Origin: a virus
Lineage: Duplodnaviria; Caudoviricetes
DNA length: 57,352 nt
Virus record (IMG/VR): IMGVR_UViG_3300030329_004815
Location: 1-57,352 of that record
Reading direction: 5' to 3' (one strand)
A program made the translations under genes and the position numbers. Of this stretch, positions 1-57,352 are shown piece by piece (positions within the stretch are counted from its first letter, which is position 1; every line of letters starts with the position of its first letter). Under the pieces are notes generated by a model that saw only the letters and a list, made by a program, of their open reading frames with translations, made no database searches and had not been told where the DNA came from.

Positions 1-78
1 CCACCCGCATATCCAGTGCCGTCATACATTAGCTCTAAATTGTCTGCCGCTGTCGAATCGCCGCTGACCTTGATTATG
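1..78. repeat. Terminal direct repeat, left copy (circular assembly overlap)
   Basis: Bases 1-78 are identical to 57275-57352. Confidence 0.95.
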
Positions 79-440
79 TCTGCGCTGGCGTTGCCACTTG
101 AAACCGTTAGAGTTTCGCCAGCCGTAATTTTTGGCCGGTACAATTCTATGGTTCGGGTGACGGGAGCCATTCCGGTTTTGGTGATATGGAAAACCATTTC
201 CTCGCTATCATTACCGGCGGCAATCGTCATATCCTCGTCCAGCAAAAGTTCGTACACTCCCGGCATGTTGCCGGAGCTAACTTCATTAATAGTGGGGCTG
301 CTCATTTGTGCCGCCGCTGCCCCATTGCGGCTTCGATAAACATCAAACCCGGACAAGCTGGTTTCGCGCGTTGTGAAATCCGTGGAATCCACAGCCACGA
401 AATAGATATATTGATCGGTAGTTCCGGAAGGAATGCGCAT
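1..440 (-). CDS. N-terminal part of a repeat-rich virion/fibre-like protein spanning the circular junction
   Basis: ATG at 440 overlaps the TAA of the upstream gene (TAATG). It reads MRIPSGTTDQYIYFVAVDSTDFTTRET...VSGDSTAADNLELMYDGTGYAGG with no stop to base 1. Missing from the ORF track; the joined product is about 574 aa. Confidence 0.85.
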   Translation of the reverse strand, partial: MRIPSGTTDQYIYFVAVDSTDFTTRETSLSGFDVYRSRNGAAAAQMSSPTINEVSSGNMPGVYELLLDEDMTIAAGNDSEEMVFHITKTGMAPVTRTIELYRPKITAGETLTVSSGNASADIIKVSGDSTAADNLELMYDGTGYAG

Positions 441-1597
441 TAAACTGACCCTGTTTCTATGCCGTGAAGCCCTTGCTTGCCTGTAGTGCCGCCTGAGCCG
501 TCTGCTGTTTTTAGGAAAGCACCAAAATACGCTTCAATTGCAGTAGATGTTGCAGTCAATGGCGTGTATTGGTTGGTTCTCTCGTTTCTCAAATCGTCGC
601 TCATAGTCCAGTTATTCGAGCTTGCATTGGGATACCCGGATGCAGATAAGTCGTAATCCGCTGCGGTAATCGGCTTGGTGATGTCAAGCATGTTGCTGTC
701 AACGGTGAATCGCTTGGTAGTGTTTCCGTAAAAAGCATTTGGTCCGTTGATAACTACTTCCGAGTTGTTTTCGTCCTCGATTGCTACGGCGCAGTTCTCG
801 AAGTAGTTGAATTGACACAATACCTGATCGTCGATCTGGACTCCATTACCGTCCCCAGACGAATGAGATGCATCGGAATATACGAATGCGTTTTGCAAAC
901 AACCACCCGCCGCCGACAATGACTTCCACATCAAATCAACAGTTCCGTTCCAATAAACGACGCTGTTCATTATCCACAACGATTGAATCAAATATGGCAA
1001 AGTTGATTCGCCGCTTCCGCTAATGTTGCAGCCGTAAACAACCGACGACGATCCGCTCGCAAAACAAGCGTTGCCAGATGCGACCATGTTTTCCCAAGTG
1101 CAAAAATAAGCACCGATACTGTTGTCCCCGGTGAACGTGCAGTTATCAAACGTGCATTTATAGAACAACAAATTATTGTCAAGGTTCATAAATGAACCCG
1201 AATCTGTTGACGTGTTGCTGAAGTGGCAGCGATTCCAGACAATGGCATCAACTGTGTCATTGTCAAGCACATCGTCGCTGCCTCCAGCATCCAAGTAGAG
1301 CAAATTCTCGGTGTCACCCGCCGAACTAGAGTACGGCGCAATCACAATTTGACTGGAAATACTGTGTCCGGTTGGCAGCGATCCAAGACTGGTCATCTTG
1401 CTGCTGCTTGAGGTGTTCTTTACGTTTATTCGAACATTGGCTGACGTTCCCGCCGTCGCTGCAAGAGTAAACGCCGCCGACAGTGTTTGCACAGGGTTGC
1501 CCGACGAGCCATCGCCACCGCTGCCCGGCTCAGGGCCGGGGTCTGACCCGCCTGAATGATCGACATATATTTCGGTTACTGCCACAATCTGCTCCAA
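440..1597 (-). CDS. Putative beta-helix virion protein
   Basis: Asn/Ser/Cys-rich periodic pattern (FYKCTFDNCTF, FNYFENCAVAI); within the head operon. Confidence 0.5.
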   Translation of the reverse strand: MEQIVAVTEIYVDHSGGSDPGPEPGSGGDGSSGNPVQTLSAAFTLAATAGTSANVRINVKNTSSSSKMTSLGSLPTGHSISSQIVIAPYSSSAGDTENLLYLDAGGSDDVLDNDTVDAIVWNRCHFSNTSTDSGSFMNLDNNLLFYKCTFDNCTFTGDNSIGAYFCTWENMVASGNACFASGSSSVVYGCNISGSGESTLPYLIQSLWIMNSVVYWNGTVDLMWKSLSAAGGCLQNAFVYSDASHSSGDGNGVQIDDQVLCQFNYFENCAVAIEDENNSEVVINGPNAFYGNTTKRFTVDSNMLDITKPITAADYDLSASGYPNASSNNWTMSDDLRNERTNQYTPLTATSTAIEAYFGAFLKTADGSGGTTGKQGLHGIETGSV

Positions 1598-1668
1598 TAG
1601 TCAGGGAGAGCCGACTATTCGGCCCTCCCTTGTAGTGCTATCAAAAAACCATGAAAAGAACTACGCCT

Positions 1669-2211
1669 CTATTCAACTGACAACTCAGCAATCTTTTCTT
1701 TGTGTTCTTGCAAAGCCCGCTTATAGCGTGACGGAACATCGAGACCCATCATGTCGCGAGCCATGAAAAACTGCTGGTTGTGGGGGTGGTCTGGAGGCAG
1801 GTTGGGGTGTTCTCCGTGCGGGTCGCCCTTGATGGTCACGGCAATTCTTCGGCCATGCTCGTCAGTTTTTTCTTGCTTGGTGTAAACGCCGTACTCGGTG
1901 CTAGTAACCCAAGGAAAAATAGTAACCTCTGGAATAATTCGAGTTCTTTCAAACGTCTCAATAACGCCACCTGAGAGAACACGGTTTGCCTCTGCTTCAA
2001 AGGGAGCAGCAAGCTGGAACGCTTTCTTAGCCAGCACATTAACATCATACGATTTGTTGCTAAGCGCCAGAGACTTGTAAATCTCCAGAGCGGTACGCTC
2101 CAGCAGGCTCATGTCATTTACTTCGCTGGCCGGAACATTTTCGCTGGTTTTTACACTGGCGGCTTTCGGTGTCGCTGCTTTAGTTGTTGTTTTGTTTTTG
2201 GCTTCTGCCAT
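1669..2211 (-). CDS. Hypothetical protein
   Basis: 180 aa, GAGG RBS, co-oriented with the head genes. Confidence 0.65.
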   Translation of the reverse strand: MAEAKNKTTTKAATPKAASVKTSENVPASEVNDMSLLERTALEIYKSLALSNKSYDVNVLAKKAFQLAAPFEAEANRVLSGGVIETFERTRIIPEVTIFPWVTSTEYGVYTKQEKTDEHGRRIAVTIKGDPHGEHPNLPPDHPHNQQFFMARDMMGLDVPSRYKRALQEHKEKIAELSVE

Positions 2212-2232
2212 TGTTGTTTACCTCAGATTAAA

Positions 2233-2268
2233 GAAAAAAAAAGGACTCCCAGAAAGCTCTGGGAGTCC
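2233..2268 (-). terminator. Intrinsic terminator after the capsid/decoration genes
   Basis: Minus strand GGACTCCCAGAG-CTTT-CTGGGAGTCC-type hairpin followed by a run of 9 T. Confidence 0.8.
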
Positions 2269-2303
2269 CGTATGGAAATAGGGAGTTCTCCCTAGTTGTC
2301 GTT

Positions 2304-2828
2304 CTACAGTGCCGAGTTAGGAATGGCTTTCGCGTAAGCGTTGCCAGTCATAATCCAGAAGCTTGTGATTAACAATCCGTTGCTGATGTCGTCGCCTTCG
2401 TAAAAGACTTGAACATGGTCAAACCCACCGTCAACGTCAAGGCTGTCAGCCATGACTTCAACCAAAATCACAGAATTGCTGCCGTCAGTAGCAAGGTCCG
2501 TGCTGTTGACAGAAGCCAAATCGAGGTCGTCGGTAGCTGTTGTCAATTCAACAGCCGTCCACTGGGTCACGGCACTCATGGTCCCGATTTTGTGCCACAA
2601 CTTTGTAAAGTTCAAAGCTTTTGACCCACTTCCGGAATTGTCGGTGGCTTGGTTCAGCTTGATAGACAAGTCGTCGCCCGCTGTTCCTGCTGGCTTCGAG
2701 AGACACAAGTAAGCTCGGTCCTTATCTTTCAGCGAAACCCAATCGCCCGTAACGTCGTTATTGGCTTCAGCATTGATTTGATCTGGAATAAGATCGAATC
2801 CTTGCTCAAATAATGATCCGTTAAACAT
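2304..2828 (-). CDS. Putative head decoration/cement protein
   Basis: Directly after the major capsid gene; start revised to the ATG at 2828 behind AGGAG; beta-rich, 174 aa. Confidence 0.6.
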   Translation of the reverse strand: MFNGSLFEQGFDLIPDQINAEANNDVTGDWVSLKDKDRAYLCLSKPAGTAGDDLSIKLNQATDNSGSGSKALNFTKLWHKIGTMSAVTQWTAVELTTATDDLDLASVNSTDLATDGSNSVILVEVMADSLDVDGGFDHVQVFYEGDDISNGLLITSFWIMTGNAYAKAIPNSAL

Positions 2829-2838
2829 ATTCTTACTC

Positions 2839-4110
2839 CTATGCTCGCTCGGCCAAGTTAATGTAAGCAGACTGGGTGTTTGAACCCTTGTACTGCGTAA
2901 CGGCTGTGTCTTCCCACGGACGGCCATCTACTCTCATGACAAATCGCAGAGCAGTCTGGTCAGTCAAGAATTCAACGTGAATCGAAGCTTCTTGAGTGAT
3001 GCCACCCTTAGAAATGGTCAGGTATTGAGACAGGTCAGCGAGGATAATGTCATTAGCGTCACCAAGGGTGGCGTTAAATTCAGTTTCGGTTCGTTTAGCA
3101 CCTTTGAGAGTCTGTGGAGACTGCTCTGCGATGCTGTTGTTGGTGCGGTAGAGCGGAACGCCACCGTTTCCAAAGTCATAGCCAAGATTGTCAATTTGAG
3201 CGCCACAATCTTGATGGTGGAACCACTGGTACTTGTTAGAACCCATGGCTCGTCGCGCCCACATTTTGTCAATGTTAGCAGATACGATTGTATCAGCAGC
3301 TTGACCAGATTCCTTGGCAACAGAAACCAATGATCCGCCGTTGGTGATTCCCAAAGGCTGACCAGCGCCAGTTCCGTTGAATACTGCATCGCCGAGCATG
3401 AAGTTAAATTCAGCAGCGGCACAGCGAGAAACGTAATCTTCCAAGGAAGAACCAGTGTCCTGAAGAATTTCGTCTGTCAGGTAAACCAAAACAGCACATT
3501 TCTTCAGTCGCAAAGAAACTTGAGCCAGAGTTGGGTTAGATTTGGTCAACGAACCGCCTTCAGCAACCCAGTAACCACGAACGCCACCGTGACGGCTTCC
3601 GTTAGCTCGGCTTGTTTCAGCGTTGCGAGTAAACGTCAGAGAGTTGCCACCAACCGTGTAGTTGTCGGTCTGAGCAAAAATGTCGTTTTCGTAAACTCGC
3701 TCAAGAATGCTCTTGGAAAATTCAGGGTAAACCATGAATCCACCGTCAGCACCAACTTGCTCGCTCATACCCTGAACGGCTTTCATTACTGGCTGGTAAG
3801 GAGTCATGGCTTGTTTGCGCCACTCGCCCTGACCTTTTGCAGCATAACCCGACTTCAGGAAATCGCCAAAAGATTTAAATTCCGATTTGCCACAACCTTG
3901 CCAACCTTCAGCAACATAGTTGCTGCGATGATTAGCGTTATCGGCATTAATCGTTGCCACTTCTTCAGTTTCACCCCAATATGACGCCGAAGAGTCACTA
4001 TGGGATTTTACAATTGAGCCTTCAGCAGCAGTCTTCAGAGCGGCAGTCAAGTCACCGACCTCGCTTTTCAATTCTGCAATCTGTTGCTCTGGTGTCTTGT
4101 TATCAGACAT
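2839..4110 (-). CDS. Major capsid protein, HK97 fold
   Basis: ADGGFMVYPEFS, WVAEGGSLTKSNPT, LTDEILQD, FNGTGAGQPLGI and FLTDQTALRFVMRVDG motifs, with an N-terminal delta domain. Confidence 0.93.
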   Translation of the reverse strand: MSDNKTPEQQIAELKSEVGDLTAALKTAAEGSIVKSHSDSSASYWGETEEVATINADNANHRSNYVAEGWQGCGKSEFKSFGDFLKSGYAAKGQGEWRKQAMTPYQPVMKAVQGMSEQVGADGGFMVYPEFSKSILERVYENDIFAQTDNYTVGGNSLTFTRNAETSRANGSRHGGVRGYWVAEGGSLTKSNPTLAQVSLRLKKCAVLVYLTDEILQDTGSSLEDYVSRCAAAEFNFMLGDAVFNGTGAGQPLGITNGGSLVSVAKESGQAADTIVSANIDKMWARRAMGSNKYQWFHHQDCGAQIDNLGYDFGNGGVPLYRTNNSIAEQSPQTLKGAKRTETEFNATLGDANDIILADLSQYLTISKGGITQEASIHVEFLTDQTALRFVMRVDGRPWEDTAVTQYKGSNTQSAYINLAERA

Positions 4111-5276
4111 TACTTACTCCTGCTAAAAGGAACTTGTTCCTGCATTAGAGATTTGAGGTGAGAAACCGCTTCCCGAACCTCGGAAATATCTCCGTCCAAT
4201 TTGTCAATTGTTGGAGATACTTGTTTCATATTGCCAGCCTCGGAAACCAAGTCTGACCAGCTTTTGGCGATCGACGAAATGGCAGACGCGCTGTGGCCGT
4301 CAACGGACTCGCTGATAGCGTCGAGCTTGCCGCTCATGCTCAATACGTTATATCGCTGCAATGGATTTTTAGAGAGAAAGGATTTCATCAACTCCTCTTC
4401 CTCTTCCATCATTTTTTTAGGGTCAGTTGCTTCGTCGTCGTAAGCTGGCATGTCGTCTTTATATTCAGACTGATGCCCGCCTTCGAGTGCGCCCATAAGT
4501 TTTTGCATTGCGGCAAGAACTTCATTAAGAAGCCCTTCGGTGTTTGGATTTTCCAAACTCGACATTGCCTTTTTGACATTTTTTGAGCAAGCGTGTAACT
4601 GGGAGTGAGTCGCCTGCAAAATTAGCGAGCCGAGTTTCTCCCCGGAGGTGTTCTGGTTCATATTCTCCCAGCCTATCTTAAAAGTTTTAGTTGTTCGTTC
4701 GGGAATAGCCGACATGAGCGACTTGCGAATGGACCCGTCCATTTGCGATCCTGCCAAACGATTAGACGACAAAGCACAGCGGATGGCTTCGGGGTTTACT
4801 CCGATGGGACACCAAGACCATTCTTCTAGCTCCCAAGAATTAAACAAGCGGCCCTCGCTTTTGATGATCGGCTGCTCTAAAGGACAAAACCGAACGGAAG
4901 TCGCCCGGATAATGCCTTCAGTGATCAAATCAAAAATTTGCTCTGACTGCTTGCACTTAGAAGAAAAATAGCTGGTGCCAATCCAGCCGTCCTGCGACTT
5001 GACTATAGAAAGCTTTCCGTTCCTGTCTTCGCATTTCGCAATCGGGATAGATATGTCTTTGCCGTGATCCCACAAAACGACCGGGTTTGACTTGTACTTT
5101 TCCGTCGAGCCGCCTTCGGGGTTCAACGAATCGTTTGTCCTGTCCCATGCCGGAGTGGTAATAACAGCGGTGGCCGACATCTCATTCGTGTCATAGCCGA
5201 CCGACCCCACAGAGGTATATCCCTGTGACCCATCCAGATTGAAAAATTTGCCGAGCTTGTTTCTTTGTCTTTCCAT
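4110..5276 (-). CDS. HK97-type prohead protease with C-terminal scaffold region
   Basis: NPVVLWDH, PIAK, IRATSVRF and LEEWSWCPIGVNPEA motifs, then a coiled-coil tail; immediately upstream of the major capsid gene. Confidence 0.88.
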   Translation of the reverse strand: MERQRNKLGKFFNLDGSQGYTSVGSVGYDTNEMSATAVITTPAWDRTNDSLNPEGGSTEKYKSNPVVLWDHGKDISIPIAKCEDRNGKLSIVKSQDGWIGTSYFSSKCKQSEQIFDLITEGIIRATSVRFCPLEQPIIKSEGRLFNSWELEEWSWCPIGVNPEAIRCALSSNRLAGSQMDGSIRKSLMSAIPERTTKTFKIGWENMNQNTSGEKLGSLILQATHSQLHACSKNVKKAMSSLENPNTEGLLNEVLAAMQKLMGALEGGHQSEYKDDMPAYDDEATDPKKMMEEEEELMKSFLSKNPLQRYNVLSMSGKLDAISESVDGHSASAISSIAKSWSDLVSEAGNMKQVSPTIDKLDGDISEVREAVSHLKSLMQEQVPFSRSK

Positions 5277-5283
5277 CGGGCTA

Positions 5284-5313
5284 AAATTACCAATTCCTTA
5301 AAGTCGCGTGCAA
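5284..5313 (-). promoter_or_regulatory. Sigma70-like promoter for the protease/capsid genes
   Basis: TTGCAC-N18-TAATTT with extended TG, 7 nt upstream of the ATG at 5276. Confidence 0.4.
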
Positions 5314-5320
5314 GCCCACT

Positions 5321-5629
5321 TTAGAGCAAACGGAACATTTCAAGCAAGCAGGGGTTGGACCGAAATACCGCAAGCTCGCCTTTTGTTCCTCTCAAAACGA
5401 AATCTTCTTCCGTACTGTCGTCACTCAGGTCCATTTGAGTGTTTATAGCGTGTTTTATTTCGTGCCAGAGTGTTTCAATCTGGTTTTGCATCGGCAGGTC
5501 CGAGCAGACGCAAATTAGCAGCCGATCATCACAGCAGAACCCGTCGTCGTCGTCCATTTCTGTTCTTGGCTTTAAAATTACCTCGTATTTGACGTGCAGC
5601 ACTTGAATATGGGACGGCCAGTTAATCAT
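5321..5629 (-). CDS. HExxH metallopeptidase-like protein
   Basis: ETLWHEIKHAI motif; start revised to the ATGA overlap at 5629. Confidence 0.65.
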   Translation of the reverse strand: MINWPSHIQVLHVKYEVILKPRTEMDDDDGFCCDDRLLICVCSDLPMQNQIETLWHEIKHAINTQMDLSDDSTEEDFVLRGTKGELAVFRSNPCLLEMFRLL

Positions 5630-6807
5630 TGAAAGCTTCGGGCAAGGTTTAAAGAGCATATCTTTCTATCTACCTCGCCGTAATCAGAATCCAAGACAAT
5701 TGAAGTCATGGACTGGGCTGAACCGTAGCCCTTGTCGGCGTGGTATTGATCTGGCGGAACTAGAGTGTTGAAAGCCTCAAAATGCACCCCGCCAATCTCG
5801 TCTCTGACCTTATGATGAATATGACCGGTCCAGCAATAGGTGAATTTTGCTTCCCCGTGTTCCTTGCGATAATCACGGGTTATTGCTTCATGAAGCCGCT
5901 TAAACCCCTTTTCTCCGTGATCCAGCGGCACAAAGTTACTTCCAAAGGAATAGTGCAGCATTTTAGTTTCGTTGCGAATAATGCTTACTCGCGGATTGTT
6001 GACAAAGTACGCTTCCAGAACGTAGTTGATCCAAAACGCCGCCGACGAATCGTGGTTGCCCCGGACGTTGTAAACCTCGACCTTGCTAAATTTTTCTAAT
6101 CCAACAAGCACGACATGCCGCATAAACTCTCCGGCAGCGCGAGCTACTTTTGGAAATCTGCCGTCATGATCTAGCTGGTTGCCGCTAGCCGGTGTCATAA
6201 ACGACGGGTCGTTGCAGTGAAGCAAATCGCCAAGATTGATAATTGCAATCGTCTCAGAGTTTGGCGAAGTCTCAATTAAATATTCGGCAGCCGATTTTAA
6301 ATCACGCAAGCCGATGTTGAGGTTGTGGTTTTCCCTGCCGGTTTCCGGCGCCCATGCAAACATCCCCAGATGGGCATCGCCAATTAACAAATTGGTTTTT
6401 AGCCGCGAAGTCTTTTTGCCCTTGGGTGCCTTTATTTTTTTGTAGGGCGTAACATCCTCGCAGACTGCCTCTACAAATGCTCTTATGCTGGCCTCAAGTT
6501 CTTCGGCGCTTCTCTTGGATTTTGTCCAAACTCTTTCTAGCTGACCGTCACCCGAATGTTGGTGCGTCATTCGCTCCACGAAATACCCACTGGGAGTTGG
6601 GTGAACCATGTCGTGGTCGGGTGAGTACCCGCGAGAGCAAGCGTAATCCTTCACACGCTGCGCCGTCTTGTTGACAGTAGTGTGGTGAAACCCCAGCGCC
6701 CTAGCGGCGGCGTGACGGGTTCCAAACTCCACTATAGCTTCCAAGACTCTTCGCTGGCTATCAGACCGGCAAAAACTCAAAAGCCCTTGAGCTTCGTCTT
6801 TTTTCAT
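5626..6807 (-). CDS. Calcineurin-like metallophosphoesterase with N-terminal HTH
   Basis: GDAHLG, NLGDLLH, GNHD, HGE and GHIHH motifs. Confidence 0.85.
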   Translation of the reverse strand: MKKDEAQGLLSFCRSDSQRRVLEAIVEFGTRHAAARALGFHHTTVNKTAQRVKDYACSRGYSPDHDMVHPTPSGYFVERMTHQHSGDGQLERVWTKSKRSAEELEASIRAFVEAVCEDVTPYKKIKAPKGKKTSRLKTNLLIGDAHLGMFAWAPETGRENHNLNIGLRDLKSAAEYLIETSPNSETIAIINLGDLLHCNDPSFMTPASGNQLDHDGRFPKVARAAGEFMRHVVLVGLEKFSKVEVYNVRGNHDSSAAFWINYVLEAYFVNNPRVSIIRNETKMLHYSFGSNFVPLDHGEKGFKRLHEAITRDYRKEHGEAKFTYCWTGHIHHKVRDEIGGVHFEAFNTLVPPDQYHADKGYGSAQSMTSIVLDSDYGEVDRKICSLNLARSFQ

Positions 6808-6820
6808 TTAATTGCAGGGG

Positions 6821-7645
6821 TTAAGTCATCGAACGACGGATGACCCATCTTAGAAAACACCGGCACATATAATGCGCCGGCGGACCTTCAAACTCCCCCC
6901 AATTTTCTTCGGTCGTCTCATGCAACGGGCTGCACACGGGGCAGACCAAAGCATCGTCTTGAGTCACCCATACAGGAATTATCTCTAACGCAATATCGTC
7001 AAGAATCGGCCTTTCCGGAATCCCTTCGTAGTCAATGCCATAAAGCCCTATTGAGTCTGGTCGATCCTCCAATATCTCTCTCGCCACAGGCGGCGTGCTT
7101 ACAAGCAGGGTTTGTATGTAAACTGCTGCAAGCATTTCGCCAGCCGTAATTGCAGAAGTAACAAGCCCCACTGCGATAATCATTGCTTTGTTTTCGGCAA
7201 AAATATCCTCGAACATTTCCGTAACAAAAACAGCCGTGTCTTCATCTTCGTCGGCGGACGGCACTGTTTCAGCAATGTTAGTCAAAACCATGTCGCTAAA
7301 GTTCACCGAGAACTGTTCGGCGCGGCGCTTGGCATCGCGCGAAACAGCCCGATTGTTCGCTGGAGTTGCAAGGCTTTCAAACGTCGGGCGCAGCATAATA
7401 TTAAGCGCGTCAGACATAACCAGAGCAATCACTGGCTGAACAGCAGACGCCAGCCGCTTCTTCATTGTCTCCCAAAAACCGCGAGAAGGAAGCTTGCCCG
7501 TGTTCTGATACACGGCAATTGCTGATTCCTTGTACTCCTCAAAAACTGGAAGCAAAGAATCCTCAATTGTTTTCTCTCGCTCTCTTCTCTGTGGATCGTC
7601 TGGCAATTTAAATCTCCTTTTGCCACTCGTCCAAAATCTCGACAA
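6821..7645 (-). CDS. MuF / SPP1 gp7-like head morphogenesis protein (no toxin extension)
   Basis: C-terminal WVTQDDALVCPVC...GPPAHYMCRC; downstream of the portal gene. Confidence 0.8.
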   Translation of the reverse strand: MSRFWTSGKRRFKLPDDPQRREREKTIEDSLLPVFEEYKESAIAVYQNTGKLPSRGFWETMKKRLASAVQPVIALVMSDALNIMLRPTFESLATPANNRAVSRDAKRRAEQFSVNFSDMVLTNIAETVPSADEDEDTAVFVTEMFEDIFAENKAMIIAVGLVTSAITAGEMLAAVYIQTLLVSTPPVAREILEDRPDSIGLYGIDYEGIPERPILDDIALEIIPVWVTQDDALVCPVCSPLHETTEENWGEFEGPPAHYMCRCFLRWVIRRSMT

Positions 7646-7832
7646 ATGCTTCGCCGATGTCTTGCCTCAATTTTCGTGCGGTATCAATAGACATGAATTT
7701 ATACTCTGTCCCGCCTTCCTTTGCCCTCATCTCTAACACAATCAATTTTACAGGCAAGCCGTCCTGTGTTGTGCTAGCAGGGTAGCAAAGAATGTTTTTA
7801 TGTAGCTCTCCTACCACCCGGTCTTCGCTCAT
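7608..7832 (-). CDS. Small hypothetical protein
   Basis: ATG at 7832; bridges and overlaps the portal and MuF genes. Confidence 0.45.
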   Translation of the reverse strand: MSEDRVVGELHKNILCYPASTTQDGLPVKLIVLEMRAKEGGTEYKFMSIDTARKLRQDIGEAFVEILDEWQKEI

Positions 7833-10572
7833 CGGGGCGAACCTTTCCTCGGACAATCTTGCCGGTCTTGCTGTTTTTCCATCCTTTGCCGCCGCGAGGC
7901 CCGGTCCAACTGGACCATTCACTTTCGCTTTCAGCCGCCTCCGGACTTTGGCTTAGGTTTCCTTGGCTTGGGGGGGCTGGGGTTGCTTTTTCCACGGACT
8001 GCCATGACTTGCCTTTCTTTGGTGAGCGAGATTTTTTAGCTGCGCGTTCTTCTGGGGTTGAATAAGTCAATGCACTAAGCCTGTTTACTTCAGCGTAATC
8101 GCCACGCTTAAACGCTGCTTCAATTTGTGCCTGTAGATCATCTGGGACGCTCTGTTTAGGTGCAGCGCCCTCTAGCGGGGGTGCAGTTTCAGCAGATGCA
8201 ACTGGTGCAGCGTCAGGTTTGGGCTGAGTAGCGGCAGGCGGTTTTTGTGTCGGCTGTGGAGCAGGCTGCGGGGCAGGTTGTTGTGCCTGCTGGGGTGAGG
8301 GCTGCTGCGTAGCTGGTGCTTGCTGACTCGATGGAGGCTGCTGGCCAGATGGTGCAGGTTGCGCGGCAGTAGGCTGCCCCGGCGCGCCAGCCTGTGCCGG
8401 GAACAGTATGTCCATATACTCTCCAGAACCTAGCTTTTGCTCTGCCACCCGCTTTGCTTCTTTTATTGCTGCGTCCATTTTCAAATCTAATTGCCGCTGG
8501 CTAGGCGGGTTTTTGCCAGTCACTAGCCTTTCAAACCCGTCTCCCAGATCGGCAAATGCCTGCGTGACCGCTCCGTCGCTCCACCCCGCCTGCGCGTCCT
8601 GCTGAATCCAGTTTAAAAATCGGCCAACCTTTGAGTTCATATATTGATTGGCTTCGCCTTCAGACATCCCGCCAGCCATTAATTTCTGCTTTTTCTGAGA
8701 CTCGAACTGCTGCTCCCTAGCTTCCTTCAAGCTTGAGGGCATTTGCTTGACAGCAGCTTCGGCCTCCTGCTTATATCGCTGCGTGTTCTTTTGTTTTGTA
8801 GTTTGCGCAGAGGACTGCTGAGGCGCCGCTCCCTGCTGGCCAGAAGCAGCACTAGGAGTCTTGCCTTTATGCTCGTCTGTTGCACAAGTGTTCCCCGGCG
8901 CAAATCCTTTGCCACCCGCACTCCCGGCGCCACAGGTGTCGTTTGCGCCTTTGGCCTTAAATTCGGAAATAAGGCTTGCAAGAGATTTTTGCAATCGCTC
9001 GTTTTCTGTTTCTTCTTCTGGCTGAGAAGCCATCATCGCATCCATAATTTGATCAAGCTCGGCCATTCGGCTGGCGCTGCCACCCTGCTGCTGCTCCTGT
9101 TCTTCCCCAAAAAATTCCGGCTCCGATGGCGATTCTTCGCCTTCTTCAGCCTGCTGCTCTTGCGAGCCAAAAAACTGAGGAGGGGGGTTCGGAACTGAAT
9201 CGGTTCCGTCCATCCCCATTGCTGCCGGAGTGCCACCTTCCATACCGGGCATGGCTTCGGGTGCGGGTGCTGCACCAGCAATTTCTTCGTCTCGCTCGTC
9301 GCCAAACAGTTGCATTCCCATTCGCAATCGCAACTCGCCCTTGGTGATAGCCCCGGCCTTCATCAAGATTTCGTGTTCGCGATTTCTTTGCTCCGGCTCG
9401 TCGATTGCTTTTGCGCGATACTCAACGTAATGCCCTTCGCCGTACTGCCAAACCCAGTTTTCATTGTCTTCGTCAGCAAACAAGTTCAGGATCGGCTGAA
9501 TTGTTAAGAAGATAAACTGCTTGAGCGGAGCGTACAAAGATTCGCCGCCGGTTGCCTGCTCGATCCCCGCCGCAGTTGGCGGAACCTTGTGAAGCGCCAT
9601 AATGGCATCACGCATCTGGCTAAACCCTTCGCCGTATGCCATGTCTCTGGCAGTGCTGGTCAAAGGCGTAACCGAAACACCATCACCGCTTGTAAACATA
9701 GCGCGACCAGCACGGTCGGTTCCGCAATACTTTTGGTTAAACCTAGCCTCAGCGCCTTTCAACTCTGCGGCATCCATCTGGCCAGCAATATGAACGTGGA
9801 CCGATGGATCAGGCCCAAGCCGCATGTGGTTGGTCCTTGAAGCGTCAATGTGGTTTGCTGAGTCGGTCCATAAGGCGCCAGCAGCAACCGACGACTGGCC
9901 ATCGTCTCTGTATACAGGGTGCGGGTCCAAGATGACCTGAACATGCCTAGCGTCTAGGTTCCAGTGAAGCTTGCTCATGTGCTGCCCAGCAAAGAACCAG
10001 CCCTGCTGACCGCCCTGCCGCGCAAGCTCAGGCTTGACCTTGTAGTAGCCTTCTGGGAAATCTTTGTTTGGCTGCTTTGGCTCTACAATTGCAGTTGGAA
10101 TAATGTACCTTCGAACAACCTTGCCGTAGGTGTTGGTCATGTTCCATATCAAAACCTTGCCGGTAAGTTTTAGCTGCAAGGCCATTTCAAATCGGAACGA
10201 CGATCCAGACTGCTGAGGGTTTGGTCTTTTTAGAAATTTCAAAAGAGGACTGTCTTTCGGGACGGGCCGCCCCTGATCGTCCTTGTCGTTGTACATCGAC
10301 TTCATTACCGAGCCGACAGCCTCCTCCTCCGTGTAAGCATAGCAAGCAGCTTGACCGCACTGCGTAGCAATCGCATGGATAGCAACGTAGTTCCAGCCGG
10401 TGTACATTTCCACTTCTTTGCGGTGGTCACTTGAATATCCACCGCCCGACTGCTGGAGGCTTTGCTCTAGCTGGTAATCATTGCTAACCTTGAAGTCGGC
10501 TGGCACCCTGCTTCGCGAGGCATTCTTATCACTTGCAGCCATCGCTTTGATAATTTCGGCTTGTGTTGGCAT
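7798..10572 (-). CDS. Portal protein with a long low-complexity C-terminal extension
   Basis: FLKRPNPQQSG, LKLTGKVLIW, IMALHKVPP and GAITKGELR HK97-portal motifs in about the first 430 aa. The E/Q/P-rich tail contains CGAGSAGGKGFAPGNTCA. Confidence 0.88.
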   Translation of the reverse strand: MPTQAEIIKAMAASDKNASRSRVPADFKVSNDYQLEQSLQQSGGGYSSDHRKEVEMYTGWNYVAIHAIATQCGQAACYAYTEEEAVGSVMKSMYNDKDDQGRPVPKDSPLLKFLKRPNPQQSGSSFRFEMALQLKLTGKVLIWNMTNTYGKVVRRYIIPTAIVEPKQPNKDFPEGYYKVKPELARQGGQQGWFFAGQHMSKLHWNLDARHVQVILDPHPVYRDDGQSSVAAGALWTDSANHIDASRTNHMRLGPDPSVHVHIAGQMDAAELKGAEARFNQKYCGTDRAGRAMFTSGDGVSVTPLTSTARDMAYGEGFSQMRDAIMALHKVPPTAAGIEQATGGESLYAPLKQFIFLTIQPILNLFADEDNENWVWQYGEGHYVEYRAKAIDEPEQRNREHEILMKAGAITKGELRLRMGMQLFGDERDEEIAGAAPAPEAMPGMEGGTPAAMGMDGTDSVPNPPPQFFGSQEQQAEEGEESPSEPEFFGEEQEQQQGGSASRMAELDQIMDAMMASQPEEETENERLQKSLASLISEFKAKGANDTCGAGSAGGKGFAPGNTCATDEHKGKTPSAASGQQGAAPQQSSAQTTKQKNTQRYKQEAEAAVKQMPSSLKEAREQQFESQKKQKLMAGGMSEGEANQYMNSKVGRFLNWIQQDAQAGWSDGAVTQAFADLGDGFERLVTGKNPPSQRQLDLKMDAAIKEAKRVAEQKLGSGEYMDILFPAQAGAPGQPTAAQPAPSGQQPPSSQQAPATQQPSPQQAQQPAPQPAPQPTQKPPAATQPKPDAAPVASAETAPPLEGAAPKQSVPDDLQAQIEAAFKRGDYAEVNRLSALTYSTPEERAAKKSRSPKKGKSWQSVEKATPAPPSQGNLSQSPEAAESESEWSSWTGPRGGKGWKNSKTGKIVRGKVRPDERRPGGRRAT

Positions 10573-10729
10573 TATAAAACCCGACCAAAAAATTGTTTGT
10601 CAGACCGTTTTTGCGAAAACAACGGTATTACGCAAGTTCAGTTGCTAAAGCCATCGACAGCCTACACGGTGAAATTGTAACCTAGCAAAATCTTATCCTG
10701 ATACTTTAAAAAGGTGAAGTTGTCTTTGT

Positions 10730-11095
10730 ATGTTTGCTTTCAAACCACAGCGGGACTATATCGGATGGTCGTTCAGCGACAAGAAACTAAACATCCACAA
10801 AACAGAGTTTGACTCATCGGCTGACCGCATATTTGACGGCATTTCCCAGTGGCTAGGGCATGACGAGTTTTTTATACGTTTTTCGGATGTAGAATTCGAA
10901 AGAGACAAGGGCCGAAAATTTAACCTCAAATGGCTTTTTGAGGACTCAGAAGGAAACTCTTACCTGAGCTACGGGCATACAGGAGAATCCAAAGCAGAGG
11001 GACACATTATCTGGCTTCCTAATGCTTTTCTTGATTTTATCTACCCGGCACCCAAAAACCTTTACATGGAATGGGTCGACGTTTCAGACGTGTAG
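10730..11095 (+). CDS. Divergent DUF6717-like protein
   Basis: WSFSD...EF..SADRIFD...IRFS...IWL.....F..PAPKNLY parallels the protein at 12777-13127. Confidence 0.55.
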   Translation: MFAFKPQRDYIGWSFSDKKLNIHKTEFDSSADRIFDGISQWLGHDEFFIRFSDVEFERDKGRKFNLKWLFEDSEGNSYLSYGHTGESKAEGHIIWLPNAFLDFIYPAPKNLYMEWVDVSDV

Positions 11096-11099
11096 CGCA

Positions 11100-11137
11100 T
11101 AAAAAAAGAAGGGGCGGGCGGTTAAGCCTGCCCCTTC
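11100..11137 (-). terminator. Terminator ending the early leftward transcript
   Basis: GAAGGGGCAGGC/GCCCGCCCCTTC hairpin plus T run on the minus strand. Confidence 0.7.
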
Positions 11138-11219
11138 GGTGTACGGCAGCGGAGTCGCGTAGCTAATGCTAAGGAGGATGGCGACTCCGCCCCGGAAAGG
11201 ATGCGTTGCCGTGTTTTAA

Positions 11220-11537
11220 CTACTTGCCGGAATCTGGTGAAGGCCACTTTTCTATTGGCTCTGGCATCAAGCAGTCCCTAGCGTCTACCAGTTCGACGCT
11301 CAAAATTCCATCTAAAGCAAAATTTCGCATCTGCTCCCGCCCAAGGCATAGCGCCTGTAGGTTCGCTTTGTAATATCTTACGGGCGAAACGATGCGATTT
11401 GTGGTTTTGTTGTCAGAGCGAATGTAGGTAATTCGAATGGCCCAGCGATCCGGGTCTTCGATTGCGCGGGCTATTTTTATCGTGTCGTCTGCCGACAGCC
11501 TGCCCCTCGATCCTCCGCCCACTCCTTCAAGCCCCAT
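11220..11537 (-). CDS. Stand-alone WYL-domain protein
   Basis: IRITY...TNRIVSPVRY...LQALCLGREQMRNFALDGI. Confidence 0.8.
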   Translation of the reverse strand: MGLEGVGGGSRGRLSADDTIKIARAIEDPDRWAIRITYIRSDNKTTNRIVSPVRYYKANLQALCLGREQMRNFALDGILSVELVDARDCLMPEPIEKWPSPDSGK

Positions 11538-11761
11538 GTAATCTGGTAGGATTTGTCATGACCAACATCGACAAACATTCTACCAGAATTCTGGTCCGAA
11601 TTAGGCTCCGTCCGGAACCAACAGTCTTTTACCGGGAAAGACGCCCCCAGAACGAAAAAACGATCCTTGGTCATCTCTACCTCGCCGATGCTCATCCACA
11701 CCGGCTCCCTGATACTCGTGACGACAGCCTTTTGCTTAGGCAATCTCATCAGCATCTCCAT
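11477..11761 (-). CDS. Hypothetical protein, paralog of 11839-12031
   Basis: Shares the SGRxxxDVGxxxSxQIxW motif. Confidence 0.6.
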   Translation of the reverse strand: MEMLMRLPKQKAVVTSIREPVWMSIGEVEMTKDRFFVLGASFPVKDCWFRTEPNSDQNSGRMFVDVGHDKSYQITWGLKEWAEDRGAGCRQTTR

Positions 11762-11802
11762 CTAATCAATAAACAGTATTGGCGAGCTAGTCGCCCGTCG
11801 TA

Positions 11803-11831
11803 TTTATATCATAGCGTGGGAGCCAGTGCAA
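11803..11831 (-). promoter_or_regulatory. Sigma70-like promoter
   Basis: TTGCAC-N17-TATAAA with extended TG, in an intergenic gap. Confidence 0.55.
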
Positions 11832-11838
11832 ACCAGCT

Positions 11839-12031
11839 TTATCTCCAGCTAATCTGGAAGGAATGCTCGCTTCCAACATCAAGGTAAAACCTGCCGCTGG
11901 CCTCAGTTGACCCGTCCTCAAATACGATTTTGCAATCGCTCCGGTCAAACACCTTTCGACCAACCTTTACCCTATTTTCGTCCAGCGACACCTTGGCCTG
12001 ATATAGCCTCGGCGTTCGAGTGTCCGCCACC
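11839..12031 (-). CDS. Hypothetical protein, paralog of 11477-11761 (start approximate)
   Basis: MVADTRTP...SGRFYLDVGSEHSFQISWR. Confidence 0.5.
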
Positions 12032-12256
12032 ATCGCCTTCCTTGGGCTTAATTTGTTTAAGCTCATTTTGCAACTCCTTTATTTGCTTGGCAACAGTCTT
12101 TGCCCACTCCCTCATCTTTAAAACGTCATTGGACAACTTGGCGATGCTGGATGAGTTAAGCTTCGCCTCCTTCTCTATTTCATCAATCCTGCCTTGCATA
12201 GCCTTGGCTTTTGACTGCCAATACTCCACGCGCAAACTGCTGTCAACATTTCGCAT
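11972..12256 (-). CDS. Small coiled-coil protein
   Basis: Heptad pattern; GGAGG upstream. Confidence 0.55.
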   Translation of the reverse strand: MRNVDSSLRVEYWQSKAKAMQGRIDEIEKEAKLNSSSIAKLSNDVLKMREWAKTVAKQIKELQNELKQIKPKEGDGGGHSNAEAISGQGVAGRK

Positions 12257-12497
12257 TTTTCAAGTCCTCCAAAATGTAATTAACGCACTCTTCCACTTCG
12301 TCGACAAAATCAGAAAGCTCTCCATCGACTTCGAGGTGAATCTCCTTGCGAGAAATTACGCCGCACTGCAACTGGCGAACAATGTCCCTCGCCTTCTCCT
12401 CGATCTTGTCGAGCATGTGGTCAACATTAGGTTCTTGCCGGCAGCACGGACAAACGCCCCTCGATCCTTCGCATATCACGCAACGACTCATAGCCAT
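12243..12497 (-). CDS. Small CxxC/CPCC protein
   Basis: CVICEGSRGVCPCC followed by an acidic helix; GGAG RBS. Confidence 0.5.
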   Translation of the reverse strand: MAMSRCVICEGSRGVCPCCRQEPNVDHMLDKIEEKARDIVRQLQCGVISRKEIHLEVDGELSDFVDEVEECVNYILEDLKNAKC

Positions 12498-12774
12498 ACT
12501 CCTCCAAACAGTCATAATACATGGCGTGAGGCGCAAGCTCTTGCGCCAGCTCCTCAAAAGAAGAAGCCGCCTTAAAAATATCCCTGCCTAGACGCTCTTC
12601 GGCAAGGTCTAAGTAATTGCTGTGCTGCAAGACAGCAAGCGCCCTTCGCGGATGAGTAACAAACCGGTGAGACTCTACCTCTTTAAAAATAAAGTCAGAC
12701 CTCTCCGGCCTTGGCACATTCTTCGCTGCGTCGGCAATCTGCTCGCAAGCATTTTTATAGTCGTGATAAAACAT
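12427..12774 (-). CDS. Helical early protein, possibly Ocr-fold related
   Basis: Start at MFYHDY. The pattern D.I.KEVE.H.FV....AL.VL..S...LA..AMY.D loosely resembles Ocr-like families. Confidence 0.45.
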   Translation of the reverse strand: MFYHDYKNACEQIADAAKNVPRPERSDFIFKEVESHRFVTHPRRALAVLQHSNYLDLAEERLGRDIFKAASSFEELAQELAPHAMYYDCLEEYGYESLRDMRRIEGRLSVLPART

Positions 12775-12776
12775 GG

Positions 12777-13127
12777 TCACTCCCCCCTTGATGATGCTTT
12801 GGCGTAAATCGTTTCCGGCGCCGTCTCGTAGTACAGGAACATCGCCGGGCAAAGCCATCCCTCCATGCCAAGCTGCTTGCTGTAGTACCACCAGCCGTCA
12901 GCCTCTTCTCGCTTTCGATCTAAACGCACGGAGTAGCCGGGAAAAGGGTACTGGCTAAAGATTAAGTTAAACCCGTCGGCAGGATCGTCCAGCGAACTTA
13001 CCATTTCGTCGATAATCTTGTCGGCGCCAGAAACAAACGGCTCTTTAACCAGCCCTGTAGTTTCGTCGTCAAACACCCACATCTCGTTGTACTTGTATGG
13101 GCTAATTACTTTTATTGCATTGTTCAT
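12777..13127 (-). CDS. DUF6717-family protein
   Basis: ISPYKY..MWVFDD...GLVKEPFVSGAD...FSQYPFPGY...EGWLCPAMF.YY..APE.IY. Confidence 0.75.
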   Translation of the reverse strand: MNNAIKVISPYKYNEMWVFDDETTGLVKEPFVSGADKIIDEMVSSLDDPADGFNLIFSQYPFPGYSVRLDRKREEADGWWYYSKQLGMEGWLCPAMFLYYETAPETIYAKASSRGE

Positions 13128-13537
13128 GCTACTTCCTCCTCTTTTAGTATGAATAGATTTGCAACCTTCTCTAAAGCGTACCACGCTAAAGCGTTCAGCA
13201 CCAAGGTTGTTACATCGTCCTTGTGGTCGATAAAGGCTGCCGACGGCGACCAGAGAACCCTGTTGATATCATCGTCGGACAGCCCCTGATTTTCGAGGCA
13301 ACTAAAGCCCGCGACCATTGAAGCTGCGGACCTTAGCCCGAACTCGCTTGCTTCATCAATCAAGCACTCCCTGATCTCGTCGATATGAAGCATGGCAAAC
13401 GGCACCGTGTCTGCATAGTATGTAAATCCAGAGAAGCCACCGTCTGCACCGTGTTCAGAAACGTCGCGCAGCGTTTGATCAGCGCAGCTTGAATCACTTG
13501 AAAGATTTTCCCTCACTGCTTTGATCAATTTGTCCAT
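13124..13537 (-). CDS. Acidic conserved phage early protein
   Basis: HGADGGFSGFTYYADT..F...H..EI...NALAWYALE motif; GGAGG RBS. Confidence 0.7.
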   Translation of the reverse strand: MDKLIKAVRENLSSDSSCADQTLRDVSEHGADGGFSGFTYYADTVPFAMLHIDEIRECLIDEASEFGLRSAASMVAGFSCLENQGLSDDDINRVLWSPSAAFIDHKDDVTTLVLNALAWYALEKVANLFILKEEEVA

Positions 13538-13738
13538 AACATCCTCCGTTGTCCTTTCGTGTTAAAAAAACAGCCGGCGGGGGGTTAATGAAGCAACCCG
13601 TGTCCCCACCGACTGATAAGGAGAACCGCTGCCTCTGCCTAACGACTAAAAAGGAAACAGCGGGTTGCCCGACTAAACGAGCAGGGCGGCGATTACTAAG
13701 CCTCGACCGCTTGGCGCTTTTTGCGAACTACCTCGATT

Positions 13739-13954
13739 TCATGAAACTCCATCGTTCGCTCCTTCCGTGTTGGTTAGTGTTGCGTGCTGCATCTGGAGCA
13801 GCCTCTTTTGAATCCACGACAAAGGCATCCTGTCGTCCTTGGGGCCAGGAATTGCTCTTACAATCGCCCACAATTCACTTTTCATCATTGGGACTAAATA
13901 TGTTTCTGCCATCTCTGTTTTTCTGACTTCGACCAATTCATTTTCATCGTTCAT
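13739..13954 (-). CDS. Hypothetical protein
   Basis: ATG at 13954 behind GGAGGA. Confidence 0.55.
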   Translation of the reverse strand: MNDENELVEVRKTEMAETYLVPMMKSELWAIVRAIPGPKDDRMPLSWIQKRLLQMQHATLTNTEGANDGVS

Positions 13955-14008
13955 CGCTTGATCCTCCATTGTTTAAAAGAAAAGGGGCGGTTGCCCGCCC
14001 CACGGCTA

Positions 14009-14917
14009 CTATGCTGCCATAGCAATCTGCTCGGCCTTCTTGACTGCCGAGTTAGACGCAGCACGAATGATGCGCTCAAAGCGACCTGACGGAACTTGCA
14101 TGTCACCGCCTGCTCCACGCCACCCCATGTCATGCTGGACATAGCCTTGGACAGCGTTGTAAGCTTCCCACGCCGACACAACAAAGTCGTCGCCCATTGG
14201 TCCACGGCCAGTGGTGTAGCGCTCACGCTGGACTCGCCGGAAGATAGCTTCCGTTCGAGAAGTGTGATGCTTGCGAGATCGGCTTGAAGCGTTCTCGTCG
14301 ACCTCGCCGTAGACGCTGCGCAAGAAGTCAGCAAGTTGCACCTCTCGGTTTTGCAGGTTCATGATGACGCCGCGCAAGTTTGTCCAGCCATACTTTAGCT
14401 GGTTGAACTGGCCAAGCAGGTCATCCATGTGGCATCGCAGCCCGGACGTGTGCCGAATGGACACCGATGTACCTTCAACCTGATTCATCATCGCCAAGTT
14501 GCGACACGCATCTCGGTAGTAGCCCATCGAAGCCTTGAACGCTGTGCCGTCGTAGCCAGCCTTAATCATGACTCGCGGCCAAACATTATCCTTGTCGCCA
14601 TAAACAGCCAGCCGGTTCTCCTTGGTCGGCTGGATAGTGACGTAGTGGCCGTCGCGGAAAAGACACTGAACGTCAATCTCGCCGTCGAACGCATTTGCAG
14701 CAGCGTCGACTAAGGCACAAACGTCGTCGGTGGTGTGCGGTACATACCGACTAGACACCGAGCCAGAGCCTACCGCCGACATGCTGTCGGATCGGAACAG
14801 CCCGTAGAACGGGGTCTTCATGTTTTCCGGACCAGTCAAAGGAAACTTGTCAATTGAAAAGTCAAAAGCCTTGCGAACTTTATCAACGGCATCGGTAGAT
14901 GTAGTAATCATAGTCAT
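14009..14917 (-). CDS. DUF932/DUF945-family protein
   Basis: GLFRSD...VG..SVSSRYVP, YYRDACRNLAM, IRHT and SAWEAYNAVQGYVQH motifs. Confidence 0.8.
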   Translation of the reverse strand: MTMITTSTDAVDKVRKAFDFSIDKFPLTGPENMKTPFYGLFRSDSMSAVGSGSVSSRYVPHTTDDVCALVDAAANAFDGEIDVQCLFRDGHYVTIQPTKENRLAVYGDKDNVWPRVMIKAGYDGTAFKASMGYYRDACRNLAMMNQVEGTSVSIRHTSGLRCHMDDLLGQFNQLKYGWTNLRGVIMNLQNREVQLADFLRSVYGEVDENASSRSRKHHTSRTEAIFRRVQRERYTTGRGPMGDDFVVSAWEAYNAVQGYVQHDMGWRGAGGDMQVPSGRFERIIRAASNSAVKKAEQIAMAA

Positions 14918-14938
14918 CCTTTCAAAGAAACAAAAATA

Positions 14939-15400
14939 GGTAGCGAGCGGTTGCTCACTACTGAACCTCGATCCTCACAGCATGCCGGGACTCACTGGAA
15001 TCAAACCAGTGCAACCCAAGCTGCCGAGCCGTGGTGCCTGCGTAAGCACAAGGACTCGACTGACGCACAAGGGGTGGTTCAACCGCCCCGGCATACTGTG
15101 AGGTTTACCGCCCTAGTTCTTAGCGGCTCGCGGGAACCCATCTTGCTGATGCCTAGCGAGCATTGCGTTTAAGGCTGTCTGTTGCCACGGCCCCTTGGCC
15201 GACCAATGCCCCCGGCTTATCCGCCGGTAGGTCAGGACTCGCATCAGCGAACTCCCGCTTTAGCGCCGGGCCTTGTTATCTCCGCCAGCCCCTTTTAACG
15301 AACTGGCTTCCTCCGGTCGCTGCTTTTCAAATTGTCAAAGATCATGCCCGTTTCTGGGCGAGCCGTTGCCGGCAAGCCGGTCACAACTCACTGAGTTGTT
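14939..15400 (-). ncRNA. Candidate structured non-coding RNA / long leader
   Basis: No credible ORF. Long-range stems 14973-14989/15086-15103 and 15130-15152/15241-15258 enclose internal hairpins. Confidence 0.5.
15325..15343 (-). promoter_or_regulatory. boxA-like antitermination element 1
   Basis: GATCTTTGACAATTTGAAA, preceded by a GCCCA-GAAA-CGGGC hairpin. Confidence 0.55.
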
Positions 15401-15484
15401 CGCTTACGATAGTCGAATATTGGCTAAATTTCAGCAAGATTTTCTAACTATTATGTAAATACTTGCCAGCAAACGACTTGCGAC
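15382..15484 (-). promoter_or_regulatory. Early promoter region, copy 1
   Basis: Colinear similarity with 17785-17889. Confidence 0.6.
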
Positions 15485-15536
15485 GTGAACAAATTTGCGT
15501 AAAGAAAGGGGCGGTTTCCCGCCCCCGTCAGTTGCA

Positions 15537-15935
15537 TTACGGCTGAACGCCGTGATCTAGGTATTCAATAATCTCAAGGCAACGATCATAGACCTGTTCC
15601 CATGAGTAGCAGAAGTGGTTGTTATCCCACGGGTCTTCTACGACAGTCACCGTAGGCCCGCCAACTTCAGGACAATGAAGTCGGTCATCACTGACATACC
15701 ACACGTCCGTCACACCAACTTCGAGCATCGTCGGGTCTTTTTCTACGTGTAGTTTTGGGTGCTTTCGGCGCAGAGCGGACACCTTTCCCGCAAACGATCT
15801 TTGTCTTCGCTTTTCTTTTTCGTCTTGTTCGAGTTTCTCAATTTGCGCGAGCAACTCCTCGTTTTTGGCAATGTCTTTCTTGATCCTTGCGCAAACCTGT
15901 TCTTGCCTCTGCTTAATCATATCAATCTTATTCAT
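15537..15935 (-). CDS. Hypothetical early protein (coiled coil + acidic domain)
   Basis: Flanked by the intergenic repeat; AAGGA RBS. Confidence 0.7.
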   Translation of the reverse strand: MNKIDMIKQRQEQVCARIKKDIAKNEELLAQIEKLEQDEKEKRRQRSFAGKVSALRRKHPKLHVEKDPTMLEVGVTDVWYVSDDRLHCPEVGGPTVTVVEDPWDNNHFCYSWEQVYDRCLEIIEYLDHGVQP

Positions 15936-15983
15936 CGTTCATCCTTTCGTGTAAAAGAAAGGGCGGTTTCCCGCCCCCGGTTA

Positions 15984-16418
15984 TTAGGTGGCCTTTATGC
16001 TAGCGGCTCCATATCGAAGCCCCCGAAGAAACGCTTTGCAACTGTCCAAGCAGCCGGGAAGAAGGTACGGCTTGTCGTAAAACTCGTGGTCAACATGCTT
16101 TCGTGTGAACGCATGAAATTCAAAGCCATACACGTATTCTCCATCGACCATTGGAATTTTTGTCTCTCCCGGCTTACCATTAATGATCATCCAATCAGGA
16201 ACATCTGGAATCCATAGGCCCTTGTCCTTACAAAATTCTCCAAGGAAATTTCTAATAGTCAATAAATTTCTTGGACGAAGCTTCTGCGGAAGCCGAACAA
16301 CCAGCCGCTCGATTGCCGGGTTTTCTTCAAGATAGCCCTCGGTAAATTCAACAGGACAAAAGAAGCTTGATGTCGGTGCGCGGTTCGTAACCTTCTCAGA
16401 CTCTACAAATTCTTTCAT
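15984..16418 (-). CDS. Hypothetical early protein
   Basis: Flanked by the intergenic repeat; GAGGA RBS. Confidence 0.7.
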   Translation of the reverse strand: MKEFVESEKVTNRAPTSSFFCPVEFTEGYLEENPAIERLVVRLPQKLRPRNLLTIRNFLGEFCKDKGLWIPDVPDWMIINGKPGETKIPMVDGEYVYGFEFHAFTRKHVDHEFYDKPYLLPGCLDSCKAFLRGLRYGAASIKAT

Positions 16419-16466
16419 AACTTATCCTCTCGTGTAAAAGAAAAGGGTGGTTGCCCACCCCCGTAA

Positions 16467-16988
16467 TTAATTTAAGGTCCAGTAGCCGTAAACGCATCTT
16501 TTTGAAACTCCAGCGATCTTGCCGTCTGCAAGAAGTTTTTCGCCCGGCCTCAAATCTCTGCGCTCGTTTGTGACGTAGTGCGTGTCCCTGCGCGGGTCAT
16601 GCGTGTCGCGAACTACTTGATCTACTACCGCTGTCAGGTGCTTGCTCACCTGAACAACGAGCCTGCCCTCTGGCAACTCGCCCTCAGCAAGATGCACCTT
16701 GCACCCAGAACCAACAAGCATCGTCGGAGTCCAAACGAAACCTAGCTCGCCCATGTAGTCTTTAAACCACTTGCGCTTGCAGTTGATTCCATTTCGCGCC
16801 GACCGCTTCCTTTTGCCGGTTCGCTTAGTGGCTCGCTGTTTAGCTGTCCCGTCAGCAAGACGGTCGTACACCTCCTTGTAATCAAGCCGAGCAGCAATGC
16901 AGATCGCTCTGCAAACGCAATCGCCAGCCTCTCCCTTGAAGCCAGCAGCCTTGCGACCACCATCGTCATACATGAATTTCATGGCCAT
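16467..16988 (-). CDS. Conserved phage protein, papain/C39-like Cys-His-Asp pattern
   Basis: DGGR..AGFKG.AGDCVCRAI...KHLTAVVD.VVRDTHD. Confidence 0.65.
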   Translation of the reverse strand: MAMKFMYDDGGRKAAGFKGEAGDCVCRAICIAARLDYKEVYDRLADGTAKQRATKRTGKRKRSARNGINCKRKWFKDYMGELGFVWTPTMLVGSGCKVHLAEGELPEGRLVVQVSKHLTAVVDQVVRDTHDPRRDTHYVTNERRDLRPGEKLLADGKIAGVSKRCVYGYWTLN

Positions 16989-17060
16989 CCTTTCGAGTTA
17001 AAGAAAGCCGGGTAGTTTGAATAGCCCCCGGTGGCTATGCCAGCGACTTGGGCCGGGCTT

Positions 17061-17396
17061 CTACTCGCCTGCTACTCGCTCAAATTCATTTGGGCGAAGC
17101 ATCTTAAAGCGGTGGCCAAACATTTCGCATATCTCCATGAGATCGCCGACACCTGCGTAGTTGACTTCCTTTTTAATTAGGTCAATCAAATGCTTGGTGC
17201 CAACGGTCGGCCTTACGACTGCGTGGATGATTGATTGATCATGCCACTTGGCAGCGTAATCGGTCTGGTACATTCGAAGTTTAACATGCGGCACGCCTTC
17301 GTGCATTTTCGCGTCTACCACTTCAAACGTTATCGCGTTCGGCAGTTCGTTCATGACCACCAGATCGCCGATTAAAACTTTTCCTTTGTAACTCAT
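17061..17396 (-). CDS. Hypothetical early protein
   Basis: AAGGA RBS within the intergenic repeat. Confidence 0.65.
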   Translation of the reverse strand: MSYKGKVLIGDLVVMNELPNAITFEVVDAKMHEGVPHVKLRMYQTDYAAKWHDQSIIHAVVRPTVGTKHLIDLIKKEVNYAGVGDLMEICEMFGHRFKMLRPNEFERVAGE

Positions 17397-17445
17397 AGCT
17401 TATCCTTTCAAGATAGAAATGGGGCGGTTGCCCACCCCCGAAAAA

Positions 17446-17685
17446 TCACTTCAGCCTTCGGTCATGCTTCTCGCACGAAGCCTGCGCGGGCTTGAGCTTG
17501 CGATGCTTTGACAGTATCACATACTTCTTGCCGCACCGCTTCATTGCGTAGAAGATAACCGGCAGCCTGTCCTTGCGACCGTACCGAATTTCAGACCTGA
17601 TCACTGTGTAGCACTCGCAAGCGCTGTTCCAGTGCGTCTGATCTGATACAGCCGTCCGGACCTTTTGTGGCTTTCGAAACACCAT
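17446..17685 (-). CDS. Basic hypothetical protein, first gene of the early array
   Basis: Start revised to the ATG at 17685 behind GAGGAGG. Confidence 0.6.
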   Translation of the reverse strand: MVFRKPQKVRTAVSDQTHWNSACECYTVIRSEIRYGRKDRLPVIFYAMKRCGKKYVILSKHRKLKPAQASCEKHDRRLK

Positions 17686-17717
17686 ACCTTCATCCTCCTC
17701 AGTTAAAGGGTAACGAA

Positions 17718-17736
17718 TTTCAAATTGCCAAAGAAC
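17718..17736 (-). promoter_or_regulatory. boxA-like antitermination element 2
   Basis: GTTCTTTGGCAATTTGAAA, preceded by a GC hairpin. Confidence 0.55.
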
Positions 17737-17784
17737 AATCCCCCCCCGGCCCCGCCGGGGTTGGCTGAGTAAGCGCCTAGCTGG

Positions 17785-17889
17785 CACTAACTCGTAGAGT
17801 TATTCGCTTGCGATAGTGAAATATTGGAAACATTATTTTTGTTTTATTTTCACTATTGCGTAAATACAAGCTGCCAAAGGACTTGCGAC
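17785..17889 (-). promoter_or_regulatory. Early promoter region, copy 2
   Basis: Colinear similarity with 15382-15484. Confidence 0.6.
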
Positions 17890-17983
17890 ACAAAACTTTT
17901 TTGAAACTCTTTTCGGCACGGCATTTGCACTATCGTCGCAATAGTGGTATGGCGTCAACCCAGCACTTGGCTACAATTTTGGC

Positions 17984-19405
17984 ATGGAAAAGCTTGAGAA
18001 GGAAATCGTTAAAGAGCTTTGCAGCCGGTCCCTTAGTTTCTTTATCAAGGAGGCTTGGCACATACTGGAGCCTAGCCAGCCGTACACACACGGCAAGCAT
18101 ATCGACCTGATGTGCGAACACCTTGAGGCGGTGACTCGCGGAGAGATTACCCGGCTGCTGATCAACATACCGCCCGGTTGCATGAAAAGCCTGCTGACCG
18201 GCGTGTTCTGGCCTATGTGGGAGTGGGGGCCAATGGGCCGCCCGGAAACCCGGATACTGTCTGTGGCCCACGAACAGTCCCTTGCCGTTCGTGACAACCT
18301 CAAGGCTCGGCGTCTGTTCACCTCCGATTGGTTCCAGTCAATGTGGCCCTGCGGACTGCAGGCGGACCAGAACCAAAAGCTGAACTTCCAGAACGAAAGG
18401 ACCGGGTACAGGCAGGCGTCCACGCGAGCGAGTATAACCGGGCGGAGGGGGGACAGGCTTATCATCGACGATCCCTTGAGTGTGTCTGACGCACGGTCAG
18501 AGCTAGACCGGAAGTCTTGTGCTGCGTTCTTCACGGAGACTGCACCCACACGTCTGACTAACCCGGACTCCTCGGCAATCGTGATGATTATGCAAAGGCT
18601 CCATGAAGAAGACCCATCAGCCTTGGCAATCGAGCTTGGATACGAACACCTATGCTTGCCCATGCGGTACGAAAAGGCCATGCACTGCAAAACATCCATC
18701 GGCGAAGACTGGCGCGAGAAGGAGGGCGATCTTTTGTTCCCAGATCGGTTCGATGCCAAGACGGTAGACGAGCTTGAAAAAGTCATGGGTCCGTATGCTA
18801 CAGCCGGCCAGCACCAACAGACGCCCGTGCCTCGCGGCGGGGGAATGTTCCGTGAGGAGTGGTTCCCGGTCCATGCTGGCCCACAGTGGCCAATCACAAG
18901 GCAGATAAGGTCTTGGGACATGGCAGCCACCGAAGGCGGCGGAGACTGGACGGTAGGCGTTCTAATCGGCGTGGAACAGGCTGGCCCGAATGATCCTAAA
19001 GACGGCAACTACTGGGTGCTGGATGTCATCCGGGGCCAGTGGGCCTCACACCAGCGAGATTCAATCATCCAAGCCACGGCAGAAATGGACGGCAGGAAAA
19101 CAGCAATCCACTTTGAGCAGGAACCCGGCTCCGCCGGAAAAAGCCTCATGGACTCCATGAAGCGGATGCTCACAGGCTGGCGCGTTACTTGCTGCAAGCC
19201 AACCGGAGCCAAAGAGGTCCGGGCTGAAGCAATGGCAACTCAAGCCGGTATCGGCAGGTTTCGACTCAAGGAAGGGGCTTGGAACCAAGAGTTTATCGAC
19301 GAAGCGAAAGTCTTCTACTTCGGCAAGCATGACGACCAGATTGACGCCTGCGCCAGCGGCTTTAACGAACTGGTACTCAAGCGGGCTAATTTCACAATCG
19401 CATAG
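17984..19405 (+). CDS. terL: Terminase large subunit
   Basis: LLINIPPGCMKS, TGRRGDRLIIDDP, MQRLHEED, SWDMA and HDDQIDA motifs. Confidence 0.95.
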   Translation: MEKLEKEIVKELCSRSLSFFIKEAWHILEPSQPYTHGKHIDLMCEHLEAVTRGEITRLLINIPPGCMKSLLTGVFWPMWEWGPMGRPETRILSVAHEQSLAVRDNLKARRLFTSDWFQSMWPCGLQADQNQKLNFQNERTGYRQASTRASITGRRGDRLIIDDPLSVSDARSELDRKSCAAFFTETAPTRLTNPDSSAIVMIMQRLHEEDPSALAIELGYEHLCLPMRYEKAMHCKTSIGEDWREKEGDLLFPDRFDAKTVDELEKVMGPYATAGQHQQTPVPRGGGMFREEWFPVHAGPQWPITRQIRSWDMAATEGGGDWTVGVLIGVEQAGPNDPKDGNYWVLDVIRGQWASHQRDSIIQATAEMDGRKTAIHFEQEPGSAGKSLMDSMKRMLTGWRVTCCKPTGAKEVRAEAMATQAGIGRFRLKEGAWNQEFIDEAKVFYFGKHDDQIDACASGFNELVLKRANFTIA

Positions 19406-19410
19406 GAGTT

Positions 19411-20154
19411 GTGATGAAACTAATGCAAGGAGACTGCCTAGAAAAGATGGGAGAGATTCCCGATGGGTCGGCAGACATGGTGCTAGCCGATCCTCCCTAC
19501 GGGACAACGGCCTGCAAGTGGGACAGCATCATACCATTGGAACCAATGTGGGAGCAGTTGAAGCGGGTTATCAAGCCAGCCGGCGCTATTGTTTTATTTG
19601 CCGGACAGCCCTTTTCGAGCGTGCTGGTGGCAAGCAATTTGGGAATGTTTCGATATAGGTGGATATGGCAAAAAGAACAGGGCGGGAATTTTCAACTAGC
19701 GAAATTGCAGCCGCTAAACACCGCTGAAGATATTTGCATTTTCTCAAAAGGGAAAACGGCCAATGGTAGCAAAAAGAACATGAAATATTTCCCCATAATG
19801 ACAAAAAGAGACAAGGCAGTTAAGAGCGGGGGCAATCCCTCCGTCTCGGACATACTGAACAAGAACTCAATGAAAGCGTTAAAAAAAACATACACTCATT
19901 CTTACCCAAAAAGCATCTTGAAATTTAACAAAGAGCATAGCAGCCGCCGGCTGCACCCCACCCAGAAACCCGTAGCTCTTATGGAGTACCTAATCAAGAC
20001 CTACACCAATGAAGGAGAGACGGTTTTAGACTTCTGCATGGGCAGTGGAACAACGGGAGTGGCTTGTGCAAATCTAGACAGAAACTTTATCGGAATTGAA
20101 CTCGACGAAAATTACTTTGAAATTGCAAGCAAAAGAATAAAGGAAGCGAAATGA
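19411..20154 (+). CDS. DNA N6A/N4C methyltransferase (beta class)
   Basis: DPPY, HPTQKP and VLDFCMGSGTTG motifs. Confidence 0.93.
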   Translation: MMKLMQGDCLEKMGEIPDGSADMVLADPPYGTTACKWDSIIPLEPMWEQLKRVIKPAGAIVLFAGQPFSSVLVASNLGMFRYRWIWQKEQGGNFQLAKLQPLNTAEDICIFSKGKTANGSKKNMKYFPIMTKRDKAVKSGGNPSVSDILNKNSMKALKKTYTHSYPKSILKFNKEHSSRRLHPTQKPVALMEYLIKTYTNEGETVLDFCMGSGTTGVACANLDRNFIGIELDENYFEIASKRIKEAK

Positions 20155-20552
20155 GAATTACAGCACTCCCCTCGGTAATCATCTGCATGGCAGTAATTAC
20201 CTCTTATGTCCCCGGCCTGATAAACAGGCCGCCAGAGATAAAAGAGCTTTACAAGGCAAGTCAGGCACTTCGGGCAAAAAGCGGTTGTCTGATAAAACAA
20301 GAGCTAGACCCGGAATTGTGCAAGATTGCTCAAAAATGGGCCGAACACATGGCTGCGAAAAACTGTATGTACCACGGCGGAGGCGAACAAATTATAGCAA
20401 GAGGCTACAAAACGCCTAAATCGGTGCTAAATGCTTGGGTTTGCTCTCCACCCCACAAAAAGTGGATTTTCTGCAACAAGAAGAAAGTCGGCTTCGGATA
20501 CGCAAAAAGCAAGTCAGGACACCCATACTGGGCCGGAGTCTATCGGAACTAG
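20151..20552 (+). CDS. Secreted CAP (SCP-like) domain protein
   Basis: Signal peptide; LCKIAQKWAEHMA...H...W..SPPH...VGFG...YW. Confidence 0.8.
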   Translation: MRITALPSVIICMAVITSYVPGLINRPPEIKELYKASQALRAKSGCLIKQELDPELCKIAQKWAEHMAAKNCMYHGGGEQIIARGYKTPKSVLNAWVCSPPHKKWIFCNKKKVGFGYAKSKSGHPYWAGVYRN

Positions 20553-20590
20553 CCCCCCTCTACATGTAATCATATGTTGCGCGTTTTGAC

Positions 20591-20752
20591 ATGAAATATC
20601 GAATCAACTACATCGACAATGATCGATACTTCGAAGGAGAGAAAACCCTGACGGTTGAAGCCGAAACCGAGATAGAGGCAATCAACTACCTGATACAATC
20701 AGACAACCGGAACGCATGGCAGATCATCAGTGTGGAAACAATAGCAGGTTAA
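20591..20752 (+). CDS. Small hypothetical protein (53 aa)
   Basis: Read manually: MKYRINYIDNDRYFEGEKTLTVEAETEIEAINYL... Confidence 0.55.
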   Translation: MKYRINYIDNDRYFEGEKTLTVEAETEIEAINYLIQSDNRNAWQIISVETIAG

Positions 20753-20786
20753 ACTTTAGTTCGAAAATTTTTTTGGAGATGGGAAA

Positions 20787-21056
20787 ATGAAGAACGCCAA
20801 ACTCGAAACCGAACTGCTGATGGCTATGGTCAAGTTCCGGGCCTATGAACTCCGTGAGATCGACGACCCGCGAATCGTCTTTAAGTCCATCGACGAAGCC
20901 ACCAAGACTATGCTCAAGCTGAAAATAGAAGGCGAACTCAGTGAAGCTGACCGGGAGGAAGCCGAAACCATCCTCAGAGATTGCGAGATCGAAACCACCA
21001 AGCTGGTTTTGTCCGATCCGGGGAGGGGAGTTGCTATCAAGATGATAGAGGACTGA
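20787..21056 (+). CDS. Hypothetical protein
   Basis: GGAG RBS; 89 aa, helical. Confidence 0.6.
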   Translation: MKNAKLETELLMAMVKFRAYELREIDDPRIVFKSIDEATKTMLKLKIEGELSEADREEAETILRDCEIETTKLVLSDPGRGVAIKMIED

Positions 21057-21059
21057 TTT

Positions 21060-21380
21060 TGGTCCGCGAAATTTCTCAGTGGCGATGGCCCTCCCCCCGC
21101 CTGCCGATCACCCCCCCACGGGGGGACGCCCCCCCTGCCACGTTGCCCCCCTTGGGGACCACGTTGCCGCCGGCCCTGCCGGGCTGCTGTCCGGGCTGCT
21201 GTCCGGGCTGGCTGTGACCCTGACCTCTATGGCCGAATTCATGCCGCTGGCAGGGTGCCACACCCCTCTCAGCGGTAATAGTGTGCAAATGTCCACCATA
21301 GTGGGCTTCTGTACACTAGCTGATCTGGCTGGCCCCTTGGCTCTCTGGCTGGCCCTAAGTCTATACAGGGCAAGTAGTTA
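21060..21380. other. GC-run-rich convergent intergenic region, candidate packaging (pac/cos) site
   Basis: C6-7 and G5-6 runs, CCACGTTGCC twice and CCGGGCTGCTGT tandem; lies directly after terS. Confidence 0.4.
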
Positions 21381-21382
21381 GG

Positions 21383-21823
21383 CTAATTGTCCGACCTCTG
21401 CCTGAGCATCATCAGGGCCTTGTCCAGAGCGGAGCTGTCCGCCTCTTGTATTTCGGCAGAATTAAATTTTTCCCCGCCGGTGGTGATGTCATAAGCCTCC
21501 GGTGCATAAAATCCGCAGTGCCTAGCCAGATTCTCCAGACATTTGACCACCACAGAATGCTGATTTCTGGCCCTTGCATCCTCCATTGTTTTCCTTAGCT
21601 CGGTAATGATAAATCTGCTGTCTATGTGACAATGCTTGGCTTTCTCTGCAAGCATCTCATCTATGTAAGCCTGAATGGCGGGTTTCTTGAGGTTTACTGA
21701 CCCCTGCACTTGGGCGGATGCCTCGCTATAGCCAGCCATCTTGGCCGCTCTGGTCGCGTTCATGTCGACCATATACTCCTCGCAGAATCTTCTCTGCTTT
21801 CTTGTTAAGTTTACTGGGGGCAT
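21383..21823 (-). CDS. terS: Terminase small subunit
   Basis: LTRKQRRFCEEYMVDMNATRAAKMAGYS...L..PAIQAYI (Terminase_2 pattern). Confidence 0.92.
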   Translation of the reverse strand: MPPVNLTRKQRRFCEEYMVDMNATRAAKMAGYSEASAQVQGSVNLKKPAIQAYIDEMLAEKAKHCHIDSRFIITELRKTMEDARARNQHSVVVKCLENLARHCGFYAPEAYDITTGGEKFNSAEIQEADSSALDKALMMLRQRSDN

Positions 21824-21955
21824 TTTGGCTCCTGATTATCGGCTGATATGGTTTTTTTGTTCTACCGGACCCACAAGCACGTGATCAAGCCCAGAATGGC
21901 CCAGATTGGCCCTAGAATGGCCTGTTATCACGTTGGCATCCACAGAGCCGGGGAA

Positions 21956-22090
21956 TTACTTAGCCCCATCCTTAGTCTCTTGTTTGCTTACAGGGGATTT
22001 CTTATCGGCTGATTTTTTGAAAATCCGATCCCATCCCTGCCGGTACTTTTTGCCGTCCTTAGCACGTGGCTTGTCACCCTTGCCAGCCAT
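21956..22090 (-). CDS. Small conserved phage protein
   Basis: MAGKGDKPR....KY..GWDRIF motif. Confidence 0.6.
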   Translation of the reverse strand: MAGKGDKPRAKDGKKYRQGWDRIFKKSADKKSPVSKQETKDGAK

Positions 22091-22424
22091 CCAACATTCC
22101 CCGCTTCTCACAATCCCATAAAAACAGGTCAATCTGGCAACCCTTGCAGGCCACCAAAGCCCGATAAGCACGTAACCTCTCTTTCTCAGAGTTTACCCCC
22201 TCCGGAAATAGCAGCAACAAGCCTCCCCGCCTGCCTGTCATCTCCCTGTAGAACACCGCCTGACCGACACCCTCTTTCCACTTGTGGCTCCAGTCGACCT
22301 CAAGCACGTGATCCTTGCTGATTATGTCGGGTCTTGTGCGGTCCCATAATCGGCCATCAAATTGGCTGCTCTTGAACATCGGCTCATTTGCCAAAATGAA
22401 CTCCGTCCACTCATTTTCATTCAT
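22074..22424 (-). CDS. PD-(D/E)xK-like nuclease-fold protein
   Basis: TRPDI.....LEVDW..KWKEGVGQA.FY...TG. Confidence 0.6.
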   Translation of the reverse strand: MNENEWTEFILANEPMFKSSQFDGRLWDRTRPDIISKDHVLEVDWSHKWKEGVGQAVFYREMTGRRGGLLLLFPEGVNSEKERLRAYRALVACKGCQIDLFLWDCEKRGMLDGWQG

Positions 22425-22480
22425 GCCAAAATCGCCAGCAGAGCCAGCACCAAAATGGAAAGCAAAAGGCCGTCAATCAC
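22421..22480 (-). CDS. Possible 19-aa membrane peptide
   Basis: GTG start, MIDGLLLSILVLALLAILA; its stop overlaps the next ATG (ATGA). Confidence 0.35.
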   Translation of the reverse strand: MIDGLLLSILVLALLAILA

Positions 22481-22491
22481 GTCGTCCGTTT

Positions 22492-22683
22492 TCACCGACC
22501 GAAACCACAGTAGTCGTGCATGTGTGTCGACCATTGGCTGGCAATTCGGCAAAGGACCGACTCCCTGTGAGCCGGCTGGCCGCAGGCCTCACAAGGGACA
22601 TCAACTTGCACGTGATGCAAACAAGCCAAAATCACTAGCGCCAAAATAACGGCTAAGCAAATCCGATTTACCACGTGATCCAC
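22492..22683 (-). CDS. Small membrane-anchored Cys/His protein
   Basis: N-terminal hydrophobic helix, CEAC...H..C. Confidence 0.45.
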   Translation of the reverse strand: MDHVVNRICLAVILALVILACLHHVQVDVPCEACGQPAHRESVLCRIASQWSTHMHDYCGFGR

Positions 22684-23675
22684 CTCAAGAAATTGGCCTG
22701 ACTCTGGTAGCCTTTCTTGCGCTTGTATTCCCAGCCCTCTGGCTTCTTCTGGTAGGCAACTATTGCAGGGACTGAAATATTGCCCGTGAAATACTTTCGG
22801 TAGATTTCCGGATTCTTGTCGACATCCACGTAAGCCACTAGGAAATCATCAAGTTTTCCTGATTTCATCAACGGCTCAAGAACATCTTGCTTCAGCTTCC
22901 TGCAAGGGGCGCACCAATTGGCGCCAAATACCACCACTAGCGGCTGTCCTGATTTCATCGCCACGTTGTAAGCCTTATCGAATTCTAGGAATTCAACACT
23001 GCCTGCTGATTTTGTATAAAGATCGGCATATCCGGCCTGCTTCAAAATCTGCTTGATTGACTCCAGCGATCCAGCACGTAAAGGCCAGCAAGATTTTGGC
23101 CCGCCCTCTGGCTCTTTCACCCAAACAGAGCCGCCGGACACAATGCCGACCAGCTCGCTCTGATCATTGTAAATCGGCCCGCCAGAATCCCCTTGGGTGC
23201 ATTCCGAATCACACCACCAAAAACCACGTGCATCATATCGACATTCGGCTTCATAATCCTTGTTGCCAAATACATAGAAGATGCCCTCCGGTTTCTGCTC
23301 TTTTGCAATCTTGGCAATTGGCAAATCATCCGGAACTTCACATTCCAGAACAGCAAGGTCAGAACTTGGGTCTTGCTTCAGGATTTTGACGTTCGTGATC
23401 TGGCTGCCATCAGAAAAAATAATGTTGAAGCTGACTGCCTCATCAATCACGTGATCGGCTGTCAAAATTAGATCATCACCGACAATCACACCGCGCCCGT
23501 ATCCGCCAGCGTAATAAGATGGCTTTTCACCCGGCTGGCAAATAAAACCAAGCTGGTTGATAGGAATGGAAAATTCGATTTTGACCGCCGCATCTCGGCG
23601 CTCGTCTGCCAAGCAGATCGCAGACAGTAGGAAGAAAAGACACGTGGTCACAAAAGCTGTTTTAAGTTTTTTCAT
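22668..23675 (-). CDS. Secreted trypsin-like serine protease fused to thioredoxin
   Basis: Signal peptide from MKKLK; LTADHV, DLAVL and GDSGGP catalytic triad; C-terminal WCAPC and cis-Pro SVP. Confidence 0.9.
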   Translation of the reverse strand: MKKLKTAFVTTCLFFLLSAICLADERRDAAVKIEFSIPINQLGFICQPGEKPSYYAGGYGRGVIVGDDLILTADHVIDEAVSFNIIFSDGSQITNVKILKQDPSSDLAVLECEVPDDLPIAKIAKEQKPEGIFYVFGNKDYEAECRYDARGFWWCDSECTQGDSGGPIYNDQSELVGIVSGGSVWVKEPEGGPKSCWPLRAGSLESIKQILKQAGYADLYTKSAGSVEFLEFDKAYNVAMKSGQPLVVVFGANWCAPCRKLKQDVLEPLMKSGKLDDFLVAYVDVDKNPEIYRKYFTGNISVPAIVAYQKKPEGWEYKRKKGYQSQANFLRWITW

Positions 23676-23742
23676 TGGGTGGCTCCAAAGGTTACGATAC
23701 GGAATGTTGTATCGGCCAATCACGCCCAATGTCGAGAGCAGT

Positions 23743-24429
23743 TTAGTTTGCCCTCAGCGCACCAATCGTTGCCTCAATCTTTTGCAGGTAATCAGGGACA
23801 TTATCGGTCGGCTCAATAAGATCGTTTAGGCCAGAAAAAAAATCTGACCAATCCACGTAAAGCCTGTCAATAGAAAGAAGCGCCCGCTTGCGAGCGCCTG
23901 AAACTGTCGTTTTGGCTTGCGGCAAATTGTAATTGTTATCCCTGCACTCCTTAACCGCCGCCGCATAATAGCTTGCCAGTACATCGGCTGTTTTTTTATC
24001 GTCCGGCTTATTCTCATACACCCATTCGTAAATTGAATTATCCGGATCGGTCTGCGGAGGTCCGCGCTCGCCTACGGTAATTGACATCCAAACCGGAGGG
24101 CTTCCCTCGGCACGTATGGAAATCCAGAACACCGATCCCGGCTGGCCAGCAACAAGAAACTTGCCCGGCTCAAATGGCTCAAGCACAGAAGGCGGAAATG
24201 GCTTTTCTTCGTCGTGTACTTCAATGTATTGAAGGTTCGCGTTTTTTGTGTCGACCACCACGCCGTAGCCAACCTGACCGGAATTGCCCTCCAGCATCAC
24301 CCGCACCTTGTCGCCATTCTTGACTACGGTTGCGGAGTCGGCTTCGTAAAATGTCACGGGTGTCGTTTCTACATTGTCCTCAACAAACAAGCAGCAAAGC
24401 GCTAGCAGCAGAATCATTCTTACACCCAT
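23743..24429 (-). CDS. Exported hypothetical protein
   Basis: Signal peptide (ILLLALCCLF), a beta domain, a Pro linker and a helical domain. Confidence 0.65.
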   Translation of the reverse strand: MGVRMILLLALCCLFVEDNVETTPVTFYEADSATVVKNGDKVRVMLEGNSGQVGYGVVVDTKNANLQYIEVHDEEKPFPPSVLEPFEPGKFLVAGQPGSVFWISIRAEGSPPVWMSITVGERGPPQTDPDNSIYEWVYENKPDDKKTADVLASYYAAAVKECRDNNYNLPQAKTTVSGARKRALLSIDRLYVDWSDFFSGLNDLIEPTDNVPDYLQKIEATIGALRAN

Positions 24430-25355
24430 TCTGGATCAATCAATGCGTCTAAAATTTTGTCAATAGATGGAACGCCGTGGCCGAATCTTGAGTCATGCCC
24501 CTCGTCGCCACGATCCTCCATGAAACCCTCTTGCAACATGAATTCAATCCAAGCGTTTCTGCCAATCAAATCCGGCTTGCCAATCATACGTCGTTTCTGA
24601 ATGACCAAGCAAAAAATGCCCGCCATAAAAGGAGTAGCCATTGAGGTGCCGGACATCGTTACCCAATGCCATGAACTTTTCAGGCCACAGGAAACAATGC
24701 TTTGGCCGGGCGTTGCTGCGTCCAGCGTTTTGCCTCCGCTGGAAAAACTAGCAATTGAGCCGTCCCGCTTTGTAGCACCCTGACACCATGCGTTGTCGTA
24801 ACTTGCATGTCTGCCGACAGTAGAGCCGCGCCCACTAAAACCTGCGTTTCCAGCCGCCGCAACACAGATAGAAGCGCCTTCACTGTAAGCCGTTTCTATA
24901 GCTTGGTAGGAATCACGTATAACAGGACCGCCGCCATCACCTAGCGATTCTGAAACAACATCGGCACCTTGTTTTGCGGCATGAATTCTACCCCGGTCAA
25001 TTCCGGTCGTTGACCCGCTGCCCCGGTCGCTTAAAACCTTCGTCCAGATTCCAACCGATCCGGGCGCTACCGATGTTGTAATTCCAAAGCAGTGGGTGCC
25101 ATGACCATTGCGGTCGTTCATGCCACCGCCGGCTGAATTAAAATGCTCGAAGTCAAACTCTTGATTTCCGAAGTAGCCGTGTTCTTCAAACACCCCGGTA
25201 TCGTTTATTGAAAACGTAACCCCTGTGCCATCGACCCCTGACTCGTGTACGGCTTTCAGCTTTAAGCTAATATGCCACATGGCGGGCAGTTCACCATCCG
25301 CCGCCGCTACGCTCGGCCCGACAAGTAAATCCGGCGGGAGGGATTGCTCGTTCAT
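24420..25355 (-). CDS. S8 subtilisin-like serine protease
   Basis: INDTG, HGTHC, AAAGN and SGTSMATP motifs. Confidence 0.93.
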   Translation of the reverse strand: MNEQSLPPDLLVGPSVAAADGELPAMWHISLKLKAVHESGVDGTGVTFSINDTGVFEEHGYFGNQEFDFEHFNSAGGGMNDRNGHGTHCFGITTSVAPGSVGIWTKVLSDRGSGSTTGIDRGRIHAAKQGADVVSESLGDGGGPVIRDSYQAIETAYSEGASICVAAAGNAGFSGRGSTVGRHASYDNAWCQGATKRDGSIASFSSGGKTLDAATPGQSIVSCGLKSSWHWVTMSGTSMATPFMAGIFCLVIQKRRMIGKPDLIGRNAWIEFMLQEGFMEDRGDEGHDSRFGHGVPSIDKILDALIDPEWV

Positions 25356-25555
25356 TTCACGCCGGTTGCCTTGCTGGACTTGTCAGCATCCCTTGCAAAG
25401 AACAGGCCGATGGCAAGCACGACGGCGCCGATTACTACGTTCCAGTCCGGCTGTGTTGCCACGTCGTTGTCTAAAAACTTTTGCACCTCTGCACCAACAA
25501 CAACAAGCGCGCCAATCAATCCCGAAAGAGTCGTTTTCCAATTCATTATTGCCAT
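25352..25555 (-). CDS. Holin-like two-TM protein
   Basis: NWKTTLSG..TM..TM-GLFFARD with a basic tail; 67 aa. Confidence 0.6.
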   Translation of the reverse strand: MAIMNWKTTLSGLIGALVVVGAEVQKFLDNDVATQPDWNVVIGAVVLAIGLFFARDADKSSKATGVK

Positions 25556-25824
25556 TACATCAGTCCTATAATCAGTTGTAAAATTAACGGTAGAATACGT
25601 TCAAGAAATTCGGCAAATTTATCCCAGTCAATTTCCTGAGCGGTTGGGTTTTCTTCAGAGTATTTTTCTTCTATTGCATCGTTTAAAATTGCCCTGAACT
25701 TTGGCGACAAGGCATAGCGCAAACGAATAGCAAATTTTTGACTCCGGCGCAAGTTGGACTTTGCAATTGCCTCCGAAACCATTTCCTCAATACGCGCCAC
25801 TTCGGCGGGTTGAAATTCCATCAT
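25555..25824 (-). CDS. Hypothetical protein with amphipathic C-terminal helix
   Basis: IDWDKFAEFLERILPLILQLI; translationally coupled to the holin-like gene. Confidence 0.6.
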   Translation of the reverse strand: MMEFQPAEVARIEEMVSEAIAKSNLRRSQKFAIRLRYALSPKFRAILNDAIEEKYSEENPTAQEIDWDKFAEFLERILPLILQLIIGLM

Positions 25825-25901
25825 AAGTACATCCCATCACGTGCGGTTTTTTCGATGGCAAGTACATCGGCGCACTAGATGCGATCACCTGCCTTTCTTG
25901 G

Positions 25902-26372
25902 TTACATTTCACTTGCCATTTTTATATTTACGTCAACTGAGGTCAACGTCACAAAATCGCTATTCGGCACGTGAACTATCAGCTCAGAATCTTGCTCATC
26001 TCGCGGGCTTTTGGTTCGCCCCCCATAGGCCAGCGGGTATTCCATCGTTTCCATCGGCAAATATCGAATTTCTCCGGTTTTATCCATTACCACCAATATC
26101 GTCCGCAGGGCAAAAGCAGACCACATTTCTTTTGCGTATTTCACTTTTGAGGCGGACAGGATCACGTCCGGAAAATCCCCCCATTTAAACTTGCGGACCT
26201 TGATCTCACACAAGGCGCCAATTGAACCGTCCGGCTTGACCATTGCAAAATCCATTCGCTGGTGGATCGGGAGCTTTTTCATTTCGACCGACCAACGATC
26301 ACTCAAAGCAAATGCAACAATTTCCTCCAGCCACCGATCCGACGACGTTTCAAACTTGGAACGAACTGCCAT
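25902..26372 (-). CDS. PD-(D/E)xK nuclease-like protein
   Basis: MDFAM....ALCEIKVR. Confidence 0.65.
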   Translation of the reverse strand: MAVRSKFETSSDRWLEEIVAFALSDRWSVEMKKLPIHQRMDFAMVKPDGSIGALCEIKVRKFKWGDFPDVILSASKVKYAKEMWSAFALRTILVVMDKTGEIRYLPMETMEYPLAYGGRTKSPRDEQDSELIVHVPNSDFVTLTSVDVNIKMASEM

Positions 26373-26390
26373 AAATCCCTCCTGACAAAA

Positions 26391-26732
26391 TTAGGCTTTT
26401 GTGTCTCGTAAAGTGAAACCGTAATGACTCAATACTTCACAGATTGAAGCTATTGTGATCGTGCCGAACTGAGCAATAGAACTAAGCTGCTCTTTCGTGA
26501 CCCCCTCAAAATCCCGCACGTACAAAACCCCAACACTCTCCAGCGCGTTGACAATTTTCTGATCAAACAACTGAGAGATGCTCGTATCATCGTCGACCAC
26601 CGATTGGTAGCGGCTCAAAGCTTCTCGGAATGCAAGGTCAACTATTTCGTGGCACTGATCTTGATTGCCGCGCCAAAACTGGACCTCAATCATCCTCGAA
26701 TACTGCTCGGCTATGTCCTTGGGAACTTCCAT
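26391..26732 (-). CDS. Protein with RNA polymerase alpha-CTD-like domain
   Basis: ISQL..KIVNALESVGVLYVRDF...TKEQL.SIAQFG...IASI.EVL..YG.TL matches the alpha-CTD pattern. Confidence 0.7.
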   Translation of the reverse strand: MEVPKDIAEQYSRMIEVQFWRGNQDQCHEIVDLAFREALSRYQSVVDDDTSISQLFDQKIVNALESVGVLYVRDFEGVTKEQLSSIAQFGTITIASICEVLSHYGFTLRDTKA

Positions 26733-27054
26733 CCGTGTCCTGCTCGTTTTCGAGCGCCTTGAGAATATCAAGCAACCGGTACAAATCCATTAGCACAAGG
26801 CTATCTCCCCGGTCCTGCCTAAAAACTACGAAATCCACGTGATCCCCCACCTGCAAGTAGTCCGCTATTTTTTTTCGCCTCTTTGCCTGTACCTTGTAAT
26901 TGTCGTTTCCGAAAACTAAATCAACCTCGGCGTGGTATCCAAGCGATTCACCATTTGAGGCATAAGCTCGTTTGGCTTTCATGCCCGAATCTTGAATCAG
27001 TTTAACAAGCTCGCGCTCGTATCCGTTTCCCTTCTGCTTGGAAGGATGGCTCAT
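26686..27054 (-). CDS. Hjc-like Holliday junction resolvase
   Basis: SKQKGNGYERELV...VDL.....VQAKR. Confidence 0.75.
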   Translation of the reverse strand: MSHPSKQKGNGYERELVKLIQDSGMKAKRAYASNGESLGYHAEVDLVFGNDNYKVQAKRRKKIADYLQVGDHVDFVVFRQDRGDSLVLMDLYRLLDILKALENEQDTDGSSQGHSRAVFEDD

Positions 27055-27073
27055 ATTACCTACCTCGGTACGT

Positions 27074-28615
27074 TTATTTTCGGTTTTTTGCCATGTATGG
27101 GAAGGCGTCTGCTATCTTTCGCTTCCACAGGGCTTTTGTGTCGTATTTTGTTAGCACCCGGCTATCCCATTCCACCTGCTGCTTTTCCGCCTTCTTTTGA
27201 GCGATAATAACAGCCTGCTGAAACGTCTTACCGGAGCGAGCGCCCGCATACAAGCATGATTTGAAAATTTGCTCACACTTTTGCCGCTCGCTTTTTCTCT
27301 TGTGAATGTCGACCTTCTTTAATTCGCCGTCAAGCATACGAACGCTTCTCGTGTTTTTCAAATACCTAAATCCACACTTTGGACAGTCCGCGCCATGTGT
27401 CCGGTAGGCATGGCATCTTGGGCAAACAATCTCGACAATTTCCTTTTTCGTTTTAAGCTTCTTGGTTCGTTGTTGAAGCAAAGATTGGTTCGTGCAACCC
27501 AAAATCCACGTTCTTTCTTCATTACAGAACCCATGCCGATCAATGTTGCCGCTGTGATCTTGAAGTATGACCCTATTGTAACTTGGGTAGTTGCGCAACA
27601 CCCTTCCGGTCGTTTGCAAATAGGTCGACACACTGCCCATCGTCGTACAAAGGATGCAATGATACCAAGCTGGCAAATCAATGGCCTCTCTCAATATAAA
27701 CCGATTCCAGACGATTTTGTACTTTCCAGATTCACTGCCCTCCAAAACCTCCCGCCTAGTTGCCGAATCCGTCGTATATTCTTTTTTGACTAAAACGCCG
27801 TTGCTGTTCTTGGTAACAAAAACCGTCGTACTGGCATCTAACGAACAACACGCCACGCCCTTCTGCCTAAACAAATCGGCAAACCAAATTGCCTGCTCAA
27901 CTCCCGGCGCAAACCCGACCGCCGGAAGTTGCTCTTGATTCAATCGTTGCCAATTCTCGTACACCCTTCCGAAAATCGTCGGCACCCGATTCAAAGCGAT
28001 ATCTTCCGGCCTAGAAATCTTGGCGGCCCGCAACCGGTCCAACGAAGGCGAATCAGGCATGTAGTGATCGACCGGCAGGTGCGCACCGACATCAAGCATC
28101 TCCTTGTACGTTCCAGCGTTCACAAGCTTTTGCGCATGACCGTCAAGACCAACCGGAGTTGCCGTAAAACCAGCCACCTGTGCGCCCTCTTTCATGTGAC
28201 GGCCAAAAACCGCCGCAGCCTGCCGCTCAACTTGCTGGTGCCTTTCGTCGACAATTACGAGATCAGAATAAGGCCAGCGAAAATTGTATCGTTCCATTCG
28301 GCTGTAAACAGTTGGCAAGCTGCAAATTTGCAATTTAGATTCTGGGTTTTCATATTCCTCAAAACCATTTGCAACCACACCAAAATCCACGCCCTCGCTC
28401 AGAAACAAATCTATCGTTTGCCTTGTCAGCATGCGCCGATGCAAGTAGATAGAAACGCGCTTTCCATTTTCAGTTGCCGGTATGGCCATTCGCCGCATCA
28501 TCATCGACTTGCCTGCACCGGGAGGGGCTACAACGCACCATGATTGAATAGACGCATCCGCCCAGCAGTTCCGGCTTTCTTGAATGCCACGTTTCTGATG
28601 ATCCCACAATTCCAT
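27074..28615 (-). CDS. SF2 helicase with C-terminal Zn finger
   Basis: APPGAGKS, DERH, TATP, QTTGRVLR and CPRC/CPKC motifs; start behind AAGGAGG. Confidence 0.88.
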   Translation of the reverse strand: MELWDHQKRGIQESRNCWADASIQSWCVVAPPGAGKSMMMRRMAIPATENGKRVSIYLHRRMLTRQTIDLFLSEGVDFGVVANGFEEYENPESKLQICSLPTVYSRMERYNFRWPYSDLVIVDERHQQVERQAAAVFGRHMKEGAQVAGFTATPVGLDGHAQKLVNAGTYKEMLDVGAHLPVDHYMPDSPSLDRLRAAKISRPEDIALNRVPTIFGRVYENWQRLNQEQLPAVGFAPGVEQAIWFADLFRQKGVACCSLDASTTVFVTKNSNGVLVKKEYTTDSATRREVLEGSESGKYKIVWNRFILREAIDLPAWYHCILCTTMGSVSTYLQTTGRVLRNYPSYNRVILQDHSGNIDRHGFCNEERTWILGCTNQSLLQQRTKKLKTKKEIVEIVCPRCHAYRTHGADCPKCGFRYLKNTRSVRMLDGELKKVDIHKRKSERQKCEQIFKSCLYAGARSGKTFQQAVIIAQKKAEKQQVEWDSRVLTKYDTKALWKRKIADAFPYMAKNRK

Positions 28616-28744
28616 TTTAACCTCCTTGAAAAAGGCCAGCCCGCCAATGCGCAGGCTGGCCCCGAAAGGATTCAAGTTCGTGAACTAAACGAACCTTGCC
28701 TGACCAAACAGGCCGACGCTCGATATCAAGCCTCAAGCGCTTGG

Positions 28745-29128
28745 CTAAAATGGAAGATCATCGTTTGCCGCCACAGCAACCTTTGACGGCGCCCCGCCGT
28801 CCTGACCCCTTGGCATCAAACATAGTTTTTCACCGACTACTTTGAGCTTGCTGCGCGATTCGCCGTCGCTTTCCCAACGATCAAGCTTCAATCGCCCCTC
28901 AATAAAAATCGGCGACCCCTTAGAAAGATACTCCGCAGCAATTTCGGCTGTTCGCCCCCACAAAGTAACATCGACGAATGTTGGCTCGTCAATCCAATCG
29001 TTGCCAGATTTTACTCGGTGATTCACCGCCACCGTAACGTCTGTAACGGCTGTACCGGCTGGAGTATGCCTAACCTCAAAATCCCTTGTCAGGTTTCCCA
29101 TTAAAACTACTCGATTGTAACTACTCAT
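28745..29128 (-). CDS. ssb: Single-stranded DNA-binding protein
   Basis: NRVVLMGNLTRD...YLSKGSPIFIEGRL...DDLPF. Confidence 0.96.
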   Translation of the reverse strand: MSSYNRVVLMGNLTRDFEVRHTPAGTAVTDVTVAVNHRVKSGNDWIDEPTFVDVTLWGRTAEIAAEYLSKGSPIFIEGRLKLDRWESDGESRSKLKVVGEKLCLMPRGQDGGAPSKVAVAANDDLPF

Positions 29129-29136
29129 AGCACACC

Positions 29137-29946
29137 TTACTTAATAACCCAATTAACTTTCCCGCTCGACGTTTTATGCGGGTAAACAAGAATCCCGGCG
29201 CCGCGAGATTTCTTTCCATCAGAAAGCGCTAACAAGCCATCCTTGGCCTGCTGGAGTTGACGATCAATTTCATCACGTTCAAGCTTCAAGCGCCGATACC
29301 GTTCGGCCATCCCTTTCCATTGCTGGTCATCTTCCATGTCCGCGACCAGCGGCTCAAGCATTACATTGAATTTATCCTGATCGTTTATAGTATCAAGATA
29401 CTCGCTGTGGAAAATTTGCAAAGCGCCAACATTTTCTGCCCACCAAGCCAGCGCTGCGTCCCACTCGAAGCGCTCGCAGGAATGGCCCTTGTCGGGGTGC
29501 CAAGCAAACAAATACCACGTTTTCCTGTTCGACACGACCATCGAAAAGTAAACCTGTGAATGGTATTGCTTATCGGCAACAACCTCGCTTGGCTCGCGCT
29601 GGAGAGGACATTTAAGCTCAACCCCTGCGTCGTCGTTTATAAGACCGTCGGGCGAACAGGCGAAATAATCAACAGCGGGGTGGTAAAGCAAGCCGCTTTG
29701 AACAACAAAATGACCCGTCGCAAGCTCAAACTGCTCCAGACAAAACGGCTCCCACTTGTTTCCCCACTCCGTAGCCACGTTGCCAGCAAACTCAACCTCG
29801 GCGCCATAATGAGATCGCACCATTTCTCGCAACACGTCGTCTCTGCTCGCGTATCGGTTTTGGCCAAGTATTGCAGGCACTCGGCTTCCCGTTATTTTTC
29901 CAATCCTTTGCTTGTGCCACTCGTCTGTTCGCTGAAACTGGTTCAC
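29137..29946 (-). CDS. YqaJ / lambda-type exonuclease
   Basis: EWHKQRIGKITGS, WGNKWEP, ACSPDGL and ELKCP motifs; GTG start. Confidence 0.9.
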   Translation of the reverse strand: MNQFQRTDEWHKQRIGKITGSRVPAILGQNRYASRDDVLREMVRSHYGAEVEFAGNVATEWGNKWEPFCLEQFELATGHFVVQSGLLYHPAVDYFACSPDGLINDDAGVELKCPLQREPSEVVADKQYHSQVYFSMVVSNRKTWYLFAWHPDKGHSCERFEWDAALAWWAENVGALQIFHSEYLDTINDQDKFNVMLEPLVADMEDDQQWKGMAERYRRLKLERDEIDRQLQQAKDGLLALSDGKKSRGAGILVYPHKTSSGKVNWVIK

Positions 29947-29947
29947 C

Positions 29948-30424
29948 TTACCCCCTGACTGGCTTGACCCACCTCGTTGCACCGTTTGATTGCATCGTCA
30001 TCTCCAACCCGCAGTCGTAATAAGCCCGCTGCGCATCCGGTGGAATTTGGTCGGGCGCAAACATTCGCACTCTTTTACCGTTGGCAATTTTGACCACAGC
30101 TAAAATCTGCTCTTTTATTGCCCAGTAGTGACAATAATCCACGTACATAAACAGAGTGTGAATGTCGACCCAATTTCGATCCTCGTAATAGCCGACAAAA
30201 CCAACCGGATCACCTTCCCTGTTGTAAGTAACAAGCACCTCGTATTCTTGATCAAGAATAAACATCATTTCATCCTCGTCAAGCATTTGAAACAGGCCGG
30301 CTTCAATTTCTATCGGGCAGTCTACATACGAGGTGCGCACATAATCATCTTCCGGCTGATCTGCCACTTTCATCGCCCTAACAACATCGTTGTAAATTTT
30401 TTCAAATTCTTCGTCTGTAATCAC
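29948..30424 (-). CDS. Possible degenerate GNAT-fold protein
   Basis: PVGFVGY...IHTLFM...AQRAYYDCGL pattern; GTG start behind GAGG. Confidence 0.4.
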   Translation of the reverse strand: MITDEEFEKIYNDVVRAMKVADQPEDDYVRTSYVDCPIEIEAGLFQMLDEDEMMFILDQEYEVLVTYNREGDPVGFVGYYEDRNWVDIHTLFMYVDYCHYWAIKEQILAVVKIANGKRVRMFAPDQIPPDAQRAYYDCGLEMTMQSNGATRWVKPVRG

Positions 30425-30492
30425 TGCACCTCGTCTCCTGCAACCTGCCGGCAAAAGCCAAAACGCAGCCATGTCATACAGCCTCCACACAA

Positions 30493-31161
30493 TTACACCT
30501 CCTGCGGCTTCATTTTCGCCAGATATTTCATACACCCTTCATACCTTCTAACTGACAAATCAGCAACACTTTGCACGTTCCATTTTTTCAGCTCCGCAGC
30601 CTTTTCGTCTTCAGTCATCCAAGACATGGCATTTTCAATTTGGCCTTGCTGTTCTGCGTTAATCGTTTTCTTAACTATGGGGGAGGTGTCGGTTGCCGTC
30701 GCATCTGCATCATTCAACTCCACCTTGTCTCCGGTTGCAATTAAAAACGTGGAACGCAAAAACTGCTTTAAGGCGTAGCTCTGCGCCGACCCACTTGCCT
30801 GCGCCCCATTAAATGGGACCGACACAGTTCGGCGAAGCGGCTGTGTTGAATTTCCCAGCTCGTCAAAAATTCGAAATTCGTACACGTAGGTCTGCCACGG
30901 CTTTACCTTGCCTCCGGCCTGTCTTTCAAAATGCTCGACAGAAATCTCATCTTGAAATACAACTAATCCAGCCTCGCCAATAACCTCCCTGACATGCTCT
31001 AAAAATTTATCAATTGAAGCGTAGTCGTATTTGTCAAATGCGTTTCTTGACTCCTTGCCCAACACACCAAGAGTCACAATCACTGAAGCAATCTTGGACA
31101 TTAAGGTTTTTGGCTCTGCACTTTTAGAAACCCTTGGGGTTCGTTTCTTTGTTTCACTCAT
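30493..31161 (-). CDS. ERF-family single-strand annealing protein
   Basis: KESRNAFDKYDYAS...GSAQSYALK..L...F.IATGD...DAD. Confidence 0.85.
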   Translation of the reverse strand: MSETKKRTPRVSKSAEPKTLMSKIASVIVTLGVLGKESRNAFDKYDYASIDKFLEHVREVIGEAGLVVFQDEISVEHFERQAGGKVKPWQTYVYEFRIFDELGNSTQPLRRTVSVPFNGAQASGSAQSYALKQFLRSTFLIATGDKVELNDADATATDTSPIVKKTINAEQQGQIENAMSWMTEDEKAAELKKWNVQSVADLSVRRYEGCMKYLAKMKPQEV

Positions 31162-31510
31162 ATCGCTTGTTCCTTTCTTCTTCGTTAAATTCTCTAATAG
31201 CTTTTGCTTTAGACCAAATCTCCTCGCGTGTTGGTGAATAAGACACCTCGTACCGAGTGTGCCAATGCTCAAGCACCACGCCCGGCGGATCAATCAATTC
31301 CACCTGAAAAACAGGCTGCTCTCTCAGCGAGCTTGACCGCAGGTCGTACCTCACCTCCTTTTTTTCCTCGACAATGCGACCGACTATTTCTTGGTTTGGC
31401 CCCGCTGAAATAATCACGCGATCACCAATACCAATGTCACAAGGAAATAGCTCGTTTAGCTTTTCCCGTCGCCTCTCAATCCATTTAGAACCACGATTTA
31501 CAACAGACAA
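31154..31510 (-). CDS. KOW/SH3-like hypothetical protein
   Basis: IGDRVIISAGP; AGGAGG RBS. Confidence 0.55.
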   Translation of the reverse strand: MSVVNRGSKWIERRREKLNELFPCDIGIGDRVIISAGPNQEIVGRIVEEKKEVRYDLRSSSLREQPVFQVELIDPPGVVLEHWHTRYEVSYSPTREEIWSKAKAIREFNEEERNKRYE

Positions 31511-31522
31511 ACCAACCTCCTT

Positions 31523-32173
31523 TTAGGATATGTCTTGCCCCCACAAGCCACTGCCAGCTTTTGCGCATCCAAGCACGTATTTTCTACCGCCGGCAATCAG
31601 GGGATATTTTGCAACCGTCAAAACCAGTTCTTCGCCGTTGCAAATAAACTCTTCTTCAAACACCAATCCAGCGTTTTGTTCTATTGCTTTAATATTATTC
31701 GATATGTATTTTGATGCAACCCCACTGGGCAGGTTTGCAAGCACGTTTACTGGGGTCCAGAAATCTTGCCTGAAACAAGAGAATGTTTCGGCGTAAGCGT
31801 CGTTTACATGCCAGCGATTTTCAGCAACCGAGTGAATCCAAGCGGGAAAATCCAGCGAATTAAAAACTTGCTCAAGCAAGTCTTTTGCATCAAACTCAGT
31901 TACCCTAGATTCGTAGTCGTCTAAATGTTCAGACAGGCGGGACACCTTGTCGTTTAATGTCCTGACCTCGGCTTGCAATTTTATGATATGGGTGTCTCTG
32001 GCTGAAATGGCTTCGCGCAAAGTCCCCGTTTCCCTGATTAACTGGGCGGTAAACCGAGCTTGCTGTTCGGCTATCGTGGCGATTTTGTTGTTTGCGTATT
32101 TAAAATAAGCGCCAACCCCGCCTGCGCCGCAAATAGCGGTAATGGCTGAGGTTATGATCGTCAGTGTGTCCAT
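31523..32173 (-). CDS. TM + coiled-coil + PAS-like domain protein
   Basis: N-terminal TM, heptads, then LLEQVFNSLDFPAWI...VNDAYAETF...VFEEE...TVAKYPL. Confidence 0.65.
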   Translation of the reverse strand: MDTLTIITSAITAICGAGGVGAYFKYANNKIATIAEQQARFTAQLIRETGTLREAISARDTHIIKLQAEVRTLNDKVSRLSEHLDDYESRVTEFDAKDLLEQVFNSLDFPAWIHSVAENRWHVNDAYAETFSCFRQDFWTPVNVLANLPSGVASKYISNNIKAIEQNAGLVFEEEFICNGEELVLTVAKYPLIAGGRKYVLGCAKAGSGLWGQDIS

Positions 32174-32221
32174 GCTGTTTGTGGCTCCCGATAAGACTGT
32201 GCCGCAAACGTAACACAATCG

Positions 32222-32593
32222 CTATCTTTCGCAAACAACAAAATCTAAGTTGACAGTCGCAGTGTTTGCCCGCGCATAAGGAGCGCTCGTTCCAAGCGGA
32301 AGCAGGCAAGCTTCACCCGCTTTTAGCTTGACGAATGGGTAAAAGGTGCTGCTAACCTGTACGCCAATTTCAATGTAATTAGTCGCGTCTAAATTAACAA
32401 AATGTGCAAAGCCTTGAGTAGAAATTGACGCAAGGTCAAGCGCTGTTCCGGCAGCAGTCGTCGGCACCGCTTTTACGTCTCTGGCAACGATGCTCCCCGC
32501 TTGGTCGCAGGTTCTTGCAAGGTCGTTAATATCAAGAAGCAAGCCTGAATTTGAAACCTGCATTCCAAGCGTGTAATAAATTTCATTAGCCAT
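32222..32593 (-). CDS. Small beta-rich virion-associated protein
   Basis: NLDATNYIEIG...LKAGE...ARANTATV; at the end of the tail operon. Confidence 0.55.
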   Translation of the reverse strand: MANEIYYTLGMQVSNSGLLLDINDLARTCDQAGSIVARDVKAVPTTAAGTALDLASISTQGFAHFVNLDATNYIEIGVQVSSTFYPFVKLKAGEACLLPLGTSAPYARANTATVNLDFVVCER

Positions 32594-32602
32594 CGTATTT
32601 CC

Positions 32603-32827
32603 TTATTGTTCAAATTTTCCTATTTCACAAGACATGCAAGACTTTACCGGCGTTCCTGTGTGCCGAAAAGTAACCTGCCTTTGGTCCTGTGGATTTTCGC
32701 AAAAAAATAGCTTTTCGTCACTAGGCCCATTTTTGCAGCCCCCGGACAATATTTTAACAAACTTGTCGAGGCTTTTCCCACGGTAAACACACGTTTTGAG
32801 GCGCCTTATTCGCGCAAGCCTGCTCAT
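32603..32827 (-). CDS. Small Cys-rich protein
   Basis: CVYRG...GC...FFC...CMSC; coupled to the upstream stop. Confidence 0.55.
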   Translation of the reverse strand: MSRLARIRRLKTCVYRGKSLDKFVKILSGGCKNGPSDEKLFFCENPQDQRQVTFRHTGTPVKSCMSCEIGKFEQ

Positions 32828-34059
32828 TACAATATTTCTGTATAAACTTCCGGATATTCAAAATACCAAGACGGCTGCGACCACTGAACCGTATACTCCC
32901 AATCTTCTGGAGGCAGCATTTCCGGGTCCTCCTCTTCTTCATACCATTTAGTTCGCAGGAACGGGGACTCCAGCTTATCGTCGTCTCCCCAATGAGAAAA
33001 TACGGGCGGATCTTCTACAAACCAGAAATCTTGAATTTGCCAAACAGAGTATTGAACGCCCATTGGGTTTAAGCCAACGCCGTATTGCCTCGTTAAGACC
33101 CTGTAATCGTATTCGTGAAAATGTTTTTCATAAACGTCTGACTCGTGAACTATGTTGCCGCCAAATTTAATTATCAACTGTATGTCACGAATATCCCAGC
33201 AATATTGAACACCGTACGGAAAACCCCCACTTCCAAACTTTCGATATTTAGTAGCGCTTACCTCCCACCGCAATTCCACTTCTCCTGCACCCGAAGCATC
33301 ATATTCACCTTCGATTTCCACCGACGACCCTGCATCTGGATTTTTGTTGCCATAGAATACGCTTTTCCCGTCAATGTTTTTAATAAAATACTTCCAACGC
33401 AATTTATAGCTTGAGCCATCGTTTATGTTGCTGTGCTGTATATCTACCCCAAAACCCCACTCCCTGTAGTCCCAGTTATCTATCGGTTTGTATAGAATCA
33501 AATTAGCAAGCTCGCAGTCCGATGTCTTGGCAAATCCGGTTTCTTCACACGCACTAAAAACTTTTAAGCCAACCGCAACGTCGTCCTCACAGGCTTGGTG
33601 TAAATTTATTTCGTAGCTTTGGTTATTCGGCACCCACCAACGTGTTTCGTACGGCCAAGTCTGCGGCGCACTCCAATAGCGATTTGCGTATTCGTCGAGT
33701 GTATACCACAACTGCTGTCCAAAACGAGGTGAATTTTCGTCTGCATCTTCAAAGCTGGACGAATTGCGGTACAGCCTCCCTGTCGCGCCATCTACATGAA
33801 TCGCCCCAAAAGTCTGGTAATTACTTGGCGGAACCCTTCCGTAATCAGGCGGCGGTTGGTCGTGGTCTAACCAAGGGTGCCAGCCAACTTGAAAATTCCA
33901 TCTATTCCAAATTTCACTGCGTGTTTTATACCAGCTTTCCACCCAGTCAGTTAGGTCAGTGGCAAACGAGGTCTTTCCAAAGCTTTGATAACACTGCGAT
34001 CCAAAAGGAGTTGTCTGAGTGCAAGGGCTGCAACAAGCACAACCGGGAGAAAGTTTCAT
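32827..34059 (-). CDS. Putative tail tip / receptor-binding protein
   Basis: Cys-rich N-terminus (PGCACCSPC) and Trp/Tyr-rich body; position in the tail operon. Confidence 0.5.
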   Translation of the reverse strand: MKLSPGCACCSPCTQTTPFGSQCYQSFGKTSFATDLTDWVESWYKTRSEIWNRWNFQVGWHPWLDHDQPPPDYGRVPPSNYQTFGAIHVDGATGRLYRNSSSFEDADENSPRFGQQLWYTLDEYANRYWSAPQTWPYETRWWVPNNQSYEINLHQACEDDVAVGLKVFSACEETGFAKTSDCELANLILYKPIDNWDYREWGFGVDIQHSNINDGSSYKLRWKYFIKNIDGKSVFYGNKNPDAGSSVEIEGEYDASGAGEVELRWEVSATKYRKFGSGGFPYGVQYCWDIRDIQLIIKFGGNIVHESDVYEKHFHEYDYRVLTRQYGVGLNPMGVQYSVWQIQDFWFVEDPPVFSHWGDDDKLESPFLRTKWYEEEEDPEMLPPEDWEYTVQWSQPSWYFEYPEVYTEIL

Positions 34060-34068
34060 CAGACCGCC

Positions 34069-35517
34069 CTACGCTAAAGCTACAAGATTTACTGCGGCTG
34101 ACGAAACATCTACTTGATATGCTGCGGTTTGAACGGAGCTTTGCACCGTTACGGTGCAGCTCGTGGTCCCCGCCCCACTGGGCGTACCCGAAAGCACGCC
34201 TGTCTTTGTATTAAACGACATTCCCGCCGGAACATTGTCTATGCTAAAGGTATACGGCTGAACACCACCTGTTGCCGTCCAAGTCTTCGTTGCGGCGGAC
34301 CCGACAGTTAAGGACAGGTTTGTTGGCGGCGAAACCCGCACCCCTTCAACTTTTGTGCTTATTGTCATTTGAATGGTGTCGGTGTAGTTTTGCTGATCTG
34401 TTGCCGACAATGAACACTTGTAATCTGTATATTCGCGAACCAAAGTTCCCTTGATCGTTCCGCTCGTCCTGTCAAGTGACAGTCCATCAGGCAATCGCCT
34501 AGACAAACTAAACTCAAACGGACCCTGCCTCCCTCTTACTGGGTGTGTGATAATTGCGGGAGTCCATGTAAACAAACGACCCACTGTCGGAGTTAGCGAC
34601 ACGGATGACTCAGCAAAAAAACTGTTCGTTGACGAAGCAATATCGAAGTTCGTTAAAGTCGTAGAGTTTTTTTCGGCAAGCCTTGCATTTTCCGCCTCTT
34701 TGATCGCTGGCACAACTCGCTGCCTTAAAGAACTGGTAATTAACGACGGTGGCTTGTTTAAAAATCCGCCAAAAATAGGCATCGGACCTTCGGTCGTGTT
34801 GTAGCAGTCTTCAGCAATAGCCACCCACCTCCCCAGCATTCTAACAGCCATTACGTATGCGTCGGAATCACCTCCAACTTCCCCCTTAGTCCAGTTGTAA
34901 ACCCAAGCAATTTCATCTGTCACAACAAGCTCGTCCCTACCTCCCCAACCCGGAGTCGTTGCGTCAACAATGTCCACAACCTTTCCCGATCCATAGGCTA
35001 GTGAGTTTCCTTCACGGGGAGGTATTGCTTGATTAACACTAACCAAAATATGCTGCCTAGTTTCGCGGCCCAACTGAACCAAGCAAAGGCTAACACCATC
35101 CTCTCCAGCACTTTTTCGTACTCCTAAGTTTTTTACAACTACATAATCGCCACCATAACCAAATTCCATCTCAAATGAGTCGTCAACAAAATGGCACCGC
35201 GCCCCTGAACGGGGAATATCGTGGGGATATGCTTGGCGATCTTTCACTCTGACTAGAAAAGCTCCTGAAGTCTGTTGCACCACGCCCATTTGTTCGTTAG
35301 TTAGCGGCGCTTCTGTGTTGACTACTATAGGAAGCATGGCTTCGTTTAAAAAACCAAACTCTTCGTATGGGCCACCTCCTACTTCTTTCCAAGAAAACCT
35401 TCTTAACTCGTTTTCTTTAATGCACATGACCCCGTAGGGCGGAATTGTTCTGTTGCCCCGATACTTCATTACAAGCGTGTGCGTGTTTTCATGTATTTTC
35501 GGTGATATGTAGCTCAC
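34069..35517 (-). CDS. Tail protein with two putative Ig (He_PIG-like) domains
   Basis: LPDGLSLDRTSGTIKGT and VPAGMSFNTKTGVLSGTP. Confidence 0.7.
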   Translation of the reverse strand: MSYISPKIHENTHTLVMKYRGNRTIPPYGVMCIKENELRRFSWKEVGGGPYEEFGFLNEAMLPIVVNTEAPLTNEQMGVVQQTSGAFLVRVKDRQAYPHDIPRSGARCHFVDDSFEMEFGYGGDYVVVKNLGVRKSAGEDGVSLCLVQLGRETRQHILVSVNQAIPPREGNSLAYGSGKVVDIVDATTPGWGGRDELVVTDEIAWVYNWTKGEVGGDSDAYVMAVRMLGRWVAIAEDCYNTTEGPMPIFGGFLNKPPSLITSSLRQRVVPAIKEAENARLAEKNSTTLTNFDIASSTNSFFAESSVSLTPTVGRLFTWTPAIITHPVRGRQGPFEFSLSRRLPDGLSLDRTSGTIKGTLVREYTDYKCSLSATDQQNYTDTIQMTISTKVEGVRVSPPTNLSLTVGSAATKTWTATGGVQPYTFSIDNVPAGMSFNTKTGVLSGTPSGAGTTSCTVTVQSSVQTAAYQVDVSSAAVNLVALA

Positions 35518-35528
35518 AAAGACCTCCC

Positions 35529-37397
35529 CTATCTTTTTGGAAATTTAAACGGCTCGGCTTCGTTGTCTCGAAGCATATCCGATGAATTAAAAAGCATAAT
35601 TTCCTGCAAGTCGCGCTTGTGTGCTTTCTTTGCCCACCACCGCATTTCGTTTGCTTCGTTATCAACCGCCCAATCAAAAGCCGTGTCGAACTTTATGTTT
35701 AAAGTCGTAGTCGATCCGCTTTTATTAATAGTGTGTCCAACCGACTTGAGAGCGCCGTTAAGAACTACGCCGCTTGGGGCTCCCCATATTCCTACATGAC
35801 TGGACTGCTGCCCAACGGCTGCCGATTGCATTTCTCTAAAAATATCCCACCCAATTTTCTTTGCTTCATCTTCAATTGAATCAAAATTGTCCTCATCAAA
35901 ATCTAAATCGCGAAACGGCTGTAAATCGTCTCTATACACAACAAGCTCCCCAACACCTTGCGGGTTGGCAGGAATGTCAGTTGTTCTTCGATCAAAATCC
36001 CCGTTATTGCTGGTGCGAAGATTGAATCCTGTTTTTAAATACAGCTCGGCAGGCTCTTTGATGTCGCCCTCGTCTATAAAATCATCATCGGCTTTATCCC
36101 CCTCCCATTGAAATATTTGGTGGGTAAACCGAACGGCTCTGGTTTTTGGGTCAATTTTCAAATCGGTACACCCCCGAACCGAAAGTCTCTGACCTCTATA
36201 ATCATCATACTGATTGGGTAGTAGCATGTTTATAGGGTCTAAGTGGACTTGTATAGTAGCGCGGGTGGTGTTGTTTCCGGGCTTGTTTGCCCTCGCCTTA
36301 TCAAAACGGCCCCAGACAAACCCCGGAACTTTTTCTCCCGTAGTTTTATTAGGACGTGGTAGATATTGGTGCAGGGCTATTTGACGCAGGTGAGTTATTT
36401 TATCGCCAGCTTGATTAAATAGCGTTGTTTTTTCAAACAATTCAAGCGGCGGAGTAGCAGGCGCTGTTGCATATTTTACATACGGCGAGCCTAGCTGGTA
36501 AATTTCAAAATACTCCGCTGCAAGTTCCGCTGCGGGAATCTCTTGCGCGCCGAGATGCTGAGGAAACCTGCCATTGCGATTATGATACGGCCCAAGATAA
36601 GCATGTATAAAATAATCTTTCAGTTCCGGCGGGTATATCGGCTTGTAAGAGTCCCAGTTTTTAATAACATCCGTTGCGGCGGCGTGTAGCTCCAGACTTT
36701 TTACATAGTTAATAGGAGCCGATACTATTTTTATAACCTTCGGAAGCTCTGGCGGATTATAACCCGTGTCAACGCTAACTACGCCTCCAATGGCTGGCCA
36801 TGCGCCGACATTGTTTTCTTCAAAACGCATTCGCATCGGGTTGCCAAGATCGGGGCAAGGCAATAAAGAACACTTTTTTGCTAGTTCAGATAAAACCCTA
36901 CCAGCCGTAACGTTGTTCCAATTAAAGTACGGGTACTGATCTTTAGGAAAGTTTGCTGTATCAATAGCGGGTGCTTGCGCACCTAATGTAATTTGAATAT
37001 CATCGGCTACTTTTTGAGCAATTTCTTGCGCACTAAGCTTGTTGTTCAGAAAGAAGTTGTTTGAGTTAGGATCAATAACATCAAACTCACCGTCGGCCCG
37101 CCTTCTGTTTACTTCGCCTGTTATGTAAACATAATCAAGCAACCACCGCCAATCTTTAAATGTCAGCTTGAGCCTTTGTCCTGATGAAGTAGATACGACA
37201 TGCGCCTTGTCAAGCAATGCGTTTTCGAACAACACCTCTCCTCCATCAATTGACAGAGGGCCAAACAATGGCATTTTTGTCAAAGGCTGGGGAACAGTTA
37301 CGACAGTAGCCGTAGACGGAGCAACGCCAACCCCGTAGGAATGAGAGTAGGATTCAATAAATTCCTCGAACCCCGGATAATGAACTCTGCCCGCCAT
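35529..37397 (-). CDS. Putative baseplate hub / tail tip protein
   Basis: Position after the tape measure gene; hub-like N-terminus (LTFKDWRW). Confidence 0.55.
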   Translation of the reverse strand: MAGRVHYPGFEEFIESYSHSYGVGVAPSTATVVTVPQPLTKMPLFGPLSIDGGEVLFENALLDKAHVVSTSSGQRLKLTFKDWRWLLDYVYITGEVNRRRADGEFDVIDPNSNNFFLNNKLSAQEIAQKVADDIQITLGAQAPAIDTANFPKDQYPYFNWNNVTAGRVLSELAKKCSLLPCPDLGNPMRMRFEENNVGAWPAIGGVVSVDTGYNPPELPKVIKIVSAPINYVKSLELHAAATDVIKNWDSYKPIYPPELKDYFIHAYLGPYHNRNGRFPQHLGAQEIPAAELAAEYFEIYQLGSPYVKYATAPATPPLELFEKTTLFNQAGDKITHLRQIALHQYLPRPNKTTGEKVPGFVWGRFDKARANKPGNNTTRATIQVHLDPINMLLPNQYDDYRGQRLSVRGCTDLKIDPKTRAVRFTHQIFQWEGDKADDDFIDEGDIKEPAELYLKTGFNLRTSNNGDFDRRTTDIPANPQGVGELVVYRDDLQPFRDLDFDEDNFDSIEDEAKKIGWDIFREMQSAAVGQQSSHVGIWGAPSGVVLNGALKSVGHTINKSGSTTTLNIKFDTAFDWAVDNEANEMRWWAKKAHKRDLQEIMLFNSSDMLRDNEAEPFKFPKR

Positions 37398-37406
37398 GAA
37401 AACACC

Positions 37407-38699
37407 CTAAATTGAACTTGGAGTCCAAGTCTTGTTTTTGGCCGTGTCAAGCGTAACTTCTGGTATAGACGATTGAATAAGATCGTATCCATTTGATGCG
37501 GTAACAGTTCCAAAAGGATCAAAAAAGCTTGCCCCAGCATACATATAAATGTTGGTTATTGTTCTGGCTCGCAAATCCTCCCGTGCGCTAAAAGTTCCAG
37601 AAGAACCGATTGTTAAATTAGTAAGCGTTTGATCGCTTTGATATGACAGCGTTCCGCCTAAAACGACGGCTGTGGTCATTGCGCCGTCAAGATGCTGGGT
37701 TTCGCCAGAAGTCATTGTAAGGGTAGTGATCGCCGACTGGCTTATCATCCTTCCTCCCGACATATCAACAGCGCCCAAGGTAACGGCATCGCCAGCAAAA
37801 ACTGTTGAGTCATACGCTTGATTTCCGCTGTAACCAATTTTTAAAGTCGCTACTGTCGATGCTTCCCCGTCCCAAGGTGCGATGCCAACTCTACCCTTGT
37901 TCACTGTTATTACGTTCGAACTGTGCGTCCCCTTAAAATTAAAACTCTGCTCTCCTGCGGCTGGCTCCGCTGTGTTCACAACCGTAACAGTAGCCTGACT
38001 GCTGCCAACATCTAAGTTAATGCGAGGGGAGCCGTTCCCCTCGCCATGACCGACAAAAACCTTTATGTTTACGCCATCACCAGAATTTCCGTATTGCAAA
38101 TAACGATCTCTATATTGGTAGTCGCCAGCAGTATCGTAAGCAGGCAAACCCACTTGGCCGGTAAAAGAAGATTTAAAATGTATTTCGGCGGGAGTTACCG
38201 CAGAATTATCCAGCCCAAACATGCAGTTTACGCTGCTGTTTTCGAAAACAATTGTGTCGTTGTCTACCGGAAGTGTTGTTCCGCTCCAATTGTCAGCGTT
38301 ATCAGCAAAATTCGGGCCAGTTGCAGCGGTCGTCGTTGTCCCAGCCTGAAAAGTGTTAGCCCCGTCAACAGTATGGTTTACGCCCGGCGTAGTTCCGTCG
38401 TTTTCATAAGCACGAGCTTGGGCTGTAAAAGGTATGCCGGTCGTGTTGTGAGTTGCCACCACCTGCGTTGACGTGCTTGACCATTCAATCCCTGCAAACT
38501 CATTAATTGTCGACAAGTTTAACTCATCTGCAATCTCTCCTGTTACAGTAGATATGGTTGCACTCGTAGCCTCAACCGTTACCGACTTACTGTTTATTTC
38601 CATCGTGAACTTATCGCCGGAAGCCCAAGTTCCGTCGATAACCCACTTTGTCACTTGCGCGACTGCAAGTGCGTTCCCGGTCCAAGTTCTAGTGGCCAT
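37407..38699 (-). CDS. Putative tail protein with beta-helix C-terminus
   Basis: T/G/S-rich, NWS...LP...D motif and repetitive beta strands. Confidence 0.55.
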   Translation of the reverse strand: MATRTWTGNALAVAQVTKWVIDGTWASGDKFTMEINSKSVTVEATSATISTVTGEIADELNLSTINEFAGIEWSSTSTQVVATHNTTGIPFTAQARAYENDGTTPGVNHTVDGANTFQAGTTTTAATGPNFADNADNWSGTTLPVDNDTIVFENSSVNCMFGLDNSAVTPAEIHFKSSFTGQVGLPAYDTAGDYQYRDRYLQYGNSGDGVNIKVFVGHGEGNGSPRINLDVGSSQATVTVVNTAEPAAGEQSFNFKGTHSSNVITVNKGRVGIAPWDGEASTVATLKIGYSGNQAYDSTVFAGDAVTLGAVDMSGGRMISQSAITTLTMTSGETQHLDGAMTTAVVLGGTLSYQSDQTLTNLTIGSSGTFSAREDLRARTITNIYMYAGASFFDPFGTVTASNGYDLIQSSIPEVTLDTAKNKTWTPSSI

Positions 38700-38710
38700 T
38701 ACAATAACCC

Positions 38711-39454
38711 TTAATCTTCAAATGTGTATGTGTAGTTTGTTGTCCATTTTAAAGTTGCGCTGTTATAGGTTTCCGACAACTGCCTTTGCCAAAAATTTTC
38801 CGACCCCAAGCCTAAAGGCGGGGGATAAATTGGGCCGCCAACGCTAACCACTGACCCAGACTGAATGCGTTTTATCACGGTCGAATCAGATACCTGCTGC
38901 CACACTATTGGCCCTTCTCGCAGTTCTCTCGCCACAAACCTTGCACCACCAGTCCCGACTTGCGAAATCGTTTCAACCGCTTCAAGCGATTTCGACTCAG
39001 TTACGCCGCCCCCGACGGCCCCTTGGTCTGGGACCATAGCCTTCACAATAATTCGATAGCTTCTGGTCGCAACGTATTCTGAACCCCCCCCCTCTGGAAA
39101 TTCAATTGATTGAACGCGAACACCACCAAATGTTTTGTCTGTATCTATAAAATGAGCTGTTTTTGTGCCGTCGGCGGCATGTAAGGCAATGTTTCTGTTG
39201 TTTCGACCGTAAAATGTTTTAAGTTTATTAATTTTAGTTGTTAAGTTGGCAACCGGATCAGCCGCACCTGCATCTGCCTGCAACATTCCGTCAATTACCC
39301 ATGTATGCTCGTTTCCAATCGAGGTGTTTTGGTCTGACTCCATCATTTTTGTTGAAATCTTTACGTTACACTCGCCTGTTTCGTGACTGTGGCGCCCGTA
39401 TCTTAAAAACAACTTCCGTACTCCTTTGGCTTGGGCAAAATTCTTACCGAACAC
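38711..39454 (-). CDS. Putative distal tail protein (start uncertain)
   Basis: First tail gene after the tape measure gene and the HNH insert. Confidence 0.5.
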   Translation of the reverse strand: MFGKNFAQAKGVRKLFLRYGRHSHETGECNVKISTKMMESDQNTSIGNEHTWVIDGMLQADAGAADPVANLTTKINKLKTFYGRNNRNIALHAADGTKTAHFIDTDKTFGGVRVQSIEFPEGGGSEYVATRSYRIIVKAMVPDQGAVGGGVTESKSLEAVETISQVGTGGARFVARELREGPIVWQQVSDSTVIKRIQSGSVVSVGGPIYPPPLGLGSENFWQRQLSETYNSATLKWTTNYTYTFED

Positions 39455-39804
39455 TCTTGCAAAAGCGTTAAATCGTAAAACTCTGGGTCATGTTTTTTCT
39501 TGAGCCATAAAAGATGCTCAGTTCTCAACGGCTTTCGCGGCGCCTCAAGGTGCTTTGCTCCGTGTTCAATAGAATGGCACAATGGGCAAAGCAGGACAAC
39601 ACATCTTCTGTCTTTTAGACGAGGCTGGCTGACAATGTGAGCGCGATGCAAAAACCACGGAGCGTACCAAAAACCCGGCTGATCCGATTCCCCGCAAGCC
39701 CAGCACTCGTCAGTAAAGTGAAGCCGCATTTCGCCGTATAAAGTCTGGTAAAAATCTTTATTTTCGACGTGTTCTTTGATTTTCGCACCCATTTGGGTAT
39801 TCAA
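39403..39804 (-). CDS. Small Zn-binding HNH-like endonuclease
   Basis: CWACG...HRAHI...VVLLCPLCH..EH. Confidence 0.7.
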   Translation of the reverse strand: MNTQMGAKIKEHVENKDFYQTLYGEMRLHFTDECWACGESDQPGFWYAPWFLHRAHIVSQPRLKDRRCVVLLCPLCHSIEHGAKHLEAPRKPLRTEHLLWLKKKHDPEFYDLTLLQECSVRILPKPKEYGSCF

Positions 39805-40214
39805 ATACTTAACGATTCGTTTGTAAAGAAGAGATTGCGCCTAAAAGCACTTCAAACTTTGGTGGGTGCGCACGTCTCCCATCCCTAGAAAGGAGACGTG
39901 ACGCAAACTCAAACCCCGGAGCCTGTCGCACTGTAGATTCCTTGAGACACAGCAAGTGCTGAACCCGATGCCGCCCGTTCTACCAGTCTAGGCTTGGCTG
40001 TGGCATCATCCCCGTGGTAGCCGACCTTGTGCAGCCCACTGGCCCCCGCTTTACGGTCGCTCTCGCTGCTATGGAAAGAATATAGCAAGAGAGAAACGAC
40101 CGGCAAGAGGCTATCAAAAAAATACCAAAAAACCCTACAGGCCGCTTGCTATTGCTATCAAATCATTTAATTTATGATAGTCCGCAAACGGGGTGGCTCT
40201 CGGCGGGCTTTTGT

Positions 40215-40246
40215 AATGGCTGGCTCAACTGGGTCAGCCATTTTTT
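40215..40246 (+). terminator. Terminator-like hairpin with its T run on the + strand
   Basis: AATGGCTGGCTC-AACT-GGGTCAGCCATTTTTT. Confidence 0.6.
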
Positions 40247-42083
40247 ATTGATTTATCTTTATGTTTATCTGTTCAATTTGCGCAAGCAGGCTGTCAATTG
40301 TATCTTGCCACTTTTCCTGAACAGCCTTAGCCACTTTTTCGCCGATGTCTTTAGACAAGTCCGCAAACTGCCCCTCAAGCTTTACGATCTGTTCTCCGCT
40401 TGTGTCAATGTTCATCTCAAGTCTGCCAATTTCTTTCAACCTGTTTACAGCTTTTTCTAGCGATGAACCCGGATCAACAAACACGCTATCAAAGTACCCC
40501 GCCGCACCAGCCGCTCGCAGTTCGCCTTCTTGCTGCCTTTGCCTGCCAGCGTCGGTGGCAAACAACCCCCTCGTTAGCTGCAAGTCGCTTTCAGTAGCTG
40601 TTCCCGCCATAACCCGCTGACCCGCCTGCATAGCCTGCTGCCGCTGCAAGGGGTCCATGCTCAGAAATCTTTGTGCGCCACTCATCTCCGCTTGATGCGT
40701 CTCTCTTAGCTTTCCAAGCCGCTCAAGCTGAATGTTGTATGCCTCCTTTTCTGCATTTATAACATTGCTCAAATTATCCAATTGATTTTGGTATTTTTTT
40801 TGCTCTACTCTGGCCGTTTCCGCCGCAAGCTGGTTTACGACTTCAAATTGACTCTGAAGCATGTTGTTCATGTTTTCCGCAGCCTGTGGCCCGCCGGTGC
40901 TTACCCCCCCAAACATGCTTTGCGTCATTGTTTCGCCTAAATCAAATTGTTTCCTCAAGGCTTTCCTGCGCAAACCAAAAAATCTTTCGCTTTGCTCCTC
41001 TCCCACGTATTCTGCCCCAGCTATGTTTCCAAGGACTTGGGTTTGCATACCCATAGCACCATATTGTTGCCCTCGGCTTTCAGCTTTAGCAATTGCCGTC
41101 CGCAGCGCGTTTCGCCTACTTTGTTCTTCAGCTATTACCTCCCGCCGCTTCGCGTGATCTGACCAGCGGGGGTCACTCATTAGCCGCCCTGTTTCGCCAA
41201 CCCCATACATAGCGTCAATTTGATTCTGAAAGCTAAAATCCATAGCCATCGGGTCAGCAAGAATCCCCTCGTCTTTTATGCCTCTGGTTCCGGTGGGCAA
41301 GCCGCCTCGCCCAAGACCCACATTTCCAAAAACGCTTCCCCCTCCGTAGTATCCTGCATGATCCCACGCCTTGTAAACTCCGTAAGCACCGGCTGCGCCT
41401 ACAGCCAAAGGCGTGGCATAATTCTTTAACATGCCCCAGCCCCGCCCAACCATCCTTCCCATCCGTGTGCCGCGACCGACTTGTCCAGCCACAGCCCCTT
41501 CACCCAACATCATTGAAAGGCCGTCAGTCAATGCCCCGGAAGCTTGTATTTTGTTAAGCGCTTCTCTAAGCATGATTAAATTTCTATAGGCAGAAGCTAC
41601 CCCCTGAATCCCCTGAACCCAAGACTCAAAGTACGCAATCCGCCTTAGCATAGCTTCAGCTTCTTTTTCGTTTGCTGCGGTCATCAAAGCGTACATTCGA
41701 ATAAGCTGAGTGCCGGAGTGGACGAGAGCCGTGCCAGCCCTAATCGCCTGAGTCATTCCAACGTGCTGATCGCGCCTAGCTTTGTTGAGCTGCTTTACTG
41801 CTTTTTCCTCGTCTGACAAAGCGCTTGATCGCTTTTTACTAGACTTTACTTCCTCGCTGGCTTGAGCCTGACTTCTTGCATGACCCTTCTGCCTATCCTC
41901 CTGCTGCTTGTTAAGTCTTTCGTAGGCTTCCGTTACAACCGATGCCGCCTCGCGGCTGGTTTTCATAAGCGCAACATTTTGTTCGGCAATTTTCTTGAGA
42001 GAATCCTCAATTCCAGACATTTGCTTCTGCACATCAGGAGCATTCTGGACTTCAACCTCAACAATTAGCTTCTTTGTACTCAT
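40245..42083 (-). CDS. Tape measure protein
   Basis: Helical, A/G/M/Q-rich, 612 aa; directly after the frameshifted chaperone pair. Confidence 0.75.
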   Translation of the reverse strand: MSTKKLIVEVEVQNAPDVQKQMSGIEDSLKKIAEQNVALMKTSREAASVVTEAYERLNKQQEDRQKGHARSQAQASEEVKSSKKRSSALSDEEKAVKQLNKARRDQHVGMTQAIRAGTALVHSGTQLIRMYALMTAANEKEAEAMLRRIAYFESWVQGIQGVASAYRNLIMLREALNKIQASGALTDGLSMMLGEGAVAGQVGRGTRMGRMVGRGWGMLKNYATPLAVGAAGAYGVYKAWDHAGYYGGGSVFGNVGLGRGGLPTGTRGIKDEGILADPMAMDFSFQNQIDAMYGVGETGRLMSDPRWSDHAKRREVIAEEQSRRNALRTAIAKAESRGQQYGAMGMQTQVLGNIAGAEYVGEEQSERFFGLRRKALRKQFDLGETMTQSMFGGVSTGGPQAAENMNNMLQSQFEVVNQLAAETARVEQKKYQNQLDNLSNVINAEKEAYNIQLERLGKLRETHQAEMSGAQRFLSMDPLQRQQAMQAGQRVMAGTATESDLQLTRGLFATDAGRQRQQEGELRAAGAAGYFDSVFVDPGSSLEKAVNRLKEIGRLEMNIDTSGEQIVKLEGQFADLSKDIGEKVAKAVQEKWQDTIDSLLAQIEQINIKINQ

Positions 42084-42487
42084 GAAATAGAAGACCTTTG
42101 CAACAGCGTCATGAACATCTTCATTTGAGATGCTTGATTTTCGGTAGACACTATTCTTTCACAAAGCGACAGAAGGTGGCTAGTGCGGTATTGAACACCG
42201 TCAAAACCAAAACTTGCGCCGTTGGTGGCTTTGCCTCTCCAGTAGTCCTTTAGAATTGTCTGACTTCTGAGGCTTAAAGAGTATTTCCACGCCTGAGCAG
42301 GAGACTTTTTAGGGCAGGCTTTGCAGTTGGGCTTAGAGCCTCGATTGCGCAAAATATCTACGCCGCCTCTGGTGGCGCGCTTGTTTTTGTGCGGCCCATC
42401 TTCAATGTAGATGTACTTCTGGCAGTCGCCGCAAGATCGTTTTGCAAGTCCGGGGTTTTCCAGCAAAAGCTGCAACCCCGCAATTAG
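42080..42487 (-). CDS. Tail assembly chaperone, -1 frame extension (gpT-like)
   Basis: Open in the -1 frame from the slippery site: KLIAGLQLLLENPGLAKRSCGDC... Confidence 0.75.
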   Translation of the reverse strand, partial: LIAGLQLLLENPGLAKRSCGDCQKYIYIEDGPHKNKRATRGGVDILRNRGSKPNCKACPKKSPAQAWKYSLSLRSQTILKDYWRGKATNGASFGFDGVQYRTSHLLSLCERIVSTENQASQMKMFMTLLQRSSIS

Positions 42488-42891
42488 TTTCCCTCGCGAA
42501 TCTCCATTAGCTTGTCGGCGTAATTGCCATCCAGCGCCGACTCCAGCGCAGCTTCTTCCTGCTCTGGTTCCCGATCCCTTGGGTCCGACTCGTCTTCACC
42601 GCCAAAGCACACAATATCACAGAATTTGTTAAACACTTCTGGGTGCATTCGGAGCAAGTTCCCCGCAGTTACCTCTTCCTCAAAGCACCACTCCGAAATC
42701 AGTTCAGCACAAAGCTTTGCAGACAGCCTTTCTTTTCGAGCCACATCGTCCGTCTTGCCCATGTCCCCAATTAGGCCCGCCCTCTGCTCGACCATCGCCG
42801 GAGTGTAACTAAACGTAATCTCTGGAAACCGCTTAGTTGCCTTAATAACCGCTTTTTCTACTACACCCCGTGAAATAAATACGCTGCCCAT
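42484..42891 (-). CDS. Tail assembly chaperone (gpG-like)
   Basis: Start revised to the ATG at 42891 (GAGG RBS); ends in REGN-stop. Confidence 0.75.
   Translation of the reverse strand: MGSVFISRGVVEKAVIKATKRFPEITFSYTPAMVEQRAGLIGDMGKTDDVARKERLSAKLCAELISEWCFEEEVTAGNLLRMHPEVFNKFCDIVCFGGEDESDPRDREPEQEEAALESALDGNYADKLMEIREGN
42487..42493 (-). promoter_or_regulatory. -1 ribosomal frameshift site G GGA AAC
   Basis: XXXYYYZ heptamer immediately before the TAA of the chaperone gene. Confidence 0.8.
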
Positions 42892-42978
42892 TTTATACCT
42901 CGCTAGAAATAACCGCTTGATTGTTTTGCAAAACACAGTATTATTGCCGAAGCTACACCGTTTGCAAAGGAGTATATT

Positions 42979-43224
42979 TTGAAAATTACATGCACCAAAA
43001 CGCCGCGCCAGACTTCCGACTTGACTCAAGGTTACTTTGTGACCAAAGAGACGTTCAAGTCAGTTGTCACAAGTTTACTAGGGATCGACTATCGCTGGCA
43101 GCCCGGCGAAAGCCGATCTTTGATTTATGTATCTAAAAAAGACGTTGCGGGCTTTGAGTTCATGCTCAAGGCTTTAGACGTTCCAGTAACTAGGCTGCAA
43201 ACGACTAGCCGGGCGGCGTTTTAG
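42979..43224 (+). CDS. Hypothetical protein (opposite-strand insert)
   Basis: TTG start behind AAGGAG. Confidence 0.5.
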   Translation: MKITCTKTPRQTSDLTQGYFVTKETFKSVVTSLLGIDYRWQPGESRSLIYVSKKDVAGFEFMLKALDVPVTRLQTTSRAAF

Positions 43225-43247
43225 GGTCGTTTGCGCAGGGAGCAAAC

Positions 43248-43514
43248 GTGATAACACGCAAGACAGCAATGATGCTGAGGGTTATTAGCAATCACACATC
43301 GTCAAAGTCACCAATCGAATCTGCCGAGCTTATGTTCATGGTTGGGGAGAAGTACCCGAATATAAGACAGCCGAACGCATACCAGATTCTCAAGCGATCT
43401 ATTGAGTCTGGTTATGTAAACAAAGAGCCGAACCCCCACGGACCCGGCTCTGTCTACAGCCTTACGCCTAAAGGCAAAAAGGCATTTGACGATTTCATGG
43501 CTGATTTTAAGTAG
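43248..43514 (+). CDS. PadR/MarR-like winged-helix protein
   Basis: AYQILKR....GYV........SVYSLTPKGKKAF. Confidence 0.7.
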   Translation: MITRKTAMMLRVISNHTSSKSPIESAELMFMVGEKYPNIRQPNAYQILKRSIESGYVNKEPNPHGPGSVYSLTPKGKKAFDDFMADFK

Positions 43515-44445
43515 CGGCGTTGACAACAACCAGCTCGTTTGCCGATGCCGTCTTGTAAGCTACGCCGGAAAGGTTGAGTGAATATTCGTCGCCTTTTGAC
43601 GAAACGGTAGGCGATTGCGCCCCAAACTCAATTCCGCCAAACGTAAATTTAATATTGGGATTAGACCCGCCCGGATCAATAAGGATATACGAGTTGTCGT
43701 AAGCCGAAAGCGCTGTGTTGTAAAGGTCAACTTCGTCTGCTGTGTATGGAACGGCAAGTTGAACCGTAACTTCGCGTCCGCCGGACGGCGTAGCTGTGCG
43801 AGTCAACGAGTTCATAAATCGCCCAGCGTTGACCATGTTGTTGACGGTAATGGAAAAGCTCGCCAGCTCAGTAGCAGAAGCGTCGGCAGCAAGTGAAATT
43901 GCGGTGTCGGCCATGATAAACGGCGCGTCAGTTGCCAAGGCTCCAACCGTAGGAAACGCTGTCCCAGAAACAGTTTCTTTTTGACCTACAATTTCCATTG
44001 ATAGCTGTAGCGGGCCTCCAGCGCTTGCAGAGAACGTTGCTGAAGAAACCACGCACTTAGAGTAGCAAAACCGTTTCTGCACTCTGTCGATTAAAATTCC
44101 AAATGAAGGAATAGTCTCGGCCACATTAAACGTATCGGTAGATACTTCGTTGGCGCCTAAAATAAGCGGCAAAAGCGTGTCAAGCTCTACTTGAGTTGGG
44201 TGCATTGTAATAGTGCCGCCCACAGCTTCTTGGGTAATTCGACACCTTGCTTCATGCCTAGAGCGAGTACCCCTAATGCCATCGGAGTGAAAACGAGTTT
44301 GGCTTAACACTACGTTTTCCGACAGGTACTCAAATTCTTTCGAGTCCGAGTTAAAATCGCCAATGACATGATGTCCGTCACCAGCACCAGCCGCTCCGGT
44401 GTCAAAAGCCAATCTTGACTGGTGGCCCATTTGGGGAGTACCCAT
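43507..44445 (-). CDS. Major tail tube protein
   Basis: Beta-rich, 312 aa, VGGTITMHP and SFSITVNN motifs; upstream of the chaperones. Confidence 0.75.
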   Translation of the reverse strand: MGTPQMGHQSRLAFDTGAAGAGDGHHVIGDFNSDSKEFEYLSENVVLSQTRFHSDGIRGTRSRHEARCRITQEAVGGTITMHPTQVELDTLLPLILGANEVSTDTFNVAETIPSFGILIDRVQKRFCYSKCVVSSATFSASAGGPLQLSMEIVGQKETVSGTAFPTVGALATDAPFIMADTAISLAADASATELASFSITVNNMVNAGRFMNSLTRTATPSGGREVTVQLAVPYTADEVDLYNTALSAYDNSYILIDPGGSNPNIKFTFGGIEFGAQSPTVSSKGDEYSLNLSGVAYKTASANELVVVNAAT

Positions 44446-45174
44446 TTACATACCTCGCACTTCTCTGCTGTGACATTTAATAATGAGAGAGGAGTGATAA
44501 AGGTTCCTCTCCCAAAACGCTTGTGGCGACGTAATTGGTCCGGGCTGCATTGTGACCGTGTAAATTTCGTCAACGTCGGCTAAGTTTTGATTCCTAAAAG
44601 CTCGGCTAATTTTTTGCCGCCACAATAAATACTTGTTTTGATTTGTTACTAAATCCTGATTGTCCGCCGCTAAAATAGTAACGACAACAGGGTAAATGAC
44701 CTCATCTCTTTTGTTCGTCCCCCCGCCCTTGGGCAAAGTTTCAATACCAAAAGACGATATGACGATCATGGGGTAGTCATACGTCCCATCATCGGCACCT
44801 CGGTCACTGTCTAACTTTCGGATAATTACATCACTGTTGTCAATCGAAGTCAGCGAAAGTGAGCGAATTTTTGCCTGCACCGCTGTCAGGCATGAATAAT
44901 GGACCGACGTTCCGCTTGACGATGAATTTACATAGAAAATTGGCGACTCTACCGCCCCCGACGAGGCATTAGCGAAATACACGAAGAAGTAGCCAACCCC
45001 AAGGTCTAGCGCGGATGTGCCATTTCCGGTAATGTTGCTGCCGTATGAGGTCCACGTACTGCCCAATGCACCAGTAAAGGCCATGTATTTTGGCGTAGCG
45101 TTTGCGGTAAACGACGTGGTGGTAACTGTAAAGCCAGTGCCGTCAGCGTCGTCGGCTATTGCGAATGTTGACAT
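44446..45174 (-). CDS. Putative tail terminator
   Basis: YPMIVIS...YPVVVTI pattern; just before the tail tube gene. Confidence 0.55.
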   Translation of the reverse strand: MSTFAIADDADGTGFTVTTTSFTANATPKYMAFTGALGSTWTSYGSNITGNGTSALDLGVGYFFVYFANASSGAVESPIFYVNSSSSGTSVHYSCLTAVQAKIRSLSLTSIDNSDVIIRKLDSDRGADDGTYDYPMIVISSFGIETLPKGGGTNKRDEVIYPVVVTILAADNQDLVTNQNKYLLWRQKISRAFRNQNLADVDEIYTVTMQPGPITSPQAFWERNLYHSSLIIKCHSREVRGM

Positions 45175-45177
45175 TGG

Positions 45178-45615
45178 TTAATCGCCCGGCATTAAATTAA
45201 ATATGTGATCTGCGACATGCTCAACGCAGGCTTCCTGAGCGCTTTCGGGAATATACATAAACTCCCTCGCTGGGATGTTCTCTGTGCCGTCGTTGTTCCA
45301 AGGAGCATACTCCAAATCCGTTCCCACGCTAACACTTCTTTGTGACACATCTCCCCCAGACGAATCCCCGGTAAGCTGGTCGTAAAGAGTACCGCTCAGA
45401 ATAAGAAGCGGGTGCGCCCCGTGAAGGGCGATTGTAACATCACTGTGATCTTCCCATCGCTCGCCAACTGACGACTGCTGATTAGCAAAAATCTCAACAA
45501 AACCCTGCCGCAACTCTGCCGAACACTCAGACAAGGGCGCTTCATAGCTGCCCTCGGCAATGTCTTTAAGAAATTCGCCTATAAGGTCTACTGCCTCAGC
45601 AAGACTAACCTTCAT
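45178..45615 (-). CDS. Virion morphogenesis / tail completion protein (Mu gpG-like)
   Basis: F..Q....G.RW...L.LSGTL...VGTDLEYA..NN.GT.NIPAREFM. Confidence 0.8.
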   Translation of the reverse strand: MKVSLAEAVDLIGEFLKDIAEGSYEAPLSECSAELRQGFVEIFANQQSSVGERWEDHSDVTIALHGAHPLLILSGTLYDQLTGDSSGGDVSQRSVSVGTDLEYAPWNNDGTENIPAREFMYIPESAQEACVEHVADHIFNLMPGD

Positions 45616-45826
45616 TTTGCTCCTCGTCTGTAGCGATTATCCCGTTTGCATCCAGACGTGGCGGATTAACGGATGGTTGGTACAACGGCGTAATTGAGCT
45701 TTCCATTTTCTCAATGGCTGCGTCAACACGGCTTGAGTCTTTTTTAGCGCTGTTTAACGAGGCTATTGCAGCCTTGCGAACTCGATCCGCCAGCGGGCTA
45801 GTTTGTTGTGAAGATTCGCGATCCAA
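45605..45826 (-). CDS. Small protein overlapping the end of the zeta-like module
   Basis: TTG at 45826, 6 nt behind GAGGAG; 73 aa. Confidence 0.5.
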   Translation of the reverse strand: MDRESSQQTSPLADRVRKAAIASLNSAKKDSSRVDAAIEKMESSITPLYQPSVNPPRLDANGIIATDEEQNEG

Positions 45827-48356
45827 TTGTAGCTCCTCTTTTAATGTGTTCGGGTGCGTCACTGTCAAGCACGGCGTTTACAGCCTGCCTGTACAATTGC
45901 TTAATGTCAGGAATGTCTTCCTTGGGAATTTGGTCAATCGACTTGGTTTCATCACTTCGATTGTCAAGAATTATAAAATCAGCACGATCTTTGTGCTGAT
46001 TCATGAACTTTTCAAAGTTAATTGCGCCGACGTTGTATGACTCCGCAAACAACCTAGCGTCTACCATTCGGCCCTTCTTCTTTGCACGCTCAATTGCCCC
46101 TCGCTTTGGATTGGTCCAGTTTTCTAAGGGGTCAGCATGAACAAAGACATACGTTCCTTTAATGCCACGCTTATCAAGCTCGCCTTGAATCCACGGCATT
46201 TCAGTTCCGTTCTGCTCGCCTGCACTGTCCCACACCGCGCCAAATTCATCTGCTACGTCGTTAAACTCGTTGCCGGTTGCATAGCCCTTGCCGGCAGCAA
46301 CCCCGCCCTGAGTAATTAAGACATTTCGCTGAGACTCAGGCAGGCTGGCCATTGCGTCTAACTGCTTGAGGAACGCTTTTTTTGCAATTGCGTTTGCGGT
46401 TTGGTGAACAGGAATGTTGTACTTTGCTCGATTTTCAGGGCTGGCTGCGTAGTCACCGCTCAACATTTTAGCGTCGTCAGTGCTGAAAGTCTTGTGAGCC
46501 AACGGTTTGTCAGGGTCGACCTCTCGACTTACCACCATGTCAAAGTAAGCGTCAGTAGCTCCTTCGGGATCAGCCTCGAAATGCTCTGCAAATGACCGCT
46601 CAGCCGCCGATTCGTCTGCGGTCAGGTTCGGCATGCGGGGAATTTGATCTGGCGGAGGAGGCACCATGTCAGCCGGAAGCCCTACCCTTGCAGCGTCCGT
46701 GATGCCGTCGTTGTTGGGATCGTCCTGCGGATTGACAATATGGGGGTTTTCGACCTCTAAAACGGCCTCATTGTTGAGATTTTGGATAAAAACCATAGCG
46801 TAATCGCTGTATTCGCCCTCAGAGGCCGTTAGAGGCTCGTTTTCGTCAGGCGACTCTGTAGGCGAATCTGGCGTTTTATCGCCTTTACGGGCCTCTGGAG
46901 AGCCTGAATTGCCCGAACCTCGCTTTTGGCAGGTATTGCCCTCAGAGAAGCCCTCACCGCCGGGGCTTCCTGCCCCACATGGGTCAGATTTGAACACCGA
47001 CATCCACAGAGTTTCGTAAAGGGGAAGGGATTTAGACTTCTGCACGCTCTGCCAGTAAATTGCTTCAGACTCTGCAACGACATCCATAAAGTGTTTTGTG
47101 TAATGCGATTTCAAAATAATTTCGGCATCGTTAATTTTCTTGTCAACTTCGCCGCTCCAAAGTTCCTCGTAATCGCGATTTCCAACAACGTAAGTAGCAG
47201 ACCCGCCCCTGTCATACATAGCACCTTTAAGTTCGGGGAAAACGGCGCCCAGCTTTTTTACCAATCGTTTGTATAAGGTTTTTCGAGAAGGCTCGGCTGC
47301 TGTAAAAGTGTAAACGTCAGCAGGCGCTTCTTGGTGCTTTGAAGCAATTGCACCTATTACTTTTGAAAATACTTCATGCGCACTTCCGGTCCCCTTAATT
47401 CCGTAGTCGCCATCTTGGTCAAACATAATGGTGCGATGTGTTCTGCCTTGCTGCGCCGACCGGTCGTATGTAGTAATCGTGTACGGCGTACCGGCTTCGG
47501 TTTCAAAACGCAAAACAAAATCGCCGTCTTTGTCCTTACCCCATTTGTTTAAGCCTAGCTCGCCGACGTTTTTAGTGTTTACAAACCCGTCACCATCCGG
47601 GTTTTCTATGTAAGTGCTTTCAAAACGATCAACAAAAAACTCTTGGACTCGATATTGGTCGTAGCGCATGTAATCGCGCTCCATTTCACTCCAGCCTTCC
47701 CACCACTCTTTTCTGGCTTCGCGGTTTTTTTCGTCTACTTCTTCATAGGCAGCGTCCAAGTAAGGTTGTTCTAGTTCAAAAAATGCCTGTTCATCGTTTT
47801 CCATCATTTCATCTATATCTATGCCATCCGCAACCATTCCTTGATGGGCCGTTTGATACACGTATTCCATTTGTTCGTCAGGCGACATCTTCCACTCGTC
47901 TTCATGCTCGTCGGCGATGTACTCAAGTTCTTCCAGCGAGTAATCAATATACTCATCGTACTCCTGCTGTTCGCTACTGCTTAAATCGTCATAGTCATAT
48001 ATTACATCTTCAGGGTCATAAACATCTTCGTCTGTAACGGGAAAGTTTTTAGCGTTTTCCAAAACTTCTTCGCGGAACAACTCCTTGCTGCTTTTCTTTT
48101 TCTTTTTGCCATCTTTATCCGCAGCGCAATCGTTGCCGAGTTGGAACCCTCCACCGCCGGGAGCGTTGGCTCCGCAATCGTCGTCAGCTTTAAATACAGA
48201 CAGCCAGAGAGATTCGTGACAGGGAAGGGATTTTTCCTCTACAAAAGCTGCATCGCTTGAGGAATTTGTTTTTTCCAAATTTAGTTCGCCAATAAAGTCC
48301 AAGTTCCTGCCCGGAGCAAGAACGGCAATTAGCTCTTTGCTTATTTCATTTTGCAT
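45798..48356 (-). CDS. Polyvalent protein 3: acidic region + conserved phage domain + zeta-toxin-like P-loop kinase
   Basis: Two tag copies; ITQGGVAAGKG, VWDS and YVFVHADP...AIERA...GRMV motifs. Confidence 0.75.
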   Translation of the reverse strand: MQNEISKELIAVLAPGRNLDFIGELNLEKTNSSSDAAFVEEKSLPCHESLWLSVFKADDDCGANAPGGGGFQLGNDCAADKDGKKKKKSSKELFREEVLENAKNFPVTDEDVYDPEDVIYDYDDLSSSEQQEYDEYIDYSLEELEYIADEHEDEWKMSPDEQMEYVYQTAHQGMVADGIDIDEMMENDEQAFFELEQPYLDAAYEEVDEKNREARKEWWEGWSEMERDYMRYDQYRVQEFFVDRFESTYIENPDGDGFVNTKNVGELGLNKWGKDKDGDFVLRFETEAGTPYTITTYDRSAQQGRTHRTIMFDQDGDYGIKGTGSAHEVFSKVIGAIASKHQEAPADVYTFTAAEPSRKTLYKRLVKKLGAVFPELKGAMYDRGGSATYVVGNRDYEELWSGEVDKKINDAEIILKSHYTKHFMDVVAESEAIYWQSVQKSKSLPLYETLWMSVFKSDPCGAGSPGGEGFSEGNTCQKRGSGNSGSPEARKGDKTPDSPTESPDENEPLTASEGEYSDYAMVFIQNLNNEAVLEVENPHIVNPQDDPNNDGITDAARVGLPADMVPPPPDQIPRMPNLTADESAAERSFAEHFEADPEGATDAYFDMVVSREVDPDKPLAHKTFSTDDAKMLSGDYAASPENRAKYNIPVHQTANAIAKKAFLKQLDAMASLPESQRNVLITQGGVAAGKGYATGNEFNDVADEFGAVWDSAGEQNGTEMPWIQGELDKRGIKGTYVFVHADPLENWTNPKRGAIERAKKKGRMVDARLFAESYNVGAINFEKFMNQHKDRADFIILDNRSDETKSIDQIPKEDIPDIKQLYRQAVNAVLDSDAPEHIKRGATIGSRIFTTN

Positions 48357-50019
48357 TTGCTTTGCTCTTTCGGGTTAGCTTTGTTTTTTTGTATTCTATA
48401 TCAACGCCAATAGAATTTGCCCACGACGTAAACACCTCATTAACCGAGTGATAGTGAAGTTGATTGGCCTGTTTTACGTATTCTTTTAAATCTTTCTTTG
48501 TCACGCCGCTAGTCTGAGCATACTTTGTTATGTTGGCCTTTTGCCTGTCGTATACAAAAGAATCAATTCTGTTAATTTGGTTAAACGCTATGTGCTGGGC
48601 TATGCTTTCTTCGGCAACGCTTCCAGATTTTATCGCCTCCTCTGCACTTACTTTTTCCCCGTCAACATCAACAAAAAAATTATTAAAAATCTCCGGGCTT
48701 GATTTTTTAAACCCGTCTATCAGCTTTTTGCTTACGCCCTGCGGGTACGTCATCTCATAATTATTGGACTTAGTAGTCGCAATAACCTTCCTCTGCCCAC
48801 GAGCAATTCCGAACACAACGTCAGAGGGTGATAAGGATGCTTCGCTAGGGTGGTTGTGAACCATTACAGTCCCTTTGGGGATGTCGTAGCCATCTTTTAA
48901 AAAGTCTACTTGGTCTTTCTCGTAGGTGCTTTTCTCCTCGCCAACGATTTTTCCCTCTTCGTCAAAAAAAGCAGCCCTCTCGTAAGTAAGGTCGCGTATG
49001 GCTTCCGTGTATTCACTTTGATTGCTCAAGCTCTTGAAGTATTTCTCAACATCCGACTTCTCCTTTTTGTTCCGTGGCATGAGGCGATGGCGAGAAGGTT
49101 TTTTTACCCTGCCCGAATCTTTTAAATTTTTGCCATCCTTATCAGATGCACAATCATTCCCCGGCTGAAATCCGCCACCGCCGGGAGCGTTAGCACCGCA
49201 ATCACTTTTGGGGCCGTCGTCGCTCTTGAATACTGACAGCCAAAGCGTTTCGTGTGGAGGCAGGCAGGCTACGCCATTCGCTTGGCTATTCTTGCTTTTA
49301 GATCGCGAAGCTCTTGTCGGTCGGGCTTTCGCCCCTGCATAGCCTTGAACAAGTTGATCGCCGTCTTTTCGATTTCGGCGGCGTCCCATGATTTTGGCTT
49401 TACTAAAGTGTGGTTGGCTTTTGTTGTTTTGCTCATCTTCCCACTTCTTCCTTTCTTCAGGTGTTAAGGTAACTATTTCTTCAAAACTGCCTAAGTCAAA
49501 AATTTTAAGCTGGCCATTGTCTTTAGCTAGCTGAACAGCTTCTTCTTGGTCGTCCAATACAACGGCAAGGTCGAAATACACCTTGTCGTCTCCATCAGTG
49601 TTTTCGTCCGTCTTTTTGTTGTACCACGCTCCAATGTGTACTCTTTCGTCGGACTGCAATATGTCCAAGTTGTTAATGATGTAATCGGCAATTGCTTCTG
49701 GCGTGGCTTCGGAAAGTTCCATGATCTCCTCCCTTTCGGGGAAGATGGATACAGAAAATCCGCTGTCAGGAGATGAATCGTCAGCAGGGCGGTATGTGTA
49801 TCCACCTGACTGTTCGATCTTTTTTGATAATGTATCTGGTGTTTCGTTTCTGCCAGCAGCGCAATCATTCCCCGGCTGGAATCCTCCACCGCCGGGAGCG
49901 TTCGCTCCGCAGTTGTCTTTTGATTTTGAAACGCTTGTCGATTTTTTTTGTATTGCGTCGTCCGTCAAAGCCACGTTGACTAAAACAAACTCTCCAAATT
50001 CTTCTCGTTGCCTACTCAT
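48346..50019 (-). CDS. Polyvalent protein 2: unknown (SAM-lyase-like?) domain + JAB/MPN-like domain
   Basis: Two tag copies; YERAAFFD...VHNHPSEASLSPSD. Confidence 0.7.
   Translation of the reverse strand: MSRQREEFGEFVLVNVALTDDAIQKKSTSVSKSKDNCGANAPGGGGFQPGNDCAAGRNETPDTLSKKIEQSGGYTYRPADDSSPDSGFSVSIFPEREEIMELSEATPEAIADYIINNLDILQSDERVHIGAWYNKKTDENTDGDDKVYFDLAVVLDDQEEAVQLAKDNGQLKIFDLGSFEEIVTLTPEERKKWEDEQNNKSQPHFSKAKIMGRRRNRKDGDQLVQGYAGAKARPTRASRSKSKNSQANGVACLPPHETLWLSVFKSDDGPKSDCGANAPGGGGFQPGNDCASDKDGKNLKDSGRVKKPSRHRLMPRNKKEKSDVEKYFKSLSNQSEYTEAIRDLTYERAAFFDEEGKIVGEEKSTYEKDQVDFLKDGYDIPKGTVMVHNHPSEASLSPSDVVFGIARGQRKVIATTKSNNYEMTYPQGVSKKLIDGFKKSSPEIFNNFFVDVDGEKVSAEEAIKSGSVAEESIAQHIAFNQINRIDSFVYDRQKANITKYAQTSGVTKKDLKEYVKQANQLHYHSVNEVFTSWANSIGVDIEYKKTKLTRKSKANAK
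49269..49436 (-). CDS. Nested alternate-frame ORF (55 aa)
   Basis: MSKTTKANHTLVKPKSWDAAEIEKTAINLFKAMQGRKPDRQELRDLKARIAKRMA; purine-rich upstream sequence. Confidence 0.45.
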   Translation of the reverse strand: MSKTTKANHTLVKPKSWDAAEIEKTAINLFKAMQGRKPDRQELRDLKARIAKRMA

Positions 50020-53000
50020 CTATGACATCCATTTCTACAACCAGTCGAGCAACACCATCGACATTGTAAAGGTTTTTGTCAGTAATCCTGAGTTGAGTGT
50101 GGGGAGCCAAAACAACTTCTTCTTCCCCGTCATGTTTGGTGTTTGGCTCCATCCACAACCCCTTCTTTGTGTTTATTTTCAAAAGGATTCCGGGTGATTT
50201 GTCATCCATGTGACCGTTTGAAATGCGAGTTCTTATAGATGTAGACCCAAATCCATCTAACTGGAATTTGTCATCTCCGCTAATAATCTCGTCATAGATT
50301 CTTTTTGTTGCAATGCTGTCTACTGTGATGCCTCGATAAACACGAACAGATTTTTTGTCTTCTCGCAAATAACCTATTGAAGATTTGAGTTTTTCGATTA
50401 GCGCCTTGTCTTTGGCTCGGTGCGCAGGAATAAGTTCCTTTATTTTCGATGCCGTTTCAGAAGATGGTCTTATTGACATGCCAATATCGTCTGAAAATGT
50501 TGCCCTTAATCTTTCTGCTGTGCTTGTTATAGATTCTAAGTGTTCGTCTTTGTACCATTCGTCTGCGCTTGAATCTGGATAGTCTCCCCACTCGTCTGGT
50601 TCAAAGCCAACTGCAATATCCCTCGCGTGTCTAATTTCTTTTAATATCGTACTTTCATGATTCAAATCTTTCATCAAAGACCGACCCAGAGATTGTGCTG
50701 TTGATATGTGATCGTTGTACGATGTCAAATTTGACATGTCTATTTCAGCAAATTTAAGCGCTTTTTGAAGCCGAGCATTTTCCGCACTAATCCTGCCTGC
50801 GATTGTTCTGGCTTTTGACAAAAACTTATGAGGGTCAGATTCAGATTTAGCCAGTTCAGACATTCTTTTTAATTCTTTTTGTTTTGTGTCAAGGTATTCT
50901 TGACCAGCTTCCTTTATCTTTTGGGCATCATAAGACTCGCCTGATCTGACCATTCCGTTTATACGTCTTGCTGATGATCCACCTGTGTAATCTCTGATGG
51001 CGGCAATTTGTTCTTCAGTTAAATCTTGGTTTTCCCTCGCTGTCGTAAGTTCTTCAGCAAGTGGCGAATTTGCGTCTAAGTCTTCTTCGTATCTTTCATA
51101 GCGCATATCTGGGTGTTCATCTACACGATATCCATCAGAATTTACAGTGATAGAAGTACCTTCGTATTTGTTGCCATCTGGGTCTTCGCCGTACAGCCAG
51201 AAGCCTGTCCAATTTGTATCTGGGTCAAAAGCCCTTCTTGCTCTTATTACATCGTCTTCCCAAATGCGAAATTTTTCCCGCTCATCAATAGAAGGCTTGC
51301 CGGTCCTCCTGTCCGTTGTTCTTCCTTCTGCTGCCCCACCATCTTTATCTTTTGCAGCGCAATCATTACCCGGCTGGAAGCCTCCGCCGCCGGGAGCGTT
51401 GGCTCCGCAATCGCTCTTGGGTTTGTCGGCGGATTTGGTGCGGTATATTTCTGAAAGAACAGGTTTTGCAGCCTCCGTGAGGCCGCTGCCTTCATCCCAC
51501 CCTTCGTAAAACCCTGACCTGCCAGAATTTGCTTGAACTTCCGTGTCCTCAAAACTGCCTTCGGTGTAATCCTGACCACGATCTAACACTTTTATTCCCG
51601 TTATAGCCAAGGAAGTGCTAGGGTTTATTGTTATCTCTTTTTCGCGATCCCCGTATTTGGGGTTCATGTTTGCGTCAATAGTTTTTTGCCAGTCTACGTC
51701 GTCAGAGGGAACGCTTGCGCGAAGCATTACTGTCATTTGCTCTGATCTTCCCATAGCTGGTCGGGCGCGATCCATATCCCTTGACCAGTATTCGCCAACA
51801 TCATCTAAGTTTAATTTTTGAAGTGCCTCCTCTTTTGTTGAAGCATCAATTCTAATTGATCTGTAAGCTGGGATTGGGTATTTACGCGATTCTAAATCAG
51901 AAATTAAATTGCGAAATTTTTGCCTAGAACGATTTTGTTTTTGTTCTACGGCTAATTCTGCTGCTTTCTGCTTTAACGCAGCTATATTTTTTTTGCTATT
52001 CGCCCCTTCTGCCATTAGCTTGTTTCTGTAATCTGGGTCTTTGTGCCATCGTTCTTTATCTGCTTCCGCAAGCATTTTGCTGCGACGATCTATAAATTCC
52101 TGCTTTACCTGCTCATAAGCTTCTTCGTACTCGCTAGAGGCTTCAATAGGCTCTCCGGTGTCCCAAGAGTCTTTATAATTATCTTCGTGAAACTCAGATA
52201 AATCAGGCACTTTGCCGTCACCACTATCCGCAGCGCAATCATTACCCGGTTGAAATCCCCCGCCGCCGGGAGCGTTAGCGCCGCAGTTGTCTTTTGATTT
52301 GTAGATGCTGGGGTTGTCTGGGTCAAAGGTTCCCTCGTTATCAACAGACTTAATTTGCTTTGGGTCAAAAACAATTACTTCTTCCCAATCCTTCGGACTG
52401 CTTGATCCTTCGGCGGCAATGATTATCCCGTCATGCCCAAGACCCTTTGCAATATCCGCGAGATATGGGTCGGTGATACCACCGTAGGTGTAGTAATACG
52501 GGTTCTTCATGCGAACATACGCTGGATAGACAGTACCTTTCTTTTTTCTGGATTCATAAAATAGCCTTGATGCTTCGCGGTCCATTTCTTGGGCTACGTC
52601 ATAAACCTCTTGTGTAATCTTGCCTGCTCTCAAATCCAAGCGCATATACATATCACCTCGTCCACCGTTTTCTTTAAGGTACTCATCCAGCTTTTCGTTG
52701 GCTTCTTTGGAAGCCGAGTCAGACCGACCAATCGCTTCGCTTGCGTAGGTTTCAGCAAGACCCTCGTCTGGAGTGAAATAAACCCCTTCTCCCCAATCTG
52801 ACCGCTGCACTGTTCCTGCGCGAGAAACATCAAACTCCTCAATGTTTTCTGCCGCGCTGCCATGATACAACACAAGCGGCTCGCCGTTTTCATCGACTAC
52901 TTTTGAATCGCCGAACCACTCGTCGAACGCTTTAGTTCTTTTCCCCGAAGCAGGCTCATCACCGCCACCGTCTTTATCCGCAGCGCAGTCATTCCCCGGT

Positions 53001-54952
53001 TGGAATCCGCCACCGCCGGGAGCGTTGGCTCCGCAATCGCTTTTGGGGCTGTCGGCGGATTTGTGGATGCTAGGGTCGTCGGTCGGGTTCTCGTTGCCAA
53101 CAGCCATTTTAATTTGAGATGGATTAAATACGGCAATCTCCCAAGCGTCTTGTATTTTATTGGATTTGCCACGGGTTCTAAAGATTGAATCAGCATTATG
53201 TGGAGCTGAACTGATCGGGTCTTCTTTCTGTATTGGGCTAGTCGCCCTTAGATAAAATGGTATTGGCGTTCCGTACTTTTTCGCCACATTTATATCTGGA
53301 GAAAAATACGCTCCGGCTTCCATTCCACCTTCTGTATCAAAGACATCAAACCCAATATCCCAAACAATTTTCCCGTCTTTTATCTCTTTAATTTTGGGGT
53401 CTTTTACGCCGTGATAAACAACCAGCGGATCGCCGTTTTCGTCAACTACCTTTGAGTCGCCAAACCACTCGTCGAACGCTTTAGTTCTTTTACCTGACGC
53501 AGACTCATCACCATCTTTGTCCGCAGCACAGTCATTCCCCGGTTGAAATCCTCCACCGCCGGGAGCGTTGGCTCCGCAATCGTCGTCAGCTTTGAATACT
53601 GACAGCCAGAGAGATTCGTGGCAGGGAAGGGATTTAGAATCTTGCTCGGCTTGTGTTGAGCTAGATTCTCGTTTTTTAATAAAAGCCTCAATGTCGGACC
53701 GGCGACCTCCCGATGTTTCGTAATTGTCCGCTGCGCTGTCGTACATAGACTGGATTTTTACTTTATCAAACGATGGCATTTTCTTTTTGTTGTAAACGCT
53801 GTAGCCTTCCGGTTTTCCGACCACAATAGACTTGGGGTTCAGCACTAAAAGCTCTTTTTCACTATTGCCTTTCCAGTCGCCGATTTTTACAGCGTCAACG
53901 CCTTTGTCCCACAACGACTCGATGTGGTCTTCAACGTCTGCTGCATCAGTAAAACTGGGCATGTCAATAACTTTCGCTCCTTTTTTGAGCAAAACGGGGG
54001 CAACCGAGCCAGAGTCAGAACTGCCAGTAAAATTGGACGCTATGTCCCGGTCCTTAGAAAGCGAAACACCCCAATATTTTTCCCCATACCCTCCGCCAGA
54101 AATGTAGTCCCCCTCTTTCATTGACACGCTGGGGCGAAGATTGCTAATCGACCCGCCAGTGCCGTGATAAAAAAGATGGTCCTCCAAGTCATCGGCGTTT
54201 TTATATTTCGCAATCTCAGCATTGAACAGCCGCTCGCTTTTATCAGCACCGCCCGCTTTTTTAAGATACTTAATAATTTTTTCTTTCGTGTGACCGCCTC
54301 TCGGCTTCGGAAGATCGCGACGAGTATCCCAGTTAGCCCCAATTTTCATAGCTTCGATTTTGGTCTTTTTTTTCGCTAACTCAGTGTATTTATCAACAGT
54401 CGGCTTTACCGACATCTCAGACATTATCTTTTCTTTTTGCTTCTTGTTATATTCTGCCGCTTCTTGCTTTTGCTTTTTCAGGCCCGCCGAGTTTATTTTT
54501 TCGACAACCGGGTGCATCGCATTAGCGGCTATACCCCTAATCTTAATGTTTGCTCTTTCTTCTGCTGGATTGTCGGAGGGTTTTCGACCGACAGTGTCGC
54601 GCTGTAGCTTGCGCATCCTGTCCACATACTCTTGGTCGGTTTCCCCCTCGTTCCGCGCAGTTAATTTGTGTGCTAGTTCCTTCCCTTTAGCTAGAAGCAG
54701 GTCGTATTCGTCTTCATTCCTCAGGATGTCGGGGTCATAGTCCGGGTGTCCGGGGGAAGTGTTGAGTTTTACAAACGCATCTCGAAAATCGTCCGCAACG
54801 CTTTGCTCACCACCATCTTTATCCGCAGCACAGTCGTTACCCGGTTGGAATCCGCCAGAACCCGGCCCCGGCCCCCCGGTTGCGCCACAATCGCTCTTAG
54901 GGCCGTCGGCTTTAAAAACCGACTGCCAAAGCAGTTCGTGTTTCGGAAGCAT
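50012..54952 (-). CDS. Polyvalent protein 1 with five ADP-ribosyltransferase-like modules
   Basis: Start revised to the TGATG overlap at 54952 (1646 aa). Three YHG-type modules (two with SKVVDENGxPLVxYHG), one YR..YWS..EKE module and one VYRG..STS..EEE module. Confidence 0.8.
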   Translation of the reverse strand: MLPKHELLWQSVFKADGPKSDCGATGGPGPGSGGFQPGNDCAADKDGGEQSVADDFRDAFVKLNTSPGHPDYDPDILRNEDEYDLLLAKGKELAHKLTARNEGETDQEYVDRMRKLQRDTVGRKPSDNPAEERANIKIRGIAANAMHPVVEKINSAGLKKQKQEAAEYNKKQKEKIMSEMSVKPTVDKYTELAKKKTKIEAMKIGANWDTRRDLPKPRGGHTKEKIIKYLKKAGGADKSERLFNAEIAKYKNADDLEDHLFYHGTGGSISNLRPSVSMKEGDYISGGGYGEKYWGVSLSKDRDIASNFTGSSDSGSVAPVLLKKGAKVIDMPSFTDAADVEDHIESLWDKGVDAVKIGDWKGNSEKELLVLNPKSIVVGKPEGYSVYNKKKMPSFDKVKIQSMYDSAADNYETSGGRRSDIEAFIKKRESSSTQAEQDSKSLPCHESLWLSVFKADDDCGANAPGGGGFQPGNDCAADKDGDESASGKRTKAFDEWFGDSKVVDENGDPLVVYHGVKDPKIKEIKDGKIVWDIGFDVFDTEGGMEAGAYFSPDINVAKKYGTPIPFYLRATSPIQKEDPISSAPHNADSIFRTRGKSNKIQDAWEIAVFNPSQIKMAVGNENPTDDPSIHKSADSPKSDCGANAPGGGGFQPGNDCAADKDGGGDEPASGKRTKAFDEWFGDSKVVDENGEPLVLYHGSAAENIEEFDVSRAGTVQRSDWGEGVYFTPDEGLAETYASEAIGRSDSASKEANEKLDEYLKENGGRGDMYMRLDLRAGKITQEVYDVAQEMDREASRLFYESRKKKGTVYPAYVRMKNPYYYTYGGITDPYLADIAKGLGHDGIIIAAEGSSSPKDWEEVIVFDPKQIKSVDNEGTFDPDNPSIYKSKDNCGANAPGGGGFQPGNDCAADSGDGKVPDLSEFHEDNYKDSWDTGEPIEASSEYEEAYEQVKQEFIDRRSKMLAEADKERWHKDPDYRNKLMAEGANSKKNIAALKQKAAELAVEQKQNRSRQKFRNLISDLESRKYPIPAYRSIRIDASTKEEALQKLNLDDVGEYWSRDMDRARPAMGRSEQMTVMLRASVPSDDVDWQKTIDANMNPKYGDREKEITINPSTSLAITGIKVLDRGQDYTEGSFEDTEVQANSGRSGFYEGWDEGSGLTEAAKPVLSEIYRTKSADKPKSDCGANAPGGGGFQPGNDCAAKDKDGGAAEGRTTDRRTGKPSIDEREKFRIWEDDVIRARRAFDPDTNWTGFWLYGEDPDGNKYEGTSITVNSDGYRVDEHPDMRYERYEEDLDANSPLAEELTTARENQDLTEEQIAAIRDYTGGSSARRINGMVRSGESYDAQKIKEAGQEYLDTKQKELKRMSELAKSESDPHKFLSKARTIAGRISAENARLQKALKFAEIDMSNLTSYNDHISTAQSLGRSLMKDLNHESTILKEIRHARDIAVGFEPDEWGDYPDSSADEWYKDEHLESITSTAERLRATFSDDIGMSIRPSSETASKIKELIPAHRAKDKALIEKLKSSIGYLREDKKSVRVYRGITVDSIATKRIYDEIISGDDKFQLDGFGSTSIRTRISNGHMDDKSPGILLKINTKKGLWMEPNTKHDGEEEVVLAPHTQLRITDKNLYNVDGVARLVVEMDVIDE

Positions 54953-55284
54953 CACTTGCCTTTCGTGCAAAAAAGCCTGTGCCTCTGGCCCAAAAGCTCT
55001 TCGATTGTGTGTTTTACAATCCACGTTGTAGACTCGTCGTCTACAATTTTGTCGCCAGATTTTGGAGTCGTTGTTATAGAGCTGTCCCAAATATGCCAAA
55101 CGATGTCAGCACCAGACAAAAACCCTTGAATGGATGCCATTTCTTTTGCTGTGATTGGACGCTTTTCAGCATTAGTCACTGACTGGCCAGTAGCAAAAGT
55201 CCCGCCGCTTCGCGGATAGTATGTCACCGCTTTGGGGTCAGGCATAGAGTTTGCGTAGCTTGCTATTTCTTCAGGCGTAATCAT
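54952..55284 (-). CDS. Putative head closure / stopper protein
   Basis: 110 aa, PKSGDKIVD...WIV motif; follows the adaptor. Confidence 0.6.
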   Translation of the reverse strand: MITPEEIASYANSMPDPKAVTYYPRSGGTFATGQSVTNAEKRPITAKEMASIQGFLSGADIVWHIWDSSITTTPKSGDKIVDDESTTWIVKHTIEELLGQRHRLFCTKGK

Positions 55285-55988
55285 TAGAAGCTCGGTCGTT
55301 TGTATCTGTTGATAACTCTGGTGGCTGAATCTAGTCGAGCCATGGCTTCGGCACTTTGCGCGTACTGCACGTTAAAGTAGTCCAAAGAAACGCCGCTAAT
55401 TGGCATTCCGCCAGCAGCACTTTTCCGAGTCATAGCAACAATGTTGCAAATAGCCATTTTGATATCGACAGGGATGCTTGAGTATCCGGCGTTGTAAATG
55501 ACTTTTATATTTCCCCGCCGGTTCATTTCTAAATGCGATACTTCCGTTTGACCGGCAATTCGCTTGTTAGGCCACCTAGCACCGATTCTTTGTACAATTC
55601 CGCTAAAGCTCGTGGAACCGTTTAAGGCATCAAGTGCGTAATCCTCGCCTTTCGTCAATAAAGTCGAGGATGGGAAGGGGTCGGCTGAGGCTCCGTATCT
55701 CCCGTCCGCATCCTCGTGAATTGAGGTGATTGAGTTGACCGGGTACTCTCGCAAAACTAAGTCGAATTCACCGCTGCCGTCAAAATAGTGCGTGTAAGTA
55801 GCGGCTACAAATTTTCGCCCTGTTTCTCGCTCAAAAATTTCTTCAGCCTGAAGCCCCATTTGCGTTAATTTGGTGTCTTCGCCGGAACCTGAGATTCCCA
55901 GTTGAGTTTTGATATACGACAAAGAAGCGTAGGTTAAAGAACCTGCGCTTACTGCCGACATTGCTGTGGTAGAAGGAGAGTAGCCCAT
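55284..55988 (-). CDS. Head-tail adaptor (HK97 gp6 / SPP1 gp15-like)
   Basis: IKTQLGI...DTKL...ERETGRKF...YPVNSITSI...YNAGYSSIPVDIKMAI. Confidence 0.85.
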   Translation of the reverse strand: MGYSPSTTAMSAVSAGSLTYASLSYIKTQLGISGSGEDTKLTQMGLQAEEIFERETGRKFVAATYTHYFDGSGEFDLVLREYPVNSITSIHEDADGRYGASADPFPSSTLLTKGEDYALDALNGSTSFSGIVQRIGARWPNKRIAGQTEVSHLEMNRRGNIKVIYNAGYSSIPVDIKMAICNIVAMTRKSAAGGMPISGVSLDYFNVQYAQSAEAMARLDSATRVINRYKRPSF

Positions 55989-55989
55989 G

Positions 55990-57274
55990 TTAGCTCACTG
56001 TTAATGTTGTTGGGTTGCTTACCGAGTAGCTTGCGTGCTGGACCCATTGGTAGTATGTCCCAGCCGACAGGTTAAAGCTTACTTGGCCCGAAACATTTGT
56101 CGTGCCAGTAGCAACAAGCCCGTCAGTGTTACTGCTGTTTCCGGTGGTAATATCGACGTTGGCTCCGTCGATTGGTGACGACCCGTCTGTGATTGTAATT
56201 GTTCCGGCGATGTTTCCGCTTCCTCCGCCCGCCTGAGACAGAAGCAATCCCGCTGTTCCTGAAGTTGAATGCCCGCTAAGAACCTCGTCCCAAACACCGT
56301 CTGCGATTGCAGATACAGTTAAACTTCCCCCTCCGACCGTAGAAACCTGAGCGTCTAAGTATTTCCCAAACGTGCCTGATGAGGTGTAAGATGATGAGGC
56401 TGCGCCCCACACTCCGGCAACAATTTCAGTCACAGCATCGGCGGCAAGCTCTGAAGCTCCAATTGCATCAGCGGCAATTTTTGCAGCCGTAATTACATCG
56501 TTGTCTAAAGATTTGGTTGTAGCGTCTACTTGGTTGGACGTAGTAAACGTAAGCTGGTCGGTCTTTACTTTCACAGCATCCACGACGGTATCTACAGTGT
56601 CGATTAGTGCTTTTAAAGCACCTAAACCGTCTGTACCGTTACTCAAGTCTGTTTGGATGCCGTCGCAAACAGCATCTGTAGTAGCCAAGGCACTAGCCGT
56701 TGCCAAGCTAGACAAGGCTCCGCTGTCTGGAAGTGCATCTGTCACTACTTTGATGGCATCCACCACCCCATCTACCGTGTCTATCAATGCTTTCAAAGCA
56801 CCCAGCCCATCGGTCCCGTTTGACAGGTCGGTCTGGATTCCGTCGACAACAGTGTCTACCGTGTCGATTAGCGCCTTTAAAGCACCAAGGCCGTCAGTGC
56901 CGTTTGAAAGGTCTGTCTGGATTCCGTCGCATACTGCGTCTGTCGTAGCCAAAGCACCCTGAGTTGCAGGTGCGTTTGAATGAGAATAACCCGTGCCGTC
57001 AAACGTAGCTTCGAGATTGTCGGCTGCCGTAGCGTCACCGCTAATCTTGGCAACATCTACGGTAAGCTTTGCAGTACCACCGACGTATCCAGTTCCATCG
57101 TACATCGCTTCTAAATTGTCTGCTGCCGTCGTGTCCCCGCTGACGCTAACAATATCGACTCCAAGCTTCGCCGTTCCGCCAGCATAGCCAGTTCCGTCGT
57201 ACATCAACTCTAGGTTGTCCGCAGCAGTTGAGTCGCCGCTCACCTTTACAACGTCAACGCCAAGCTTTGTTGTA
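55990..57274 (-). CDS. C-terminal part of the junction-spanning repeat-rich virion protein
   Basis: About 34-aa repeats (VSGDxTAADNLExMYDGTGYxGGTxKLxVD), repeats of DGIQTDLSNGTDGLGALKALIDTVD, and an Ig/carboxypeptidase-regulatory-like C-terminus. Lies next to the head-tail adaptor. Confidence 0.75.
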
Positions 57275-57352
57275 CCACCCGCATATCCAGTGCCGTCATA
57301 CATTAGCTCTAAATTGTCTGCCGCTGTCGAATCGCCGCTGACCTTGATTATG
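57275..57352. repeat. Terminal direct repeat, right copy
   Basis: Identical to 1-78; a minus-strand reading frame continues across the junction. Confidence 0.95.

Follow-up and report, generated by a model that had tools for sequence, protein, structure and literature searches.

Why should a tailed phage carry, among its head and neck genes, three large ORFs whose modules are each preceded by the same short Cys-bounded peptide? Injected phage proteins, and the ways in which they are loaded into the head and leave it, are known for few model phages. We lean towards the explanation that the three products, here termed A, B, and C, are polyvalent effector polyproteins which an HK97-like phage expresses late, and which would be packaged, cut by the prohead protease into tagged modules, and ejected with the DNA.

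Gene context and cargo modules

The window, i.e., the whole stretch of 57,352 nucleotides analyzed here, is a complete virus record and carries direct repeats at its termini. Portal, protease, major capsid protein (MCP), adaptor, Neck1, and tail tube genes were recognized in it. The MCP is less than 35% identical to those of GenBank phages, there is no cultured close relative, and a planctomycete or related bacterium is a possible host. The features that frame the question are as follows.

50012-54952, minus strand: polyvalent protein A, 1646 aa from ATG, five tag-preceded modules
48346-50019, minus strand: polyvalent protein B, 557 aa, two tag-preceded modules
45798-48356, minus strand: polyvalent protein C, 852 aa, two tag-preceded modules
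55284-55988, minus strand: head-tail adaptor (phrog_442, E 4e-25)
45178-45615, minus strand: Neck1/tail-completion protein (phrog_26, E 4.6e-11)
6821-7645, minus strand: possible MuF-like minor head protein, 274 aa, no additional domain, weakly supported

The ORFs A, B, and C are translationally coupled on the minus strand, and the start ATG of A overlaps the stop of the ORF upstream (TGATG). A previous sequence-only reading had placed them between head-stopper and tail-completion genes. The tail-completion side of this claim stands with the Neck1 match, whereas the 110-aa ORF called a head stopper (54952-55284) had no family match, and the next gene upstream is the head-tail adaptor. The three genes sit between adaptor and Neck1, away from the portal gene. 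Family searches found no Phage_Mu_F domain in A, B, or C; the sole MuF-like candidate in the window is the ORF at 6821-7645, with matches to phrog_24918 (E 1.4e-4) and, weakly, to Phage_Mu_F (E 0.24). The gene at 5626-6807 encodes an exonuclease.

Among the modules, A2 (E 1.4e-13) and A3 (E 7e-22) are ART-PolyVal domains and A5 is an ADPrib_exo_Tox/ART domain (30.5 bits, cut-off 23.4), while the ART-PolyVal match of A1 was weak and sub-threshold. Family searches assigned no domain to A4, to B1 (of which P0010 is a stand-alone homologue), to the acidic C1, or to C2, in which a P-loop-like GGVAAGKG motif was read by eye. B2 is a possible RadC/JAB-like peptidase, judging from an HNHPS...SPSD pattern read by eye and a RadC match that was not significant (E 0.045). 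For B2 and C2, phmmer searches against the PDB gave nothing useful. Nine modules spread over three proteins, two ART-PolyVal domains plus ADPrib_exo_Tox in A, and a virion and late gene context, namely the adaptor-Neck1 interval of a complete phage genome, make A, B, and C members of an already described class, the polyvalent proteins.

A Cys-bounded tag and a leader at the module borders

The nine tags described earlier, one ahead of each module, were all found, as were the five LPxxExLWxSVFK leaders, including the one at the N-terminus of A, and every one of the module ends SIHKS, SIYKS, YRTKS, QDSKS, and VQKSKS.

54830-54889, minus strand: tag 1, A aa 21-40, 20-aa variant CGATGGPGPGSGGFQPGNDC
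53528-53578, minus strand: tag 2, A aa 459, the 17-mer CGANAPGGGGFQPGNDC
52985-53035, minus strand: tag 3, A aa 640, CGANAPGGGGFQPGNDC
52235-52285, minus strand: tag 4, A aa 890, CGANAPGGGGFQPGNDC
51359-51409, minus strand: tag 5, A aa 1182, CGANAPGGGGFQPGNDC
49861-49911, minus strand: tag 6, B aa 37, CGANAPGGGGFQPGNDC
49150-49200, minus strand: tag 7, B aa 274, CGANAPGGGGFQPGNDC
48126-48176, minus strand: tag 8, C aa 61, CGANAPGGGGFQLGNDC, one substitution (P to L)
46929-46979, minus strand: tag 9, C aa 460, divergent CGAGSPGGEGFSEGNTC
8884-8934, minus strand: tag 10, portal ORF aa 547-563, CGAGSAGGKGFAPGNTC
54911-54949, minus strand: leader 1, A aa 2 (N-terminus), LPKHELLWQSVFK
53591-53629, minus strand: leader 2, A aa 442, LPCHESLWLSVFK
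49225-49263, minus strand: leader 3, B aa 253, LPPHETLWLSVFK
48189-48227, minus strand: leader 4, C aa 44, LPCHESLWLSVFK
46989-47027, minus strand: leader 5, C aa 444, LPLYETLWMSVFK

The six identical tag peptides are encoded by sequences with 10 variable nucleotide positions, all of them third codon positions, and any two copies differ at 3 to 8 of 51 nt, synonymously only. Thus, the repeat is kept at the protein level, and this third-position-only variation rules out both chance and a recent DNA duplication or DNA-level repeat. An alignment of 16 tag sequences has nine invariant columns, with C, G, N, and C among the invariant residues; tag length ranges from 14 to 20 aa, and one residue separates the Asn from the second Cys.

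Tag 10, in the portal ORF, is an addition to the nine tags of the first reading. SLISEFK/A precedes it (the slash marks a predicted cut here and below), and a Q/P/A-rich extension of ~360 aa follows.

Distribution of the tag, the leader, and their cargo

A profile of the tag matched 232 of 1.84 billion cluster representatives at E<=1e-3, a spread that rules out a peptide unique to this phage. It lies on 55 viral loci or contigs, 44 of which have an independently recognized head gene in the flank (those without are L003, L015, L016, L017, L026, L030, L031, L040, L042, L054, and L055). Pfam searches of 85 tagged proteins returned ART-PolyVal (12), ADPrib_exo_Tox (5), and Phage_Mu_F (3), besides InPase, Topoisom_I, Zeta_toxin, 2H, GNAT, NUDIX, RadC, RelA_SpoT, and Acb1. 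Tags found by the profile stand ahead of many effector domains and beside head genes. In 64 of 136 proteins, no more than 60 aa separate the first tag from the N-terminus, a count that does not include the 17 of 153 proteins with the short variant, which the regular expression missed.

Elsewhere, the tag also stands directly behind MuF and portal domains, and tag-module units are fused to the portal C-terminus (portal-tag-cargo fusions in L005, L007, and L008). A portal-tag-cargo ORF is likewise found at locus L061, in the prophage of Singulisphaera acidiphila DSM 18658. The payload had been called MuF-independent; this applies to the present phage, whose A, B, and C lack a MuF domain, but the tag is no general MuF-independent device, since it follows MuF and portal domains in other phages.

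In two bacterial genomes the tag occurred in prophage ORFs only, and among 301 sampled genomes of the phylum of those bacteria it was present in one, the seed itself. Hence, the tag was not found in cellular proteins outside prophage ORFs in the bacterial genomes searched. A tblastn search of 50,697 GenBank phages gave no match or noise at E>=3, for which it should be considered that the low-complexity filter may mask Gly-rich matches. None of the Pfam and NCBIfam matches to tagged proteins covers the tag, its profile had no PDB match at E<=10, and a literature text search with core strings such as GGFQPGN found no paper. The earlier statement that the tag belongs to no described family agrees with these Pfam, NCBIfam, PDB, and literature searches, and domain tables in supplements might bear on it.

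The leader is not widespread, being found in a handful of sequences only: the window, L001, P0004, P0005 (where 96 consecutive residues match the beginning of C without a difference), and P0099. P0009 contains a weakly similar sequence. P0004 and L001 carry leaders and no tags, so leader and tag are separable elements. Close relatives swap modules, with breakpoints at tags and junctions; the one in P0004 directly follows ...YWQSVQKS. This shuffling between near-identical phages supports the proposed "plug-and-play" payload, and the tag and likely head-protease site ahead of the modules suggest a mix-and-match loading of injected enzymes into phage heads.

A junction motif shared with the predicted prohead protease substrates

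We defined the junction motif S-[VI]-x-K-[SA] from the cargo proteins A, B, and C alone. The head proteins in which it recurs, with their predicted sites, are listed below.

7798-10572, minus strand: portal protein, 924 aa, Phage_portal at aa 84-418; predicted sites SVMK/S (88-92), SEFK/A (536-540), and SVEK/A (859-863)
4110-5276, minus strand: prohead protease-scaffold fusion, 388 aa, N-terminal ~180 aa protease-like; predicted sites SIVK/S (90-94), SIRK/S (182-186, end of the protease domain), and SIAK/S (335-339)
2839-4110, minus strand: MCP, 423 aa, HK97 fold; predicted sites in the N-terminal region SIVK/S (32-36), SEFK/S (76-80), and a conserved K110/A 12 residues before GGFMV

In portal, protease-scaffold, and MCP, the motif S[VI]xK[SA] occurred six times against 0.17 expected, and none of 20,000 shuffles reached six. 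The wider form S[VIE]xK[SA], to which the E was added only after MCP and portal had been inspected, has 17 occurrences, every one within the set formed by portal, protease-scaffold, MCP, A, B, and C, of which 5,618 aa were scanned; the remaining 12,698 aa of ORFs contained neither form. Thus, the cargo motif recurs in capsid protein, scaffold, and portal, as would be expected of cargo processed by a prohead protease. Comparable sites are conserved beyond the window. The MCP site xFK[SG]FGDFL is conserved, K-A lies 9 to 12 residues ahead of GGF[LM]V in nine of the 11 MCPs examined, and different lineages share the I-x-K-S-L with which the protease domain closes. For 117 of 283 tags at large (41%), a K[SA] is present in the 8 aa preceding the tag, compared with 25.3 ± 4.7 at random positions, the pre-tag region being generally K/S-rich. 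The junction YRTK/S deviates from the motif, and B has no K-S ahead of its leader.

The S78-type prohead protease of HK97 (gp4) cuts the capsid protein gp5 at K103/S104, as stated in the available text of PMC10275583, which agrees with the Lys-Ser cut given in the sequence-only reading. This cut and the shared junction motif make the predicted cleavage of A, B, and C at their junctions by the prohead protease well supported in silico. The earlier proposal that the K-[S/A] junctions are prohead protease sites gains accordingly, as the motif appears elsewhere only in portal, protease-scaffold, and MCP.

The protease and a lineage with no detected S78 protease

The protease encoded at 4110-5276 matches phrog_80 (E 8.3e-6), and five of 11 aligned phmmer homologues match Peptidase_S78. 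The protein of the window itself had no Pfam match and did not reach the S78 score; against the PDB, phmmer gave nothing useful and a profile search no match. In the alignment, H71 is invariant and S127 nearly so, and we take these to be the catalytic residues. By homology, the enzyme probably belongs to the HK97 gp4 (S78) kind.

A lineage of the L022 type has a Mu-type portal and a 340-aa MCP that begins directly at MAEVAPG. No S78 protease was found in it, and a 442-aa neighbor was rejected as a homologue (hhalign probability 0.4% against the protease alignment). Since multi-tag proteins, a three-tag ART protein among them, are present in this lineage, dependence of the tag on S78 cleavage is ruled out.

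Proposed mechanism and alternatives

According to the explanation that we favor, a three-part junction cassette would join each module to the preceding one: a site S-[V/I]-x-K/[S/A], placed in five cases within the lineage-specific 13-aa leader; the universal Gly-rich Cys-x15-Cys tag; and a short acidic/Gly linker. The polyproteins would enter the procapsid, where an S78-type prohead protease would cut after the junction Lys in A, B, and C, with the same predicted cuts in the MCP N-terminal domain, the scaffold part of the protease, and the portal. About nine separate modules would be freed, each with its tag 2 to 9 residues from a new Ser or Ala N-terminus, and would leave the head with the DNA on ejection. 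The predicted new N-termini are aa 15, 455, 632, and 886 of A, aa 33 and 266 of B, and aa 57, 441, and 457 of C. In the earlier reading, the leader would moreover direct the proteins to the capsid, and the tag would stay attached to each released enzyme and serve for binding. The tag itself is a widespread "pre-effector" motif that marks the N-terminal border of cargo, whether behind a portal, behind MuF, or free-standing; our guess is a small disulfide- or metal-stabilized loop for loading or ejection.

A broader role, which we regard as rather doubtful, would make the Gly-rich Cys-x12/15-Cys tag a universal cis-acting head signal of tailed phages, acting as a portable loading/ejection signal or as a self-acting junction across unrelated portals and assembly schemes. 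If this were true, the injected "effectorome" of uncultured phages could be read straight from sequence.

It is also conceivable, but in our view unlikely, that no proteolysis takes place, A, B, and C being loaded and delivered intact, as was first envisaged for polyvalent proteins, and that tag, leader, and K-S are flexible, recombination-prone linkers for shuffling. The N4 virion RNA polymerase, which has an MPTase domain, is packaged unprocessed according to the main text of PMC5512222; the breakpoints between relatives fall at tags and junctions, and the L022-type lineage keeps multi-tag proteins. However, nine invariant columns in 16 sequences, recurrence in 232 clusters, and purely synonymous variation would be unexpected of a mere linker. 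Such a linker would also leave unexplained why the junction motif outside the cargo is confined to the MCP N-terminal domain, protease-scaffold, and portal.

Cys, Gly, and Asn are residues typical of autoprocessing sites. The invariant C, G, N, and C could thus point to a reactive tag, in which Cys...G-N-x-Cys would undergo backbone cleavage, cyclization, or cross-linking, with release or tethering at the tag instead of the upstream Lys. The presence of the tag in lineages with different head-assembly machinery would suit such chemistry, as would the occurrence of both tag variants within one protein (L057). We nevertheless consider it quite improbable: with 14 to 20 aa, the tag is far below the size of an intein/Hint fold (at least ~130 aa), its Asn is not directly before the second Cys, and it matches nothing in the PDB or in family searches.

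That A, B, and C are no virion cargo at all, being late cytoplasmic enzymes or neck/fiber-associated proteins encoded within the structural gene block, is very improbable indeed: their genes do lie between adaptor and Neck1 and do not adjoin the portal gene, but fusion of homologous tag-module units to the portal C-terminus and to MuF domains in other phages places such units inside the head, and injected polyvalent proteins have ART-PolyVal as one of their signature domains (PMC5512222, main text).

Apart from these alternatives, the 17-residue motif points out cargo modules in hundreds of proteins from uncultured phages, among these modules ADP-ribosyltransferases, NUDIX, 2H phosphoesterase, Acb1-like, RelA/SpoT, zeta-like, and topoisomerase IB domains, and in one phage the proteins singled out by the cargo-derived junction motif are precisely the classical substrates of the protease. 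Should the favored explanation be confirmed, it would provide a sequence rule to mine injected anti-defense and take-over enzymes, an example of effector polyproteins being dissected by the capsid maturation protease of an HK97-like phage, and a compact tag-and-site cassette as a candidate for loading foreign proteins into phage heads.

Comparison with known systems

To our knowledge, HK97 has no known cargo substrates, whereas in this phage the same specificity, as judged from sequence, apparently dissects effector polyproteins. Prohead cleavage in T4 follows a Glu-type motif, unlike the K/S or K/A sites here, which would be accompanied by an extra, retained tag. The likeness to HK97 gp4 lies in the same protease family, by homology, and in a Lys-Ser/Ala bond at the equivalent place of the MCP (PMC10275583, available text).

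The T4 internal proteins and Alt carry an N-terminal capsid targeting sequence that is cut by gp21; through this short peptide, an ADP-ribosyltransferase and other cargo reach the prohead, and the cargo is injected (PMC9026906, available text). By analogy, an N-terminal peptide, its removal by the prohead protease, and injected ADP-ribosyltransferase cargo are proposed here. In T4, as this source describes it, each protein has a single propeptide, in contrast to multi-module polyproteins with repeated junctions.

In SPN3US and phiKZ, one cleavage motif is common to capsid protein, portal, protease, and ejection proteins, and the propeptides are cut at several sites (PMC10052503, available text). 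The present phage would resemble them in a motif common to capsid, portal, protease, and cargo. In contrast, they are jumbo myoviruses with a T4-gp21-like protease and separate substrates with long propeptides, and the same text describes neither concatenated effector modules nor a Cys/Gly tag in these substrates, unlike A, B, and C.

MuF polymorphic toxins consist of a head-protein anchor followed by variable toxin cassettes, and "pre-toxin domains" have been considered as sites at which they might be processed (Jamet et al. 2017, PMC5576092; Zhang et al. 2012, PMC3482391). The text of Jamet et al. 2017 (PMC5576092) makes no mention of linker, motif, junction, cleavage, cysteine, or glycine. 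The variable cassettes and the idea of pre-toxin processing sites are shared with our system. A, B, and C differ from these toxins in having no MuF domain, and in other metagenomic phages the tag stands behind MuF.

Polyvalent proteins were described by Iyer, Burroughs, Anand, de Souza, and Aravind (2017, PMC5512222, main text) as giant multi-domain proteins that combine ART-PolyVal with other effectors; their genes lie among virion genes, sometimes with portal/MuF fusions, injection with the DNA was predicted, and processing was proposed via built-in peptidases (MPTase). A, B, and C share the giant multi-effector build and the virion gene context. A Cys/Gly tag or a prohead protease junction motif was not found in that main text, and in possessing both, A, B, and C differ from the polyvalent proteins described there. 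Therefore, what appears to be new here, compared with the known class, is a Cys/Gly tag together with likely head-protease sites at the modules.

Layout and coding content of the proposed cargo region

The window comprises a complete virus record, which has direct terminal repeats. Its head and neck genes, several ORFs without assignment between capsid and adaptor included, follow one another on the minus strand in this order:

7798-10572, minus: portal (Phage_portal, 1e-27)
6821-7645, minus: weak MuF-like ORF (phrog_24918, 1.4e-4; Phage_Mu_F, E 0.24)
5626-6807, minus: calcineurin-like DNA-repair exonuclease (phrog_704, 2e-85)
4110-5276, minus: protease-scaffold (phrog_80, 8.3e-6)
2839-4110, minus: capsid protein, HK97 fold (Phage_capsid, 2.7e-36)
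55284-55988, minus: head-tail adaptor
between adaptor and A, minus: 110-aa ORF without family match
50012-54952, minus: A, 1646 aa counted from ATG
48346-50019, minus: B, 557 aa
45798-48356, minus: C, 852 aa
45178-45615, minus: Neck1/tail completion
43507-44445, minus: tail tube

The ATG of A shares bases with the stop codon of the 110-aa ORF before it (TGATG), and the starts of B and C fall within the final codons of their preceding ORFs, an arrangement that fits translational coupling. The exonuclease lies within the head block, with the MuF-like ORF on one side and the protease on the other, and holds the same position in L001, a related tag-bearing locus. A single gene spans the record ends (3-440 and 55990-57351, minus); it encodes tandem units of ~30 aa (GDSTAADNLE.MYDGTGY.GGT.KL.VD) followed by repeats of the type IQTDLSNGTDGLGALKALIDTVD, matches a tail-protein PHROG weakly (phrog_788, E 1e-4) and so may specify a fibre or decoration protein.

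When all six frames were scanned with regular expressions, nine copies of a Cys-bounded, Gly-rich tag (C-G-A-x3-GG-x-GF-x2-GN-x-C) and five LPxxExLWxSVFK leaders fell in A, B and C. These counts, and the module ends SIHKS, SIYKS, YRTKS, QDSKS and VQKSKS, are as the sequence-only reading had described them, and the scan together with a profile search of the genome revealed one more tag within the portal ORF (aa 547-563), bringing the total to ten. The peptide CGANAPGGGGFQPGNDC recurs unchanged in six of the nine cargo tags; the DNA encoding these six varies at 10 sites, every one of them a third codon position (pairwise 3-8 of 51 nt), indicating that the peptide is under selection and ruling out a recent DNA repeat as its origin. 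The portal tag is preceded by SLISEFK/A (a slash marks a predicted cut) and followed by a Q/P/A-rich extension of ~360 aa. This extension (7801-8883, minus) is of low complexity and closes with a basic tail past a further SVEK/A site; it resembles a passenger carried on the portal that lacks an enzyme domain.

A, B and C are polyvalent proteins in the sense set out by Iyer et al. 2017 (PMC5512222). A contains two ART-PolyVal domains, a sub-threshold third and a C-terminal ADPrib_exo_Tox/ART domain. For B and C, Pfam returned no match and NCBIfam no significant one, the sole hit being RadC for B (E 0.045), and the second modules of both (B2, C2) found no match in the PDB. By eye, B2 carries a RadC/JAB-like HNHPS...SPSD motif and C2 a P-loop-like GGVAAGKG motif.

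Exchange of modules at the junctions

The modules had been proposed to be plug-and-play, and comparison with relatives supports this. The close relative L001 (MCP 922 bits over 423 aa; protease 89% identical) has one 2399-aa ORF in place of A, B and C and has just two modules in common with the window, A2 (98%) and C1 (90%). P0004, a homologous protein, equals C as far as ...YWQSVQKS and has different modules from there on, which carry leaders and no tags. Thus, the junctions are also recombination points, and leader and tag are separable. The leader is limited to the window's lineage, as would be expected if this peptide evolved together with its own protease or scaffold.

Residues 1-36 of B (49912-50019, minus; ..VALTDDAIQKKSTSVSKSKDN) match the C-terminal end of a module inside the L001 ORF, so B seemingly begins in the remnant of a lost module. 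The window's three ORFs probably arose by recent rearrangement of a single long one. In some modules of P0004 (aa 555-757) and L001, the leader without tag reads LPHHEKLWNSVFK/A. P0004 as a whole matches DUF5824, which adjoins a Phage_Mu_F domain in another locus (L041:11229-12629).

Distribution of the tag

A 49-aa query of leader plus tag retrieved ten proteins among 16 candidates, including a portal-tag-domain-tag-domain protein (P0008), a MuF-like-tag-domain protein (P0009) and two with the tag at their very start (P0010, P0011). The profile of a 16-sequence alignment (A1; invariant columns C G A G G F G N C) matched 232 of 1.84 billion cluster representatives at E<=1e-3, 51 of them at <=1e-10, and many of the 232 carry 2-7 tags. 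Of 123 viral-contig stretches that fitted the peptide pattern, 63 could be confirmed, and 55 loci were retrieved. Among 95 distinct contexts, the long form (Cys-x15-Cys) accounts for 67 and the short form (Cys-x12-Cys, CGTGAGGFQPGN[DT]C) for 26; both occur within one protein of L057, a locus in a Pirellulaceae MAG.

In 64 of 136 proteins, the first tag falls among the N-terminal 60 aa; a Gly/Asp/Glu/Ser-rich linker comes after the tag, and the domain after the last tag has a median of 271 aa. Pfam assignments for 85 tagged proteins no longer than 800 aa comprised ART-PolyVal (12), ADPrib_exo_Tox (5), Phage_Mu_F (3), two each of InPase, Topoisom_I, Zeta_toxin, 2′-5′ RNA ligase (2H), ATLF and GNAT, and also NUDIX, RadC, RelA_SpoT, Acb1, PI3/PI4 kinase and portal. 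An independently recognised head or neck gene stands in the fetched flank of 44 of the 55 viral loci. In three (L005, L007, L008), the portal is fused to five tag-modules, and in the L022 group a Mu-type portal precedes two to four tagged ORFs. The tag is common to lineages with different portals and capsid proteins.

Genome contigs yielded just six tag loci, three of them from Planctomycetota, including Singulisphaera acidiphila DSM 18658 and the Pirellulaceae MAG, whose prophage portal is 42% identical to that of the window. In these two genomes the tag was not found outside prophage ORFs, and among 301 sampled genomes of the phylum it was found in one, the seed genome. The prophage in the MAG contig (400 kb), a relative of the window phage, has its tagged cargo ORF placed between portal and MuF-like gene, and there Neck1 directly follows the adaptor, whereas A-B-C lie between adaptor and Neck1 in the window. 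Thus, the cargo block has shifted within the structural module between relatives. In S. acidiphila (L061; NC_019892.1, ~5.219 Mb), a prophage ORF of 926-936 aa adjoins a terminase-like gene and has a short tag at ~aa 553, followed by ~370 aa. This prophage of a cultured planctomycete is a possible experimental system.

Predicted cleavage sites

The motif S-[VI]-x-K-[SA] stands 2-9 residues before eight of the nine cargo tags; the ninth has YRTK/S. Defined on the cargo alone and then counted across the rest of the proteome, it occurred six times: in the portal (88, 859), the protease-scaffold (90, 182, 335) and the MCP (32). Shuffling of these three proteins gave an expectation of 0.17, and the highest count in any of 20,000 shuffles was 3. 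Allowing E at position two, a post hoc choice made with MCP and portal already seen, adds SEFK/S in the MCP (aa 76-80) and SEFK/A right before the portal tag. In all, this wider form has 17 occurrences in the 5,618 aa that make up the portal-to-MCP block, A, B and C, and none in the other 12,698 aa of ORFs.

The predicted MCP sites lie in the N-terminal part, before the Pfam capsid domain (from aa 123), and a predicted protease-scaffold site lies at the border of the protease domain and the coiled-coil scaffold part. The candidate sites in MCP, protease-scaffold and portal would thus occupy positions expected of protease substrates. Furthermore, related MCPs conserve xFK[SG]FGDFL, nine of 11 MCPs examined have K-A 9-12 residues upstream of GGF[LM]V, and the I-x-K-S-L that closes the protease domain is kept across lineages. 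The phmmer homologues of the window protease include 200-aa proteins; Peptidase_S78 was matched by five of 11 aligned homologues (best 9.7e-9) and not by the window protease itself. HK97, the type member, has its capsid protein cut at K103/S104 (PMC10275583). Of 283 tags in other lineages, 117 have K[SA] no more than 8 residues upstream; random positions taken from these proteins gave 25.3 ± 4.7, and part of the excess could stem from K/S-rich composition.

Role of the tag

The closest GenBank phages have MCP identities below 35%. In the L022 lineage, the 340-aa MCP begins straight at MAEVAPG and no S78 protease was found; a neighbouring 442-aa protein showed no homology to the protease alignment (hhalign probability 0.4%). 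Three-tag ART proteins are nevertheless present there, so the tag must be able to function independently of S78 cleavage. Between the tagged ORFs and the cement/capsid genes, L022 (15938-17263) and 14 relatives (alignment A5) encode a protein of 430-460 aa, whose N-terminal ~190 aa are very conserved, with many invariant His, Ser and Asp, before an acidic stretch and a coiled-coil-like tail. This protein had no PHROG match, only sub-threshold Pfam matches (E 0.011-0.054) and no homology to the S78 alignment; it could be an unrecognised protease-scaffold.

The invariant Cys, Gly and Asn leave several candidate roles for the tag: a retained N-terminal handle, a disulfide/metal loop, a self-processing junction or, as the portal carries a tag too, tag-tag pairing. 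The earlier proposal of head-packaged, protease-processed polyproteins is supported in part: its exchangeable modules and, in silico, its predicted cuts find support, and the handle it assigned to the tag is one possibility among these.

Comparison with known systems

Polyvalent proteins are a known class (Iyer et al. 2017, PMC5512222), as are head-packaged injected enzymes, for which T4 offers Alt and the IPs with a capsid targeting sequence (PMC9026906). In SPN3US, one cleavage motif is common to capsid, portal, protease and ejection proteins (PMC10052503), and 'pre-toxin domains' have already been put forward as processing sites (PMC3482391). As had been supposed, no described family was found for the tag: no Pfam or NCBIfam match of the tagged proteins falls on it, its profile matched no PDB chain, and its motif strings were not found in the literature searched (main texts outside subscription journals). 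The main texts of Iyer 2017 (cysteine, linker, glycine) and Jamet 2017 (linker, cysteine, glycine, cleav, motif, junction) do not mention these terms, and the same literature gave nothing that combines ejection proteins, prohead protease, polyprotein and phage cargo. What appears to be new is the general use of a conserved Cys/Gly tag to mark the N-terminal side of cargo modules behind portal, MuF or free-standing contexts, the modular junction cassette, and the in-silico case that an HK97-type protease may dissect effector polyproteins.
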